From Candidatus Thorarchaeota archaeon (GTDB lineage Archaea > Asgardarchaeota > Thorarchaeia > Thorarchaeales > Thorarchaeaceae): a stretch of DNA of 54,266 bases. A program made the translations under genes and the position numbers. The stretch lies in NCBI GenBank assembly GCA_019894665.1, contig JAGXOC010000005.1, forward strand, positions 6,724 through 60,989. Direction: 5' to 3'. The notes under the pieces are model-generated. The model saw only the letters and a list, made by a program, of their open reading frames with translations, made no database searches and had not been told where the DNA came from. Below are positions 1-54,266 of the stretch, piece after piece (position 1 is the first letter of the stretch; every line of letters starts with the position of its first letter).

Positions 1-348
1 AATATCCTGCGAGCTCTCGAGATGGATTTCATAAAAGATCCAGAGGCCGCAAGAATTGGCATAAAAGCGATTCAGCAGCATCTCGACAAGATACTCTCTA
101 TAGAGGGAGTACGTCCCATAGAAACAGTTGGACGGGAGTTCGATCCATACTATCAGCATGCAGCTCAGAGAGCACATGATCCAGAGAAACCAGATGGTGT
201 AATTCTGGAAGAGTATCAGAGAGGATACATGCTAAAAGAGAAGGTCTTGCGTCCTGCAGTAGTCTGTGTGAATCGTCACGAGGTTCCCACTGCCGAAACA
301 GGTAATGATGAAGACATCGATGTTAATTCAGATAATAATGGTGAATAA
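1..348 (+). CDS. grpE: Nucleotide exchange factor GrpE (5' partial; frame open to window edge)
   Basis: C-terminal GrpE motifs FDPxxxxA and GYxLxxKVLRPAxVxV; directly upstream of dnaK; position 1 is in frame (NILRALEM...). Confidence 0.93.
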
Positions 349-350
349 TA

Positions 351-2240
351 ATGGCAGGTAAGATTGTAGGTATTGATCTAGGCACTACGAACAGCGGTAT
401 CGCCTATATGGAGGGTGGAAAACCAACCATAATTCCAAATGCAGAAGGAAAACGACTGACTCCCTCTGTTGTTGGTATCACTCCTAAGGGTGAAATCATC
501 GTAGGTGAGCTAGCAAAGAGACAGGCTGTTTCTATGCCAGAACGTACTGTTCGGTCTATCAAACGGAAGATGGGACAGGATTACAAGGTGACGATTGGCG
601 ATAAGGATTACACTCCTCAAGAAATATCTGCTATGATTCTGACCAAGATGAAGAGAGATGCAGAGGCTTTTCTTGGAGAACCAGTTCAAAATGCAGTCAT
701 TACAGTACCTGCGTACTTCAATGATAGCCAGCGACAAGCAACAAGAGACGCTGGCAGAATTGCAGGCTTTGAGGTTTCACGAATTGTAAACGAACCCACT
801 GCTTCGGCACTGGCTTATGGTCTTGACAAGAGCAAGGAAGTCAAAGTCTTGGTTTACGACCTTGGTGGTGGAACATTTGATGTGTCAATCTTAGACATTG
901 GTGCGGTTGATGGTGACACAGTTTACGAGGTCCTATCCACAAGTGGCAACACTCAACTTGGCGGCGATGATTGGGACAAACGAATCATCGATTGGATGGT
1001 TGAAGAGTTTAAGAATCAGACTGGAGTCGATATATCCAAGGATCTTTCTGCTATGCAGAGGATTCGTGATGCAGCTGAACAAGCGAAGATTGAACTCTCA
1101 AGTGTGATGCAGACAAACATCAATCTTCCCTACATCACTGCAGATGAAAGCGGCCCCAAACATCTCAGTTTAGATCTTGCGCGTTCTAAATTTGAAAAGA
1201 TGACAGACGACCTTGTTGATGCTACAGTCGGTCCTATTAGGCAGGCACTAAGTGATGCAAAACTAGAACCTGAACAGATAAACAAGATTCTACTTGTTGG
1301 CGGTGCAACCAGAATGCCGATGATTCAGAATATTATCCGCGATCTGTTTGGTAAAGAAGGAGACAAGAGTATCAACCCTGACGAATGCGTAGCTCTTGGT
1401 GCTGCAGCACAGGCTGGAGTCATGTCTGGAGAAGTAACGGACATTCTCCTATTGGACGTAACACCTCTTACACTGAGTATCGAAACTCTTGGTGGTGTTG
1501 CAACCGCCCTCATTGAGCGTAACACCACTATTCCGACCAGAAAGAGCAAGACATTCACGACTGCTGCTGACGGTCAGACCGCAGTAGACATTCATGTAGT
1601 CCAAGGTGAGCGGAAGATGATTGCAGATAACATGACCCTGGGAAGATTCCAACTTGTGGGTATCCCCCCTGCTCCTCGTAACACTCCTCAGATCGAGGTG
1701 ACCTTTGATATAGATGCAAACGGAATTGTCAATGTCAAAGCCCGAGACACTGCCACTGGGAATGAGCATTCTATTACAATCACTGCCAGTACAAATCTCT
1801 CTGACCATGATGTTGATCAGATGGTCAAAGACTCAGAGAAATATGCAGAGGAAGATGCCAAGCGCGCGGATGAAGTTCAGACAAGAAACAATGCTGACCA
1901 GATGATCTACCAAGGTGAGAAGGTTCTCAAAGATTTAGGGGAGAAAGTTCCCGCGGATCTAAAGAAGGAGTTTGAAACAAAGGCTGCTGAATTACATACG
2001 GCAATGGAATCTGACAACCTTGAGAAGATGAAATCTGGTACAGAGGAACTTCAACAGATAATATACAAAATTTCAGAGAAGGTCTATGGGAGCGAAGGTC
2101 AAGGATCTGCTGGACCTGGAGCAGCAGGATTTGATCCGAGCCAAATGGGTGGCGCGAGTGCAACTGGTCCTACAGCTGGACCGTCATCTCAAGAAGATGA
2201 AGAAAATGTTGTAGACGTAGACTTCGAGGATCTCGAGTGA
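351..2240 (+). CDS. dnaK: Hsp70 chaperone DnaK
   Basis: [27 protein letters not shown] and LLLDVTPL motifs; acidic C-terminus. Confidence 0.99.
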
Positions 2241-2263
2241 GTCTAAACTATAGGTGATGCTCA

Positions 2264-3292
2264 TTGGCTGAAGATGACTTTTATGACCTGCTGGGAGTTA
2301 ATCGGCGTGCAACCCAGGAAGAGATCAAGAAGGCATATCGTCGACTGGCCAGAGAGTATCATCCAGATCGAAATCCCGATAAAAACGCCGAAGAGAGACT
2401 CAAGCGAGTGAATGAAGCCTATGATGTCTTAGGCGATTCTGAGAAACGCGCTAATTATGATCGATATGGCACTGCAGATTCTCAAGGAATCAACATGGAT
2501 GGATTTGGAGATATCTTCAGTTCTCTATTTCGAGGGTTTGGTGGTTTTGGTGGAGGACGAGGAAGAGCTGGACCTCCTGCAGGTCAAACACTACGTATGA
2601 CCATCAAACTAAGTTTCTTAGAAGCATTCTTTGGCACAGAAAAGGAGATTGCTTTCAGAAGGAACATCAAATGTGAAACTTGTGGGGGAAGTGGGGCCAA
2701 ACCTGGATCTTCACCAAAGCAATGTAGAACATGTGGTGGACAGGGTCAAGTTGTTAGATCGATGGGTGGATTCATGAGTGTCGCCCAGACATGTCCTACA
2801 TGTCGAGGCCTTGGGGAATCAATTGAATCTCCTTGTAGTGAGTGTAGAGGCCAAGGACTACAGAATGAACGGAAAGAGACGTCCGTGCCCATACCTCCCG
2901 GCGTAGAGGATGGGCAAGGGATTCGAATCCAGGGTGGAGGTAATTTTGGTCATAGAGGTGGTCCTCCCGGAGATCTGATACTGATGTTCTCGGTTGAGCC
3001 CCATGAATCCTTTGTAAGAAGAGGTCTCCATATCTACATGGAAACCGACATTCCTTTTCCAGTTGCTGCAATGGGGGGTGAAATTGAAGTACCGACGCTG
3101 TGGGGGAACAGCAAAATGAAAGTGAAACGAGGTACTGCGGGCGGTACAGTCTTCCGGATGAAAGGTAAAGGAGTCCATACTGAGAATGGTCGGAGTGGAG
3201 ATCAACTCGTACGAGTAAATATCCACATACCTAAGAAACTAAGCAAGGTACAGAAGGAATACTTGGCTCAGTTCGACGATGTCTTTGACTAA
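2264..3292 (+). CDS. dnaJ: Hsp40 co-chaperone DnaJ
   Basis: J-domain HPD, G/F-rich linker, four CxxCxGxG repeats; TTG start preceded by a GGTGA SD motif. Confidence 0.98.
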   Translation: MAEDDFYDLLGVNRRATQEEIKKAYRRLAREYHPDRNPDKNAEERLKRVNEAYDVLGDSEKRANYDRYGTADSQGINMDGFGDIFSSLFRGFGGFGGGRGRAGPPAGQTLRMTIKLSFLEAFFGTEKEIAFRRNIKCETCGGSGAKPGSSPKQCRTCGGQGQVVRSMGGFMSVAQTCPTCRGLGESIESPCSECRGQGLQNERKETSVPIPPGVEDGQGIRIQGGGNFGHRGGPPGDLILMFSVEPHESFVRRGLHIYMETDIPFPVAAMGGEIEVPTLWGNSKMKVKRGTAGGTVFRMKGKGVHTENGRSGDQLVRVNIHIPKKLSKVQKEYLAQFDDVFD

Positions 3293-3858
3293 AACTCCAG
3301 AGGTTTGCAGAGGCACGCTCTCATCCTTATTTTTGGAAACGCCTGCGAATTAGCGGGCTTAATCACCCATGCAGTGTCTGCTCCCCTTCCAGTTCCGCCA
3401 ATACATACTACGTCTTGGGTTACAGGAACCAGACCGGCATCAGCGGCCATCATAGCAATCTCAGCACAGACCTTTGTTCCCTGTCCGAATGTTCTAAGTG
3501 CAACAGCAATAATCTCAGTTGGCATCCAAGTACCCAATTCCTTTCTGATGCTACGAGCAACACCTGCAAAGGCATGTGTTGCAGTCAATACTTTGGCACC
3601 AAGCTTCTCAATCTGAACTTTGTTATCCTCACTGAGCTCGTTCTCATTCACCTTCGCAAATCCGGTCTCATGTGATACTACGACTACCTTCATGTCTGAG
3701 AACTCCCTGGCTGCAGCAATCCCCGTTGCTCCTTCTGTTGTTGCAACAACAATGTGTTCGATGTGAGGGTTTTCATTGAGATAGTCCCTGACCAACGACA
3801 GGACTTCGTCAGTATGCTCTAGGCCTGCTTTGTCAAAATAGAATGTTCTTGTTGACAT
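3289..3858 (-). CDS. Pyruvate kinase alpha/beta (C-terminal-like) domain protein, conserved archaeal family
   Basis: IVVATTxGxT, LRTFGQGTKVCAEIAxMAADAG and IGGTGRGADTA motifs. Confidence 0.8.
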   Translation of the reverse strand: MSTRTFYFDKAGLEHTDEVLSLVRDYLNENPHIEHIVVATTEGATGIAAAREFSDMKVVVVSHETGFAKVNENELSEDNKVQIEKLGAKVLTATHAFAGVARSIRKELGTWMPTEIIAVALRTFGQGTKVCAEIAMMAADAGLVPVTQDVVCIGGTGRGADTAWVIKPANSQAFPKIRMRACLCKPLEF

Positions 3859-3861
3859 CTG

Positions 3862-4308
3862 TTACGCATCCTTTGTCTGTTGAGTTCTGACCAACCATTC
3901 GAGGACTGCAAAGGCTAGCAACACAACCACTGCAAACATGAAATCAACTGCCCCCTCAGTAACTATTGATACTACCCACGATGCCAATACAACTACCAAG
4001 ATAGCAAGCATCAAGCGCATTGTGTAATAGATCCATCTGTCAGGAGTACTCTTTTTCTCCTCTTCATTAACCTGTACCTTACCATACTCTTCAGCGATTT
4101 CCTCAGGAGTTCCTAATGCCTCAAGCACCTCTGTAATTAGATGCATTTTATCATCATCAGGACTCTTCTGGACCTTTTCGTTATATGACTCATAGATATG
4201 GGATCTCAGATCTTCCAAAAGATCCTCTGTTTCAAAACTATTCGGTAGTAATTTTGCGATCTTCTTCATGTGGTTCTCTATTGTCCGATCTACCTCATTG
4301 TCACTCAT
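3862..4308 (-). CDS. PadR-associated membrane protein (HAAS-like N-terminal domain plus 2 TM helices)
   Basis: DLRSHI...LGTPEEIAEEY motif then two hydrophobic helices; 4-nt overlap with the PadR gene. Confidence 0.7.
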   Translation of the reverse strand: MSDNEVDRTIENHMKKIAKLLPNSFETEDLLEDLRSHIYESYNEKVQKSPDDDKMHLITEVLEALGTPEEIAEEYGKVQVNEEEKKSTPDRWIYYTMRLMLAILVVVLASWVVSIVTEGAVDFMFAVVVLLAFAVLEWLVRTQQTKDA

Positions 4309-4658
4309 TTTTTCAGAGCCTCCAATTTCTCAAAAATGTCCCCAACCAGTATTGTCAGTTGACGAAACACACGGTCTCCTTCCCCGGTCAAAACGTAGAC
4401 CTTCCTGCTTGGTCCGGATTCCGATTTTTCTGTGTGAACATTCAGCAAGCGTTCCTTACGAAGTCTGTGAAGTATTGGATAAAGTGTCCCTTCCTTCATT
4501 TGGAGAAGACCATCTGTCCTCCCTTCGAGCTCACGAGCAATACCATACCCATGAATTCCTTTCTCATGATGATTTACAATAGCAAGGACCGCATATTGAA
4601 GAACACCTCTTCTGATTTCTATCTTCCAACTGTCTTCAAAGCTGGGTCCTTTCTCCAA
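4305..4658 (-). CDS. PadR-family transcriptional regulator
   Basis: HGYxI, EGTLYPILHRL and RKVYxLTxxG winged-helix motifs. Confidence 0.93.
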   Translation of the reverse strand: MEKGPSFEDSWKIEIRRGVLQYAVLAIVNHHEKGIHGYGIARELEGRTDGLLQMKEGTLYPILHRLRKERLLNVHTEKSESGPSRKVYVLTGEGDRVFRQLTILVGDIFEKLEALKK

Positions 4659-5205
4659 AATGATGCAAACCTCTCTGATGTTCGGCGAAGAAAACTCTAT
4701 TACATCTCCTTAAGTATGTCTATGACCGAATTCTCAGTTAAGTGATCTTCACTCAAATGAGATTTCTGTGTTCTATCCTTCCTTAGACTAACGTCACCGT
4801 ATCCCTGTATAATTGCCTGTGGGATGTCTAAGGCATTGTCTGCTATCATCGGGATTGACTCCCTCCTGAAGACCTGGCTTCTTTCTCCTGTTCTTGTGCT
4901 GGTGCATCACTTCTAGCGACAGTGAGCGCTTCCACAGTTCTTACCACGGCGGGGTCATTATCACTCTCACTAGTCGCATCGCTGATTCTAGCGAGGTCAA
5001 AATGGACAAAATGAACAGCCGCGGACTCTCCAAGTTTGATGCTATATCCTTTGAGGAGAGTATGGACTTCCCTTGAGAGTGCTTCTTCTTTTGGGCTTTC
5101 AGTCGTGCACGTCGTCCCTTTTCCAAGACTCTAGTCCACTTACCTAGTCCTTTCACAGAATGAAGTGATGAAGGATCCTTTTGAACTCGTACTGGAATGT
5201 CTATT

Positions 5206-6591
5206 CTACGCGATATCCCGGTCATGTCGTCTTCCAGGTAAATACGTTCTGAATTCTATCCACAATGTAGAGGCGTATTCCTTGGGTTCTCGAATCAGGA
5301 GATAAAAGAATGATGCAAAGAATCTGAGAATTCCACTCAACATAAGCATGACAAAGACCGAAAAATGAGCGTCTCCAAATACATCAAGAATTACTTGTCC
5401 TAGAATACCAGCAATCAATGAACCAATTAGAAAGAATATTCCAGTGAATGTGGCATACACAGCAAGATGTGAACCCCTTTCTTCCTCAGGTGAAATATCA
5501 TAGATGTAAGCTGTTACGGCATTCATACCAGATGCCACGCAGAAACCTGCAAGTATGTTAGCTGCATAAACGTAGTACACATTCTGAGCAAAAGCATACA
5601 GAATAGGAACCAGGAACAGAAGACCTCTTCCTAGAAGTATCAGTGGTTTTCTCCCAACTTTGTCACTAAGTTTTCCAAATGGTACAGTGAATATGACTAT
5701 GGACACAGTCATGGCAGCAGATGCAATTGCAATTTCAAAATTGGAGTTATTCAACCATGTTTTCTGCACGACAATAAAGTATGACCATGCGATGGACATT
5801 GCAAATGAGAAGAACACAGCTATGAAACAGAATCTTCGAAAAGCACCCGGCTTCGATAGTAGTCGAAGGATTGGTGGGAATTTTCGTGGACCATTCTGGT
5901 CTTTCGGATGCTCTTTGATTCTCGTAGATAGAAGGGATGCGATGATTCCTACAATAGCTGTAAAGAAGAATGGTCCATAGTACGCTTCTCTGAATGATTG
6001 TTCATCCAAATGGACTGGGAAAAGGACTGGACCCAGATCTCCGAATAGGCTCCGAAGGATTGGTACGAGTGCTGGTAGTACTGCGATGAATCCTGAGATC
6101 AATGTTGCAGATAGAGATGCAATGTTTGTTGCAAGCCCAAGCTTTCCAAGTTCATCCCCTCTATTTTCCTCATCTATCAGCCCTCCAACTAGTGACAACC
6201 ATGTAGGGATTTGTATACTGAATAGAACTGATTGAATTCCATAGAGGACAATCATCTCAAAAGGTGTTGCAGCCCACAAGAACATGTACACTACTAATAG
6301 TCCAGTCATCAAACCAAATGCGACAAAGGCCTTAGTATTCCTGACTTTGTCAGAAGTTGCACCCCAAACCGGTTGAAGAACTGCTGGAGCTACATTTCCA
6401 ACACTTCGAAACACTCCTTGTTCAACAAAATTCTGAACACCTCTAAGAGCTTCTTGCATATCAATCAGATATGCTTGAATGAACGGTGAGTACAGACCTA
6501 CTCCAAACTGAGTTAGTGCTCCAACAATGTATGCACGTGCAGGTAGTTTCCTGAATTCAGTTTTCTCAGCTGGTGTGGGTGTTTCTGTCAT
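5206..6591 (-). CDS. MFS transporter (start re-assigned to ATG 6591)
   Basis: About 12 hydrophobic segments; MFS motif A twice (WGATSDKVRN, FGKLSDKVGRK). Confidence 0.9.
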   Translation of the reverse strand: MTETPTPAEKTEFRKLPARAYIVGALTQFGVGLYSPFIQAYLIDMQEALRGVQNFVEQGVFRSVGNVAPAVLQPVWGATSDKVRNTKAFVAFGLMTGLLVVYMFLWAATPFEMIVLYGIQSVLFSIQIPTWLSLVGGLIDEENRGDELGKLGLATNIASLSATLISGFIAVLPALVPILRSLFGDLGPVLFPVHLDEQSFREAYYGPFFFTAIVGIIASLLSTRIKEHPKDQNGPRKFPPILRLLSKPGAFRRFCFIAVFFSFAMSIAWSYFIVVQKTWLNNSNFEIAIASAAMTVSIVIFTVPFGKLSDKVGRKPLILLGRGLLFLVPILYAFAQNVYYVYAANILAGFCVASGMNAVTAYIYDISPEEERGSHLAVYATFTGIFFLIGSLIAGILGQVILDVFGDAHFSVFVMLMLSGILRFFASFFYLLIREPKEYASTLWIEFRTYLPGRRHDRDIA

Positions 6592-6712
6592 TCTTGATTC
6601 TCGAAGGCTTTTTGCCCTCCTATTAACTGTAGTTCTTACAACACCCCATGACCTGACCGTCATTGTTATCTAGAAAGGTTCGTATGTTCTCTATGGTTGT
6701 GAGATCTGACAA

Positions 6713-7822
6713 ATGCTCGATGAATCTGTTTACAAGAAAAGGATTGAACAAGTGCAAAAGCATCTTGAATCATCCAGTGTCGATTTTGCATTTCTTACAC
6801 AATCTCCGAATTTTCAGTACTTGGCTGGATTCGAGAATGACATGCGTGAGCGACTCCTCGCACTCGTGATAAGACAGGACGCAGAACCACAGATCGTTGC
6901 TCCTGCTTTCGAGGTATCCGCCCACACATTCCATACATGGATCAAGGACTTAGTTCCTTGGGCCGAGGATGAAGACCCCTATGCACTAGTCGCCGAACTT
7001 GTTGGAGAAAAGAGTGGAGGTCATTCAATCTTTCTTGATGATGACACTCCGCTAGGAGTGTACTGGGCACTTGAGACCGCATTTGGTGGATTTGCCGAGA
7101 CCGCCTCCTTGAGTCCTATGATTAATTCGATGCGTATCATCAAGTCAGACAAAGAAATCGAATTGATGAAAAAAGCAGGTCACATCATCAATGACGCAGT
7201 TCTCAAAGCCTTTAAAGAAGTAAAGATTGGAATGACTGAACAAGAAGTGCAACTGATAGTGCACAAGGAAATTCGTCGCCAAGAAGCAACTCCTACCTTT
7301 GCAGCTATCCAGTTTGGTGAGAACAGTGCGCTTCCTCATGCTGAGGCAGGTAGTAGGGAGTTGAAGAAGGGCGATGTTGTCTTCATGGATTGTGGTTGTA
7401 AGCTAGAAGGCTACAATACTGACATGACCCGAGTAGGTGTCGTAGGTCCTCCTACGGAGGAACTCGAACGCGTGTTTTCAACAGTCCTTCATGCGTTAGA
7501 AACTGCTTTTGAGAACATTGCACCAAGAATGGCATGTGGGGCAGCTGATGGTCTAGCCCGTCGTGTTATTGATGACACAGGATATGGTGATTACTTCACA
7601 CATCGTCTTGGTCATGGGATTGGCCTTGAGATTCATGAACCTCCATATATCGTAAGAGGTAGCTCGCAGGAGCTGCAAGCAGGAATGTGTCATAGCATTG
7701 AACCAGGAATCTACCTCGAAGGCAAGTTCGGTATTCGTATTGAAGACTTGGTGTGTATCCGTGAGGATGGACCTGAGCTACTAACGTTCACGCCACGGGA
7801 TCTCATTCAGATTGATCCGTAG
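6713..7822 (+). CDS. pepQ: Xaa-Pro dipeptidase/aminopeptidase (M24B)
   Basis: DxG...TDMTR, HRLGHGIGLEIHEPP, EPGIY and GIRIED metal-site motifs. Confidence 0.9.
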   Translation: MLDESVYKKRIEQVQKHLESSSVDFAFLTQSPNFQYLAGFENDMRERLLALVIRQDAEPQIVAPAFEVSAHTFHTWIKDLVPWAEDEDPYALVAELVGEKSGGHSIFLDDDTPLGVYWALETAFGGFAETASLSPMINSMRIIKSDKEIELMKKAGHIINDAVLKAFKEVKIGMTEQEVQLIVHKEIRRQEATPTFAAIQFGENSALPHAEAGSRELKKGDVVFMDCGCKLEGYNTDMTRVGVVGPPTEELERVFSTVLHALETAFENIAPRMACGAADGLARRVIDDTGYGDYFTHRLGHGIGLEIHEPPYIVRGSSQELQAGMCHSIEPGIYLEGKFGIRIEDLVCIREDGPELLTFTPRDLIQIDP

Positions 7823-8423
7823 GAGACTCTTCTTCACCAGTAGGTTCTTCTTTGGATTTGGAAATAATCTCATCCATCTTCTTGCGGTCTTCTTCAGAGA
7901 GATTCTGCATTGCTTCACTTGACTGTTTCATCATCTGATTCATCATTACAGAATAGATTGCAGGAAGTGCTGCAGTACTATCTCTACGTTGGTGGAATTC
8001 CTTCTCAGCTAGACTTTTTGCTTCTTGAAGCGCCTCTTTTGTCACTTCGCCTTCCCCTACACCCGGACAGTCCTTGCTGCTCAAGACGTAATTCTCACCA
8101 TTAAACACAAGTGGAAATGTTTGACATGAGATTGGTCTATCATATCTTATCTCACACGAATTTGCTTGTTCATTATAGAATATGCACGCAGTGGACTCTG
8201 GATCGCTCTCTAGAGGTTTCCGGAGTGTTTCAAAGTAAAAGGAATCATGTTCTGATTCTGGCATATGAATAGTGATGCCTGGTAGAATGTTCATTATGTA
8301 ATCATGATTCATCCATCGAGCTAGATCACCAATTGTGACCAGAACCTGTGGTCTGATGTGACATGCTTTCGTATCGCATTTCTGCTCCAAACACTTGAAA
8401 TTATACTTTGATTTCTCCGACAT
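7803..8423 (-). CDS. YkgJ-like cysteine cluster protein
   Basis: FKC..C...C N-terminus; CIFY..C..RPISCQTFP and CPG motifs. Confidence 0.75.
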   Translation of the reverse strand: MSEKSKYNFKCLEQKCDTKACHIRPQVLVTIGDLARWMNHDYIMNILPGITIHMPESEHDSFYFETLRKPLESDPESTACIFYNEQANSCEIRYDRPISCQTFPLVFNGENYVLSSKDCPGVGEGEVTKEALQEAKSLAEKEFHQRRDSTAALPAIYSVMMNQMMKQSSEAMQNLSEEDRKKMDEIISKSKEEPTGEEESPTDQSE

Positions 8424-8578
8424 CCTCATCACCTAGTGGTGTGGCTAAATGGTTCGTTCCTAGAGTCTCTTTAACAGTTTCGAAACGGATTTTTCCGAGT
8501 CCGATAGGTTTTTGTTCAACTGCCTGCGGACAATATCAATCTCAGAGTAGAGCTTTCTTTACACTCGGAGTCCACAAA

Positions 8579-11386
8579 ATGACTGAGTGGTACAGTAACG
8601 ACATCGATTACGTTATGAAACGCCTTGATACATCAACAGAAGGTTTCTCAAGCGCAGAGGCTGAGGCCAAGTTCAATGAATATGGACCGAATGAGCTTGT
8701 TGAGACTGGAGGTATCAGTCTATTTCGTATGTTCTTCCAGCAGTTCATGGACCCCATGGTGATTATTCTTCTCATAGCCATTGCTATCTCATTAATCACA
8801 ACTTTGCTATCATCTGGGTCTGAACACGAGAGCGGTATAATTGATGCAATTGTCATATCTGCGATTGTGATTTTCAATGCTATCTTTGGTTTTGTTCAGG
8901 AATACAAGTCTGAGCAAGCATTAGAGGCACTGAAGGAGATGGCTGCACCCAAAGCTAGGGTGAAACGAGATGGTTTATGGACCGTCATTGACTCACGTGA
9001 AATTGTACCTGGTGATCTGCTTGGTTTTGATGCTGGGGATCGTATTGCAGCTGATGCTCGAGTTACCTATGCTGTTGGTCTATCAGCTGACGAAGCTCCG
9101 CTCACTGGAGAATCTGTTGCTGTTCGAAAGATGATTGATCCAATTCACCTTACTAGTCCTGTTGTCGGTGACATGAAGAACATGGTGTTCCAAGGGACCA
9201 TAATCACGGCCGGAAAGGGTCGAGCAGTTGTGACTGCAACAGGAATGAGTACTCAGTTTGGCAAGATTGCCGAACTCGTCCAAGAGAGCGAAAAGGACAT
9301 GACTCCCCTCCAGATTGACCTGGATGATCTCGGCAAGAAACTGGGACTGCTAATCATCGTTCTTTGTATCATCGTATTTGGCGCTGAGGTCCTTCAGCAA
9401 GCTGCTGAATCTGTCATGGAAGCACTCCTGGCCGCTATTGCGCTCGCAGTTTCTGCTATCCCTGAAGGCTTACCCGCTGTTGTCACAATTACACTCGCAA
9501 TAGGCGTTCAACGTATGGTCGCGAGAAATGCGATTGTCCGAAGACTCCCCTCTGTGGAAACCTTAGGTTCTACAACTATCATTTGTTCAGATAAGACTGG
9601 TACAATCACAAAGAATGAGATGACCGCCATAACTTTGTTTGTGAATGGAATGACAATCTCTGTTAGTGGTGTAGGATATAATAGAGCTGGCAAATTCACG
9701 AGAGCCAGTGAAGATTACGGTGTCATGGGGGACCCGCATGTTGTCAAACTGCTTGAAATAGGACAACTTTGTACTAACTCAGTTCTACAGCCTGACGTTT
9801 CTGGAAAAGCCGATTGGAGTGTGGTTGGTGACCCCACTGAAGGCGCCCTTCTCGTGCTCGCAGAAAAAGCAGGTCTTACTCATCAAGATACTCTCTCTCG
9901 CAATACTGAGTTAACAGAGATTTCATTCGACTCCTCAAGGAAGAGGATGACCTCAATCATTCAGGATGAAGATGGAAAACTTGTCGCCAACGCGAAAGGA
10001 GCTCCTGAAGTTCTACTACCTCTCTGTAGTCACATCTATGAGAATGATCACATTCGGGAACTATCGGACAAAGAGAAGGAATCGATAATCCAAATAAACG
10101 CAGGATTTGCGGAGAATGCCTTGAGAGTTCTTGCATTTGCTTATCGACCCCTCGAGCAGGAGATCCCTGATTGGGAACCTGAAAAAGTAGAACGCAATCT
10201 CATCTTTGTTGGACTCATTGGGATGATTGATCCACCCCGTGATGAAGTTCGAGATGCTATGCGAATATGCAAGCTGGCAGGAATTCGACCCATCATGATT
10301 ACTGGCGATCATAATCTCACCGCGCGTGCTATTGCTCGAGATGTAGGGTTGATTGAATTTGATGGTGAGGTCCTAAGCGGTGTCGAGCTTGACAAGATGA
10401 CTCCTGCGGAGTATAAAGAGGCCGTCAAGCGTTGTAATGTGTTTGCCCGAGTCGCCCCAGAGCACAAATTACAGATTATAAGTGCCCTGAAATCAAATGC
10501 TCAAGTCGTTGCTATGACAGGAGATGGGGTCAATGATGCACCTGCAATAAAGATCGCAGATGTGGGTATCGCTATGGGTATCCGTGGAGCCGACGTCACC
10601 AAGGAAGCATCAGATGTTATCCTCACTGATGATAACTTTGCTACCATCGTTTCAGCAGTAGAGAAGGGTCGAGAGATATATTCGAATATCAGAAAGTTCG
10701 TTCGATTCTTGTTAGCTGCAAACTTTGATGAAGTGTTTCTGATCTTCACAGTCATCATGCTTGGATTGCCATTACCCATAACTGCCATACAGATCTTGTG
10801 GCTCAACTTAGCAACCGATGGCTTTCCAGCACTGGCTCTTGGAGTAGATCCGTCTGAGACTGGAGTGATGAACAGACCACCTCGAAAACCCGGTGCCAAG
10901 ATGATGGACCGTGGAATGATTTCTTTCATCGTCACTGCAGGGTTTACAGCCTTTTTGGCATCATTGACTGTATTCATGTGGTCGCTTTGGGCATATGGTG
11001 GTTCGATTCCAATCAACGAAGTCATTAATTGGCATGTGGATGTTTCACCTTCTGGCTTACCTTGGGAATATGTTCTGGATCATGCTAGAACTACAGTGTT
11101 TGCAAGCGTGGTTTGTTTCGAACTATTGTTTGTGTGGAACTGCCGTGACGAATACCGTCCTGTGTGGAAAACAGAAATTCGAAGATCTAAAGTCTTGATG
11201 GGTGCGGTGGTTCTGTCAGCAGTATTAACCCTTGTCACAATCTACTTCCCACCAATGGCTGTTCTCTTTGGAACAGTACCCATTAATGCGATTGACTGGG
11301 GCGTGATTCTACTGACCTGCCTTCCCGCACTGTTAATTCCCCCACACATAATCTTTGGGCACCATCGAAAGCCACAGAAGGACTAG
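8579..11386 (+). CDS. P-type (P2A, Ca2+-type) cation-transporting ATPase (start re-assigned to ATG 8579)
   Basis: TGES, IPEGL, DKTGT, KGAPE, TGD, GDGVND and WLNLATDG motifs. Confidence 0.96.
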   Translation: MTEWYSNDIDYVMKRLDTSTEGFSSAEAEAKFNEYGPNELVETGGISLFRMFFQQFMDPMVIILLIAIAISLITTLLSSGSEHESGIIDAIVISAIVIFNAIFGFVQEYKSEQALEALKEMAAPKARVKRDGLWTVIDSREIVPGDLLGFDAGDRIAADARVTYAVGLSADEAPLTGESVAVRKMIDPIHLTSPVVGDMKNMVFQGTIITAGKGRAVVTATGMSTQFGKIAELVQESEKDMTPLQIDLDDLGKKLGLLIIVLCIIVFGAEVLQQAAESVMEALLAAIALAVSAIPEGLPAVVTITLAIGVQRMVARNAIVRRLPSVETLGSTTIICSDKTGTITKNEMTAITLFVNGMTISVSGVGYNRAGKFTRASEDYGVMGDPHVVKLLEIGQLCTNSVLQPDVSGKADWSVVGDPTEGALLVLAEKAGLTHQDTLSRNTELTEISFDSSRKRMTSIIQDEDGKLVANAKGAPEVLLPLCSHIYENDHIRELSDKEKESIIQINAGFAENALRVLAFAYRPLEQEIPDWEPEKVERNLIFVGLIGMIDPPRDEVRDAMRICKLAGIRPIMITGDHNLTARAIARDVGLIEFDGEVLSGVELDKMTPAEYKEAVKRCNVFARVAPEHKLQIISALKSNAQVVAMTGDGVNDAPAIKIADVGIAMGIRGADVTKEASDVILTDDNFATIVSAVEKGREIYSNIRKFVRFLLAANFDEVFLIFTVIMLGLPLPITAIQILWLNLATDGFPALALGVDPSETGVMNRPPRKPGAKMMDRGMISFIVTAGFTAFLASLTVFMWSLWAYGGSIPINEVINWHVDVSPSGLPWEYVLDHARTTVFASVVCFELLFVWNCRDEYRPVWKTEIRRSKVLMGAVVLSAVLTLVTIYFPPMAVLFGTVPINAIDWGVILLTCLPALLIPPHIIFGHHRKPQKD

Positions 11387-12237
11387 GCTGGAAGGCGTTT
11401 GTCGAGCCAATTGTAAAGGTCGCCGAGAACCATTTCTTTCTCTGGTTCTTCGTGAAGTTGATGGTAGAGTCCCTCGTAGAGTCTCCAGGTCTTATCAGCG
11501 GAGCTGAGATTTTCGAAGAACTCCTTACTCTTCTCTGGAATCACGAACTTGTCTGCTCCTGCCTGTTGCAGGAAGACTGGCATGATGATGTTTGGTGCAG
11601 AACGAAACGCCTCCTTGGATGCTTTCAACGCCTCCATACCAAACCGGGGTGTGATTCCTTTGAATCTTAGAGGGTCATTTTCTAACCTCTTAACATTCTC
11701 TGGGTTTCTAGAAGCGTCTGAGTAACTCAACTCACTAGTAAAGTACTTCTTCACATTCAAGACCGACAGAATACTGCCTGCGATTAGCTTTCCAGAACCG
11801 AAACCCAAGCTTTGACTAACTGCTGGACACTGCAAGAGAAGTCCATCCACTGTCTTAGGATACTTGGTGACATACCGAATTGCATTTAGACCTCCTAGTG
11901 ACGCTCCGAAGAGGTACGTAATTTTGTTCAGATATGTATCCTTCACTTGCATGACCAAGTTTTGAATATCTTCAATATACTCATCAAAACCCATGACATG
12001 ACCTTTCGTACCCGAGTAGCGTCCAAAACCCCTCAGGTCTGGGGCAAAGACAGCGATCCCCTTTTCAGCGAGCAACTCTCCAATATTCTTCATGTCCCCA
12101 GCGTGACCACCAAGCCCGTGAAGTGCAATTACAAGGGCTCTTGGTTTATCGTCATCTGGTCGCCAAAGCACCATGAACATCCTGGTTCCGTCAAAGCCGA
12201 TGTACTTGCTCTCCTTGTATATCAAAATGGACACCAC
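11383..12237 (-). CDS. Alpha/beta hydrolase, lysophospholipase/monoacylglycerol lipase-like
   Basis: HGLGGH, DLRGFGR, GASLG nucleophile elbow, D and H triad residues (ADK, YHQL). Confidence 0.9.
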   Translation of the reverse strand: MVSILIYKESKYIGFDGTRMFMVLWRPDDDKPRALVIALHGLGGHAGDMKNIGELLAEKGIAVFAPDLRGFGRYSGTKGHVMGFDEYIEDIQNLVMQVKDTYLNKITYLFGASLGGLNAIRYVTKYPKTVDGLLLQCPAVSQSLGFGSGKLIAGSILSVLNVKKYFTSELSYSDASRNPENVKRLENDPLRFKGITPRFGMEALKASKEAFRSAPNIIMPVFLQQAGADKFVIPEKSKEFFENLSSADKTWRLYEGLYHQLHEEPEKEMVLGDLYNWLDKRLPA

Positions 12238-12326
12238 TATTTGGCTGTAAGCGGCTACCGCTATTTATCTTGCCTATTCAAAAGAAGAAAGCGACTGGCC
12301 CTCAAGGACCAGTCTCAAAGCAATAA

Positions 12327-13211
12327 TTAGAATCTGTTGGGTTTTGGTTTTTCGCCTGAGTAATCATAGAAGCCCATGCCAGATTTCCTACCTAGCCAGC
12401 CTGCACGGACCATCTTCCGTAGTAGTGTAGGCGCCCTATACTTGCTGTCTTTGAATTCATCAACAAAGTAGTCTGAGATGTGAAGCGTTGTATCGAGACC
12501 CACAAAGTCAAGCAGAGTCAACGGACCCATTGGCCAATTCAATCCAAGACGAATCGACGTATCCATATCTTCTACTGTGGCTACTCCTTCCTGAATGGCA
12601 AATACTGCCTCAAGTAATGCTGGGATAAGTACGCGATTGACAGCAAACCCTGGAGCTTCATTGACTAGCACAGTTTCCTTGCCAATCTTCTTAGACACGT
12701 CCTCAATAACTTGCACAGTCGAGTCATCAGTGGCTTGTCCCTTGATGATTTCAACAAGCTTCATGACTGGGACTGGATTGAAGAAGTGCATCCCAATGAA
12801 TTTCTCAGGCCTCTTAGTCACTGCTGCCATCTGAGTAATACTAATGCTTGAAGTATTCGAAGCAAGAATGCAATGACCTGGCGCTGCCTCATCAACTTCT
12901 TTCCAATTGTCAAGTTTCAGGCTGACAATCTCTGGAATTGCTTCAATGACAAGATCTGCATCCTTCACAGCCTCTTTGAGGTCTAGAACTCCTTCTATCC
13001 TCCCGAAGATGCTATCAACCTCCTCTTGAGTAATCCTGCCCTTCTTGAGACCTCTTTCCAAGTTCTTCTTGATAGTGGCAAGGCCCTTGTCAACGAACTT
13101 CTGTTCAATATCACGCATCTTAACTTCATAACCCGCTTGAGCACAGACATGGGCAATACCATTTCCCATCAAGCCTGCCCCCAAGACTGTTATTTTTTTA
13201 ATCTCCAACAT
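12327..13211 (-). CDS. hbd: 3-hydroxybutyryl/3-hydroxyacyl-CoA dehydrogenase
   Basis: GAGLMG, ASNTSS, GMHFFNP, PMGPLTLLDFVGLD and LGRKSGxGFY motifs. Confidence 0.95.
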   Translation of the reverse strand: MLEIKKITVLGAGLMGNGIAHVCAQAGYEVKMRDIEQKFVDKGLATIKKNLERGLKKGRITQEEVDSIFGRIEGVLDLKEAVKDADLVIEAIPEIVSLKLDNWKEVDEAAPGHCILASNTSSISITQMAAVTKRPEKFIGMHFFNPVPVMKLVEIIKGQATDDSTVQVIEDVSKKIGKETVLVNEAPGFAVNRVLIPALLEAVFAIQEGVATVEDMDTSIRLGLNWPMGPLTLLDFVGLDTTLHISDYFVDEFKDSKYRAPTLLRKMVRAGWLGRKSGMGFYDYSGEKPKPNRF

Positions 13212-13385
13212 AATCCACCTCTAGTTCATTTGTAGATTGCACCTTTGGCTTGTTACTTCCTCCAAATATGTTTGACTGTCGGAGAAACTGACCGCAAGAA
13301 CAAGGATAATTATGGAGTTCCTGCTGTGAGCATTACCATTATTACTAAGACTTCTAACAATTTTGTAACTTTGGAGCTGTGGACT

Positions 13386-15062
13386 ATGGATAAGAATGAA
13401 GATGTATCGAAGGACTGCCGTTACAAGAAGAAGAATAGACGGTTATTTGTGCTAGGTCTGGTTGCTATCGCTAGTGCGTTTTGGATTTTACTTCGGACTG
13501 GAAGGAAACCAACACGCGTTTTTTATCCCTGTCAACAGGTTTCCCTTGTTAATATCCAAGTCTTTAAGGTAGCACTACTAGCGTCAATTCCGAGTATCGC
13601 ATCATTACGATCATCGCTAAGTCCTCTAAAACCGATAGCTGTGCTTGCAGTTTTGTTTGTTGGATCTGCTGCAATTATTAATGACTCTACAATGACCATG
13701 CTAGGATTTTCCTTGGCTGCAGACGATGATTACACTAGAATTCCACTTGACATTCAACCGTTAACATCTCTTAGCCCTGAGGACAGTTCAGATCTTTTTG
13801 TTGTACAGAATGCCAGTAGTCTTGAAGGTGATATGAACCCTGCAGTTGATACTCTAATCTCAATGATGGCCTCCGAAGGATTACATTTCTATAAGACCGT
13901 CACTGAACCCACAGGCTTGATTGGAAGTGATAATGTAATCATTCTGAAAGTGAACGGCCAGTGGTCTTACAGAGGAGGAACCAATACGGATCTGATCAAG
14001 AGTGTTATTGAAGCGATTCTTGATCATCCTGATGGCTTCACGGGAGAAATTGTTATAGCTGACAATGGACAGGGCTTAGGTAATCTAGATTGGTTATTTG
14101 CTAATGCCTTCAATCATAGCCAGGCGGCAACTGATGTAGCTCAATCATTTCCCGTTGAACAAGTATCGACCTTTCTTTGGGATGATTTGCGGCCCTATAC
14201 TGTTGATGATTATGACGAGGTCGATTTTGCTGACGGATATGTCCTGAGTTCTGACTGGAACAACGAAACACAGATGTTTGTGTCATATCCTAAGTTTCAG
14301 ACCTCAAATGGTGTATATCTCAGTTTCAAAAATGGTGTCTGGGAAAATGGAACTGGTTTTGATTCAGACAGATTGAAGGTCATCAATATGCCTGTTCTAA
14401 AGACCCATATGCGTTATGGAGTTACGGCATCTGTCAAGCATTATATGGGTGTTCCAAAGGGTCATATTGTATCCTCGGTTGATCCCGGCATCCCACACGA
14501 ACACTTCTCAATAGCGCTAGGTGGGATGGGCACTCTGATGGTTGAAACCAGAGCTCCAATCTTGAACATTTTAGACATGATTTGGGTGAATCCCCATCCA
14601 CTTGAGAGTTCAGAGAGACGTGGTCCATGGTCTACGTACACATCTGCTAAGTTCACAGACATCATCGGTGTCAGTCAAGATCCGGTCGCTTTGGACTATT
14701 GGTCTACAAAGAATGTTCTGATCCCCACTGCTGCATATTTGGGGTATACAGAATTCTCGTCACTGGATCCTGACTATGAACCTCTCAGTGACCCTTTCAT
14801 TGGGTCCCAAGGAATGGATGAATCGTTTGCCAATTACCTGCATCGGTCAGAAGATGTCCTCAGGGATGCAGGCTTTCAAGTGACGACAAATACATCAGAG
14901 ATGAATGTGTTTGTGTCAGAGATGTCAGGTAATCCTCCTGGTACTTCAACAAACGAACCTGATCCTGGATTCATTCTTGACCCAGTCATGCTAGCCATTG
15001 CAATCCCACTTTCTGCCGGAATAATTGTCCTTGCTGCAGTTATGGCCAGACGAAGAAATTGA
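13386..15062 (+). CDS. DUF362-domain membrane-anchored protein
   Basis: IILKVN, PVLKTH..GVTASVKHYMG and DPVALD motifs; N-terminal TM segments and a C-terminal TM helix followed by RRRN. Confidence 0.7.
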   Translation: MDKNEDVSKDCRYKKKNRRLFVLGLVAIASAFWILLRTGRKPTRVFYPCQQVSLVNIQVFKVALLASIPSIASLRSSLSPLKPIAVLAVLFVGSAAIINDSTMTMLGFSLAADDDYTRIPLDIQPLTSLSPEDSSDLFVVQNASSLEGDMNPAVDTLISMMASEGLHFYKTVTEPTGLIGSDNVIILKVNGQWSYRGGTNTDLIKSVIEAILDHPDGFTGEIVIADNGQGLGNLDWLFANAFNHSQAATDVAQSFPVEQVSTFLWDDLRPYTVDDYDEVDFADGYVLSSDWNNETQMFVSYPKFQTSNGVYLSFKNGVWENGTGFDSDRLKVINMPVLKTHMRYGVTASVKHYMGVPKGHIVSSVDPGIPHEHFSIALGGMGTLMVETRAPILNILDMIWVNPHPLESSERRGPWSTYTSAKFTDIIGVSQDPVALDYWSTKNVLIPTAAYLGYTEFSSLDPDYEPLSDPFIGSQGMDESFANYLHRSEDVLRDAGFQVTTNTSEMNVFVSEMSGNPPGTSTNEPDPGFILDPVMLAIAIPLSAGIIVLAAVMARRRN

Positions 15063-15064
15063 TC

Positions 15065-15688
15065 CTATTGTTTGCAGTATCTGAACGTACATCGCTTGTC
15101 ACCAGACGCAATGGTCTCATGACGAGTAAACCCTATCCAGCTCTCAATGACGTCTGCTAGGATGTTTTCATAATCACAGAGTATAGGTCCCAACTCAGGT
15201 TTACCTGCCTCTCGAAGGATATCAAAATAGAGGCATTTCTGAATGTCGAAACCGAAGCATCCCTCCTCCTGGTCGACCTCTACAACTTGAAAATGTTCGT
15301 CGTTGTAGTTCGCTTCGTTGCCCTTTCGTGCCCATTCGACAAACGCTTCCCATGGATTGACAGACTGCTCGAGCGCTGCTACTTCAGCCTTGAAGAAATC
15401 CTGAAGCATTGCCCTGTAAATGGAAATTACGGTTTCTTTAAGCTCATTGAAGGAGGCTCTGACTTCACACATCACATCATCCAATGCCATCACGAAGAGT
15501 GAGTTGACACCGTGCCTTTTTGCGATTGGATCTCTCAGCATATTCTCATAATTGTTGTAATGGATCTTGAACTGTCGGGTGAATAGCTTGTGCAATGGTC
15601 CTCCCTTATCGCCAAACTGTTTATTCAATTCTTGGAGGGTCAACTGGGAAAAGTAATCAATTAATTGCTGAATTGGATCTTCGGCCAT
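15065..15688 (-). CDS. L-2-amino-thiazoline-4-carboxylic acid hydrolase / V4R-like protein
   Basis: FDIQKCLY...ELGPILCDYE...RxxTIAxGxxxCxFRY pattern. Confidence 0.75.
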   Translation of the reverse strand: MAEDPIQQLIDYFSQLTLQELNKQFGDKGGPLHKLFTRQFKIHYNNYENMLRDPIAKRHGVNSLFVMALDDVMCEVRASFNELKETVISIYRAMLQDFFKAEVAALEQSVNPWEAFVEWARKGNEANYNDEHFQVVEVDQEEGCFGFDIQKCLYFDILREAGKPELGPILCDYENILADVIESWIGFTRHETIASGDKRCTFRYCKQ

Positions 15689-15835
15689 TGTGAAATCACG
15701 TTTTCTGAACTTGTGATGTTGCACAGGCATTTTGAAACTATTGGTATGCTTGTCTATGCGGTCTATTGCGGATTTCATTCACTTGAGTAGTAACAATATG
15801 TGACTCCCTTTTGTGACCCTAAGAAGTGGCTCCGC

Positions 15836-15843
15836 TATATATA
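15836..15843 (+). promoter_or_regulatory. Putative TATA box of the micro-ORF array
   Basis: TATATATA ending about 33 nt upstream of ATG 15876, consistent with archaeal promoter spacing and a short leader. Confidence 0.55.
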
Positions 15844-15875
15844 CCAAAACCGAGTAGTATTCCTTGTGAAATATC

Positions 15876-15983
15876 ATGGCTCTAACTATTAACTCTGGTA
15901 ACTCATCTGTGGTGAAGAACAAGAGAGGTCGCGGTGTATCAACCAAGGCCTTGACCTACGCTTACATGACCGTTGTAAGGTGA
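15876..15983 (+). CDS. Micro-peptide 1 (35 aa, MALTINSGNSSVVKNKRGRGVSTKALTYAYMTVVR)
   Basis: Hand-translated; paralogous to the ORFs at 16134 and 16235; shares a 21/23-nt start-region repeat with 16122-16144. Confidence 0.7.
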   Translation: MALTINSGNSSVVKNKRGRGVSTKALTYAYMTVVR

Positions 15984-15988
15984 TAGAA

Positions 15989-16117
15989 ATGGTGTACGCT
16001 GAACGACTTATCTATTGGATTTCTGCTGACCTTGGGGTGACTAGCGACTGGTCACACGGTGGTCACAGTACTGGTCAGTTAGTCTCAGAAACAGCATATC
16101 ATGTGACCAACCTATAG
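15989..16117 (+). CDS. Possible micro-peptide 2 (42 aa, MVYAERLIYWISADLGVTSDWSHGGHSTGQLVSETAYHVTNL), or a structured spacer
   Basis: ATG 5 nt after the peptide 1 stop, with an AGGTGA SD motif overlapping that stop; unrelated in sequence to the other peptides; contains hairpins. Confidence 0.4.
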   Translation: MVYAERLIYWISADLGVTSDWSHGGHSTGQLVSETAYHVTNL

Positions 16118-16133
16118 GAAGTTGTGAAAGATT

Positions 16134-16229
16134 ATGGCTCTAACAAAGAACGATAACCGATCCGTGCAGACGAACAAACGCGTGCTTCAAACCCGCGCTA
16201 TAACTCATGCTTACACCTACAGGAGGTAA
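16134..16229 (+). CDS. Micro-peptide 3 (31 aa, MALTKNDNRSVQTNKRVLQTRAITHAYTYRR)
   Basis: Shares MALT..N, SV..NKR and T[KR]A[LI]TxAY with peptide 1. Confidence 0.7.
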   Translation: MALTKNDNRSVQTNKRVLQTRAITHAYTYRR

Positions 16230-16234
16230 GATGC

Positions 16235-16303
16235 TTGACAAAGAAATACAATTCTCGAAACATCTCAACACGTGCAATTACTGACGTCTACTTTAGAAGG
16301 TAG
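16235..16303 (+). CDS. Micro-peptide 4 (22 aa, TTG start, MTKKYNSRNISTRAITDVYFRR)
   Basis: GGAGGT SD motif 7 nt upstream of TTG; the STRAITDVYFRR tail matches the other paralogues. Confidence 0.6.
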   Translation: MTKKYNSRNISTRAITDVYFRR

Positions 16304-16522
16304 AATCCATGAGTGTCCCGTCTAAACCTTATAATTTTGGTTTGAAATATAAACAAAATTATGATTTTAAGTACGTGATACAAAATAATGCTTTGAGAAT
16401 AACGCTTATAACCAAACCATATAGTAATTATGGTGTGTCCGACAAACTATATTCTGTTTGGAGTCGAACCATATCAGAGTAGAGCAATGCGACTTTCACA
16501 TTAGATTCACACCGGACAAATC

Positions 16523-16603
16523 TCCTATCTCCGAGTCTCCTAAGGTGGAGATTCAGCAGCGGCCCTCGTTTGTGTGATCCGGGGGCCGGTGCACTCCGTA
16601 GGA
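16523..16603 (+). ncRNA. Candidate structured RNA (three-helix junction) in the leader of the MFS gene
   Basis: GAGTCTCC/GGAGATTC (16533-54) and CGGCCCTCG/CGGGGGCCG (16560-88), closed by TCCTAT/GTAGGA; GC-rich relative to the AT-rich stretch upstream. Confidence 0.4.
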
Positions 16604-16728
16604 AGTTGATTGCCATGAAACGTGAAACAGAATTCCCAAACGAGTGTGCTAAAAATACATGCTCTGAGAGGGTAACAGTTTTGATTTCTTACAAAGATAT
16701 CAACCAAAAAAATGAGTGTTGAAATTTC

Positions 16729-18237
16729 ATGAGCAGGACGAAATCATTCCTTGGCTTGCCAGACGCCACTGATAAAGTCATAAGACTGGCAAAAATAATG
16801 GGAATCTTGGGACCATTAGCCAATGTGATATTTACGCTCAGCTCTACATATTTCGTGATCTTTGTAGCTGAGGCTCTTGGTGGAGGTCCTGGAATGTATC
16901 TCCAGGGTATGGGGCTTGTAGGAACTCTCGTGGTTGTGCAAATGCTTGTCCAGATACTACTCGATTATCCAACCGGTGCAATAGGTGACTGGATCGGCCA
17001 ACGATACATAATCGCGGGTGCACAAGTTTCGTACGGTATAGCATTCCTTCTGATTTCTTTTATCACAGTTGATACACCTTTCCCCTATCTCATAGGTGTC
17101 TATGCACTGATGGGCTTTGCTCAATCACAGTCAAGTGGAGCATGGGGTGCATGGTTCGATAACAACTACCGCATAGCAATGCCTCAAGACACAGACCGGA
17201 AGCAGTACGGAGTCTTCTGGGGTCGTATGGGTATGATCATGGCGATAGTGTCAACCGCCTCGCTGATACCTGGAAGCATCCTAGCTGTTGTATTCTCAAG
17301 GGCTTGGGTGTTTCAAGTACAAGGCGTCTTAGCTTTTGTGTTTGCCATGGCTGTCTTTAGATTAGTACGGGACTTCCCGGAGGTCGAAGATGCGAGGGCA
17401 CAGAACGGCGGACGACCTGATATGGGTGAGTACCTCTCTATCCTGAAAGGTGGTGTCAGTCATCTCTTCAGACATGCTTTCATTCGTTACATCGCAATAG
17501 GAACCATGCTAGCAGTGAGTAGCATCATGGTGTGGGGTAACCTCATTCTGTTCCCGATGTACTACCTCTACCTGATAACGGATGTTGGAGTTGCTAGTTT
17601 CAGAACACTACTCTTCATTCCAGGTATCTTCTCACAGGAGCGTTCAGGTATTTGGTCACGTAGGTTTGAGCCAAAGAAGTGGATTCCACGGTTTCGTCTA
17701 ATGCAGACATGTGGGTTCATTTTCTTCTGGGTGTTTGCAACAATCATGACGTTCTTCCCACCTGCAGCATCTAGTACAAACATCTTGACTCTCTATTGGC
17801 CATTGACAAGTATTGAACTCTTGAGCTTACCAGTGGAGAATATCATACCGATTGTCCTCATATTCGGAACCTTTGTATCGACCAGTTTCTTTGGAGGGTT
17901 TGCTGAGATCTTGACTCAACGAGTACTGTTAGATGTCATTCCGAATAGGATCAGGAACTCGATGTACTCCCTGTTCCCAACTCTCGCAACTCTGTTTGCG
18001 ATTCCACAGATAGCTCTGTTTGGTTGGCTAATAACAATCATTGGATTCCCCTTGACTCTTGCGTGTTGCGGTGTGATATCATTCATGGGTGTCATGTTGA
18101 TTCTACACGGTTTCAGACACGAGCCTCCAGAGATTGATGGTGAAGCTTGGGCGAATGGTGGTGCGGTTGTACCTCCAGAAGAATCTACAGCTGATGTAAA
18201 TGAAGAGATTGTTGATGAGATTCCGCTCAAGGACTAA
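16729..18237 (+). CDS. MFS transporter
   Basis: DYPTGAIGDWIGQR motif A; about 12 TM helices; acidic tail. Confidence 0.88.
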   Translation: MSRTKSFLGLPDATDKVIRLAKIMGILGPLANVIFTLSSTYFVIFVAEALGGGPGMYLQGMGLVGTLVVVQMLVQILLDYPTGAIGDWIGQRYIIAGAQVSYGIAFLLISFITVDTPFPYLIGVYALMGFAQSQSSGAWGAWFDNNYRIAMPQDTDRKQYGVFWGRMGMIMAIVSTASLIPGSILAVVFSRAWVFQVQGVLAFVFAMAVFRLVRDFPEVEDARAQNGGRPDMGEYLSILKGGVSHLFRHAFIRYIAIGTMLAVSSIMVWGNLILFPMYYLYLITDVGVASFRTLLFIPGIFSQERSGIWSRRFEPKKWIPRFRLMQTCGFIFFWVFATIMTFFPPAASSTNILTLYWPLTSIELLSLPVENIIPIVLIFGTFVSTSFFGGFAEILTQRVLLDVIPNRIRNSMYSLFPTLATLFAIPQIALFGWLITIIGFPLTLACCGVISFMGVMLILHGFRHEPPEIDGEAWANGGAVVPPEESTADVNEEIVDEIPLKD

Positions 18238-18245
18238 ACTTGAGT

Positions 18246-18282
18246 AGAGGCTGTTGATTTTAGCAGCCTCTTTCCTCATTTT
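18246..18282 (+). terminator. Hairpin terminator after the MFS gene
   Basis: AGAGGCTGTT/AGCAGCCTCT inverted repeat followed by a T-rich tract. Confidence 0.55.
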
Positions 18283-18395
18283 ATCTGCAGGCACAAAGTT
18301 AATACTCCCTCTTGTTGATTGAGCATCGGTGCTTATAATTGACAGATAGACCACAGTTTTTGACCGTTTCTTATTCTGGTTCAGGTCTTGATACG

Positions 18396-19103
18396 ATGAG
18401 CCATGAACGTAAGATGGTCCGCGAGAAAGATGTGAAATTTGATGGAGAGGATGGATCTCTCGAGTTAACCGATGTCCGCCTTGTTTGGTATAAGAAACCA
18501 AGTAAGAGCGGTGGATTCAAAAAATGGGGAGCAATTGCTGGCGCTGTTGCTGGCGCTGCTCTGCTTGAGGGGGCCGGACGACAAATGGGTGGAGTTGGCC
18601 GCCATGTCACACGTTCACTAGCTCGAGGAATTACCTATGCGGCTGTTGGGACTGCAATCTCTTCCTGGACAGCTGATTCTTACTATAACAAAGATAAGGA
18701 TGGTAATACGGAGAGCATGGCTCTTCCTCTTATTGCGATCAGTCAAGCAACTCAGAGTGGTGACAATCTTATTGTCGAACTGAAATCAGGCGGCGATATG
18801 CGATTCCACTTCAAGCAGAAGAAAGTGATTCCATCAATCGTTGCAAACGTTTCCTCTGCTCAAGACCAAGGTAAATGTCCCTATTGTGGAACCAATGCTG
18901 GTAACGTTCCCAGTTGTCCCAAATGTGGCGGTGTCATTGAGGGCGGCGGAGGCGGAGCTCCTGCACATGATCAACCAGATTCCGTGACGGTCACAGGGGG
19001 CGGATCTCCTGGTGGCGGTGGTCAAGCTGGTTTCTGCATGAATTGTGGTGTACCCTATCCGCAGGGTGCAAGATTCTGCAATGGCTGTGGCCAAAAAGTT
19101 TGA
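18396..19103 (+). CDS. Zinc-ribbon domain protein with a PH-like beta core and Gly/Ala-rich hydrophobic insert
   Basis: GxLxLTDxRLVW motif, GAIAGAVAGAALL segment, C-terminal CPYC..CPKC and CMNC..CNGC ribbons. Confidence 0.6.
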   Translation: MSHERKMVREKDVKFDGEDGSLELTDVRLVWYKKPSKSGGFKKWGAIAGAVAGAALLEGAGRQMGGVGRHVTRSLARGITYAAVGTAISSWTADSYYNKDKDGNTESMALPLIAISQATQSGDNLIVELKSGGDMRFHFKQKKVIPSIVANVSSAQDQGKCPYCGTNAGNVPSCPKCGGVIEGGGGGAPAHDQPDSVTVTGGGSPGGGGQAGFCMNCGVPYPQGARFCNGCGQKV

Positions 19104-19119
19104 AAGTTCACATTATTGA

Positions 19120-19154
19120 AGGGCTCTCATTTTTGAGCCCTCGCTTTCTCTTTT
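19120..19154 (+). terminator. Hairpin terminator between convergent genes
   Basis: AGGGCTC/GAGCCCT stem followed by CTTTCTCTTTT. Confidence 0.55.
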
Positions 19155-19161
19155 CCAAGAA

Positions 19162-19917
19162 TTATCGGAACATGTCTTCATCTCTAGGTCTGATGATATT
19201 TACGCCGGTTTCATTTCCTTCCTCATACTCGTAACCCCTAATGATGACGACTGGTATTCGTTCACCCGCTTGACCCATGAGAGGTTCTGCAAGGGCTGCA
19301 AGTTCATCAATCTGGCAGATACTTGATCGTTTCAGAGTTCTTCCATGGAGGTCGCTTTTTCCTTTGTTATGCTTGAATGCGTTTATTCCTGCACACCCAA
19401 TAGCTACATTGATTGAACCCTTTCTCCAAGGTCTACCTTGTGTGTCTGAAATTACAACCGCCAGCTTCTGACCTGTTTCTCTCACAAGTTCTTCAAGAAT
19501 TCCCTTTGCAGATTGGTCTGGATCTTTTGGTAGCAGAACATACTCTGCATTAGGGGCATTGGATTTGTCAACACCGCTAAAGTTGCAGACTGAACCTGAT
19601 TGATTTGCTGTGATCAACACACCATCACTTCTAATCACCTCCACACATTCGCGAAGGGCTAGTTCGACATGAATCGGGTCAAATCCATTCTTCTCAGCAA
19701 TCACTGTAGCTCTCTTTGACACCTTAACATCTGATGCCTTCACTAGTCTGTCCTCGGTTTTGGAAACAATCTTAGAAGCGATCACAATAACATCACCATT
19801 AGTCAGGTCGATACCAGTTTCATTTACAGATTCTAGTATCATCTCAACTAGACGATCTCCAGGCTTAACAATCGGAATCAAGGACAGAGCAATTGCACTA
19901 ACGGTCTTGGGTGTCAT
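19162..19917 (-). CDS. cofE: Coenzyme F420-0:L-glutamate ligase
   Basis: IPxVKPGD, KIVSK, GVDKSN, LLPKDPD, ISDTQGRPWR and PVVIIRG motifs. Confidence 0.92.
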   Translation of the reverse strand: MTPKTVSAIALSLIPIVKPGDRLVEMILESVNETGIDLTNGDVIVIASKIVSKTEDRLVKASDVKVSKRATVIAEKNGFDPIHVELALRECVEVIRSDGVLITANQSGSVCNFSGVDKSNAPNAEYVLLPKDPDQSAKGILEELVRETGQKLAVVISDTQGRPWRKGSINVAIGCAGINAFKHNKGKSDLHGRTLKRSSICQIDELAALAEPLMGQAGERIPVVIIRGYEYEEGNETGVNIIRPRDEDMFR

Positions 19918-19986
19918 TATCCGCTCTAGTATTTGATGATTATCCTACGGAAAAGTCTGTCCATCCCAAATTCGTAACCGATAAAC

Positions 19987-20004
19987 TTAGAACACGTGTT
20001 CTAA
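19987..20004. promoter_or_regulatory. Perfect 18-bp palindrome in the cofE/top6B divergent intergenic region (putative TF operator)
   Basis: TTAGAACACGTGTTCTAA equals its own reverse complement. Confidence 0.5.
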
Positions 20005-20211
20005 ATAGCATGTATGCATGTATTTCACCCCTAATATGACTTCAAAAGTGTCCTCCGCGGTACAAAATCGCAGAATGACGCGTTTTGAGGGGATTAGTCA
20101 CAGAAATCATTAATATACGATAGAAGAAATCTGACTATTCAACGCAGAATACCGTTTCGTGGGGAAAACTGTCCTAGCGAATTGACATAGGATACATAAC
20201 ATTTCCATCCT

Positions 20212-22257
20212 TTGGAGCGAACTACATTGAGTCCACCCAACACATCCAAGCCTAAGAAGAACGACAAGCCCAAGGCACCCCGTACTCCATCCCCTGAACC
20301 AGCTATGACTGAATCAGGAGATATCAAACAGGGTACGATTGCAAAATTCATGAGAAAGCGAACTCAGCTTGTGGGTTTTGAAACTGGACTCAACAAGCAT
20401 ACACAATATTCGATCGAGTTTCTGGACAATGCGATTGACGCCCTAGAGAGTTGGTGGTGGAAATCAAAGAAACGACCACGGCTTCAGGATAAATTAGATC
20501 TGAAATTGGTTGAAGAAGTTCGCGCTAAACTTGAGGAAGGTCAAATTGATACTATCGCAATTAGCAAACAGCTTGAACGAGATATCAAAGCTGGGAAAGA
20601 AGTTGAGACAACCCCAAGGCGCAAGGAAACTATTGAGGAACGAATCACAGAGTTCAGAAAATTTCTGATGCCTCTACGATCATTATTGTCAAAGAGAGAG
20701 CCTCTTGTGGTTATGGAGCTTAAAGAAGTTCAAATGCCCGACCTTGTTTCTATCGATGATGAAGAAGGATTCAAGGTGTATGAATTCACCTGTTTTGATA
20801 CCGGTGTGGGTATGGTTCCATCTGACCTTGAGAAATTTGGGATATACCTTGCTTCTAGTAAGTCTGAGAAACTTAGACAAACACGTGGGAGTCAAGGTTT
20901 TGGTGCACCCTCTGCATTCAGTGATGCACAGAACACTACTGGAAAACCAATCTTCACCGTATCAAAGAGATTTACATCGGCTGATGCAACTGTCACGAAC
21001 TTCTACACAACCACCGCCAACACAAAGGATTATGTGGGCGGACCTGTTGACATGGACCTCCCATTTAATCATGGGACATACATCAGATTGTATTATCTGA
21101 ACATCCAATACAGACGGGGATATGCCGATATTTATGCTGAAATGGCTTCTCTTCTAAACTCTCATGTGACAATCATCTTCATCGACCCGTACGGGAAAGT
21201 TCACATCTTTCCTCGAAGAGTGATTGGATTCCCTGATGAGCCAAAGTATGCTCAACCACACCCTGCGAGTATCAGAATCGGCGAGTTCCAAGATTTGCTA
21301 CGAGAAACCGGAGAATCCGAATTAAGAGGGTTCCTCACCAAGGCATTTTGTCGACTCAGCTCGAACAGAGCAAAGACGATTGTTTCAAACGCTAGTAAAG
21401 ACCTTCGACGGAGACATCTGGATGATCTCAAAATGACGACTCCTACAGATTCTTTATCCAAGACTGAGGTGGAACTACTTTACCGATCCTTTTCAAACGA
21501 GGATTATATTGCACCTCCTACTGACACAGTCGTTCCTGTTGGTGAAGAGGTGTTTGAGCAAACAATCCAGCTGGCATATAATCCAGATTTTGCCACTGCT
21601 GTCACTAGAAAGCCCACCTCAGGAAAAGGCCTCTCTTTTGCAGTAGAGGTATGTATTGCCTATGGTGGTGAAATAAAACCTGCTTCATCTGCACCAATGG
21701 TTCTTTGGCGGTTTGTGAACCGTGTACCTAAATTGCGAGATAACAGCGATTGCGCGACTTGGAAAGCAGCGGCTTCTGTAAACTGGAAGAACTACAAATT
21801 ACCAACCTTTGATAATGGAATTCCTCGTGGTCCCTTGATGGTGTTTATTCATGTTGCGGGTGCATATGTTCACGTGATGTTCAAGGGTCAAAGTAAACAA
21901 GCTCTTGCAGAAGATGAAGTGCTTCTGAGGGAGATCAAACTTGCTCTTGAGGATGCAGGTCGAAGGTTTAGACGATTCATTACAAGACGCGAAACCGCAC
22001 GAAGGAAAGCTAAGCGTGCAGGAATTCTAGCGATGTACGCAGACCAGTTTGCACAGAGTCTCATCACCATCGCAAACGATGGAAGAAAGAAACCACTCTT
22101 TGATGCTGAAACAATTGCAAGCAAAATACGGGATTCGATAACAGGATTTGAGACCGTAGAGGATCAAGAGGAAACTGAGGCTGATGGCATCGGTTCGGAT
22201 CTCGTTGCCGATATGCCTCTTGATGATGAAGTTGTTGAAGAAGGTGAGCTTGAATGA
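20212..22257 (+). CDS. top6B: DNA topoisomerase VI subunit B
   Basis: GHKL motifs EFLDNAIDA, DTGVG and RGSQGFG; H2TH region; RFVNRVP and FKGQSKQA transducer motifs; 4-nt overlap with top6A. Confidence 0.93.
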   Translation: MERTTLSPPNTSKPKKNDKPKAPRTPSPEPAMTESGDIKQGTIAKFMRKRTQLVGFETGLNKHTQYSIEFLDNAIDALESWWWKSKKRPRLQDKLDLKLVEEVRAKLEEGQIDTIAISKQLERDIKAGKEVETTPRRKETIEERITEFRKFLMPLRSLLSKREPLVVMELKEVQMPDLVSIDDEEGFKVYEFTCFDTGVGMVPSDLEKFGIYLASSKSEKLRQTRGSQGFGAPSAFSDAQNTTGKPIFTVSKRFTSADATVTNFYTTTANTKDYVGGPVDMDLPFNHGTYIRLYYLNIQYRRGYADIYAEMASLLNSHVTIIFIDPYGKVHIFPRRVIGFPDEPKYAQPHPASIRIGEFQDLLRETGESELRGFLTKAFCRLSSNRAKTIVSNASKDLRRRHLDDLKMTTPTDSLSKTEVELLYRSFSNEDYIAPPTDTVVPVGEEVFEQTIQLAYNPDFATAVTRKPTSGKGLSFAVEVCIAYGGEIKPASSAPMVLWRFVNRVPKLRDNSDCATWKAAASVNWKNYKLPTFDNGIPRGPLMVFIHVAGAYVHVMFKGQSKQALAEDEVLLREIKLALEDAGRRFRRFITRRETARRKAKRAGILAMYADQFAQSLITIANDGRKKPLFDAETIASKIRDSITGFETVEDQEETEADGIGSDLVADMPLDDEVVEEGELE

Positions 22258-24401
22258 GCCGCAAGAAAACGAAGAAGAAACAGGAGACTGTTCAAGCAAC
22301 TCTTGGTGAGGCTATGGTTGACTCAAAATCTAAGAAGCCAACAAAGAAAAAGCCCGCTAGTAAGCCCAAGAAGACGACCACTAAGAAAAAAGCATCTACT
22401 AAGAAAATAACAACTGCAAAGAAGGAAGCACCAGCAAAGAAGAAACCAACTAAAAAGAAGAGTCCTAGTAAGAAGAAAACACCTCCTAAGAAGAAAGAGG
22501 TTCCTGCTGCTCCAGAAAGTGCATTTAGTTTGAAGGAACTCCCTGGTGTAGGACCGAAATTAGAGGAGAAGCTCCGGAAGGCAAAATATGAAACCGTTGA
22601 GAAGATATCCCGCGCTAGATCAATATCTATAGCGAAGAAAGTGGAGGGACTTAGTAAAGCTGGTGCAAAGAACCTCGTAGATGCTGCAAAGGACTTGGTT
22701 AAGAAAGGCGAGACTGCTGCAGAGCCTTCTGAACCTCAGCCTGAAACAGATGAAGAAATTCGACCTCCGAAGATTTCATTGACCGATGTTCCAGGTTTAG
22801 GATCTAAGTTAGCTCTTTCCATGACACGTGCTGGTTATGATTCCGTTGCCCGAATTGCACGAGCTTCACCCAGAAATGTCGCACAGAAAGTTGACGGTCT
22901 AAGTACTGCAAAAGCCGTGTCGATTGTGAACGCTGCTAAGGATTTGATTCACAATCAGGAAATGGCACAGTTAACTGGAGAACCTATTATTGTAACATCT
23001 GCAAAAACAACAACTGATGCTAAAACACCACCAAAGGACGAAGAGCCAGTGAAAGAGAAGAAAACGCTGAAAAAACCTACAACTAAGAAAGCACCCACGA
23101 AAGCAGCTCCAAAAGGAAAAGCTCCTGCCAAGAAGAAACGTACTAAGAAACTCAAACCCCCTCCAAAAAGAACAAAACCTAAAGCAATTCGTAAGGAATC
23201 CGGTTTGCCTGTTCCTAAAGCTGTGGTAGAATTAGCAGTTGAATTGAAGGAAAAATGGTATACGGCAGATAAGAAGGCGCAAGCCCTCATTGATAGTGGA
23301 GAGATCGATGAATCTCTGGTTGAAACCGTAGAAGTTGTTTCACTAGCCGTTGACGATACAACGGAAAGGATTGTAGATACCGCACTAGATATTCTCAATG
23401 AAACCATGGTGAGCGGGAGACCTGCCTTTGAAATTCCAAGCAGGTCCGGTGATAATATTGTTTGGGATGAGATTCGCGACCTATTGCTTCTAGGAATGAG
23501 AACTATCTCTCGTCCATACCATTCACTTGCATCGGTTGTAGATGCCACCAGAACTGCTCGAGTTATGGAGATTGTATTCAACCTTCTGAAAGCTAACTTA
23601 CATGCAACCAAACGTGAAGTCTACTATAGTGATGTTAACCTGTTCAGAGAACAAAAGTACAGTGACAAGATCATCGAAGATGTCGCCTCTATGATTAAGA
23701 CTACTCGCGATAGCATTCACGTTGTTGCTTCTGCTCGTGGTTCCGCCATGGGTCGTGTTACTATACGAGATGGCGGTGATCTAATTGACCTCACTAAGAT
23801 GGGCACCGGTGGATGGGCTGTAACGCCATTCCTGGATCAACTTGAGATTGTAGAGAGCGATGCTGAATTCATTATACTGTCGGAAAAAGACGCAGCAGTT
23901 ATGCGACTTGCTGAAGCCAAGTATTGGAATCGCCAGCCTTGCATTGTATTAACAGGTAAGGGTTCAGGTGACATTGCAACAAGAGCCTTCCTCAAGATGC
24001 TTGTCAAGGAGCTTGAGATTCCTGCCTTTGCACTGGTCGACTCTGATCCTTATGGGCACTACATCTATTCTGTATTCCTCAGAGGTAGCAAGCGACTTAG
24101 CTATGAGTCACCATTCATTGCAACCCCCGACCTGAAACTATTGGGTGTGTTGAGTCGTGACTTGGATGAGTACAAGATTCCAAAGGCAGTCCGTATTCCT
24201 ATGCAGCCTACTGACATCAAACGTGTCAAGGATATGCTAAAGGAGCCATTTGTTAGACGGAACAAACCCTGGGTGGAAGACTTGGAGCTGATGCTAAAGC
24301 TCAAGGAGAAAGCAGAGATTCAGGCCTTTGCCAGCCACAGCTTTGAGTATCTCACAGATGAATATATTCCGCGCAAGCTTGAGACAGGTGATTGGATCTA
24401 G
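22254..24401 (+). CDS. top6A: DNA topoisomerase VI subunit A (Spo11 family) with long Lys-rich/HhH N-terminal extension
   Basis: TKREVYY catalytic Tyr motif, Toprim EKDA and DSDPYG, KAEIQA. Confidence 0.95.
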   Translation: MSRKKTKKKQETVQATLGEAMVDSKSKKPTKKKPASKPKKTTTKKKASTKKITTAKKEAPAKKKPTKKKSPSKKKTPPKKKEVPAAPESAFSLKELPGVGPKLEEKLRKAKYETVEKISRARSISIAKKVEGLSKAGAKNLVDAAKDLVKKGETAAEPSEPQPETDEEIRPPKISLTDVPGLGSKLALSMTRAGYDSVARIARASPRNVAQKVDGLSTAKAVSIVNAAKDLIHNQEMAQLTGEPIIVTSAKTTTDAKTPPKDEEPVKEKKTLKKPTTKKAPTKAAPKGKAPAKKKRTKKLKPPPKRTKPKAIRKESGLPVPKAVVELAVELKEKWYTADKKAQALIDSGEIDESLVETVEVVSLAVDDTTERIVDTALDILNETMVSGRPAFEIPSRSGDNIVWDEIRDLLLLGMRTISRPYHSLASVVDATRTARVMEIVFNLLKANLHATKREVYYSDVNLFREQKYSDKIIEDVASMIKTTRDSIHVVASARGSAMGRVTIRDGGDLIDLTKMGTGGWAVTPFLDQLEIVESDAEFIILSEKDAAVMRLAEAKYWNRQPCIVLTGKGSGDIATRAFLKMLVKELEIPAFALVDSDPYGHYIYSVFLRGSKRLSYESPFIATPDLKLLGVLSRDLDEYKIPKAVRIPMQPTDIKRVKDMLKEPFVRRNKPWVEDLELMLKLKEKAEIQAFASHSFEYLTDEYIPRKLETGDWI

Positions 24402-24490
24402 TCCCTAGAGCATTATGTACCACAAGTGAGCTCTTATTACTGGATGAGAGTGTGGTATAATAACTATAGAGAATTTTAGAGGACATCTTA

Positions 24491-25405
24491 ATGGTCACAT
24501 CGAAGGTTGGAACTGAAGTAATTGATAGCCACGCACACTTTTTCACATATGACACCGTCAAGCAATGGTTAGCTAGTGGTGTCTCACTGGAGCGAATACA
24601 GAATAGAGTTACCTTTCAGACTGACATGCCAGAATTAACAATCCCCGATGAGAGTTGGGATCCTGGCCAGATGTGGGCTGACGAACTCGACAAGTACGGA
24701 ATCACAGCTATTGGTATGATGATTGGAAAAGAAGTCTGGGATGAGTTCAATGAAACCAGGAAACGCTTTCCTGGTCGGTTCTTGGGATATGCGAATATAA
24801 ATCCTGCTGAAGAAAATGCAGTTGACATGGTGAAAAAAGCTGGAAAAGACGGTTTTCAGGGAATCAAACTTTACCCAAGCTCTTGGGACCTGCATACATA
24901 TGACGAACGTGTCTATCCAATCTACGAGGAAGCCCTAAAACAGAAATTACTGGTAATTCTGCATTTTGGTATTTCCATTGGAACTCAGGCGAATCTTCGT
25001 TATGGCAATCCTCTTGATATCCAGAAACCCGCACGTGACTTTCCTGACCTGAACTTCATGATTGCCCATTTTGGAGCAGGATTTTTCCGTGAAGTGCTAA
25101 TGCTCATGTATCAGACGCACAATGTTGTGATGGATACTAGCGGGAGTAACAGCTGGATGACATACTTACCATACGACTTGACTATCAGCAAGATCTTTGA
25201 ACGCGCTTTGGGTGCAGGAGCTTCATGCAGGGTGGTATTTGGTACAGATTCATCATTCTTCCCCCGTGGATTTAGATATAATATCCTCGAAGAACAATAC
25301 AACGCAGTGAAGTCTCTGTTACCGAAATTCAACTATACTCAGGAAGATGTTGATTTGATCTTCAGAGACAATATCTTAAGACTCACAGGTTTCGAACCAA
25401 GGTAA
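24491..25405 (+). CDS. Amidohydrolase_2 family metal-dependent hydrolase
   Basis: IDSHAH, GIKLYP, ILHFG, IAHFG and FGTDS motifs. Confidence 0.88.
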   Translation: MVTSKVGTEVIDSHAHFFTYDTVKQWLASGVSLERIQNRVTFQTDMPELTIPDESWDPGQMWADELDKYGITAIGMMIGKEVWDEFNETRKRFPGRFLGYANINPAEENAVDMVKKAGKDGFQGIKLYPSSWDLHTYDERVYPIYEEALKQKLLVILHFGISIGTQANLRYGNPLDIQKPARDFPDLNFMIAHFGAGFFREVLMLMYQTHNVVMDTSGSNSWMTYLPYDLTISKIFERALGAGASCRVVFGTDSSFFPRGFRYNILEEQYNAVKSLLPKFNYTQEDVDLIFRDNILRLTGFEPR

Positions 25406-25416
25406 GATTAGCGCTC

Positions 25417-26652
25417 CTAAGCTTTCCTTATCTTCTTCTCAAGACCTCGGAGTCTTTTCTTCTCGTCGCCCTCACGGAATTTAGCAGCTGCTTCCTGGTA
25501 CTTTGCCAAGGCATCTCTAGAGCTTCCCTGCTTAGCCAAGTGGTCACCCTGTACCTCCAAGTCTTTACCCCACTCAGTATACGCCTCTCGGACTTTCTCT
25601 GAGCAATGGGCTCTCTTTTTCGCATCAGTACTGAACATATAGAGCTCTCTTGCTTTTCTGAATTGAACAACCGCCCATTCAAACTCGTGAGCTTTCATAT
25701 GATTGTCGCCCTGGTCGAAATGGAACTTTGCCATCTCGTCGTATCCAATGTCAACTCTTTTCGTGCTCTCTGCGACACCCTTCTCGTTGCCTGCTCTTTC
25801 GAAAAGCATCTTAGCTATCTCAAATGACTCGATTGCTTTTTCGTGCTCATTCCCATGGAGGTGATGTTCACCATTCTCTAGTCTTGCTTTTCCCATCGCT
25901 TCAAAGACATAAGGTGGATAATCAAACTCATCTGATGAGATGGCAACACCACAATTCGGACAAACCGGAGTCTCAAGCTCTTTGAGGGGTCCTTTTAGTC
26001 CAACCTTTGATGGTTTTCCTACTACAACATCAATGAATGTTGTAGTTGTGCTCCCTCTTCCTTCAGGGAACAAGTGCTCGACAGCTTCTTTTGTTTCCTC
26101 TCGAACTTCTTTGGGGGCACCTTCAGGGAATAGATGTTCAAGTGCTTCTTCAGCAGTTACCGGGACTTCTTCATCATAAACTCTTGGAGGTTCAACCTCT
26201 TTGAAGGGCATACCCACTTTGATTTCCTCAGCACCTTCATCCCACGACATATCCGTGCTTCGACCAGCAGGCGTTTCAGGCTCTCCAATTGGAAGTAGAG
26301 GTGGACCATCTGATTCGACTGCAACTACTGTGGTCTCGTCAAATGAAAGGTCTTCTTCAACTGGTAGTGCCTCAGGTGTTGGCATCGACTCTTCCCAACT
26401 AAGGTCCTCCTCTATAGGAGGCAAGACCTCGGGTTCAGAGACGGCTGGCGTTTCAGATGTTGGGTCCTCGAATTCTGAGTCTTCTAAACTGGGTAGTTCC
26501 TCAGTTTCATCTAAGATTTCAGATTCTTCGAGTGTGGGTTCTGGTGGAGCGGTCGGTAAATTTTCGGGCACTTTGTTTCCACAACCTATACAGAATGTCG
26601 ATCCTTTTCTGATGCGTTTTTCACATGTTGGACAAATTATTTGATCCTGCAT
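25417..26652 (-). CDS. Zinc ribbon plus acidic disordered linker plus TPR/alpha-SNAP-like helical repeat protein
   Basis: N-terminal CxxC..CxxC, E/P-rich linker, CPNCG, C-terminal A...F..A..[LF] repeats. Confidence 0.6.
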   Translation of the reverse strand: MQDQIICPTCEKRIRKGSTFCIGCGNKVPENLPTAPPEPTLEESEILDETEELPSLEDSEFEDPTSETPAVSEPEVLPPIEEDLSWEESMPTPEALPVEEDLSFDETTVVAVESDGPPLLPIGEPETPAGRSTDMSWDEGAEEIKVGMPFKEVEPPRVYDEEVPVTAEEALEHLFPEGAPKEVREETKEAVEHLFPEGRGSTTTTFIDVVVGKPSKVGLKGPLKELETPVCPNCGVAISSDEFDYPPYVFEAMGKARLENGEHHLHGNEHEKAIESFEIAKMLFERAGNEKGVAESTKRVDIGYDEMAKFHFDQGDNHMKAHEFEWAVVQFRKARELYMFSTDAKKRAHCSEKVREAYTEWGKDLEVQGDHLAKQGSSRDALAKYQEAAAKFREGDEKKRLRGLEKKIRKA

Positions 26653-26761
26653 TTCTGAATCGCATTCCTATAGTTAAACTGCAATGTAACTGTACGTAAG
26701 AAATTCGAGAGTTCACATATGAACTGTTTTCGTACAAAATCATTGATTGCGCATTTCTCAT

Positions 26762-27415
26762 TCATGGTAGATATACGAGGAAATACGCGCCCCACGAAAT
26801 TATAATCGCAATAATTACTCCAGCTATTGATTGCCCCAGAGTATGTTGCTTCAAAGTTATTCGTGAATAGATGACAAGAACCCAAACTATGACAACTATA
26901 AGGGCGGGTAATCCATACACATAGATCAACGCAGCCCCTGGACCTCCAACTCCAGCTCCATGGACGGATATTTTCGATTTCAAACTAACTAGCAGAACTC
27001 CCGCAGTCACAGAGAAATATGCTGCTGCGAGTGTGCTCATGATGTGACAACCAAAGTATCCGTACACAACATACGCTATGACATCGCACATCATCGAGAA
27101 AGCAAAGAATTTGGTCCTACTTTCTCTTTCAGACACATCTAGATCCACATTCCCCTTCCAAGCTGCATACACAATCGGAGTAATGGGAAGAATAACCATC
27201 ACGATGAAACAAATCAAGATTGAGGATAAAGGATCGAGAACAGGTCCAAGTCCTATTGGCGAAGCTAATGAAAAGATAATTCCCACATAGAGATTGATGA
27301 GAGGAGCAGGAGTGAGTCTTGAAATTATACGAGAAAAAGTAACCCGTGTTCCTTCCAATTCTAATATCTCATCGTGGTACTTCACTAGATCCACCAAGTT
27401 AATTCGAGGGTTCAA
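26762..27415 (-). CDS. PAP2-superfamily-like membrane protein (start uncertain)
   Basis: KISVH and SRITLKQHT..Q..AG motifs; multiple TM helices. Confidence 0.7.
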   Translation of the reverse strand: MNPRINLVDLVKYHDEILELEGTRVTFSRIISRLTPAPLINLYVGIIFSLASPIGLGPVLDPLSSILICFIVMVILPITPIVYAAWKGNVDLDVSERESRTKFFAFSMMCDVIAYVVYGYFGCHIMSTLAAAYFSVTAGVLLVSLKSKISVHGAGVGGPGAALIYVYGLPALIVVIVWVLVIYSRITLKQHTLGQSIAGVIIAIIISWGAYFLVYLP

Positions 27416-27425
27416 AACCCTATCT

Positions 27426-28025
27426 TCAATCTTTTCTTCTGAATGGAGGGAGAAACCGACCTGACCGTTTCATGTAACTCTGATATTCCTCACCGAATTG
27501 GTCAATTAGCATACGTTCTTCCTTTCTTGATATCCAATGAAAGGGAATAGCAATGAGTATGGCAAAGATGAGTATCAGTAAGTTTGCTGCAATCAATGCA
27601 ACAGCCAGAGAGAATAGAATGAAAACTGTGTACATTGGATGTCTAACCTTTTTGTAAGGACCCGCCTCAATCAGTGCATGTTCTTTTTGAATTTCCAATT
27701 TAGCCGCGTACTGTCTTCCGAGAGTGTGATGAATCCAGACTAGTAGCCCAATACCTAAAGCCGCAAGTACAACCCCTGACCAACGAATGACGACATGCAG
27801 ATCAAGGTGTGCCCAGAATATCCAGTCTGGAAGTAGGATATAGCTGAACATTGCCGCAAAGTAGGAAAGGATGACAATGGAAAGAAAGATGGTTTGAGGG
27901 TCTCTCAGAGATTCTTCCTTCTCACTTTCCCTTCCAATTGTCTGGCTCCTGTAGTAGATTCGAACTACAGCAAAAAGGGAGAAAGTCACCACGAATATTA
28001 TACGAAACATGCGTTCTTCTTCCAC
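27426..28025 (-). CDS. Isoprenylcysteine carboxyl methyltransferase (ICMT/Ste14) family protein
   Basis: HxLIxxGPYxxVRHPMY and EERxLxxxFGEEY motifs; TM helices. Confidence 0.88.
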   Translation of the reverse strand: MEEERMFRIIFVVTFSLFAVVRIYYRSQTIGRESEKEESLRDPQTIFLSIVILSYFAAMFSYILLPDWIFWAHLDLHVVIRWSGVVLAALGIGLLVWIHHTLGRQYAAKLEIQKEHALIEAGPYKKVRHPMYTVFILFSLAVALIAANLLILIFAILIAIPFHWISRKEERMLIDQFGEEYQSYMKRSGRFLPPFRRKD

Positions 28026-28137
28026 GACATTTCCACTCCAAAGCAACTGGTTATATGACAACAAGCTTTTTCTTTGTCCATTTAACACCTTTCAGATACC
28101 AGAACACCCAGAAACTGCTATGGATGTGTACAAAAAC

Positions 28138-28446
28138 ATGACCGCAATGCCAAAACGCGAGATATTCGAGAGGATTATTCAAAATATTACAAGCAAGTTT
28201 CCAGATGTCTATGCCGCGCTGTTCATCAGCCCAGAAGGATTTCCCATTAACACATGGGGAGTAACACTAGAGAGGGCTGAAGAAATATCAGCTCTACTGA
28301 GCGCATTAATTGGTAAAACTTGGGAGATAGTAAGGGGTGTTAAGGAAGGTGGAGAATTGGCATTCATCCAAATTCAGACAAACATGGGCGGAATCCGAAT
28401 TGCTCCCCAAGAAGAATTCATACTGGTCACCTTGACACGTGGCTGA
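28138..28446 (+). CDS. Roadblock/LC7 (MglB-like) domain protein
   Basis: About 100 aa; ALFISPEGFPI, ISALLSAL and GELxFIxIQTxxG pattern. Confidence 0.85.
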   Translation: MTAMPKREIFERIIQNITSKFPDVYAALFISPEGFPINTWGVTLERAEEISALLSALIGKTWEIVRGVKEGGELAFIQIQTNMGGIRIAPQEEFILVTLTRG

Positions 28447-28660
28447 ACTCTCATCTTTCACTGGATTCTGCTACATTCAGTGGTCAAACAGTCGAAGATT
28501 AGTTTGTGTAAGGAACGTAAGCTGCTCGAGAAGTGATATAGTCCCCTCACTCGGCTTGTCCACTAGTGCCATTTTTATACTCAATGAAACGACACTATCA
28601 CGTCTACATACCCAACGGACTCTAATGATGGAAGTTGGGTGACATAGGGAGGTCTTCTAC

Positions 28661-29716
28661 TTGTCACCGAAGAAGGCAGCAGATGCAGAAAAAGACGACG
28701 AGGAATTGGATTACGAGGAATTTGAAGGGAATGAAGAAGATGCCCCGGCGGAAGTTGGGGGTGAAGACTCCAGTGTTTCTGGGATTGAAGTCACTGATCT
28801 TCCCGGTGTAGGTCCAGCTATTGGAAAACGATTAGCCGAATCTGGCTACAAGAATGTTGAGGCGATTGCTGTTGCATCACCAAATGAGCTTGCTGCGGCA
28901 GGTTCAATCGGTGAGACCACAGCTACTAAGATCATCAAGGCAGCTCGTGAGATGCTGGATATTGGTTTTGAGACCGCTGATCTTTTCCTAGAGCGGCGAA
29001 AGCATGCTGGTCGAATCTCAACCGGGTCAAAGGCTCTAGACGAGTTGTTTGGAGGTGGACTTGAGACCCAATCCATCACTGAGATGTATGGTTCTTTCAG
29101 ATCTGGGAAGACCCAAATGGGCCATCAATTAGCCGTGATGATACAACGTCCTCCAGAGGACGGGGGTTTGAGCGCGAACGCTATCTTTGTTGATACAGAA
29201 GGAACATTTCGACCAGAGCGCTTGGTTGACATGGCCGAAGCTTATGGAATGGACACTGCTAAGGTCTTGAAGAATGTCGTGTGGGCTCGAGCCTACAACT
29301 CAGACCATCAAATTCTGTTGTGCGACCAAGCAATGCAGATGTCCAATGAGCTTAACGCTAAGCTATTAGTTTTAGACTCAGTTACAAGCCACTTCAGAGC
29401 TGAGTATACTGGTAGAGGTACCCTTGCAGCAAGACAACAGAAACTGAACAAACATTTGCATCATCTCCAGCGAGGTGCAGAGATCAACAATATGGCTGTT
29501 TACATCACTAATCAGGTGATGTCCCGACCAGATGCTTTCTTTGGTGATCCTACAGCTCCTGTCGGTGGACATGTACTGGCACATGTACCTCAGACTCGTT
29601 GTTATCTTAGAAAGTCAAAAGGCGAGCGAAGGATCTGTCGCCTTGTAGATTCACCTAACCTTCCAGAAGGTGAAGCCGTCTTCACAGTGATGAAAGAAGG
29701 CATTCGTGACGTCTAA
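28661..29716 (+). CDS. radA: DNA repair and recombination protein RadA
   Basis: HhH N-domain, FETA polymerisation motif, Walker A GSFRSGKT, DTEGTFRPER, GRGTLAARQQ; GGAGGT SD motif. Confidence 0.97.
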   Translation: MSPKKAADAEKDDEELDYEEFEGNEEDAPAEVGGEDSSVSGIEVTDLPGVGPAIGKRLAESGYKNVEAIAVASPNELAAAGSIGETTATKIIKAAREMLDIGFETADLFLERRKHAGRISTGSKALDELFGGGLETQSITEMYGSFRSGKTQMGHQLAVMIQRPPEDGGLSANAIFVDTEGTFRPERLVDMAEAYGMDTAKVLKNVVWARAYNSDHQILLCDQAMQMSNELNAKLLVLDSVTSHFRAEYTGRGTLAARQQKLNKHLHHLQRGAEINNMAVYITNQVMSRPDAFFGDPTAPVGGHVLAHVPQTRCYLRKSKGERRICRLVDSPNLPEGEAVFTVMKEGIRDV

Positions 29717-29737
29717 ATACATAATCTGATTGAAGTG

Positions 29738-29758
29738 GATGGTCTCTGAGAGACCATC
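29738..29758. terminator. Hairpin between convergent radA and GGR genes
   Basis: GATGGTCTC-TGA-GAGACCATC, a perfect 9-bp stem. Confidence 0.55.
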
Positions 29759-29767
29759 TCCTCTTCT

Positions 29768-31120
29768 TTACTCGAAACTGGCTGACTCGACAATCCCTAG
29801 TACTGTCTTTTCCCAGATATCAAGATTGTCTGGGTTGTTTGGATAATTGCTATAGGCTTTATTCATTTTCTTCATCAAGCCCGCCGCTTTTTGCAGTTTC
29901 AATAAGAGTGAAATCTTACCCGCCCCTCTCTTCACTCTCCTCATCTTATCTGCCATACTAAGTGAAAGTCCATCACCGCGATTTGCTGCCATTAGGTCAT
30001 CTGCCTCTAGGAGTCGTTTTTCGAATCCAAAGTCCATATCTTCATCAGACACAGCCTGTAGGAATCTCCGGAAGATTTCGAGTGATGCAAGACGTTTCCC
30101 AAAATTCGGAAGATATCTCGTGTTGTAAGACCATAAACCATTTGCAGAGAAATTCCTACTAGCTATTGACTCTCGCACGACTTCACCCAGAATAATCCCC
30201 GCTCGCATGCCTGCTCCAATTCCACCGCCATGGATTGGATTGACCTGTAATGCAGCATCGCCGACAAAAGCAACACCATCTCCGACCAAGCTCTTGAGAG
30301 GTCTCCGGACTGGGACTGCGCCTCCTTTTCCATCGATTAATTTTGACCCGAAGAATAGTGGATAAGTTTCCTTGAATTTCATAAAATGTGATTTAGGTGA
30401 ACCTCGACCTTTACCCCCAGTAATCCCCACACCTGCATTGATCTCCTGGACTCCCTTTGGAAAGACCCATGCATATCCTTGTGGTGCAGCCTCACCCCCA
30501 AGAAAGACACGAGCGACCTCTGGTTCAGCTAGAGGCATCTTAAGTCTTAGAATCTCCCTGTAACAGAGTGCGATATCCTCTTTGTCAATATCATTCTCAA
30601 TCAGAGGACTTTCTAGTTTGTTTCTTATCACTGCAGCAAAACCACTTGCGTCAACAACAACCTTACTTTTGACTACGACCGAATCTCCGGATTTGAGGTC
30701 TTTATACTCTACGCCTGTGACCTGATCTCCGAGTGTCATAGGACTGCCAACATGGATATTCGGAAGGAACTTAGCACCAGCACTAATCGCCTCATTCAAG
30801 AGTCGCTGACCGAAAGATAGTCTGTTCACAGTCCACCCGTCGAACTCTGCCCATCCTCTAACATTCAACGCGTTCATCCTGTTCGGTGGATAGACATCTG
30901 CACCAGCAATTGCATAGGAAATTTCGTCACCATCAGGATAATCAATTCCTGTTGCCTCAAAGTGTGCTTTACTGACCTCATCTCCACACACTTTCTGACC
31001 GACTTCTTTCAATGGTTTTCTGTCCAAAAGGAGAGTTTTCAATCCAAGTTCAGCACATCTTCTAGCAGTAACGCATCCCGCAGAACCTGCACCAACAATT
31101 ATAACATCAGGTCTCTTCAA
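29768..31120 (-). CDS. Geranylgeranyl reductase family (digeranylgeranylglycerophospholipid reductase-like)
   Basis: GAGSAG FAD motif, KVCG, GYAWVFPK, GDAA..VNPIHGGGI. Confidence 0.9.
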   Translation of the reverse strand: MKRPDVIIVGAGSAGCVTARRCAELGLKTLLLDRKPLKEVGQKVCGDEVSKAHFEATGIDYPDGDEISYAIAGADVYPPNRMNALNVRGWAEFDGWTVNRLSFGQRLLNEAISAGAKFLPNIHVGSPMTLGDQVTGVEYKDLKSGDSVVVKSKVVVDASGFAAVIRNKLESPLIENDIDKEDIALCYREILRLKMPLAEPEVARVFLGGEAAPQGYAWVFPKGVQEINAGVGITGGKGRGSPKSHFMKFKETYPLFFGSKLIDGKGGAVPVRRPLKSLVGDGVAFVGDAALQVNPIHGGGIGAGMRAGIILGEVVRESIASRNFSANGLWSYNTRYLPNFGKRLASLEIFRRFLQAVSDEDMDFGFEKRLLEADDLMAANRGDGLSLSMADKMRRVKRGAGKISLLLKLQKAAGLMKKMNKAYSNYPNNPDNLDIWEKTVLGIVESASFE

Positions 31121-31226
31121 GGTCTATCGACATCAAAGAAGCGCTCTGTAATTTAAATGCCTGCATGATTACCAACCTCAGACGCTAAACAGAATGGTTA
31201 TCTGTATCAAACGCCGGCACCGAATC

Positions 31227-31896
31227 ATGAACTCCTTCCAGAGCTTAGTCGTTGTGGGGCTACAATGGAGTGATGAAGGGAAAGGAAAGATTGTCGATGT
31301 CCTTTCTGAAACACAACTCAAACTGTGTTTCAGCTTCAGCTTCAAAAGGGACAGGGGTTTCATTCTCACGCCTTGGTTCAGTTCTTGGGATTTGCAAGGC
31401 GTATTTAACACGAGTTGGTTCAGGACCCTTTCCAACTGAAGTTGAAGGTGACATCGAACAGATGATCCGAGACCGTGGACAAGAATTTGGCACAGTCACG
31501 GGACGTCCGCGAAGATGTGGATGGTTGGACCTTGTCGCACTAAAGTAGGCTATTCGTCTCAATGGTTGTGAGTACCTCGCGATTACAAAATCAGCTGTTC
31601 TGACTGGGATTGATTCACTGAAAATCTGTCTAGCCTATGATATCAACGGGACTGAAATAACAACCTTCCCAACCAGTGCGCAATTTCTCTCAAAAGCAAT
31701 TCCGGTCTATGAAGAGATGGATGGTTGGGTTGAGGAGATTGAAGTATTATCAGATGCAGATGGTCTGAAGAGTCTCCCCGATCAATTACAGAAGTATCTC
31801 TCCCACCTCGAGCGGTCAACTGGTTCCAAGATTGCATTAGTTTCCGTTAATCCGGATCGAGCAGACACCATTGTACTTCAAGAAACCGGACTCTAA
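31227..31896 (+). pseudogene. purA: Adenylosuccinate synthetase pseudogene
   Basis: [14 protein letters not shown] joined out of frame to [15 protein letters not shown]...[14 protein letters not shown]; in-frame TAG at 31546; homology continues to TAA at 31896. Confidence 0.9.
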
Positions 31897-31899
31897 CTC

Positions 31900-32436
31900 C
31901 TATTCATGCTTCATTTCTATCATCACAATAGAAACGATGATGACTGCTGCTATAATGAGAAGCAGTGGTGGTGCATAATTGAGGAATATCCCAAAGTACT
32001 GGACAATTCTTGCAGGGGCTAATGCAATTATAGCAAGATGTCCCCATACTAGGAGAAATCCATAGATTGCAAAAATCGGGAAAAGGATTGGACCCCCTGT
32101 TATCACAAGAAGTAGAATGAACACCGCTAACCGATTCTTAGTAGGGTCAAACAAAGGCACTTTAATGGTTTCCTGATCACTGATCTCAAAGTAGTACGTT
32201 ACGAGAATAGTCGGTAATCGCATGCGAATCAATTCGAGAATTTGTACTCCTTGCTGCACCGAGAGAAGAATGAATGTATGAGTAAGCATGTATCCTAAGA
32301 CCATTGCGTTGAGGATAGGCAAAGATGGTGTAAAGAGTTGCAAACTCTCAATGATTCCAACTAAAACAGAAAAGTTGACCAGGAACAGGAACAGATGTCC
32401 AATTGTGCCTTTCAGATACTGAAATTTAGTGGCCAT
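31900..32436 (-). CDS. Hypothetical multi-pass membrane protein
   Basis: 178-aa ORF with about 4-5 hydrophobic segments, 23 nt downstream of a GTPase gene. Confidence 0.7.
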   Translation of the reverse strand: MATKFQYLKGTIGHLFLFLVNFSVLVGIIESLQLFTPSLPILNAMVLGYMLTHTFILLSVQQGVQILELIRMRLPTILVTYYFEISDQETIKVPLFDPTKNRLAVFILLLVITGGPILFPIFAIYGFLLVWGHLAIIALAPARIVQYFGIFLNYAPPLLLIIAAVIIVSIVMIEMKHE

Positions 32437-32459
32437 CCATATCCTTCCTAGTAGTCCTC

Positions 32460-33059
32460 TCAGACGCCTAGCTTGAATGGTTTTGGTGGTTGCGATCCTG
32501 ACATTGGATCATGGGGACCTGCTTCCGCTTGTTTGGCAATCGCTCTCTGAACAAGATCGGTGAAGAGAGTGTTAACATTCTCACCTGTCTTGGCTGACGT
32601 TTCATAATGCAGGACGTCCAACCATTGAGTGACCATCGTGCCGGCTTCTGGAGGAACCAGTCTGTCCTCACGGTCGATCTTGTTGGCTACGACCGCAACT
32701 ACGGCGTTAGGACACACCGTGATAAACTTGGTGAACCACTCTCCAAGATCCAAAAACGTCTGAGGCCGGGTCACATCATATACAATAATGGCCATTGTAG
32801 CGCCTGCCATATACCTGCGTCTAAGTTCGTTATAGGAGGGCTGACCTGCGAGATCCCAAAGCACAACTCGAGCTGTAACTTTGCTTCCACTTGGCAAAAC
32901 CGTGTTTATGGTCTTCAAAGCAAATGTAGTTCCAATAGTAGCAATATAGCGTTCGCTGAAACTGTCCTCCGTGTATCTCTTAATACAACTAGTCTTGCCG
33001 ACTGCCCCATTTCCTAGGGCAACCAATTTGAACATATGACTAGCGTCCTCTGTTGACAT
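32460..33059 (-). CDS. Rab-like small GTPase
   Basis: GNGAVGKTS, ATIG, WDLAGQ, NKID and ETSAK (G1-G5). Confidence 0.93.
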   Translation of the reverse strand: MSTEDASHMFKLVALGNGAVGKTSCIKRYTEDSFSERYIATIGTTFALKTINTVLPSGSKVTARVVLWDLAGQPSYNELRRRYMAGATMAIIVYDVTRPQTFLDLGEWFTKFITVCPNAVVAVVANKIDREDRLVPPEAGTMVTQWLDVLHYETSAKTGENVNTLFTDLVQRAIAKQAEAGPHDPMSGSQPPKPFKLGV

Positions 33060-33247
33060 GACACGACGTCCTAAGTTTCACTACTAAGTATTTCTTCCGA
33101 GTTTTGATTAATAATAGTTCTGAGTATATCCTCGTAGTATCGTGCAAATCCCCGAGAATTGAACACTGATGCTTTAGGTTCATCATAGTAAGGATTATAC
33201 TGGACATTTTCCATGTTCGAATGAAATTTCGACTGTTGGTGAGTACC

Positions 33248-34000
33248 ATGGCAGAACAATTCCTTAGCCGGTTGACGAAGATAGAAGATAGCATTAACCA
33301 ACTTGGTGAAACCCTGAAACGAATGATCACAATTCTAGGCACAGTTACTGAGATAAAATCCGAGGTGCGTGTCGCCAAAGAAGAGATCATCTCCGCTCTG
33401 GGAAATCAAGTTCAGGCTGCTCCAGCACCTGACAATCAGGAAGCTCTAGCTTCAATGGTGGTACAGGAAGTTGGTGCCATCAGGGTCTTCGTTCAAGAAT
33501 CTATGGAGAAACTGAGGAATGAGATGGTTGAATTGATTGCTGAGATGCCAGCTCTTGCTCCTGCAGCTCCGGCACCTGCACCCGTTGCTCCAACTCCCGC
33601 ACCTACTCCTCCCCCCGTGAAAACCCCAGCTCCTGCTCCTCCACCTGAACCAACACCAGCTCCCACACCCGAACCAGCTCCTGCACCCGATCCAGCTTCT
33701 GCACCTAGAGTATCTCCATCCTCAATCCCTGCAGATAGAGCGATGCAGATTGCCGACCATCTTAATTCTATCGTTAAATCTCTAAAGATGGGATGCAAAG
33801 CCGGTGCTGTCTTGGAAGTCATGGCTGAATCTAAGGCCGCCATTACAAATATTGTTCCAAGTGACCCAATCATGGTTCATATTGATAGATGGGCCAGTGT
33901 AGTAAGTGGGTATCAGAAACGCAAAGAAATGCAAGCTAGAGACATTATACAAATGAAGAAAGAAATCAAAGCCGAGATACCAAAATACCAGCCTGCTTAG
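33248..34000 (+). CDS. Hypothetical protein: coiled coil, Pro/Ala-rich linker, helical C-terminal domain
   Basis: ATG preceded by a GGTGA SD motif; roughly 55-aa PAPAP/PTPAP tract. Confidence 0.75.
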   Translation: MAEQFLSRLTKIEDSINQLGETLKRMITILGTVTEIKSEVRVAKEEIISALGNQVQAAPAPDNQEALASMVVQEVGAIRVFVQESMEKLRNEMVELIAEMPALAPAAPAPAPVAPTPAPTPPPVKTPAPAPPPEPTPAPTPEPAPAPDPASAPRVSPSSIPADRAMQIADHLNSIVKSLKMGCKAGAVLEVMAESKAAITNIVPSDPIMVHIDRWASVVSGYQKRKEMQARDIIQMKKEIKAEIPKYQPA

Positions 34001-34419
34001 TCTTCGTCTTGTGGTGCTCCATCGGCAATTAGCTTCATGGTTGCTAATACTCTGATTATGTCAGTGGTAGCTACAAGCCCGATTATGTCATTTCCTTCAA
34101 TGACTGGTATGTGGCGTTTTCCTGTCTGATTGATTAGGGAAATCGCTTGTCCAATATCCGCCTCTGGACCAATAGTCACAACGGGTGTGGTCATGATATC
34201 TTTCACACGAAGATTGTGATATGACTCTTCAGAGAGGAGTTGTGCTGCAATGACCTCACGACGTGTGACCATCCCTGCTAGTACATCTGCTTTTGTAATA
34301 AGCAGGCTACCAATATCTTCTGCTGCCATCAGTCTAGCAGCATCAACAACAAGAGTTTCTGCCTCAGCTGTGATAATTAACGAAGTCATGATGTCCCTTA
34401 CTCTCACGTTCCCGTTCAC
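33997..34419 (-). CDS. CBS-domain pair protein
   Basis: VRDIMT...IGSLLI and VKDIMTTPVVT...RHIPV repeats. Confidence 0.92.
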   Translation of the reverse strand: MNGNVRVRDIMTSLIITAEAETLVVDAARLMAAEDIGSLLITKADVLAGMVTRREVIAAQLLSEESYHNLRVKDIMTTPVVTIGPEADIGQAISLINQTGKRHIPVIEGNDIIGLVATTDIIRVLATMKLIADGAPQDED

Positions 34420-34434
34420 CTCACCTAGAAGAAA

Positions 34435-35043
34435 TCACATCAGAGGACCTTTGCTCTCTGAAAGTGCCTTTTCTAGTACAATCTCAGCAATGCGAGTAAA
34501 CACGTTATCAACCGCATCGCCAGTCTTTGCCGAAGTCTCGAAATATTCCGCTTGGAACCAATCGCGCAGCATCATGCCGGGCTCATGAGGGACCATTCTC
34601 TTATCTAATAGATCCACCTTGTTAGCACTGATTAAAACCGGTGAAGCAGGACAAACTTCTCTGAATGATTCAAACCAGTTGTTCATCGCCATGAACGTTT
34701 CAGGACGAGTGACATCATACACAACAATGGCTGCTGAAGCGCCTTTCATGAATTGTCTGCGAAGTTCTCGGTAGGTCGATTGACCTCCCATGTCCCACAC
34801 ATTCAAGCGAACCATACGAACGGTACCATCACTGCCAGTCACATTGATGTCCTTTGTAGCAAAGGTTGTTCCAATGGTCTGTTTGTACTCCTCATCAAAA
34901 GCGTTCTCAGTGTATCTCCTCACAAGCGACGTTTTACCCACGCCTGCCTCGCCTAGCAAAACCATTCGAAACTTGTATCCTTCGAACCCATCGGACGCAT
35001 CTGTGTCAGATTTGGTTTCTGAACTATCGTTTCTCTGAGTCAT
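34435..35043 (-). CDS. Rab-like small GTPase (paralogue)
   Basis: GEAGVGKTS, QTIG, WDMGGQ, NKVD and ETSAK. Confidence 0.93.
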   Translation of the reverse strand: MTQRNDSSETKSDTDASDGFEGYKFRMVLLGEAGVGKTSLVRRYTENAFDEEYKQTIGTTFATKDINVTGSDGTVRMVRLNVWDMGGQSTYRELRRQFMKGASAAIVVYDVTRPETFMAMNNWFESFREVCPASPVLISANKVDLLDKRMVPHEPGMMLRDWFQAEYFETSAKTGDAVDNVFTRIAEIVLEKALSESKGPLM

Positions 35044-35146
35044 GCTAAAGCACCCCAGGTTGTCGCTTTCCGGACGTACTCTGACAATTCTCGGTCTTTG
35101 TCTTATATCTTTTCTGCGGAGAGTCTCATGGATTCAGTTTGGCATT

Positions 35147-36826
35147 TCAGTGGGTCCAATCGGTGCTCCTAGGCAGAAAAATCTCGAAAGCAACAACTGG
35201 ATAGCCAATTCCAAAGTTTGAGAGTATTTCCGGTGATATCTCCCCGAAGAAACCCCTCTGTTCACCATCGATTTTGATATTTGCAGATCTACCTTGTATG
35301 AAGTCTGAGTTCACTTCTGATTCGAAAGTGAAGTGTTCATCCAACCCAAGGTTTCTCAACAAAAATCCAATCTCAGCCATGAGTTTTGTAATGTTCACTC
35401 TTACGTCAGTCAACAGACCACAGACTGAGGGGACCTGATCAACACGTGTCTCTTTAGACTCATCTGGAATCGCAATGTCTCCAACCTCGAAGATTTTCTG
35501 TGGATAGTCAGCATGTTGGTTCTGCGAGATGAAATCCAGAAGAATGGGTAGGAGTGAGTTCCTGAGAACAGAATAGTTACGACTCTTTGGATTCCCTGTC
35601 GTAACCACGGGGCGATCCCGAAGCATTCTATCATTGAGTAATTCAGGCGAACTCATGATGTAATTCATTACTTCGTGATAACCCATTCCCACCATGAGGT
35701 CTCGGACCTTGTTCTTGAGTCTGGTAACTGGATTGACCTTTCCCAAAGTCATTGTCTGAGGCATTGCTGGTAGCAGATTGTCGAAACCATATCCTATAGC
35801 AATGTCTTCTATAACATCGACAGGATGAAGTATGTCCATTCTGTACTTGGGAATAAGAACCTGAACTTGCTTCACCTTCACCAATTTTGCTCCAAATCCA
35901 GTTCTTTCTAGAGCCTGGATTATCTCATTTCCAGTTAGATCAAGTCCAATCATTGCGTTGATGTCAACAACATCGATTGTCATGTTCTCTGGTCTGAAAT
36001 CTGGAGTTTCATCAGTGGTACCATCCGGGTATTCCACAGTGACAGATTCGACTTTTCCACCTCTCTCAGCAAGAGACGCCGTGATGATATTCAATGCTTG
36101 ATGGACTGTGAGAAGATGAGTCCCTGTAACCTCTACAAAGAGATTCCTAGTTTCGGTCGTCATACGACCTAGGTAGTTGCTGTTGATGATTGGTGGAAGA
36201 CTTAGCACCTGGTCTTTCGAGTCATAGAGTAGAGGCCATTTCTTATGAGCCTGGATAATTGGTCCAAATTCTACGCCTTTCTCATGATCTTTCATGATTG
36301 TTGGGCCATCCATCTCAATCTCATAACCTAACGGTACAAACTTTATCTTCTCAGGAATTTGAGGTCCATAGAATACTGGGAATTCAAGGTCATCATAGAC
36401 ATAGAGACCTATGCTTGCCTTCTTTCTGTTTCTGCCATGGGTTGATGTGAGAGCATCTTGTAGATGCATGTATTCCTTGATCAACTCGTCGTCAGATGGA
36501 ATCCCCTTAATGATTGAACAGCAAATGAATGGCCTAATTTTATTGAGACCTGGTTTGACGATGATCTGTTTGCCGGACTTTTTCACCGGATATTTCTTCA
36601 ATCCTGATTCAAAACGTAAGAAAGCCCTGACGACCCGTGCAATGCCCTCGGTGGAGAGCATATCTTGACGGTCTGGATTTACTTCAATCTCAATGATGTT
36701 GCCTTCAATCTTCTCAATCTCGGCTTTCACTAGGAAGAGCGTATCCTCTAGTTTTTTCATGGAAAGTTTCTTTCCAATCAGTGAAAGAAGGTCATCGATT
36801 CTACATTCTACAATCATGATCTTCAC
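35147..36826 (-). CDS. pheT: Phenylalanine-tRNA ligase beta subunit (archaeal/eukaryotic type)
   Basis: NPDRxDMLSxEGIAR, SLPPIINS, RxDILHxVDxIEDIAIGYG motifs. Confidence 0.96.
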   Translation of the reverse strand: MKIMIVECRIDDLLSLIGKKLSMKKLEDTLFLVKAEIEKIEGNIIEIEVNPDRQDMLSTEGIARVVRAFLRFESGLKKYPVKKSGKQIIVKPGLNKIRPFICCSIIKGIPSDDELIKEYMHLQDALTSTHGRNRKKASIGLYVYDDLEFPVFYGPQIPEKIKFVPLGYEIEMDGPTIMKDHEKGVEFGPIIQAHKKWPLLYDSKDQVLSLPPIINSNYLGRMTTETRNLFVEVTGTHLLTVHQALNIITASLAERGGKVESVTVEYPDGTTDETPDFRPENMTIDVVDINAMIGLDLTGNEIIQALERTGFGAKLVKVKQVQVLIPKYRMDILHPVDVIEDIAIGYGFDNLLPAMPQTMTLGKVNPVTRLKNKVRDLMVGMGYHEVMNYIMSSPELLNDRMLRDRPVVTTGNPKSRNYSVLRNSLLPILLDFISQNQHADYPQKIFEVGDIAIPDESKETRVDQVPSVCGLLTDVRVNITKLMAEIGFLLRNLGLDEHFTFESEVNSDFIQGRSANIKIDGEQRGFFGEISPEILSNFGIGYPVVAFEIFLPRSTDWTH

Positions 36827-38335
36827 CTACCTCACGAAATGGCTCCTCCTAAGCCAATTCAGATCCCGCGAGAAGAGATCTCTGATATCATTGATTCCCA
36901 TTGCCGCCATGTAGAGCCTTCCGGACCCGAGACCCCATGCAAGAACTGTCTCCTTAATTCCCAGTGGCCGAGTAACCTCTGGTCTAAAGATACCTGACCC
37001 TCCAAGTTCTATCCATCCAAGTTTTTCGTGCTTTCCGAAGGTTTCTACACTGGGCTCAGTGAATGGGAATTGCCCTGGCTTGAACTTCAACTTCTCAATA
37101 CCCACTCCTTTGCATATTGAAGTGAGGTATCCAAGAAGGTCTCTTAGTGATAATCCCTTATCCATAATTATGCCTTCACACTGGTCGAACTCTTGACCGT
37201 GCGTTGCACTAAGTGTTTCAGACCTGAAGTTGCGGTCAATGATGAACATCTTCTGAGGACCCTCCCGGTGTTCGTAGAGGAACCTCATGGATACTGGAGT
37301 TGTGTGTGGACGTAGACAGAGTCTGGTGGCCACCTCTTCACTATAAGGCCAATCCCATCCCTTTGACCCAGTATCACCACCATTTTCATGAACTGCCTTC
37401 ACCGCCTTGTAGTATTTCCTGTCCATAATGAACCCATGGTCATAGGGGGCTGCAACTCTGAATTGGTCCTGGACTTCACGCGCAACATGGTCTTGCGGAA
37501 CGAAGAGCGTATCATGACCCCAGAATTCAGTTTCAACATAAGGTCCGAACCATTCTGTGAACCCTAACCCAACCATAATTTCTCTGAGCCAGTCATTGAA
37601 TTCAGCATAGGGGTGTTTTTTCCCATAGTTTGCATACGCTGGTTGGATGTCAACATTGTACGGTCTGAATGATTCTTTTTTCCAAGCACCGCTAGAAAGA
37701 ATCTCCGGTGTGAGGTCACCAAGGCCTTTTACTCCGACAGAGAGCAATTGGTCTACCTCTCCGAGTTTTGCTCCAATAATCTCAGCTTCGAATTTCTTTG
37801 TAACCACCTCGGAGACCAGTTTTCTTTCGAGGGCTTGCTTCAAAGATTCGGTATGTGTCGTGGATACTGACTCTTTTCCTGTGGAAAGTTGTTCGAGCAC
37901 ATCTGACATTTCAGATTCAGGAGTATCGACCAAGGAACGTAGTACAGTCGTTCCATCCTCTTTGGATATCTGTACCCATCCATTCTTGCGAGCCCAGTTC
38001 ATAGCAATGCCTTTGGTATTTGGATCAAGTCCTGAATGAGCAACAGCATCATCAAAGGTGGCCTTGCCGCCAAGCACTTTCACTCCACTAAAGAGTAGGA
38101 CCTCAGGAAGCCCAGATTCAACATATCCCAGTCCTTCATTTGTAAGTGAATGCGATACTATCTCTCTAGTATGAATCTGTACAAGACTCCTACTTGCCAG
38201 CGAGTTGAGAATCGAAATTACTCGTTCCTCTCCCTGATTGAGATTATTCGCAAGCTGTGAGGCTGGAACACGCTGACCTAGGTTCATTAGTTCTCTGAGT
38301 ACGGTTCGCTGTCCTTCTGTCAACTGTTCGCTCAT
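36827..38335 (-). CDS. pheS: Phenylalanine-tRNA ligase alpha subunit
   Basis: PQDHVARE, LRPHTT, FRSE..ATHxxEFxQ, FPFTEPS and SGIFRPEV motifs. Confidence 0.97.
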   Translation of the reverse strand: MSEQLTEGQRTVLRELMNLGQRVPASQLANNLNQGEERVISILNSLASRSLVQIHTREIVSHSLTNEGLGYVESGLPEVLLFSGVKVLGGKATFDDAVAHSGLDPNTKGIAMNWARKNGWVQISKEDGTTVLRSLVDTPESEMSDVLEQLSTGKESVSTTHTESLKQALERKLVSEVVTKKFEAEIIGAKLGEVDQLLSVGVKGLGDLTPEILSSGAWKKESFRPYNVDIQPAYANYGKKHPYAEFNDWLREIMVGLGFTEWFGPYVETEFWGHDTLFVPQDHVAREVQDQFRVAAPYDHGFIMDRKYYKAVKAVHENGGDTGSKGWDWPYSEEVATRLCLRPHTTPVSMRFLYEHREGPQKMFIIDRNFRSETLSATHGQEFDQCEGIIMDKGLSLRDLLGYLTSICKGVGIEKLKFKPGQFPFTEPSVETFGKHEKLGWIELGGSGIFRPEVTRPLGIKETVLAWGLGSGRLYMAAMGINDIRDLFSRDLNWLRRSHFVR

Positions 38336-38661
38336 GTGTCACTCAAAACTCCTAAGCCCATTAGATTCAATCGGGATTGACACGCCGTATAACCTCTGTT
38401 TTGGTACAATGAATGACCCCTCATGGGGTGGGTGTAAATTGGCGGTTATCCATCCGTCCTTCACCTATTTGAACCTGACACATCGGGTTCACCTTTTTAA
38501 TCTGTCGCCAAAAGCCTGTTTTCGTAACTAAAGGGAGCCTTTGTGGTAGTGTTACGTCGCAATGTTCAAATACGCTCACTCAGGCATTCCAGTCGGCAGG
38601 TATAAACCGCCTCTGATTTTGATGAAATCAGCAAAACCGTATTACTGTGAAGGTGAAGGAT

Positions 38662-39741
38662 ATGTCCGCAGAGAGACACAAGCTTAGGCGTAAGGTAGAA
38701 CAGCTCAAGGCTTACCAAGGACGCCATAGTTCGTTCACCACAATTTATATTCCCCCCTCAAAGAACCTTACAGATGTCATCAGCTTTGTGAAGTCGGAGC
38801 TTGCTGGTGCTGAGAATATCAAGAGCAAGGCTAACCGAAAGCATGTTTCTGACAATCTTACTGCCATACTTAGCGAACTCACAATAATAGGTGGGATCCC
38901 TGAGAACGGATTAGCCTTCTTCTATGGGGTTGAGGAAGAAGGTGGTACGGAGAGTGAGATTCGAGAGCTTGTTGTTCCACCTACACCGGTATCCCAGTTC
39001 ATCTATCTCTGTGGGAGAGAGTTTGTCACCGAAGAACTCGAAAACATGACGAAACCTAAGAGCCTGGTTGTAATTGTTCTAATCGAAGGTGGCAAAGTCA
39101 CGGTCGGATACCTCCGTGGCAAGCACATGGAGCTTATTCGCGACGAAGACTTTTTCATCATAGGCAAGACACGAGCTGGGGGTCAATCGGCGAAAAGATA
39201 CATGCGACTTCGCGAAGAGAAAATGATGGAGTTCTTCAAGTTCGTGGGTCGGTTGCTTAACAATCTCCTGGTTGATGATCTTGAGAACATCGATGCAATT
39301 GTCTTGGGAGGGAACACAATTCGGGCACAGGAGTTCCTAGAGAAGGGTGACCTTGACTATAGACTCCGAGAGAAAGTTGCAGAGACTATCATTCCTGTGA
39401 GTATCATTGATGAGACCGGTCTCTTTCAAGCCATGAAAGAAGCCTCACGGGTTCTTCGTGAAACGGAGATCTATGCTGAACGAGAGACTTGGGAACAATT
39501 CATAGATGACTTGATGAAGGGCTTAACAACTGTGACCTATGGAAAGACAGAGGTCATGGATGCGCTTCATGAAGGTCGCGTGGATACCATCATGGTGCTT
39601 GAAGATCTCTCTGATCAGATGGATGAACTTTATGATGACGTAACCGCATATGGCAGCAAATTACTAGTTTTCTCAAACCAAACTGAATCCGGAGCACAAC
39701 TGAAGGGTTTTGGTGGGATAGCTGCCCGTCTCCGATGGTAA
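38662..39741 (+). CDS. prf1: Peptide chain release factor aRF1 (divergent, compact)
   Basis: NIKS, YxCxxxF, GGQSAxR and FGGIAAxLR motifs; GGTGA SD motif before ATG 38662. Confidence 0.88.
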   Translation: MSAERHKLRRKVEQLKAYQGRHSSFTTIYIPPSKNLTDVISFVKSELAGAENIKSKANRKHVSDNLTAILSELTIIGGIPENGLAFFYGVEEEGGTESEIRELVVPPTPVSQFIYLCGREFVTEELENMTKPKSLVVIVLIEGGKVTVGYLRGKHMELIRDEDFFIIGKTRAGGQSAKRYMRLREEKMMEFFKFVGRLLNNLLVDDLENIDAIVLGGNTIRAQEFLEKGDLDYRLREKVAETIIPVSIIDETGLFQAMKEASRVLRETEIYAERETWEQFIDDLMKGLTTVTYGKTEVMDALHEGRVDTIMVLEDLSDQMDELYDDVTAYGSKLLVFSNQTESGAQLKGFGGIAARLRW

Positions 39742-39757
39742 TGAAAATGGATAATTT

Positions 39758-40174
39758 CTAACCTCTTGGTGGTCGAGGCATGCCTTTCAAAGTTTCAATA
39801 TCCTCAATCCACTTTACCAATTCATTGCTAATTCCGTTGATGTATTCTACTAGCACCTGTTGATATTTTCGCAAATGGTGCTGCTCCAGCTTTTTTGATT
39901 TTGCAAGGAAGTCCTTAGCTCTTCTTGGAAATCCCGTTGACCACCGTCGAAGACTGAGCTCAGCTTTTCTGTCCTCAAGTATCTTCTTCGCCACACGGAT
40001 TGTACGTCGCTTAGCGATGAGATCTTCAAGTAACTTCTGGAGTGTGATGGTTGCTGCTACAAGCTCTTTGGCATCTAGTTTTGCATCCTCATTACGACTG
40101 GTGTAGTAGACTCGTTTGAGGTCTCTTTTGGCTGACATCACATGCGTCAGAAGCCTTGTCAATGAATGAACCAT
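39758..40174 (-). CDS. Hypothetical basic all-helical protein
   Basis: ORF with coiled-coil character; start placed at ATG 40174, downstream of a CTTTTTA TATA-like motif. Confidence 0.6.
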   Translation of the reverse strand: MVHSLTRLLTHVMSAKRDLKRVYYTSRNEDAKLDAKELVAATITLQKLLEDLIAKRRTIRVAKKILEDRKAELSLRRWSTGFPRRAKDFLAKSKKLEQHHLRKYQQVLVEYINGISNELVKWIEDIETLKGMPRPPRG

Positions 40175-40240
40175 GGCATCTTTCTGTTGTGTCCGTGACG
40201 TAAAAAGGTCTGTGTTGCTATATCCCCCAGCCGTCAAATG

Positions 40241-40900
40241 TTAAGCTATGGAAAAATTGCATTTGCCGTTGCTATAGGGACATACTTTGCATCTACTTTG
40301 TTCCTGGGCAGGTCTGGGTTTTCGGCTGTGGTACCACACCTCATCCAATTTTCTGAGCTTTCTAAGCACACTCTTTGGTTTGAAGTGGTTCACGAATACC
40401 TTTCCATCACCACATTTCCAACATTCCCTGATTGATTTTCGATCCAGGCATCTCTTTGCATTGTCCTGCAGGCAATAGATTGTCACTAATCTTGTTGACG
40501 AACATGACGCACCACTATCAAGAAGTGCAAGTGCATAGAGCCCTGACTGAAACACATCCTCCTTTCTTGCTTGTTTTGGAAGATGTTTCACAGGAAACTT
40601 ATACTCGATGATAAGATCCAATATTGTTGCCTTTCTCCAATGAAGAACTGCACCATCAAGCCTTCCAACAAATCTATGACCCAATGACCTCACATTCTCT
40701 TCAGAGAAGAAATAATATTGATTTAGTTTCCTTCTATTGGTTTTAAATTTGAGGAACTCTGCTAGACTCCAAGGTGCTGAAATTGCCCTCCTCATCTTCA
40801 TTCCAATTGTAGCGAAACCCGTTCCTGGTTGTAATTTGAGAAGGAGAACTATTCCACTGATGAACACGACCATCAAGAACAGAGCAGCTAGGTTACTCAT
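40241..40900 (-). CDS. PD-(D/E)XK Cas4-like nuclease, C-terminal half, with N-terminal TM helix
   Basis: GRLDG (motif II), IIEYKF (motif III), QxxxY (FQSGLY), terminal CKVCPYxxxxC. Confidence 0.7.
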   Translation of the reverse strand: MSNLAALFLMVVFISGIVLLLKLQPGTGFATIGMKMRRAISAPWSLAEFLKFKTNRRKLNQYYFFSEENVRSLGHRFVGRLDGAVLHWRKATILDLIIEYKFPVKHLPKQARKEDVFQSGLYALALLDSGASCSSTRLVTIYCLQDNAKRCLDRKSIRECWKCGDGKVFVNHFKPKSVLRKLRKLDEVWYHSRKPRPAQEQSRCKVCPYSNGKCNFSIA

Positions 40901-40904
40901 TTAA

Positions 40905-41174
40905 TCACCCGAAAATCCACACGAATCCTGCAATTAGTATCAAGATAATTATCACCAAAGGTGCCAGTCGATTCTCTGTCTTCTCAACATTCAGCTTGTA
41001 TGACTGAATAGACACACGACTGTGTAGCTCTGTCCCGATTACGCTAGCTAGCGAATGAGTGTCTCCAAGTTTTTGCTTCAGATACAGACGATATTCGCAC
41101 TGAAACTGCGTTCTCAGTGCAGAAACTTCTCGCATCTTATGATAAGGTCCTTTTTCTGCCTCGCTTAGCCTCAT
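40905..41174 (-). CDS. Cas4-like N-terminal module with C-terminal TM helix
   Basis: VSAL..QFQCEYRLYL and GTELH (motif I) followed by a hydrophobic helix. Confidence 0.6.
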   Translation of the reverse strand: MRLSEAEKGPYHKMREVSALRTQFQCEYRLYLKQKLGDTHSLASVIGTELHSRVSIQSYKLNVEKTENRLAPLVIIILILIAGFVWIFG

Positions 41175-41302
41175 AGCAGGTCAGAGTACTGTTTTTGACA
41201 ATCCTACAAAAGGACCACACATCAGACAAAACAGTAGAGATTCACTTATATTCGAGTTTGAGGAGTTACATCATCAGGATTTCGCTACGGAGACCAAAGC
41301 TG

Positions 41303-41725
41303 ATGTCAGACGAAACCTACGAAGGTGCAACCGCCGGAAAAGTATTAGTTTTTGATGCAAGTGAGACCGTTAAATTTCCATCTGCTTTCAAAAACGCTAT
41401 GGGGACCAATCAAGGTTTGATGGTTCTAGTGCACAAAGACCGACTCATCAAGATATTCCCCCTCGAGAGTGATGAAGTTTTATTCCTCAGTCTTGAGATT
41501 GGAAAACTCACAAATGACTTCTTGACCAAACTTTCTCAGATTTTCAAGAAGGCAGGTCTCGTTGATCTCTTATTCTCAACGGGAGTGTGTCTCCGTGGAA
41601 CAAGATGTTTTTACGAGTGCTACTTTAACCCTGGACAACTCAGTTCGGATCTTGCTGAACTTGAGAATTCACTCAAGGTTCTAGATGGAGTTCAAAGAGT
41701 TGTTGTTGAACGGGTATCAGTTTGA
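41303..41725 (+). CDS. Hypothetical protein, possibly AbrB-like N-terminus plus ACT-like domain
   Basis: D..xxVKFPxxFKxAMG resembles a swapped-hairpin start; C-terminal beta-alpha-beta repeats. Fold inferred by eye. Confidence 0.45.
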   Translation: MSDETYEGATAGKVLVFDASETVKFPSAFKNAMGTNQGLMVLVHKDRLIKIFPLESDEVLFLSLEIGKLTNDFLTKLSQIFKKAGLVDLLFSTGVCLRGTRCFYECYFNPGQLSSDLAELENSLKVLDGVQRVVVERVSV

Positions 41726-41769
41726 GTGAGAATCAACTAATTTCAACAAGTAGCATTGGTGTCATTAGT

Positions 41770-42459
41770 ATGCAGGATATTTTCCAATTTATTACAGAGA
41801 TGATTAGTCAAGGCTATGTAGGTCTCTTCATCATCTGTTTTGCAATCAATATGATCCCATTCCTCAGTCCGAGCAATATGGTCCTTGCGGGAGCCGCAGT
41901 TTTGACTTTCTCGATTTTGGGGCCCGTTGGAATACCTGAAGCAGTCCTTATTGGAATAATAGTAGCGATAACCGCCACACTAGCTAAGCTGATTCATTTC
42001 TATGTTGTCAGAGGATCTAGAGTGATTCTCTCAGAGGAGCGACTGAAATCTCTGGATTCAGAAAAGGAACGAGTCAAGAAATGGGGTGCTCTAGCTCTCT
42101 TTATTGCCGCAGCGTCTCCTGTTCCTGATGATCCATTGATTGTCTATGTTGGTCTTACGAAATATAGCACTATCAAGTTCCTAATCAGCTATTTCACAGG
42201 AAAAGTAGCCGTGACAATTGCAGGAGCAATCATTGCTCTTCTTGGACTCGCCTTGGGTGGAGGATTCTTCGAGTCAATGCCTATCGTTGTGGCGTCGATT
42301 GCACTTACTGCCATCATCACTGGAATACTATTCAAACGAAAAACCGAGGGGCAAGAGTCGGATATGCTCCAAGATATTCTTGAAGATGAGCTGATTGGTG
42401 ACGAAGAGTCCGTGAACGAAAGAAATGATACTAATTCATCAGATATTGCGGATTTATGA
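41770..42459 (+). CDS. DedA/VTT (SNARE-associated) family membrane protein
   Basis: GY.GLF..N.IPF..PS and ALFIAAASPVPDD..GL..Y...F...GK motifs. Confidence 0.75.
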   Translation: MQDIFQFITEMISQGYVGLFIICFAINMIPFLSPSNMVLAGAAVLTFSILGPVGIPEAVLIGIIVAITATLAKLIHFYVVRGSRVILSEERLKSLDSEKERVKKWGALALFIAAASPVPDDPLIVYVGLTKYSTIKFLISYFTGKVAVTIAGAIIALLGLALGGGFFESMPIVVASIALTAIITGILFKRKTEGQESDMLQDILEDELIGDEESVNERNDTNSSDIADL

Positions 42460-42508
42460 CTGGTACGGAATTCTTAAGAGGACAGCCAAGAACTTCAATG
42501 TAGTTTAG

Positions 42509-42913
42509 GTGACAATTTTGGTTGGTACAAGTTTAACAGAAGTGAAATGTTCTAAATGCAAGAACGTCTATGAATCAGATGTAATAGACCACATTGATTT
42601 GTCCGAAGACCGAGATATGATTAAATCCCTTAAAACTGGCAAAGCAAATCGGACTCAATGTCCGAAATGCAAGAAAGTCATGTATCTGTCACGAAGTATT
42701 GTTGTGAACTTTGAACCCGAAAATAGAATTGTTGTCTTTGACCCGTCGGCTCAAACTAAAGAAGCCAAGGACGAATTCATAGAAGATTATCGCAGTGTGA
42801 CTTCATACAACGAAACCCTTAGTGAGGTCGGCGAGGAAACCGAATTCATTGTCATCAGCAAATTGGACAAACTCAAGGAAATGCTTGATGAATATGTGAA
42901 AGCACGTAAGTAA
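42509..42913 (+). CDS. CpXC-like zinc-binding protein
   Basis: Two CxxC pairs (CSKC, CPKC) separated by about 35 aa. Confidence 0.6.
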   Translation: MTILVGTSLTEVKCSKCKNVYESDVIDHIDLSEDRDMIKSLKTGKANRTQCPKCKKVMYLSRSIVVNFEPENRIVVFDPSAQTKEAKDEFIEDYRSVTSYNETLSEVGEETEFIVISKLDKLKEMLDEYVKARK

Positions 42914-42917
42914 TTTG

Positions 42918-43017
42918 CTAGAGCTTTCGTTTTCCTAACAGGAACTCCTCAACCCAACGTTCTGCCCTATACATGGTTGTAGGTGTTGGTGGCATTTTGA
43001 AACCATAGGCTGAGATT
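42918..43017 (-). pseudogene. Diverged duplicate of the last 100 bp of ino1 (43603-43702)
   Basis: Translates to ISAYGFKMPPTPTTMYRAERWVEEFLLGKRKL*; 85/100 nt identical by hand alignment. Confidence 0.9.
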
Positions 43018-43110
43018 AACCATTGTAAGTGGTTATTCTCCTGTTCAGTGTGAGTTGGGTGAAACAAAGGATTAATTATGATTGTTTACCATATAACGCA
43101 GTTGAGAAAA

Positions 43111-43491
43111 ATGAAAACAGTTGGTTATTTTGACGGGACAGACTCATCACTTCTTACAATATTAGCTGCAAGTGGATTCTGTACTTTGCCACTGGGAAAT
43201 GAATGGGACAATCATGGAAAGATTGCATCCCACCTTCAACCCGGTGAAGTGGACATCATAATTGCATATTTGCACAAACTACTACCAACCAGTAAAGACG
43301 TGGAAAGACCAATACCAATACCTCTTAATTTGCTCTACCCGGCTAAGACGTATAATATCCCAGTCTTAGTAGTTGTTCCCAAAGATTTTCATGAGAAGGC
43401 AGAAAATCTCTTGGGGAAAGCTGCAGACTTTGTCAACATTGTGACACCCGAGGACCTTGAGGAGAACGTTCGAAAGATTCTTGATTTCTGA
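43111..43491 (+). CDS. Hypothetical alpha/beta (receiver-like) protein
   Basis: Intact ORF with alternating beta/alpha pattern (TVGYFDG, VDIIIAYLHK, IPVLVVVP). Confidence 0.65.
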   Translation: MKTVGYFDGTDSSLLTILAASGFCTLPLGNEWDNHGKIASHLQPGEVDIIIAYLHKLLPTSKDVERPIPIPLNLLYPAKTYNIPVLVVVPKDFHEKAENLLGKAADFVNIVTPEDLEENVRKILDF

Positions 43492-43602
43492 TAACACTCA
43501 GATGCAATATTGGAATCGTGCATTAACCAAGTGGCAAGAGGTTGAGGTTCCTAAGGACTACAACCAGACGCGATTAGGGAGCTTCTATAGCAAACTGGTT
43601 AA

Positions 43603-44679
43603 CTAGACCTTTCTCTTCCCTAACAGGAACTCTTCAACCCATCTCTCAGCTCTATACATTGTTGTAGGTACTGGGGGCATTTTGAAGCCATAGGCTGAGA
43701 TTGATTCTAGAGACCCACTAAGACCTCTCTTCAAAGCTAGCTTTGTACCTCTGATAGCATCCATGAGTATAGGACCTGCGTTGGGGCCGTCCGTGACTTC
43801 CATTCGGATGTCTATTTTTACTGGAGCCCCTCCAAACTGACGTCCGTGAATATAGAAGAAGGAATCCCGGCTATTGTCCATAAATGAAACGAAATCGCTA
43901 GATCCTGCAACCAATGGGGCATCATAGGGCAAGTCTTGGCTAATCGCTTCGCTCTTAACGCCTCGTTTCCTCATCCTACCCCTGTAGTGGGAATCAAGTG
44001 ACTCCGCCCCACCACCAATATCGAGCTGGTAGCTTTCATCCACCTGGACACCTCTTGATACTAAGAGCTGGAGGATGCTGCGATGAAGTACTGTAGAGCC
44101 TAACTGGTCTTGAATGTCATCTCCAACTAATGGGAGACCTTTCTCTTCAAATTTCTTACTCCATTCAAGATCTGATGCAATCGGTATTGGGGCACCATTG
44201 ATGAAGGCACAACCAGCTTCGAGAGCTACGTTTGCATAATACTTGGTGGCTTCTTCTGCTGAACCGGGAATCAGGTTGATGAGAATCTCGGCTCCTGAAT
44301 CCTTGAGAACCTTCACCACATCCGCATCTTCAGCCGTTGAAACAGTGACAAGCGCCCTGAGCACGTCATCAATACCATCAAGTGCAGGCCCCTTCATCAC
44401 TTCAACACCAGTTTTTGGAACTTTGGCAAAAGCCATCACGTTGTTTGGTTTCGCAAATATTGCGTCTGCAAGATCAACACCCACTTTGGTGTCTGCTACA
44501 TCAAAAGCTGCAACAAACTGGATGTCTTTCACATGAAATCCTGCAAAATCAGGATGCCCAAGACCAATGACATCTTCACTAGATGTTGCTTTCATGTAGA
44601 ACTCAACACCCTGTACAAGCGCGCTTGCACAATTACCTACTCCAACAATCGCGACTTTTATTCCGTTCAAATGTGACAC
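43603..44679 (-). CDS. ino1: myo-Inositol-3-phosphate synthase
   Basis: GVGNCASALVQG, VAAFDV, GDDI..QLGST, DxPNxxPILxDAIR motifs. Confidence 0.92.
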   Translation of the reverse strand: MSHLNGIKVAIVGVGNCASALVQGVEFYMKATSSEDVIGLGHPDFAGFHVKDIQFVAAFDVADTKVGVDLADAIFAKPNNVMAFAKVPKTGVEVMKGPALDGIDDVLRALVTVSTAEDADVVKVLKDSGAEILINLIPGSAEEATKYYANVALEAGCAFINGAPIPIASDLEWSKKFEEKGLPLVGDDIQDQLGSTVLHRSILQLLVSRGVQVDESYQLDIGGGAESLDSHYRGRMRKRGVKSEAISQDLPYDAPLVAGSSDFVSFMDNSRDSFFYIHGRQFGGAPVKIDIRMEVTDGPNAGPILMDAIRGTKLALKRGLSGSLESISAYGFKMPPVPTTMYRAERWVEEFLLGKRKV

Positions 44680-45212
44680 CTCTGGCTCTTGTCGTGCGAA
44701 ATCCGGTGGATTTCTTATAAGTTATTCTATGTACATAGAATAGTTGACGCCTCAAAATCCGGGCGAAGGACTTATGTTGGTATGTTGCGTATATTATCTT
44801 GGACGATTGGCTGATACCCTTTTGCTCCGTGCATCGTGGAAATGATGCAGCCATGTTGAATCGGCATATACGAATGTCCTCTGCAGGGAAATTCGGATCT
44901 CTCACCCCCGAGGGTTCAGAGAAGTGTCTTGACAACGTGTGAATTGGAGCGCCACTCATGTTCAAAATAACAAAAGAGGGTGGACCTCGAGCCCGCAAAA
45001 TGGGCACAAAGTCTTAGGTGTCTGCCATCGTCCACCTCATTTTGAGATTTCCAATTATTAGCTAAGAATTATTAGGGATTTATTCCACCACGAGAAACAG
45101 CAGTACCCTCAAGATTAATTGAATCACAATCTATAGAGTTCCAGACATAGCTTTGCGACCCCTGAGGAAGATTCTACTTTTGAAGACCTGCAAATGTAAG
45201 AAGTGAGCGATC

Positions 45213-45635
45213 ATGGGATATCAAGAGAGAGAGCCGATTGAGGCTCATATTTCAGAACTCAAACCAAGAATGAAGAGCGTAAACATCTCATTCAAGGTCG
45301 TCGAAAAAGGTGAAGCCAGGGAAGTGACATCCAGAGCTGATGGAGAACAGCACCGCGTATGCGACACTGTTGTTGGTGATAGCACTGGTCTTGTGACAAT
45401 CCCCCTATGGGATGCTGCGATTGATGAAGTCGAGGCTGATAAGACCTATCGTCTTGAGAATGGTTACACTACCCTCTTTCAAGGACATCTTCGCCTCAGT
45501 ATAGGGCGCTACGGCACACTGAAAGAGGCTGAGGAAGCAATTGAAGAAGTCAACAGTGACGTTGATTTGAGCGCTGAAGAACACGAGCGCCGACCAAGTT
45601 ATGGCGGTGGAGACCGCGGTGGCGGTCGCTACTAA
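45213..45635 (+). CDS. ssb: Single OB-fold single-stranded DNA-binding protein with RGG tail
   Basis: ISELKP, VGDSTG, LWD, ENGYTTLFQGHLRL; C-terminal GGGDRGGGRY. Confidence 0.9.
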   Translation: MGYQEREPIEAHISELKPRMKSVNISFKVVEKGEAREVTSRADGEQHRVCDTVVGDSTGLVTIPLWDAAIDEVEADKTYRLENGYTTLFQGHLRLSIGRYGTLKEAEEAIEEVNSDVDLSAEEHERRPSYGGGDRGGGRY

Positions 45636-45636
45636 T

Positions 45637-45702
45637 CCGAGTTCAGAATCATTCTATTTCGGGTGACATTACCATTGGTAGCGTCTGCCCATTTTTCTTT
45701 TT
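45637..45702 (+). terminator. Hairpin(s) plus T-tract after ssb
   Basis: GGGTGACATTACC/GGTAGCGTCTGCCC imperfect stem followed by TTTTTCTTTTT. Confidence 0.5.
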
Positions 45703-45950
45703 CATTTCAGACTTTCAGCAAGTAAGTCTACAACATCCACAACACGTATCGAGCTGTTAATCTGTTCTGCACCTGCGATGAGATTATGCTCACAGAATGG
45801 ACAAACAGTAGCGATTACTTCAGCATCAATTTCTTCTGCACTCTTCACTCTGTCCTCAGCAATCTTCTTGGACAATTCAACGTCATAAGAACGCAGACCT
45901 CCACCTGCACCGCAGCACATTGCAGCCTCTCTGGTAGTTTCCATTGCCAC
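45702..45950 (-). pseudogene. C-terminal fragment of a CCG-domain (HdrB/D, GlpC-like) Fe-S oxidoreductase
   Basis: CCGAGGG and TVCPFC present, but the upstream HDxC part is absent; in-frame TGA immediately before the GTG. Confidence 0.65.
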
Positions 45951-45967
45951 TCATTCTCCTTTTAGAT

Positions 45968-46294
45968 CTAGAAAATGTGTCTTATCTTCATTAAATCGGA
46001 TGTTGACCCTTTCACCTTTAACTTCCGTTTGAAGAGCGCTGAGGTTGCACTCATTTCTTCGAGGAAAAGCTTTCGAATTGTTACTTCATCACTCTGAATT
46101 CTCATGTCTGGATTTTCTAACAGTCCTTCATGAACTGTGATATTGTTGTCCTTGACAACAAAGTGATATTCCGATCCTTCCTTCAAGGTAAGTTGTGCTG
46201 TTCGTTCCCATCCCTCGATGGCATCTTTAGTCTCTTCTCGTTCAAGTCCAATTGCGATTCGTTCTCGCATAAGTTTTAGCAGGTCTTGGGTCAT
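45968..46294 (-). CDS. SCP2 sterol-binding/lipid-transfer domain protein
   Basis: PDxxI..D...LF..A.F..KLKVKG...L pattern. Confidence 0.85.
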   Translation of the reverse strand: MTQDLLKLMRERIAIGLEREETKDAIEGWERTAQLTLKEGSEYHFVVKDNNITVHEGLLENPDMRIQSDEVTIRKLFLEEMSATSALFKRKLKVKGSTSDLMKIRHIF

Positions 46295-46376
46295 CTCTTA
46301 GCACTCCAATGTCCACGAGCAGGCTAAGGGCTAGATTTAGTTGTTTCCTTTCTGAACCGGTGATGTTCTAGATAAT

Positions 46377-46649
46377 TTATTCATCCCATTTTAATACTTC
46401 AATAAATTCAATTCCAACTCTATGCTCTCCATCAGGAAAATCAAAGGTGTTAAGTTTCACTTTGATTCTTCTCCCGCACACACCGACCATGTACATTGTT
46501 AAATGAACAGGGTCATACTCCTCAAGCACTTCTCTCAGTTTGAATATTTTCTTGTTTCCAGCATTGTTAAGGGCAAACTTCTCAAGTTCACCGAACTTTT
46601 TCTTTTCAATTGCTTTTACTAGTTTCTCTTTATCATATCCTTCTATCAT
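46377..46649 (-). CDS. Hypothetical protein (90 aa)
   Basis: ATGA overlap with the eda stop suggests translational coupling; no recognised motif. Confidence 0.55.
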   Translation of the reverse strand: MIEGYDKEKLVKAIEKKKFGELEKFALNNAGNKKIFKLREVLEEYDPVHLTMYMVGVCGRRIKVKLNTFDFPDGEHRVGIEFIEVLKWDE

Positions 46650-47344
46650 TCTAGTCGTATCTCCTTACCACTTGTGATTTTGAGGAAGCAATCCTCACTT
46701 CTGTATGCCTTTACAATATCAAGGAATTTTCTGACGTTCTCTGTAATCACTTCAAACCTACCTTCCTTGATTGCATTCTTGTCGGTAATGGCTCCACCTA
46801 CCCCAAGCGCATAGGCACCTGCTTCAAGCATAGGTCCTGCTGTGTCAAGATTCACGCCGCCGGTTGGAACAAGTGGAATCTGTGGTAACGGACCTCTGAT
46901 AGCTTTTAGATATGTAGCTCCCCCCACCGTGCCACAGGGGAAAACCTTCACAGCATCTGCTCCCAAAGTGTATGCATTATAGATCTCTGTAGGAGTGAGT
47001 GCTCCGGGGATGATAGGTTTGGAATGCTTAATGGCAGTTTCAATCAGGTCTCGCGAATAATTCGGACTCACGATGAACGCACTACCAGCTTTGATTACTT
47101 CTTCTGCCATTTTCCCATCAACAACTGTACCTGTTCCAATCAGGACCTTGTCTCCAAATTGCTCGACGAGCTGTTTCACGACATCGATTGCACCTGGGAC
47201 GCTCATGGTCACCTCAATAATGTTTACGTCTCCTTCTAGAAAGGCATCAGCCACATTGAATGCAATATCTGCAGACTCGACCCGGATTATCGGAATGAGA
47301 CCGGTGTCATAGATCAGTTTCATCGCTTTTTCTTTTGTCCACAT
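46646..47344 (-). CDS. eda: KDPG/KHG aldolase
   Basis: IIR, IEVT, IGTGTV, VSPN, GALTPTE, VKVFP (Schiff-base Lys) and VPTGGV motifs. Confidence 0.94.
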   Translation of the reverse strand: MWTKEKAMKLIYDTGLIPIIRVESADIAFNVADAFLEGDVNIIEVTMSVPGAIDVVKQLVEQFGDKVLIGTGTVVDGKMAEEVIKAGSAFIVSPNYSRDLIETAIKHSKPIIPGALTPTEIYNAYTLGADAVKVFPCGTVGGATYLKAIRGPLPQIPLVPTGGVNLDTAGPMLEAGAYALGVGGAITDKNAIKEGRFEVITENVRKFLDIVKAYRSEDCFLKITSGKEIRLE

Positions 47345-47350
47345 CTTGGC

Positions 47351-48346
47351 TCACCTATCGATACGAAGGCCTCTCTCGCGGCCCTTGATTAACTTCTCAA
47401 CCTCTGACTTGTAAACGAAGGCTAGATCTCCAGGAACCGAGTGTTTCAATGCGGAGAATGCTGAACCAAAATCAACTGCTTTCTGCAGGTCCTTCAACTC
47501 AAGATATCCATAGATGAATCCTGCACTACAGGAGTCACCTCCGCCTAGACGGTCCACAACTTCCACATCATAGACTGGACTCTTGTAGACTTTACCATCA
47601 GAATATGCAAAGACTGACCATTTATTCAGCAAGACTGAAGGAGTTTCTCTGAGTGTGATTACAACGACCTCGAATCCAAACTTGTCTATTAGTTTGGCAG
47701 CCACATCTTCGTAGTCCTTTCCTTCAATACCGTAGACTACCTTCGTGTCTTCTTCAGTAGTGATTAATATATCAATGAACTCAGATGCTGGCTCTGTGAA
47801 CTTCTGGGCTTCCTTGGGAGTCCATAGTTTTCCTCGGTAGTTGACGTCGTAAGATATCTTTGCACCTTGCTCCTTTGCGACTCTGAGTGCTTCGCTTGTT
47901 GCATCTGCACAACTGGAACTTAGCGCAGGAGTGATCCCACTGGTGTGGAACACTTTGGTCTCTTTCAGGACCTTCTTCCAGTCAACTTCTCCCGGTTTTA
48001 TCCTACTGATAGCGGACTCCTTGCGATCATAGATCACGCGATTAGTTCTAGGAGCCGCTCCAAACTCAACAAAGTAGACTCCACATCGACTGTCTGGATC
48101 CCAGAGAATGTGGGATGTATCAACTCCATGCTCTCGAGCCTTGTTTCGGATGAAATGTCCGATGGAGTTGTCTCCTAGCTTGGTGACATATGCTGAGTTC
48201 AACTCTAATCTCGCACAGGCCACTGCTACGTTCATCTCTGCACCACCTGCATGAGCATTGAAACTCTCAGTCTGTTCAAATCGCTTAAAGTCTGGAGGGG
48301 AGAGGCGAAGCATCACTTCTCCAAAGGTAACAACGTCATAACCCAT
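47351..48346 (-). CDS. kdgK: PfkB-family 2-keto-3-deoxygluconate kinase-like sugar kinase
   Basis: FGEVMLRLSP, GGAExNVA, SGITPALS, DVNYRxKLW and VDRLGGGDS motifs. Confidence 0.9.
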   Translation of the reverse strand: MGYDVVTFGEVMLRLSPPDFKRFEQTESFNAHAGGAEMNVAVACARLELNSAYVTKLGDNSIGHFIRNKAREHGVDTSHILWDPDSRCGVYFVEFGAAPRTNRVIYDRKESAISRIKPGEVDWKKVLKETKVFHTSGITPALSSSCADATSEALRVAKEQGAKISYDVNYRGKLWTPKEAQKFTEPASEFIDILITTEEDTKVVYGIEGKDYEDVAAKLIDKFGFEVVVITLRETPSVLLNKWSVFAYSDGKVYKSPVYDVEVVDRLGGGDSCSAGFIYGYLELKDLQKAVDFGSAFSALKHSVPGDLAFVYKSEVEKLIKGRERGLRIDR

Positions 48347-48420
48347 CTGTCACAACTCAACGTGTTTAACAAGTGAATACATACGCTTCGAAATGTTAAA
48401 TCTACCGTTGAGACTGGTCT

Positions 48421-50733
48421 TCATGAGAATTCAGTTCGTGCTATCACTTCATCTTGCACGAATGGATCTAGCTCAATGAAATATGCACTGTATCCCGCGA
48501 CCCGGACAATCAGGTCTCTGTGTTGTAGGGGGTTCACTTTGGCATCTTCTAGGGTCGCTCGTGATACCACGTTGTATTGAACGTGGAATCCCCCCATACC
48601 AAAGTACGTGTCAACCATGCTGATGAATTTCTTTCTTCTCGATTCAGTATCAAAAAAGTCGGGTGTGAATTTCATGTTGTAGAGGGTGCCATTGTAGCAC
48701 AAGGCATGATCAAGCCTAGCAACTGATTTCATGGCTGCAGTAGGTCCGTTAATATCCCTATTCTGAGTGGGTGAAACGCCATCTGAAATCATGTAACCCG
48801 CTTTGCGGCCATCTGGTGTTGCTCCAAGGACTTCTCCCTGTGGAATATACATGGACACGGAGAAGAGAGCTCCATGATATGGACCGTTCCTTGTTGTCAT
48901 CCTACTCTGAATCGAATTACAAAAGGCTCTCCCGGTATCTCTAGCAAGAAAGTCCACTCTCTCAATGTCATTACCATACTTTGATGAATCGTTCTCGAAT
49001 TTGACCCTAAGTTCTTCATGGTCCTTATAGTCGTTGGCGAGAATCTGAAGGAATTTATCCATCGATATCTCGTTCTCTTCAAAGACAAATTTTCGGAGAA
49101 CTTCAAGCGAATCCGCTACGATTGCGATTCCGACTCCCATGATTCCTCCTGAGTTGTAGAGAACTCCACCGTCCTGCATGGTCTTTCCAGACTCATTGCA
49201 CCCTTCAAGAAGAGAGGAGATGAACGGTGTTGGTGTGTGCTCTGATATGATGCCTGCTGCAATCCTATCTGCGCTTGTCAACATCTCAATGGTGTAGTCG
49301 ATCTGTTCCTCGAAAGATAGCCATAGGTCATCAAATGCTTTGAAACTTCGAGGGTCTCCGGTTTCCCTCCCAACCAGTTCACTTGTCTTTGGGTCCCTTC
49401 CATTGTTCAATGTAACCTCGAGTATCTTTGGTAGGTTGACATACCCAATATTCTGTCGAGGATCTGACTTACCACCAATGATTGGTTCAACACATCCGAG
49501 TACTGAATACTCATGGACGTCTGATGGGTCGGTACCCTTCTCAAGCATCATTGGAATAATCTCATCGTCATTGAACAGACCCGGGATTCCAAGACCCTTT
49601 GAGATCACATCGACTACGTGAAGTTTGATGTCTTCAGGTGTGTTCTTGTGCCATCGGAAAGAAACACTCGGTTGAGTTACTCTGATGTTTGCAGTAGCTT
49701 GGAGGATCAATCTTGTGAGGTCATTAGATGCATCTGTCCCATCTGCATTCTGCCCCCCAATAGTGAGGTTTTGGAACATCGGATGGCCTGCAAACGCAAT
49801 GCTGTAGTACTCATTTCTAATCTTGATTAGTGAGGTCAGTTTGACCCAAAGCACCTCAAGAAGTTCCAATGCATACTCCTTGCCTATCCCTCCACTCTTA
49901 ATGTTTGAATCATAGAATGGATAGACGTATTGATCAAACCTGCCTGTAGATATGGAATGTCCATTAGACTCGGTCTGGATCAGTAAATGGATAAACCAGA
50001 ACGACTGGAGTGCCTCCTGGAATGACTTTGCTGGTTCAGCTGGAACTTTCTGACAAATGCGCGCTATCTCTAGTAACTCACCTTTTCGGATTTCATCCGA
50101 TTCCTTTTCTGCTAACTCACCTGCTAATTGGGAGAAACGTTCTGCGAATCTGATGACTGCAGTTATCTCGGTTCTGACAGCCTCATAATAATCGCCATCT
50201 TTCCCCTCTATCTCATCAAGGATTCCCCCTAAACCATTCCTCAGGACTTTCTCATAGTCTACAATGACATGTCCAATCCCTGTTCCTGGAGCACCAATCG
50301 TGAATAAGCCTGCTTTGGATGCTTGAATTGATTTCTTCGGCATAGCTGTTCCAGCAATTTCTGCTGTGCTCTTGTCCTTCCAGAAGGTGAAGACTTCGCG
50401 GAGATTTTTCTTGTCTTCATTACTGATTGAGAACCGCTCAGTCCTTCTCTTGTCAAACTTATCGAGCTCTTCCTCAATCCATATCCAGCTATACTCTGGA
50501 AACACCTGACAAGAACGAGGAGTGGGCCCCATGTTACCAACGATCAATTCCTCCGGCTCTATTCTGATTGTTATATTATCCAGAACATGAGCAAAAGCAC
50601 CAGCGAAGCGTAGCATTGCAGGCTCAGACCAATTCTCCTTAACGTACTCAGTGAAAAGGACAGCTCGCTCCGATGAGATCGTAGGCTCGGAATCAAGCAT
50701 CATTTGCTTGAGTCGTTTACTCCGGGATGTCAT
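48421..50733 (-). CDS. Glycyl radical enzyme (PFL2/diol-dehydratase-like eliminase)
   Basis: RVAGYSAYF glycyl loop, GCVEP Cys loop, ESNGHSISxGRFDQ and ATPDGR motifs. Confidence 0.95.
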   Translation of the reverse strand: MTSRSKRLKQMMLDSEPTISSERAVLFTEYVKENWSEPAMLRFAGAFAHVLDNITIRIEPEELIVGNMGPTPRSCQVFPEYSWIWIEEELDKFDKRRTERFSISNEDKKNLREVFTFWKDKSTAEIAGTAMPKKSIQASKAGLFTIGAPGTGIGHVIVDYEKVLRNGLGGILDEIEGKDGDYYEAVRTEITAVIRFAERFSQLAGELAEKESDEIRKGELLEIARICQKVPAEPAKSFQEALQSFWFIHLLIQTESNGHSISTGRFDQYVYPFYDSNIKSGGIGKEYALELLEVLWVKLTSLIKIRNEYYSIAFAGHPMFQNLTIGGQNADGTDASNDLTRLILQATANIRVTQPSVSFRWHKNTPEDIKLHVVDVISKGLGIPGLFNDDEIIPMMLEKGTDPSDVHEYSVLGCVEPIIGGKSDPRQNIGYVNLPKILEVTLNNGRDPKTSELVGRETGDPRSFKAFDDLWLSFEEQIDYTIEMLTSADRIAAGIISEHTPTPFISSLLEGCNESGKTMQDGGVLYNSGGIMGVGIAIVADSLEVLRKFVFEENEISMDKFLQILANDYKDHEELRVKFENDSSKYGNDIERVDFLARDTGRAFCNSIQSRMTTRNGPYHGALFSVSMYIPQGEVLGATPDGRKAGYMISDGVSPTQNRDINGPTAAMKSVARLDHALCYNGTLYNMKFTPDFFDTESRRKKFISMVDTYFGMGGFHVQYNVVSRATLEDAKVNPLQHRDLIVRVAGYSAYFIELDPFVQDEVIARTEFS

Positions 50734-50782
50734 CTCTTACCCTACAGCTTTTTCCATTCATTACTGTTCGCATCTGACATAA

Positions 50783-51952
50783 CTAAGGCAGTAATTTCGG
50801 TAGATAGCTATCCAGTATGCTCAGGGCTTCATTGATTCTCTCAGTCGAAACAGCATAACAGAGTCTGAGGAATCCTTCTCCGTATTCTCCAAAGGCTGTC
50901 CCATGTATAGTGACCACTTTTGTGTCCTTCAGGATTTTATGAACAAGATCGAATGATTTCATACCATAGGCTGACACGTCTGGAAATGCGTAAAATGCAC
51001 CTCCAGGAGGTTGCATATCAACACCCTCAATGTCATCGAGTCCTTTTGTGATCAGGTCCCGTCGCTTCCGAAATGTCTGAAGCATTTCATCAACACAGTC
51101 TTGAGGACCAATAGCTGCGGCCTCTGCTGCTTTTTGTGAAATTGAAGTTGGCATTGCTATGATGTGTTCTTGCAATTTAGTCATTGCACTGATGATTTTG
51201 CTAGAACCCGTTGCTACAGCGATACGCCATCCTGTCATTGCATATGTTTTTGAGAATGAGAAAATTGAAACTGTTCTCTCTTTCATTCCAGGGAGTGAAC
51301 CTATGAATAGGGGGTCTTCATCTACATATCTGAATTTCTCATAAGCCTCATCAGCAATCACATAGATGTCGTTCTCGATGCACAATTCTGCAATTCTTTT
51401 CAATTCTTTATTGGTAATGACACCACCCGTGGGGTTGTTCGGTGAGTTGAGGACAATCATCTTTGTCTTGGGTGTTATCTTCCTTTCAACGTCTTCTGCA
51501 GTGAAACCGAATCTGTGCTCCTTCTTCAATTGAACTGGAACTGGGACTCCATATGCGAGTTTGATTTGAGCAAAGTGGCTCACAAAACCCGGGTCTGGGT
51601 AAATCACTTCATCACCTGGATTCACAAGGACCAAGTTTGCGAGAACGAGAGCCCCCATCCCTCCTGCTGTGCAGACCAGTTCAGATTCAGGGTCCGCAAC
51701 GATGTTATTGTCGCGCTTCAACTTCTTTGCAAGCGCTTCTCTGACCTCAATGTAACCCGCATTGTGGGTGTAAGTTGTGAAGCCATCATCGATTGCTTTC
51801 TTTGCAGCTTCCTTGATGTGCTCAGGTGTGTCAAAATCAGGGATGCCAACAGTCATGTCATAGACATCAGTTCTTCCGATGATCTTGTTGAAGATCTTTC
51901 GGATTTCGCTAGCAGGAACGTCAATGTTTCTCTCAGCAAGCATCAGTACCAC
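50783..51952 (-). CDS. PLP-dependent class I/II aminotransferase
   Basis: GxPDFDTP, NSPNNPTG, DEAY, SFSKTYAMTGWR motifs. Confidence 0.94.
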   Translation of the reverse strand: MVLMLAERNIDVPASEIRKIFNKIIGRTDVYDMTVGIPDFDTPEHIKEAAKKAIDDGFTTYTHNAGYIEVREALAKKLKRDNNIVADPESELVCTAGGMGALVLANLVLVNPGDEVIYPDPGFVSHFAQIKLAYGVPVPVQLKKEHRFGFTAEDVERKITPKTKMIVLNSPNNPTGGVITNKELKRIAELCIENDIYVIADEAYEKFRYVDEDPLFIGSLPGMKERTVSIFSFSKTYAMTGWRIAVATGSSKIISAMTKLQEHIIAMPTSISQKAAEAAAIGPQDCVDEMLQTFRKRRDLITKGLDDIEGVDMQPPGGAFYAFPDVSAYGMKSFDLVHKILKDTKVVTIHGTAFGEYGEGFLRLCYAVSTERINEALSILDSYLPKLLP

Positions 51953-52097
51953 CTGTCTGAATCTGCTGGATAATCCCCAGTTAAATAACCTCTCGAATGG
52001 ACCACTTTTGTTTAAGAAATTACATAACCAGTTCTCAGAGGAGTTTTAAGATACATTTCTATTCCTCTGTACAACTCTCAACGGATAGTGTTGTGTT

Positions 52098-52571
52098 ATG
52101 TCAGATCCAAGTGCAGATGATGTTCGAAGAGCCAACATGAATACACTCGCTGCCACACATGTAATCTATGTAGAAGCAATTCGTAGATTGATGGGCGATG
52201 AAGGATTGAAAGCCATCGGTGAGGTTAATCGGCTCCATGGTCTAAAACTGGGCAAAGATGGTATTGAACAGGGCTCTCTGCGGAAAGGAGACCTTCGTTC
52301 TATTTTCGACTTCTTTGATGGTGCTCATCCATTCTTTGGATTTGAACTATCGATAGGCACCTCGACTGACAAGAGCTTCAACCTAAAGGTGACGTATTGC
52401 CCATGGATAGAGTCATTCAAGACTCAAGATGCTGGATCGGACATTTGCGAACATGTGACCAAGATAGATGAGGGAATAGGTCAGGTTGTAGACCCTGATG
52501 TATCAATGTCAATTCCAAAATGTATGATGCGTGGCGATGATCACTGCATCTATCGTTGGGAGAAGGAGTGA
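52098..52571 (+). CDS. L-2-amino-thiazoline-4-carboxylic acid hydrolase / V4R-like small-ligand-binding protein
   Basis: CPW...C...D...C.MRGDDxCxY pattern. Confidence 0.7.
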   Translation: MSDPSADDVRRANMNTLAATHVIYVEAIRRLMGDEGLKAIGEVNRLHGLKLGKDGIEQGSLRKGDLRSIFDFFDGAHPFFGFELSIGTSTDKSFNLKVTYCPWIESFKTQDAGSDICEHVTKIDEGIGQVVDPDVSMSIPKCMMRGDDHCIYRWEKE

Positions 52572-52576
52572 ACCCT

Positions 52577-53245
52577 ATGACAACTGATAGGAACGCCATA
52601 ATTGATCGAACAATGAAACTCTATGTAGCTGCACTTTCTGACGCCGCAGATGAGATCGGTCTTGGAACAGTGTGTATGGACCGAGGTATAGTACCTCTTA
52701 CCAAGAATAAACGAATGGCCGGATTTGCGAGAACTGGAAAACTGACCCGTTCTCCTGCTACTCGACCCTATGATGAGAAGCAACTGGACATGTTCATGAG
52801 CCTTGGAACTGAGGCCGTGGACGGTGATTTACTCGTCATTGATATGGCTGGTGCAACTGATTGCTCTGCTTGGGGTCAGATATTGACAAAGATTGGAATA
52901 TCAAAGGGAGTCCGAGGTGCGGTGGTTGATGGTACTTCAAGAGACATCCATGATATCGATAAGACGAATTTCACAGTTTTTGCTCGTGGTCGACATCCCG
53001 GCACCATGAGAGGTCGTTTAGACATGGAGTCTGTACAGAGTTCGATTACTTGTGGTGGTGTCACTGTTAATCCTGGCGACCTAATATTCGGGGATGATGA
53101 CGGAATCGTTGTGATTCCCGCTGATCGTATCGAAGAAGTTCTCACTCATGCAGAGGAAGTTGTAGCAACTGATGACTGGTGGTCTGAGAAACTAGATGAT
53201 GGTGAAGACCCCCACGATCTTCACAAAGAGAAACCTATCCCTTGA
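52577..53245 (+). CDS. RraA/HMG aldolase family protein
   Basis: LSDA, AWG.L, G..GAVVDGxxRD, V.PGDLIFGDDDGIVVIP motifs. Confidence 0.9.
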   Translation: MTTDRNAIIDRTMKLYVAALSDAADEIGLGTVCMDRGIVPLTKNKRMAGFARTGKLTRSPATRPYDEKQLDMFMSLGTEAVDGDLLVIDMAGATDCSAWGQILTKIGISKGVRGAVVDGTSRDIHDIDKTNFTVFARGRHPGTMRGRLDMESVQSSITCGGVTVNPGDLIFGDDDGIVVIPADRIEEVLTHAEEVVATDDWWSEKLDDGEDPHDLHKEKPIP

Positions 53246-53251
53246 TTCTCT

Positions 53252-54265
53252 TCATTTCAACGGATAGACGCCTCTCTTAGTGGCGTAATCATACAGCTCT
53301 AGGATCTTCTCCGGAGTAGACTCTGGTTGAATGTTATGTGCAGGAGCGAGGATGTAGCCTCCACCATGTGCCAGTGCATTTATTCGGGTGTCAACCTCTA
53401 CACGTACATCTTCAAGTGATCCTTGTGCAGCCATAGCATGCTGTAGGTCTATTCCTCCATGGAATGTCAGTCTATCCCCATAATTCTCCTTGAGCTCAGC
53501 TGATTCCATACCCTTTGCTAGAGGTTGGATTGGATTCAGGATGTCCACATCCACTTCAATCAGGTCCGGTATCAATTGTTCAATAGCTCCACATGAGTGA
53601 TAGAGAATCTTCACATGCGGTGCTCTCCGGTGGATGTCACTGTAGACCTTCTTGTGTCTATGTTTCACTAGAGACCTGTAAATCCTTGGATTGATGAGAA
53701 GTCCATCCTGATGACCTAAGTCATCACCGACTTGCACAATGTCTAGATATTCACCTACTTCATCCAATAGAACCCGGTTCATCTCAATTGCCAGTTCCAT
53801 GCTTTTGTCCATCATAGCCTCTGCTAGGTCTGGACGTCTTAGGAGGTCAACTAGGAACTTGTCAAAACCTCTCATATAATGAGCAGCTATCTCGAAAACT
53901 CCCCATGGTCCTCCTACCATACCCACAACTGCATAGTCAGTCTCCTTGTGAAGATGCTTTGCCCAATCTCGGACACCTTCCATTCTTGAGGGGTCATCTG
54001 GGTCAATCCACTCGAACTCTTTCACTTGTTCTACTTCTGTGAACTCAGCCCAAGGATAGTAGGTGACCTCGTCATATCCACCAATCAGTTTCATTCCGCA
54101 TTTGAACTCTGTTTCAGTAGACCCATCTGGAAGAGGTTGAGGTACAAAGCCTGCAGCAGGATTCATGTATACTCGCCTGAAGTCCACATTCAACCGTTTC
54201 AGCAGCTCTTCAGATGTTTTCCATGAAGCCATAATTCCCCATTCTTGGGTCTCGGGCGCTGTTAT
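53252..54265 (-). CDS. Uroporphyrinogen decarboxylase / MtaA-CmuA superfamily protein (5' partial)
   Basis: GDDLG.Q, YHSCG, LNPIQ, FHGGIDxQ and GGYILAPAHNIQ motifs; frame open to window edge. Confidence 0.85.
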   Translation of the reverse strand: MTAPETQEWGIMASWKTSEELLKRLNVDFRRVYMNPAAGFVPQPLPDGSTETEFKCGMKLIGGYDEVTYYPWAEFTEVEQVKEFEWIDPDDPSRMEGVRDWAKHLHKETDYAVVGMVGGPWGVFEIAAHYMRGFDKFLVDLLRRPDLAEAMMDKSMELAIEMNRVLLDEVGEYLDIVQVGDDLGHQDGLLINPRIYRSLVKHRHKKVYSDIHRRAPHVKILYHSCGAIEQLIPDLIEVDVDILNPIQPLAKGMESAELKENYGDRLTFHGGIDLQHAMAAQGSLEDVRVEVDTRINALAHGGGYILAPAHNIQPESTPEKILELYDYATKRGVYPLK

Positions 54266-54266
54266 T

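What the first reader, a model, noticed from the sequence alone, without database searches (positions are those of the whole stretch)
15836..16303. Unannotated tandem array of paralogous basic micro-peptides with its own promoter
Seen: this gap in the ORF track holds four head-to-tail small ORFs separated by 5, 16 and 5 nt. They follow a TATATATA box and each has an SD-like motif (GTGA, AGGTGA, GTGA, GGAGGT). Three are clear paralogues: MALTINSGNSSVVKNKRGRGV-STKALTYAYMTVVR (35 aa), MALTKNDNRSVQTNKRVL-QTRAITHAYTYRR (31 aa) and MTKKYNSRNI-STRAITDVYFRR (22 aa). They share a variable N/K/R/S-rich N-terminal part and a conserved C-terminal T-[KR]-A-[LI]-T-x-[AV]-Y-x(1-4)-R core, encoded with different codons, which argues for selection on the protein. 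Inference: a multi-copy peptide system, for example RiPP-like precursors, cationic signalling or antimicrobial peptides exported by the downstream MFS, or ribosome/nucleic-acid-binding or arrest peptides. I recognise no known family, and no canonical RiPP maturase (radical SAM, YcaO, LanM) lies in the window.
Basis: partly seen in the sequence, partly recalled or inferred. Interest (0 to 1): 0.85.

Follow-up and report, generated by a model that had tools for sequence, protein, structure and literature searches.

The report
Thorarchaeal co-regulated basic micro-peptide operons
Three tiny, strongly basic protein genes in this Asgard (Thorarchaeota) genome are real, belong to an undescribed peptide family found only in that archaeal family, and sit behind a shared, highly conserved promoter, often next to transporter or acetyltransferase genes; what they do is still unknown.

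Summary
Three paralogous small ORFs (15876-15983, 35 aa; 16134-16229, 31 aa; 16235-16303, 22 aa, TTG start) are open in 16 of 16 orthologous loci. pN/pS is 0.50-0.58 overall and 0.27-0.39 in the C-terminal cores, against 0.9-1.9 in the other + frames. The fourth ORF (45 aa) is not a gene. It overlies an invariant DNA block (B) carrying GTGAC half-sites that also stands alone in front of a ~990-aa GNAT gene, so it is probably a second promoter/operator.

The organism is a Thorarchaeote. The peptide profile matches 69 of 76 other genomes of its taxonomic family and 0 of 224 genomes from other families of the phylum, with up to 13 copies per genome. It matches no Pfam, NCBIfam, PADLOC or PDB entry. 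A 33-nt promoter/operator pattern (block A) occurs at 119 places in 52 of 81 family genomes. An ATG lies exactly 31 nt downstream at 26 of 30 sites checked.

Operons are modular: one or two basic peptides, then an acidic peptide (C-terminus [DE]VLALEAT), an MFS gene, a GNAT gene, or nothing.

Best reading (about 0.4): trans-acting cationic micro-proteins that dock through a C-terminal helix, handled by the third cistron. Rivals are arrest/leader peptides and RiPP or exported peptides. No expression data were available.

The parts
15786..15875 (+). Block A, a promoter/operator. It holds TGTGAC-type sites at 15799-15806 and 15812-15819, GTGGCTCCGC, the TATA box TATATATA at 15836-15843, and a short leader TTGTGAAATATC that ends at the ATG.
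   Evidence: Nearly invariant among the 3 copies in this genome and among 16 orthologues. The 33-nt core pattern occurs at 119 places in 52 of 81 family genomes, and the reversed control pattern at 0. An ATG lies exactly 31 nt after it at 26 of 30 sites, and a family peptide follows at 23 of 30. Promoter function is inferred; no transcript data exist.
15876..15983 (+). Peptide 1, 35 aa, net charge +6: MALTINSGNSSVVKNKRGRGVSTKALTYAYMTVVR.
   Evidence: Open in 16 of 16 orthologues. pN/pS is 0.58 overall and 0.39 in the core. Paralogues lie on contigs C1 and C409. AlphaFold2 gives coil for residues 1-22 and a helix for 23-33, with mean pLDDT 63.
15980..16117 (+). It is not a gene.
   Evidence: Paralogues read this stretch in other frames and with other lengths. 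pN/pS is 0.83. All three codon positions are invariant across block B.
16037..16133 (+). Block B, probably a second promoter/operator. It holds GTGAC at 16037, GGTCAC at 16050 and 16061, GGTCAG at 16073, the invariant stretch TTAGTCTCAGAAACAGCATATC, GTGACC at 16103 and CTATAG at 16112, followed by the leader TTGTGAAAGATT.
   Evidence: Invariant in 13 of 13 aligned copies, so pair covariation cannot be assessed. Four of the window's 27 GGTCAC sites fall within 296 nt here. The block stands 43 nt upstream of a ~990-aa GNAT gene, with or without block A or peptide 1 before it. No Rfam match.
16134..16229 (+). Peptide 2, 31 aa, net charge +6: MALTKNDNRSVQTNKRVLQTRAITHAYTYRR.
   Evidence: Open in 16 of 16 orthologues. 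pN/pS is 0.55 overall and 0.31 in the core. Its 23-nt start region repeats that of peptide 1 (family D1).
16235..16303 (+). Peptide 3, 22 aa, net charge +5, TTG start: MTKKYNSRNISTRAITDVYFRR.
   Evidence: Open in 16 of 16 orthologues. pN/pS is 0.50 overall and 0.27 in the core. The start codon is TTG, ATG or GTG at the same position, 7-8 nt after GGAGGT. It is deleted in 1 of the 16 aligned loci (L071).
16309..16482 (+). A 57-aa ORF that is SD-coupled to peptide 3. Probably not a conserved gene.
   Evidence: Stops occur in 7 of 16 orthologues and pN/pS is 0.80. No Pfam hit.
16470..16600 (+). Block C, a conserved non-coding element between the peptides and the MFS gene. It contains a 13-bp G+C-rich hairpin at 16556-16592.
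   Evidence: Conservation profile. Of the 13 hairpin pairs, 4 show changes on both sides that keep the pair. No Rfam match. No second copy in this genome.
16729..18237 (+). MFS_1 transporter gene, 502 aa, syntenic with the peptide array.
   Evidence: Pfam MFS_1, E = 2.3e-15. Peptides lie upstream on the same strand in 20 of 20 orthologues (70% identity or more) that have upstream flank, and 17 of those 20 have 3 or more peptide hits.

Best explanation
The three ORFs are translated micro-protein genes of a family specific to Thorarchaeaceae. Each product has a poorly conserved, disordered, strongly basic N-terminal part and a conserved C-terminal motif, S-T-x-A-[ILV]-x-x-A-Y-x(1-4)-R, that runs to the last residue and probably forms a short helix. 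They are expressed from dedicated promoters that share GTGAC-type operator sites: block A drives peptide 1 and block B drives peptides 2 and 3. They therefore form one regulon with paralogous peptide operons, two MFS transporter types and GNAT acetyltransferases. I infer that the peptides act in trans as cationic effectors that dock onto a partner through the C-terminal helix. I further infer that the variable last cistron of the operon (an acidic peptide ending in [DE]VLALEAT, an MFS pump or a GNAT) neutralises, exports or modifies them. On this reading, in the window the syntenic MFS gene handles the peptides. Shown: coding status, family distribution, the shared promoter and the modular operon layout. 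Inferred: transcription starts, action in trans, and the effector-plus-handler logic.
For: Coding: the frames are open in 16 of 16 orthologues. Core pN/pS is 0.27-0.39 with pS around 0.6, and the other five frames are closed or near-neutral. The C-terminal residue is Arg in 149 of 153 distinct copies, 9 of them encoded by CGN rather than the SD-forming AGR codons, so Arg is selected at the protein level. Family: 69 of 76 genomes of family f1 match, against 0 of 224 elsewhere in the phylum. Of the 27 fetched out of 32 hits in 1.84 billion protein representatives, 25 are family members; 21 of them are 29-37 aa and 4 carry N-terminal extensions (41-103 aa). Products rather than leaders: many operons hold peptides only and end in T-runs. 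Examples are X-Y-Z in 10 of 19 loci from five other genera, X-Y alone in L036 and L040, and a single peptide followed by a hairpin and T-run on contig C399. Peptide 1 is followed by block B, which works as an independent module in front of a GNAT gene. Handler logic: the position after X-Y is filled alternatively by the acidic peptide Z, by MFS_3 (starting 5 nt after the stop codon or overlapping the end of the peptide ORF), by MFS_1 or by a GNAT. Z has the same taxonomic range, 53 of 76 against 0 of 224. AlphaFold2 places a helix at residues 23-33.
Against: There is no expression, proteomic or binding evidence of any kind. No partner has been identified. The peptides are very hydrophilic and lack a signal peptide, so export through an MFS transporter would be unusual. 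In the window the MFS gene lies 425 nt downstream, behind a separate conserved element (block C), so it may be a separate transcription unit. A variable N-terminus with a C-terminus conserved up to the stop codon is also the signature of arrest peptides. Vertical, family-wide conservation in fixed synteny does not fit a warfare toxin. The AlphaFold2 confidence is low (mean pLDDT 63).
Confidence: 0.4

Rival explanations
1. The peptides are cis-acting conserved-peptide upstream ORFs (leader or arrest peptides). The nascent C-terminal motif would stall the ribosome in the exit tunnel at or near the stop codon in response to a small molecule. Stalling would then control translation of the tightly coupled next cistron (another peptide, Z, MFS or GNAT).
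For: The middle parts are nearly neutral (pN/pS about 0.8), while the C-terminus is conserved to the last residue. Lengths are 22-38 aa, which fits inside an exit tunnel (tunnel capacity is from my own knowledge). Spacers to the next start are 5-9 nt, with the SD sequence inside the last codons. The peptides always sit at the 5' end of the operon, ahead of interchangeable MFS or GNAT genes, gene types that are leader-peptide-controlled in bacteria (from my own knowledge). In type II loci the MFS_3 gene starts 5 nt after the stop codon or overlaps the end of the peptide ORF.
Against: Most operons contain peptides only and then terminate. Peptide 1 is followed by an independent promoter module, not by a coupled gene. 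No alternative RNA pairing with covariation links a peptide ORF to a downstream start. The distance from the motif to the stop codon differs between classes (3-5 residues), and all three stop codons are used.
Confidence: 0.22
2. The peptides are precursors of exported products, either RiPPs matured by enzymes encoded elsewhere or unmodified signalling or antimicrobial peptides. MFS pumps would act as exporters and GNATs as tailoring or self-protection enzymes.
For: There are tandem paralogous small cationic peptides with a conserved Tyr/Thr-bearing core. They recur next to MFS_3 ('secretion effector'-type) and MFS_1 genes and next to GNATs. The two-peptides-plus-small-third-gene layout resembles two-peptide bacteriocin operons (from my own knowledge).
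Against: No radical SAM, YcaO, LanM-type or ATP-grasp gene lies next to any locus examined (Pfam on neighbours). The usual leader/core polarity is reversed: here the N-terminus varies and the C-terminus is fixed. There is no Cys, no signal or double-glycine leader, and hydrophobicity is very low. The core is conserved across 15 of 16 genera in stable synteny rather than being strain-variable. Most loci have no transporter.
Confidence: 0.2
3. The peptides are intracellular, stress-induced binders of nucleic acid or the ribosome. They would be small basic proteins that coat a polyanion, with the acidic Z peptide acting as a buffer, and with no functional tie to the neighbouring MFS or GNAT genes beyond co-regulation.
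For: Net charge is +5 to +6 with at most one acidic residue (sequence). There are several co-regulated paralogues per genome behind a strong, conserved TATA promoter. The family is conserved family-wide and vertically.
Against: Nothing resembles any known ribosomal or chromatin protein. The tight translational coupling to MFS_3 in several genera is left unexplained.
Confidence: 0.13
4. The ORFs are not translated, and the conservation reflects DNA or RNA elements only.
For: Blocks A and B, and the first 8 codons of peptide 1, are conserved at all codon positions (pN 0.11, pS 0.15).
Against: The cores show saturated synonymous change with few replacements. The frames are open in 16 of 16 loci while the other five frames are not. 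Arg is kept across codon families. The start codon of peptide 3 is kept as TTG, ATG or GTG.
Confidence: 0.04

Closest known systems
Conserved-peptide upstream ORFs and ribosome-arrest leader peptides, such as the bacterial erm, cat, cmlA and mef leaders, TnaC, SpeFL and the fungal arginine attenuator peptide (examples from my own knowledge)
   Same: They are 20-40 aa long, with a variable N-terminus and a C-terminus conserved up to the stop codon. They sit at the 5' end of operons, ahead of efflux or acetyltransferase genes, with tight coupling to the next start.
   Different: Most Thorarchaeal operons have no large downstream gene. Three different peptide classes occur in series. An acidic partner peptide exists. 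No alternative RNA structure was found. Arrest is untested.
Multi-peptide and leaderless bacteriocin operons, such as two-peptide class IIb, aureocin A70 and garvicin KS (from my own knowledge)
   Same: They have tandem paralogous cationic peptides of about 30 aa without leaders. A small third gene or a transporter follows in the same operon.
   Different: The peptides here are hydrophilic, not amphiphilic or hydrophobic. There is no ABC transporter. They are conserved vertically across a whole archaeal family rather than being strain-variable. No activity is known.
peTrpL, a 14-aa leader peptide of Sinorhizobium meliloti that acts in trans in antibiotic-induced control of an efflux system (PMC7968998; I saw only the search listing and the start of the abstract)
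   Same: It is a tiny peptide at the 5' end of an operon, with a trans function connected to multidrug efflux.
   Different: It is bacterial, unrelated in sequence and works with an sRNA. Nothing of that kind has been tested here.
Multi-copy chromosomal small toxin families, such as the Ibs/Sib and Ldr/Rdl type I modules of enterobacteria (from my own knowledge)
   Same: Several paralogous loci per genome are conserved across a taxonomic family. Nucleotide conservation around the promoter and start is very high.
   Different: Those toxins are hydrophobic membrane peptides with antisense-RNA antitoxins. The peptides here are hydrophilic and basic, and the candidate counterpart is an acidic peptide.

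Membership tests
RiPP biosynthetic gene cluster | A maturase gene (radical SAM/SPASM, YcaO, LanB/C/M, ATP-grasp and similar) lies next to the precursor | tested here: not met
   Pfam on the neighbours in the window gave a/b-hydrolase, 3HCDH, DUF362, ATC_hydrolase-like, MFS_1, a zinc-ribbon protein, CofE and Topo VI B. Neighbours in paralogous loci are GNAT, MFS_3, a methyltransferase and DUF6935. No maturase family was found.
RiPP biosynthetic gene cluster | The precursor has a conserved leader (recognition) part and a core that becomes the product | tested here: inconclusive
   Only the first 3-8 residues (MAL..NS) and the last 12-14 residues are conserved. The middle is nearly neutral, with pN/pS about 0.8. 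The polarity is unlike most RiPPs but is not excluded.
Leader/arrest peptide (translational attenuation) | A short ORF directly upstream of, and co-transcribed with, the regulated gene | tested here: inconclusive
   Met in type II loci, where MFS_3 starts 5 nt after the stop codon or overlaps the end of the peptide ORF. Not met in the peptide-only operons, which are 10 of 19 loci in five other genera, or for peptide 1, which is followed by promoter block B. Co-transcription cannot be tested.
Leader/arrest peptide (translational attenuation) | Mutually exclusive RNA pairings link the leader ORF to the downstream ribosome-binding site | tested here: not met
   RNAalifold on 13 copies finds only invariant helices or helices that read as DNA palindromes. 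Two of 23 pairs show a change on both sides, and none involves a start region.
Leader/arrest peptide (translational attenuation) | The nascent chain stalls the ribosome | not testable with these tools
   This needs toeprinting or ribosome profiling.
Leaderless or two-peptide bacteriocins | Amphiphilic or hydrophobic helical cationic peptides | tested here: not met
   The sequences are dominated by N, S, T, K and R. AlphaFold2 gives one 11-residue helix at pLDDT about 75 and coil elsewhere.
Leaderless or two-peptide bacteriocins | A dedicated ABC transporter and immunity gene, with strain-variable distribution | tested here: not met
   No ABC transporter lies at any locus examined. The family is present in 69 of 76 genomes and 15 of 16 genera, with conserved synteny.
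Any curated protein family (Pfam, NCBIfam, PADLOC, PDB sequences) | A significant profile match | tested here: not met
   All 48 members were scanned. The best E-values were 0.052 (Pfam), 0.09 (NCBIfam), none (PADLOC) and none at E up to 10 (PDB).
Known RNA family (Rfam 15) for blocks B and C | A covariance-model match at the gathering score | tested here: not met
   Only chance-level hits appeared, at E = 3-9 and 11-17 bits against gathering scores of 40-110.

The most novel reading that the evidence does not exclude
The peptides are the first conserved-peptide arrest ORFs known in archaea. On this reading, an Asgard lineage uses a family of nascent-chain sensors with a C-terminal S-T-x-A-I-x-x-A-Y..RR motif, placed in series behind one operator-controlled promoter, to switch on efflux pumps, acetyltransferases and an acidic effector peptide. 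This would be eukaryote-style uORF control in a relative of eukaryotes.
Probability: 0.2. Interest if true: 0.85.

Novelty: new variant of a known kind. Interest (0 to 1): 0.62.

Why it matters
Small proteins are largely missing from archaeal annotation, and almost nothing is known about them in Asgard archaea, the closest prokaryotic relatives of eukaryotes. Here a whole lineage-specific system is visible from sequence alone. It comprises up to 13 micro-peptide genes per genome in at least three classes, plus an acidic partner family. One promoter/operator design is conserved across 11 of 16 genera, and the third cistrons are interchangeable (acidic peptide, MFS or GNAT). If the peptides are effectors handled by those genes, this is a new peptide-based physiological or defence module. 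If they are arrest peptides, it is a new mode of gene control in archaea. Either way, the system supplies a defined operator motif, a defined peptide motif and clear constructs for experiments. It also shows that gene callers miss a conserved regulon in these genomes.

Tried and rejected
Expression: the look-up of sequencing runs listed 22 runs and no RNA holder. I did not use read laying, because DNA contigs cannot show transcription.

Binding: complex prediction on peptide X + peptide Y + acidic peptide Z, each with its alignment, returned 'no answer' with score 0.02. This is no verdict either way.

Known families: Pfam, NCBIfam, PADLOC and PDB sequence searches gave nothing. Rfam gave nothing for the region or for blocks B and C. 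There are no tRNA or tmRNA genes in the window.

Block B as an attenuator RNA: rejected. It is invariant, so it gives no covariation signal. It is built of GTGAC half-sites. It also stands alone in front of a GNAT gene.

The 45-aa and 57-aa ORFs as genes: rejected.

Antisense coding: rejected.

Mobile element or virus origin: the block A pattern has 0 hits in viral contigs, and paralogous copies within this genome are only 74-84% identical.

Candidate regulator: a ribbon-helix-helix protein (G000:C410:3751-4287) has GTCACA sites upstream. I rejected it because the sites are absent in 5 of 5 orthologous upstream regions checked. The gene is also present in the genomes where no peptide was found.

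A genome-wide scan for clusters of the operator hexamers found no further convincing regulon member.

Block C has no second copy in the genome and none in the C399 gap.

The sigma-70 promoter and hairpin-terminator scan is not applicable to archaea and was uninformative.

Literature: no paper holds the strings HAYTYRR, EVLALEAT, YAYMTVVR or MALTTNSR. Searches for 'Thorarchaeota' + 'small proteins' and for 'Asgard' + 'RiPP' + 'precursor peptide' found nothing on this family. I read only the matching passages of PMC12144867 and of 10.64898/2026.07.27.741052. Supplements were not consulted, and their RiPP or bacteriocin tables might list Asgard hits that I could not see.

P0018, a 103-aa database protein, fuses the N-terminus of the ATC_hydrolase-like neighbour to a peptide-1-like tail. 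I considered it as evidence for an invertible segment, but the window shares only ATGGC at the two places, so I did not pursue it.
Full report
What is in the sequence. TATATATA lies at 15836-15843. The peptides carry net charges of +6, +6 and +5. They share the C-terminal pattern S/Q-T-x-A-[LI]-T-x-[AV]-Y-x(1-4)-R, written with different codons. A 23-30-nt stretch around the start codon of peptide 1 (TTGTGAAATATCATGGCTCTAAC) recurs before peptide 2. Other genes in the window (CofE, topoisomerase VI B) point to an archaeon. Record titles of close relatives of the MFS gene name Candidatus Thorarchaeota.

Are they genes? I aligned the region from 16 orthologous loci: the window plus 15 loci fetched through the MFS gene. 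All three peptide frames are open in 16 of 16. The two other plus-strand frames carry stops in 9-16 of 16, and the three minus-strand frames in 9-16 of 16. Pairwise pN/pS is 0.58, 0.55 and 0.50 in the peptide frames, against 0.92-1.90 in the shifted plus-strand frames. Split by region, the C-terminal cores give 0.39, 0.31 and 0.27 with pS around 0.6. The middle parts give about 0.8. Codons 1-8 of peptide 1 are conserved at all positions (pN 0.11, pS 0.15), which indicates a nucleotide-level constraint at the start. The start codon of peptide 3 is TTG, ATG or GTG at the same position, 7-8 nt after GGAGGT. Among 153 distinct copies collected from all loci, the last residue is Arg in 149. Nine of those use CGN codons, 6 of them where no ATG follows within 14 nt. 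The terminal Arg is therefore kept for the protein and not only to form a Shine-Dalgarno sequence for the next cistron.

By contrast, the 45-aa ORF has pN/pS 0.83, and the two paralogous copies in this genome read the same DNA in different frames. The 57-aa ORF after peptide 3 has stops in 7 of 16 loci and pN/pS 0.80. So three of the four ORFs in the array are genes, and the fourth is not.

A lineage-specific family. The first 300 bases of the region recur twice more in this genome, at 82% and 74% identity. A profile of the peptides finds 10 members at 5 loci in this genome. A six-frame search with a 48-sequence profile matched 69 of 76 other genomes of the same taxonomic family (15 of 16 genera). 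It matched 0 of 224 genomes from 29 other families of the phylum, and gave up to 13 matches per genome. Against 1.84 billion protein representatives the profile found 32 proteins at E up to 0.001. I read 27 of them. Twenty-five are family members; 21 are 29-37 aa and 4 are longer calls with N-terminal extensions (41, 46, 59 and 103 aa). Two are unrelated repeat proteins. No Pfam, NCBIfam, PADLOC or PDB sequence matches, and no paper in the library holds the motif strings.

Promoter and operator modules. The most conserved parts of the locus are non-coding. Block A (about 15786-15875) is nearly invariant among the three copies in this genome and among orthologues. Across genera it reads TAGTCACAA..TGTGAC(n6-7)TGTGACCC(n6)GTGGCT..G..TATATAC. 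A 33-nt degenerate pattern of its core occurs at 119 places in 52 of 81 family genomes, while the reversed control pattern occurs at 0. At 26 of 30 sites inspected, an ATG lies exactly 31 nt after the pattern. At 23 of 30 the ORF is a family peptide. Of the 7 remaining sites, 2 run straight into block B, 2 have degenerate ORFs, 2 have a different small ORF and 1 is cut by a contig end. This is a dedicated archaeal-type promoter with upstream operator sites and a leader of about 10 nt. The transcription start is inferred.

Block B (16037-16118) is invariant in 13 of 13 aligned copies. It consists of GTGAC/GGTCAC half-sites plus an invariant 22-mer: one palindrome, three direct TGGTCA repeats 11-12 nt apart, and one inverted site. 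Four of the window's 27 GGTCAC sites fall within 296 nt here. Its GCATATCA lies at the same 28-nt distance from TTGTGAAA..ATG as TATATATA does in block A (read). Block B also stands 43 nt upstream of a ~990-aa GNAT-domain gene in 9 loci, with or without block A or peptide 1 before it. I therefore read block B as a second promoter/operator and not as an attenuator RNA. The window then holds two modules: A with peptide 1, and B with peptides 2 and 3.

Operon types. In all genera sampled, block A is followed by an 'X' peptide (MAL[TA]TN[SN]R...YAY..R) and usually by a 'Y' peptide (MA[LF]AK...AY[FL]RR). What follows varies.
- An acidic 34-42-aa peptide Z ending in [DE]VL.LEAT, followed by a T-run.
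- An MFS_3 (EntS-like) gene that starts 5 nt after the stop codon or overlaps the end of the peptide ORF.
- An MFS_1 gene at a distance, as in the window.
- A GNAT gene.
- Nothing.

In 19 loci from five genomes of five other genera I counted Z in 10, MFS in 3 and GNAT in 1. The other 5 were unclear or cut by contig ends. The five loci in this genome show the following.
- C398 (the window): MFS_1 downstream.
- C409: MFS_3 downstream.
- C1: the large GNAT gene downstream.
- C332: X, Y and a Z-like peptide.
- C399: a single peptide with a hairpin and T-run, and a double-GNAT gene 447 nt further on.

The Z family has the same taxonomic range, 53 of 76 against 0 of 224. For the MFS gene in the window, peptides lie upstream on the same strand in 20 of 20 orthologues (70% identity or more) that have upstream flank, with three or more hits in 17. 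Among 58 more distant MFS paralogues, 12 loci have peptide hits, and in only 8 of those do the peptides lie directly (47-586 nt) upstream of the MFS gene.

How it may work. The evidence favours products that act in trans over pure leader peptides. Most operons encode nothing but peptides. Peptide 1 and the C399 peptide are stand-alone units. Each class (peptides 1, 2 and 3; X, Y and Z) keeps its own invariant C-terminus across genera. AlphaFold2, run with the family alignment, gives coil for residues 1-22 and a helix for 23-33, at low confidence (mean pLDDT 63). The conserved S-T-x-A-x-x-x-A-Y would then be an N-capped helix with a small-xxx-small face. The interchangeable third cistron suggests a cationic effector plus a handler that neutralises, exports or acetylates it. 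I put this reading at about 0.4.

The main rival (0.22) is that the peptides are conserved-peptide arrest ORFs. The near-neutral N-terminal parts, conservation up to the stop codon, lengths that fit the exit tunnel, 5' position and tight coupling all fit that model. So does the kind of downstream gene. Against it stand the peptide-only operons, the independent promoter after peptide 1, and the absence of alternative RNA pairings.

The other rivals rank lower. A RiPP or exported-peptide reading (0.20) lacks any maturase. It also conflicts with the hydrophilic, Cys-free, signal-less sequences and with the stable vertical inheritance. A polyanion- or ribosome-binding small protein (0.13) is possible but unsupported. 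A non-coding reading (0.04) is contradicted by the substitution pattern.

Limits. No RNA run holds the locus, so transcription, transcript ends and translation are all untested. The complex prediction gave no verdict. The relatives are kin and not independent samples. Genome counts are from samples of each group, and many genomes are incomplete, so 'not found' does not mean absent. Loci were fetched by similarity, so counts of operon types are descriptive and not unbiased frequencies.

Verdict. This is a previously undescribed, Thorarchaeaceae-specific system of co-regulated micro-peptide operons with a defined operator and defined peptide motifs. Its function remains open between a trans-acting effector/handler module and cis-acting arrest peptides.

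Noticed in passing
window 16470-16600: A strongly conserved non-coding block lies between peptide 3 and the MFS gene. It contains a 13-bp G+C-rich hairpin (16556-16592) in which 4 of 13 pairs show compensatory changes, and in some orthologues a second small hairpin is inserted. It has no Rfam match and no second copy in this genome. It may be a 5'-UTR element or small RNA belonging to the MFS gene.
   Followed up: partly
G000:C332:5172-5288 (minus strand); L032, L044-L049, L137-L159: A second undescribed micro-peptide family ('Z') of 34-42 aa. It has an acidic, variable N-terminus and an invariant C-terminus, [DE]VL.LEAT. It is always the last cistron after two basic peptides. It was found in 53 of 76 family genomes and in 0 of 224 genomes outside the family.
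   Followed up: partly
L002, L024-L030, L037: A ~990-aa protein with an N-terminal GNAT domain is always preceded, 43 nt upstream, by block B. In L024 the start region of a peptide gene (MAPAKNSK...) is fused in frame to this protein.
   Followed up: partly
L180, L181 (G147:C4, G302:C8): Here block A is followed by a different small ORF of 33-36 aa containing ...ENLYYEY.... It may be a further peptide class using the same promoter.
   Followed up: no
P0018 (database protein, 103 aa) and window 15480-15500: A predicted protein joins the first 68 residues of the ATC_hydrolase-like neighbour (66% identical to the window's copy) to a peptide-1-like tail at the shared residues ...FVMAL.... This could be a chimeric assembly or a rearrangement. 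The window shares only ATGGC at the two places.
   Followed up: partly
G000:C332 around 5500-5620; L147, L156: Some peptide operons use a different upstream region (GACACAAACCTTATATG...) in place of block A. This suggests a second promoter type for the family.
   Followed up: no
G000:C410:3751-4287 (L166, L199): A single-copy 178-aa ribbon-helix-helix protein is nearly restricted to the same taxonomic family (67 of 76 genomes against 1 of 224). It is not linked to the peptides by operator sites or by presence/absence.
   Followed up: yes
L032, L035, L038, L045: In the genus of the window, X-Y-Z operons sit in conserved synteny. A 126-aa ORF that looks like a superoxide reductase (my reading of the sequence; no family search was run) lies upstream. 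Downstream are a convergent 200-aa ORF with Cys pairs, then a 189-aa ORF that looks like a RimJ-type acetyltransferase (no family search run), then a long ORF that I took for transketolase (no family search run).
   Followed up: no

Follow-up and report, generated by a model that had tools for sequence, protein, structure and literature searches.

Organisation of the gene cluster

The window, that is the whole 54,266-nucleotide stretch of Candidatus Thorarchaeota DNA that was analysed, contains the following features near its end (positions are those of the window):

50783-51952, minus strand: aminotransferase (AT), 389 aa; Aminotran_1_2 (PF00155), 249.8 bits
48421-50733, minus strand: glycyl radical enzyme (GRE), 770 aa; PFL-like PF02901, 658.6 bits, and Gly_radical PF01228, 113 bits
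47351-48346, minus strand: KdgK, 331 aa; PfkB (PF00294), 156.5 bits
46646-47344, minus strand: Eda, class I KDPG/KHG aldolase, 232 aa; PF01081, 150.9 bits
46377-46649, minus strand: orf90, conserved lineage-specific small protein, 90 aa
52098-52571, plus strand: ATC_hydrolase-family small protein, 157 aa, divergent; PF14196, 47.3 bits
52556-53245, plus strand: RraA-like / HMG-CHA-aldolase-family gene, in divergent orientation to the run; PF03737, 110.4 bits
53252-54265, minus strand: UroD/MtaA-family gene, incomplete ORF of 326 aa; URO-D PF01208, 98.8 bits
51980-51990, minus strand: TATA-box-like element, some 30 nt before the AT start
48364-48402, minus strand: element of the GRE-kdgK spacer, GATTTAACA, about 22 nt, then TGTTAAAC

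The window also codes for Ras-family GTPases, Topo VI, RadA and an eRF1-type factor.

The co-oriented run AT-GRE-KdgK-Eda-orf90 of the preliminary description was found again in the ORF list, with gaps of 49, 74 and 6 nt followed by a 4-nt overlap, and the RraA/HMG-type aldolase gene is indeed divergent from it. The other divergent gene, formerly taken as V4R-like, has to be renamed: this 157-aa ORF belongs to the ATC_hydrolase family and matches no V4R model at E <= 0.001, MetOD1 reaching 23.0 bits, below its cut-off of 23.8. It is present in many, not all, related loci. The attribution to a probable Asgard archaeon agrees with the GTPase, Topo VI, RadA and eRF1-type genes of the window and with the related loci: all 41 come from records named Thorarchaeota, Hermodarchaeota, Promethearchaeota, "uncultured archaeon" or "archaeon".

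The element upstream of AT, GGTTATTTAAC, occurs once in the window; in relatives it reads GGTTATATAAAC at the same position and is strongly conserved. A canonical TATA box thus lies upstream of AT, and none is found in the AT-GRE spacer (49-68 nt). Within the GRE-kdgK spacer, the first half-site is shared by almost all of the 35 related spacers, the most distant loci included, and the longer motif has two copies in the genome, the second inside a coding frame. This element probably serves kdgK-eda as an internal promoter or operator. Given a TATA-like element before kdgK and a TATA box before AT, AT-GRE and kdgK-eda are likely to be two transcription units and not one operon.

The last gene of the run, orf90, has no Pfam or NCBIfam match and no usable match in the protein atlas. 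It gathers 27 protein clusters (59-88% identity), in which all named entries are from Thor-type archaea, and shows 26 invariant columns, including F-P-D-G-E-x-R-V-G-I. Since it comes after Eda in no more than 5 of the 41 loci, orf90 is an accessory gene outside the core.

Active site and relatives of the glycyl radical enzyme

The residues Gly747, Cys414, Glu416, His155 and His259-Ser260 are all present in the GRE. In the alignment, C414-V-E416 corresponds to Cys433/Glu435 of glycerol dehydratase, H155 to His164 and H259-S260 to His281-Ser282; the GCVE eliminase type proposed earlier is therefore sustained by the G-C-V-E motif and by the equivalent of His164. According to the available part of a 2026 GRE review, which also explains what Glu435 and His164 do in glycerol dehydratase, all six of the C-O-cleaving GRE eliminases share the CXE motif. 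Judging from these residues, the GRE is a member of the 1,2-eliminase (dehydratase) class. The only GRE model passed is TIGR01774 (717 bits, cut-off 678), which describes a broad subfamily, and none of the models of characterised equivalogs was reached. The best solved relatives are glycerol dehydratase 1r8w (683 bits), propanediol dehydratase 5i2a (638 bits) and 9rco (610 bits), a GRM3-type propanediol dehydratase according to the available text of PMC12756279.

The W-H-D triad, Tyr640 and the Asn-aromatic loop, found in all three solved diol dehydratases, are however absent from the GRE. Compared with glycerol dehydratase, the pocket has lost polar and aromatic residues (Y339 to F, Y640 to F, S642 to V, D447 to N). 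Both solved propanediol dehydratases depart from glycerol dehydratase at two of the positions, and there the GRE carries the propanediol residues (F, V). Of 120 clade members, 119-120 share the pocket signature A148/F320/R426/N428/I429/F624/S625/V626/M628, which argues for one conserved specificity across the clade. The predicted pocket appears more hydrophobic than those of the diol dehydratases and not obviously suited to a polyhydroxy acid, for which more polarity would be expected; this counts against the pathway that we favour below.

The whole GRE clade forms one 50%-identity cluster, its nearest non-Thor relatives being 41-44% identical. In the tree, in which glycerol dehydratase itself was not among the placed sequences, the representatives with W-H-D (propanediol-dehydratase-type and near-HpfG) form a 7-leaf clade with a support of 0.99 that excludes the GRE. 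The sister clade (Synergistota/Desulfobacterales) shows an activase-GRE-GRE-activase locus with an EamA transporter, and the absence of kdgK and eda beside these GREs also counts against a supply of KdgK/Eda by the radical enzyme.

A candidate activase is encoded elsewhere in the genome, on contig C99 (TIGR02494, 323 bits, cut-off 174). A 535-nt contig from an RNA library (metatranscriptome), at least 99% identical, lies inside the GRE gene (it covers 49436-50005) and is a weak sign of its expression.

Co-inheritance with KdgK and Eda

The kinase and the aldolase are, from their matches, of the KDG type. Among solved structures, KdgK is best matched by T. maritima KDG kinase 2afb (278.9 bits), and it scores 311.6 bits with the KDG/KDGal kinase models, below their cut-off of 440; it is 73-96% identical across the family and more conserved than the GRE. 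Eda passes TIGR01182 (183.1 bits, cut-off 156.05), has the T. maritima KDPG aldolase 1wa3/1vlw as best natural solved match (about 117 bits) and follows the per-genus distribution of KdgK, except in genus g1 (one genome apart). The usual KDG-forming dehydratases, which the radical enzyme had been supposed to replace, were indeed not found: the genome, 90% complete, gave no match for IlvD/Edd, UxuA, UxaA, GD_AH, UxaC or KduI. The sole enolase-superfamily gene, considered as a sugar-acid dehydratase, was rejected because it falls far below those cut-offs and is of the cycloisomerase/dipeptide-epimerase type (162-167 bits). Neither a transporter nor a sugar-oxidising enzyme was found in the cluster, which counts against the favoured pathway.

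The gene order recurs among the 41 related loci (matches with at least 50% query coverage): 36 have KdgK after the GRE, 33 have Eda next and 32 have AT before the GRE. Two loci have the GRE without kdgK: in L047 a seemingly intact GRE is followed by unrelated genes, and L052 is the pseudogene locus of genome G315, where GRE and KdgK decay jointly (three and two in-frame stops, respectively). Across 400 genomes of the phylum, GRE matches of at least 64% identity and KdgK matches of at least 73% are both confined to a single family (f1), that of the window itself. Within its 86 genomes, the trio GRE, KdgK and Eda is complete in 56, absent from 23 and partial in 7, four of the latter being explained by contig ends (G349 and, from coordinates, G316, G371 and G390). 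GRE, KdgK and Eda are thus inherited and lost together in one family. This linkage, conserved as the preliminary description required, has no independent replicate outside that family, whose genomes are not independent, and one genomic island could explain the co-inheritance. Literature searches found no paper describing a GRE-KdgK-Eda module.

Proposed pathway and alternatives

We tentatively favour, at somewhat less than even confidence, the explanation that the GRE is a radical 1,2-eliminase of new specificity, making a 2-keto-3-deoxy acid for the adjacent KdgK and Eda in one pathway. In the scheme that we infer, as regards substrate, order of steps and pairing of the C99 activase with the GRE, an activase from elsewhere in the genome, presumably that of C99, would install the radical on Gly747, from which it would move to Cys414. 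The Cys414 thiyl would then abstract hydrogen at a carbon that bears a hydroxyl, in a sugar acid or a closely similar compound; C2 of a hexonate is the simplest case. Glu416 would deprotonate that hydroxyl, His155 would aid departure of the neighbouring C3 substituent (a hydroxyl or other O-linked group), and return of the hydrogen would give the 2-keto-3-deoxy acid. KdgK would phosphorylate it, and Eda would yield pyruvate and glyceraldehyde-3-phosphate. Sugar-acid GREs are missing from those listed in the available part of the 2026 GRE review, which states that none of the archaeal PFL-like GREs has a known function; it gives anhydro-hexitol phosphates as substrates of PflD and YbiW, so that sugar-sized GRE substrates have a precedent.

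The idea of a radical replacement for the usual dehydratase thus stands in part: the eliminase residue set, the conserved linkage and the failure to find a canonical dehydratase speak for it, and the less polar pocket, the probable separate promoter of kdgK and the restriction to one family against. Its authors had named clustering with a characterised family and a linkage that is not conserved as the observations that would overturn it; the GRE reaches no characterised equivalog and lies outside the clade of the propanediol-dehydratase-type and near-HpfG representatives, and its linkage to kdgK/eda is kept in relatives.

The three best solved relatives, all small-diol dehydratases, suggest instead that the GRE could be such an enzyme with a modified pocket, sharing an island with kdgK-eda without supplying them. 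We regard this as unlikely, if still worth serious attention. The enzyme would then act on a 1,2-propanediol-like compound or on a short anionic diol (such as 3,4-dihydroxybutyrate, a 2-keto-3-deoxy-pentonate or dihydroxypropanesulfonate). The propanediol state at two positions, with Y640 also F, is consistent with it, as are the apparent own promoter of kdgK-eda and Arg426, two residues before N428 and kept in 119 of 120 members, which in its presumed orientation could hold an anionic tail. However, the GRE has neither the W-H-D triad, Tyr640 nor the Asn-aromatic loop, it falls outside the diol-dehydratase clade, no aldehyde dehydrogenase, alcohol dehydrogenase or microcompartment shell gene is annotated in the window, and the joint loss and decay of GRE, KdgK and Eda would be left unexplained.

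It is also conceivable, with a lower probability, that the GRE and the upstream AT act on a hydroxy or keto acid derived from an amino acid, kdgK-eda being separate and downstream by chance. The strong TATA box before AT and the lack of a canonical one in the AT-GRE spacer suggest that both genes are probably co-transcribed; aminotransferases and a D-2-hydroxyacid dehydrogenase occur near the tandem GREs of the sister clade, and relatives carry GlcD-like/CCG 2-hydroxyacid oxidoreductases beside the cluster. However, the downstream GlcD/CCG pair is absent from the window, where the trio is intact, and AT is only 40% identical to its Synergistota neighbour. Its best solved matches (P. horikoshii 1gd9 and 1dju, about 308 bits) make it look like a class I enzyme of the broad, general Asp/aromatic type. 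Moreover, four genomes that lack the trio (G317, G326, G329, G330) retain AT orthologs, AT is intact in G315 while GRE and KdgK decay, and at the threshold used two trio-bearing genomes have no AT ortholog (G321, whose contig ends inside the GRE gene, and G354, only 71% complete). AT is therefore only loosely coupled to the GRE, probably co-transcribed with it and not obligately linked, and its persistence without the trio lends no support to the amino-sugar acid suggested earlier as a substrate.

The UroD-like and RraA-like genes, which also accompany the trio, are left without a function in the favoured scheme, and this counts against it. The RraA-like gene mostly tracks the trio (it is missing from 6 trio-bearing genomes) and best matches 3k4i, an uncharacterised protein (92.6 bits), with 62.2 bits for 3noj, a CHA aldolase/oxaloacetate decarboxylase. 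The UroD-like ORF is open at the window end, which is the contig end; with relatives of 376-377 aa, its 326 aa are not the whole gene. Of the UroD/MtaA likeness first described, the URO-D assignment stands, and the MtaA models stay far below their cut-off (57-61 bits for 244). In every genus its orthologs match the pattern of the trio within one genome, and 25 relatives share an invariant H-S-C-G motif. The H-x-C in it is the zinc signature of MtaA-type methyltransferases. These observations, with a less polar pocket that could fit a methoxy group, would suit a GRE acting as C-O lyase on a modified (e.g. O-methylated) sugar acid, the alkoxy group being expelled and the methyl handled by the UroD/MtaA-like protein. 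We judge this improbable: no corrinoid-binding protein was reported in the annotated flanks (L016, L054), the MtaA scores are too low, the UroD-like protein has a single invariant Cys, and the leaving-group chemistry is purely conjectural.

Finally, the database names "formate C-acetyltransferase" and "Benzylsuccinate synthase alpha subunit", together with the reading of Hermodarchaeota GREs as Ass/Bss in the available part of PMC8163825 (Thorarchaeota homologs having the same colour in its tree), are very hard to credit, since the PFL model TIGR01255 gives 151.8 bits for a cut-off of 994, the G-C-V-E motif has one Cys where PFL has two neighbouring ones (same source, same part), the matches to BSS 4pkc (285 bits) and MasD (286 bits) are much weaker than those to the dehydratases, and CXE is an eliminase signature in the available part of the 2026 review.

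This uncultured Asgard archaeon carries a lineage-specific, oxygen-sensitive radical enzyme of the dehydratase class beside a sugar-acid kinase and aldolase; if the GRE does feed KdgK and Eda, the radical reaction would be an undescribed one.

Gene run and encoded enzymes

The preliminary description had placed an aminotransferase (AT), a glycyl radical enzyme (GRE), a KDG kinase (KdgK), a KDPG/KHG aldolase (Eda) and a 90-aa ORF (orf90) in one co-oriented run with gaps of 49, 74 and 6 nt and a 4-nt overlap, an arrangement that the ORF coordinates reproduce. The window spans 6724-60989 of contig C398 of its own genome, G000, and its right edge coincides with the end of that contig.

Genes of the run and of its flank (window coordinates)
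50783-51952, minus strand: AT, 389 aa, class I/II aminotransferase (Pfam, NCBIfam)
48421-50733, minus strand: GRE, 770 aa, PFL-like glycyl radical enzyme (Pfam, NCBIfam)
47351-48346, minus strand: KdgK, 331 aa, PfkB kinase whose best NCBIfam matches are KDG/KDGal kinase models
46646-47344, minus strand: Eda, 232 aa, KDPG/KHG aldolase, above the TIGR01182 cut-off
46377-46649, minus strand: orf90, 90 aa, no family in Pfam or NCBIfam
52098-52571, divergent from the run: ORF of the ATC_hydrolase family
52556-53245, divergent from the run: RraA-like ORF
from 53252: URO-D-family (UroD-like) gene, truncated at the contig end

The label "V4R-like" formerly given to the first divergent ORF gives way to ATC_hydrolase, the family found there. 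A second protein of this family (15065-15778, minus strand, 237 aa, 71.7 bits) lies distant from the cluster beside a 605-aa DUF362 protein, and the family seems expanded in this organism. The UroD-like gene is incomplete in the window, since its relatives measure 376-377 aa. The protein atlas held no usable match for orf90, whose overlap with Eda is due to the longer Eda C-terminus in the window: the alignments of most relatives end at about residue 216-218, with a stop codon of theirs read through at that point. The window also encodes Ras-family GTPases, Topo VI, RadA and an eRF1-type factor. Two small GTPase genes of the Ras/Roc family (32460-33059 and 34435-35043, minus strand, 134 and 151 bits), close to each other and separated by a CBS-domain gene, are of the type typical among Asgard eukaryote-like signature proteins, and the long subunit A of Topo VI (22254-24401, plus strand, 715 aa) carries a helix-hairpin-helix N-terminal extension before TP6A_N and Toprim.

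KdgK has the PfkB fold (PF00294, 156.5 bits) and is closest to characterised KDG kinases, its top solved match being the T. maritima enzyme (2afb, 278.9 bits), with further matches to the T. thermophilus and Sulfolobus kinases; it scores 311.6 bits versus a cut-off of 440 for the KDG kinase equivalog and 384 versus 700 for the fusion model. Its Y-D-R-K and N-Y-R segments, whose Tyr and Arg residues we take to bind the substrate, recur in all three KDG kinases of the alignment. Eda exceeds its family cut-off (TIGR01182, 183.1 bits versus 156.05; PF01081, 150.9 bits; T. maritima 1wa3/1vlw, about 117 bits), and the Lys of its K-x-F-P segment, presumably the Schiff-base lysine, aligns with the T. 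maritima-derived chain. KdgK is present once more in the genome bin, as a partial copy on a small contig (G000:C174:378-923, 86% identical, residues 1-182), and so is a second UroD-like copy (G000:C414:206-1180, 81% identical), and several sister genomes likewise carry two of the latter; these extra copies could reflect strain heterogeneity in the bin or paralogs.

The enzymes that usually supply 2-keto-3-deoxy acids were not found: ILVD_EDD, UxuA, GD_AH, UxaC and KduI gave zero matches in the 90%-complete G000, and control genomes did match. The single MR_MLE gene of G000 (contig C409, flanked by ZPR1 and a pyrophosphatase) was considered as a hidden gluconate dehydratase and rejected; its best scores, 162-167 bits, are those of a muconate-cycloisomerase or L-Ala-D/L-Glu-epimerase type, and it falls well under the ManD, galactonate dehydratase and gluconate dehydratase cut-offs.

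The GRE combines the PFL-like barrel (PF02901, 658.6 bits) and the C-terminal glycine-radical domain (PF01228, 113 bits) of its superfamily, and all 120 clade members examined keep its R-V-A-G-Y-S motif with Gly747. Its best solved match is the B12-independent glycerol dehydratase (GD) of Clostridium butyricum (1r8w/1r9d, 682.7 bits). In the end-to-end alignment with 1r8w, C414-V-E416 corresponds to Cys433/Glu435, H155 to His164 and H259-S260 to His281-Ser282, so that the two marks of a C-O-cleaving 1,2-eliminase, C-x-E on the Cys loop and an equivalent of GD His164, are both present. According to a 2026 GRE review (PMC13450708), the CXE motif is kept in all six known C-O-cleaving GRE eliminases (GD, 1,2-propanediol dehydratase (PD), HpfG, HypD, HpyG and HpzG), and in GD the C1 hydroxyl is deprotonated by Glu435 and the leaving hydroxyl protonated by His164. 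The window enzyme is expected to share this reaction class, a radical 1,2-elimination of a hydroxyl. It clears only one GRE cut-off, that of the broad TIGR01774 subfamily (NCBIfam), and stays far below the equivalogs of characterised eliminases (HypD, 575 versus 1100 bits; CutC, 551 versus 1050; HpfG, 593 versus 1000; HpsG, 528 versus 1000).

Two GREs are encoded in G000, the second (GRE2; contig C394, 788 aa, 39% identical) having C-V-T in place of C-V-E and adjoining ribosomal protein genes. The only glycyl-radical activase above cut-off (contig C99; TIGR02494, 323 bits versus 174.35) is unlinked to either, and we infer that it serves the window GRE.

Co-inheritance, joint decay and transcription

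The trend was examined in 41 related loci with a GRE identity of 66-88%, from records whose titles read Thorarchaeota, Hermodarchaeota, Promethearchaeota, "uncultured archaeon" or "archaeon", counting only matches over 50% or more of the query. Downstream of the GRE, KdgK is found in 36 of these loci and Eda in 33; AT lies upstream of it in 32, and the UroD-like gene, the RraA-like gene and orf90 are present in 25, 27 and 5, respectively. Three of the five loci devoid of KdgK (L033, L046, L050) end no more than about 540 bases past the GRE; L052 is a pseudogene, and in L047 unrelated genes come after a GRE that appears intact. The block from UroD-like gene to Eda persists beyond general synteny, that of SCP2, CCG, SSB and INO1 being limited to the closer loci.

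Among the matches listed in 400 genomes of the phylum (down to about E = 1e-151, so that fragments may be missed), GREs of at least 64% identity occur only in the window's own family (86 genomes), and other families have only 36-41% matches of the GRE2 type. KdgK matches of at least 73% are likewise confined to this family within the 400 genomes; the paralog seen in other families is 39-47% identical, and a single genome, G397, has a 64% match. The GRE, KdgK and Eda genes (hereafter the trio) are all present in 56 of the 86 genomes, which are related and thus non-independent; 23 have none of the three and seven are partial. Four of the partial cases trace to contig ends, and the other three (G369, G379, G380) are genomes 62-74% complete.

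Partial trios traced to contig ends
G349: AT-GRE-KdgK, cut at the contig end
G316 (locus L050): GRE at the contig end
G371 (locus L053): GRE fragment at the contig start
G390: contig begins within KdgK

Seven genera (g2, g6, g9, g10, g12, g13 and g16) are mixed for the trio, which implies repeated joint loss or gain. Decay is seen in G315, where an intact AT (62%) directly precedes a KdgK with two stops. Eda comes next, its identity varying from 55 to 63% with the span aligned, and the GRE copy, which lies on a different contig, has three stops.

The RraA-like gene mostly follows the trio, is missing from six trio genomes (G312, G315, G321, G324, G366, G391) and is present without it in G367. 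Beyond the UroD-like gene, locus L016 carries a GlcD-like FAD oxidase and a CCG Fe-S subunit, and CCG-domain matches lying about as far away point to this pair in many other loci. A second GlcD-like/CCG pair follows SCP2 in L014 (L014:7212-9771), with the GlcD-like gene split into 120 + 357 aa; in the window, an 82-aa CCG-domain ORF directly after SCP2 (45702-45950, minus strand) preserves just the 3' part of a 386-aa CCG/Fe-S gene, about 2.3 kb of the pair being missing by deletion or assembly gap. Because only this 82-codon remnant is left, the second pair is dispensable for the trio. In the distant relative L054, on the complete Thorarchaeota chromosome CP070658.1, a zinc-type alcohol dehydrogenase (L054:5614-6687; 49.3 bits versus a Glu_dehyd_C cut-off of 34.9) replaces the GlcD/CCG pair beside the UroD-like gene; it could be a sugar dehydrogenase and a possible supplier of aldonate.

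AT is preceded by a strongly conserved TATA box, GGTTATATAAAC, with the window form GGTTATTTAAC at 51980-51990. Between AT and the GRE a GAARAGTAAT-like stretch is conserved, and there is no canonical TATA. The GRE-kdgK spacer contains a conserved CGRCAGATTTAACAT (window 48394-48402) and, about 22 nt later, TGTTAAAC (window 48364-48371). We read these as a putative internal promoter or operator, so that kdgK and eda can probably be transcribed on their own. A regulon was considered and rejected: the spacer motif YAGATTTAACA occurs twice in the genome (once for a reversed-pattern control), the second copy lying inside a 655-aa frame on contig C400. In loci L026 and L029 a T run (T7 in L026) comes right after the GRE stop; it could act as an archaeal terminator, fitting separate AT-GRE and kdgK-eda transcripts in those relatives. 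In the RNA library X9, a metatranscriptome, contigs of at least 99% identity cover 49436-50005, inside the GRE gene, and 45989-46468, from SCP2 to the 3' end of orf90. They give a weak hint of expression, DNA carry-over being possible; 24 of the 30 bins of the cluster are empty, a coverage uninformative on absence of transcription.

The best reading of the GRE is that it carries out the missing elimination yielding a 2-keto-3-deoxy acid for KdgK and Eda, which we hold as possible and somewhat short of probable. This reading draws on the co-inheritance and joint decay of the genes, on the eliminase residues and on the failure to find canonical dehydratases. Elimination by the GRE would give the 2-keto-3-deoxy acid, which would pass through KdgK and then Eda to pyruvate and triose phosphate. 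Against it stand a pocket less polar than that of the diol dehydratases, the probable separate kdgK promoter, the restriction to a single lineage and the different context of the sister clade.

Alternative functions of the glycyl radical enzyme

A small or anionic diol dehydratase that merely shares an island with kdgK-eda would agree with the solved structures closest to the GRE, GD being followed by the PDs of Roseburia inulinivorans (5i2a, 637.7 bits) and Raoultella planticola (9rco, 609.5 bits; a 1,2-propanediol dehydratase according to PMC12756279). The pocket differs. All three solved diol dehydratases have an Asn-aromatic loop before the catalytic His, a W-H-D triad and Tyr640, where the GRE has A-P-(gap)-G-T, R-Q-N and Phe. 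Relative to GD the changes are N156 to A, Y336 to H, Y339 to F, W445-H446-D447 to R-Q-N, Y640 to F and S642 to V, with a Tyr-rich loop one residue shorter; the glycerol-binding pocket (N156, Y339, W445-H446-D447, Y640, S642) is thus not present in the GRE, which has A, F, R-Q-N, F and V instead. The PDs share F and V with the GRE (F320, V626) at GD positions 339 and 642, where they depart from GD, whereas the GRE lacks their W-H-D (R-Q-N), Tyr640 (F624) and N-Y-F-[YF] loop and falls outside their clade. Among 120 clade members with an overall identity of 70% or more, 119-120 retain the pocket signature, position 427 being Q, P or A. Unlike GD, the gene here is archaeal, and neither an activase nor 1,3-propanediol genes adjoin it. 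The genomic context of PD comprises genes for microcompartment shells and aldehyde processing, and none of these domains was reported among the 53 window ORFs scanned. Taken together, we regard a diol dehydratase of this kind as unlikely.

In a library clustered at 50% identity the whole GRE clade forms one cluster (P0105, 73%), the next proteins being 41-44% identical. A FastTree phylogeny of 143 representatives (those above 700 aa among 150 listed) together with the query and GRE2 (782 trimmed columns, midpoint root), which is indicative only as it contains neither GD nor other characterised GREs, places the clade as sister to the representatives P0121, P0123, P0146 and P0202 (support 0.98), and gathers three W-H-D representatives and a near-HpfG one in a separate 7-leaf clade that excludes the query (support 0.99). 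The neighbouring clades are mostly uncharacterised too, because only one of 60 representatives scanned passes an equivalog cut-off (CutC) and one comes near (HpfG, 974 bits versus 1000).

The sister P0123 is from Synergistota, with a tier of 55-59% identity in Desulfobacterales found by homology search. Its clade is about 41% identical to the GRE and shares the pocket residues A/F/F/R/N/S/V; P0123 differs in having Asn at the His164 position, and the clade shows an activase-GRE-GRE-activase arrangement accompanied by an EamA transporter and lacking kdgK and eda (loci L055-L058). These four loci were the only ones close to P0123 among 80 from a metagenome scan, the other 76 holding distant GREs, and their surroundings encode aminotransferases, a 2-hydroxyacid dehydrogenase and amidohydrolases, with no kinase and no aldolase. 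The tandem GREs of L055-L058 (Synergistota, Desulfobacterales) each have their own activase, and no function is named for any of the eight proteins; the second GRE shares only 34% identity with that of the window, and the whole is an uncharacterised two-GRE system.

A partnership of the GRE with AT on a hydroxy or keto acid would suit the probable co-transcription of the two genes. AT occurs without the trio in G317, G326, G329 and G330, and at E <= 1e-110 neither G321 nor G354 yielded it; it is a neighbour and not an obligate part of the module. The aminotransferase of L055 was rejected as an ortholog of AT, being only 40% identical, and therefore gives no evidence for a conserved AT-GRE link. 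Such a partnership appears decidedly improbable to us.

The UroD-like gene bears on another alternative, in which the GRE is a C-O lyase on a modified sugar acid, acting with the UroD-like protein. In every genus the count of this gene is within one genome of that of the trio, and it is present in G312, G321 and G324 and absent from G315. Its H-S-C-G is invariant across 25 relatives, with no other invariant Cys, H-x-C...C being the zinc site of MtaA-type methyltransferases; its scores (57-61 bits versus 244 for NF004889) are far under the MtaA cut-offs. We give this alternative very little weight.

Finally, database labels of clade members as formate acetyltransferase or benzylsuccinate synthase are almost certainly wrong: as a pyruvate formate-lyase the GRE is rejected by its G-C-V-E with a single Cys, not two adjacent, and by its TIGR01255 score (151.8 bits versus 994.2), and the interpretation of Asgard GREs as evidence of hydrocarbon degradation, made in PMC8163825, is not supported for this clade by the CXE motif and the similarity ranking.

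Relation to known routes and significance

Returning to the elimination that would feed KdgK and Eda, its pathway logic, in which a sugar-sized substrate becomes the substrate of a downstream aldolase, is shared with PflD/YbiW of E. coli, described in the review as anhydro-hexitol-6-phosphate-cleaving GREs feeding an aldolase (PMC13450708). PflD has a loop of equal length before the catalytic His; scores are lower (494.9 and 481.7 bits), pocket residues differ, and the aldolase partner is of the fructose-6-phosphate type with a substrate already phosphorylated on entry, whereas the partners here are KdgK and Eda. The classical KDG routes (Entner-Doudoroff, hexuronate; KdgK-Eda of the T. maritima TM0066/TM0067 type) are closest downstream, the window KdgK and Eda matching the T. 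maritima enzymes best, and the same chemistry to pyruvate and triose phosphate is expected. They differ upstream, where the IlvD/Edd, UxuA, UxaA, UxaC and KduI suppliers were not found and a GRE holds the adjacent position instead.

Among the papers listed from a full-text library on GREs, Thorarchaeota/Asgard and Entner-Doudoroff metabolism, which include PMC13450708, PMC8163825, PMC6258724 and PMC12756279, none appeared to describe an AT-GRE-KdgK-Eda module; glycyl radical and gluconate dehydratase together returned nothing within the same library. The listed papers joining GRE, 2-keto-3-deoxy, aldolase and kinase deal with sulfosugar catabolism or a piezophile genome. The window enzyme may be the first glycyl-radical sugar-acid eliminase, an oxygen-sensitive enzyme replacing Fe-S/enolase-type dehydratases for KdgK/Eda and possibly acting on a modified (e.g. 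O-methylated) sugar acid with UroD/MtaA-like help, a proposal we put forward as possible and on the doubtful side.

According to the review (PMC13450708), PFL-like GREs whose function is known all come from bacteria, and those of archaea are named as a gap; the clade described here offers a concrete, testable archaeal case with a defined gene partnership. If the proposal is true, radical dehydration/β-elimination on a sugar acid would join the six known C-O-cleaving GRE eliminases as a new reaction type and would represent, for Asgard archaea, a variant of sugar-acid catabolism that is strictly anaerobic. It would also provide Thorarchaeia with a radical entry into Entner-Doudoroff-type catabolism, and an archaeal PFL-like GRE with its first assigned function.
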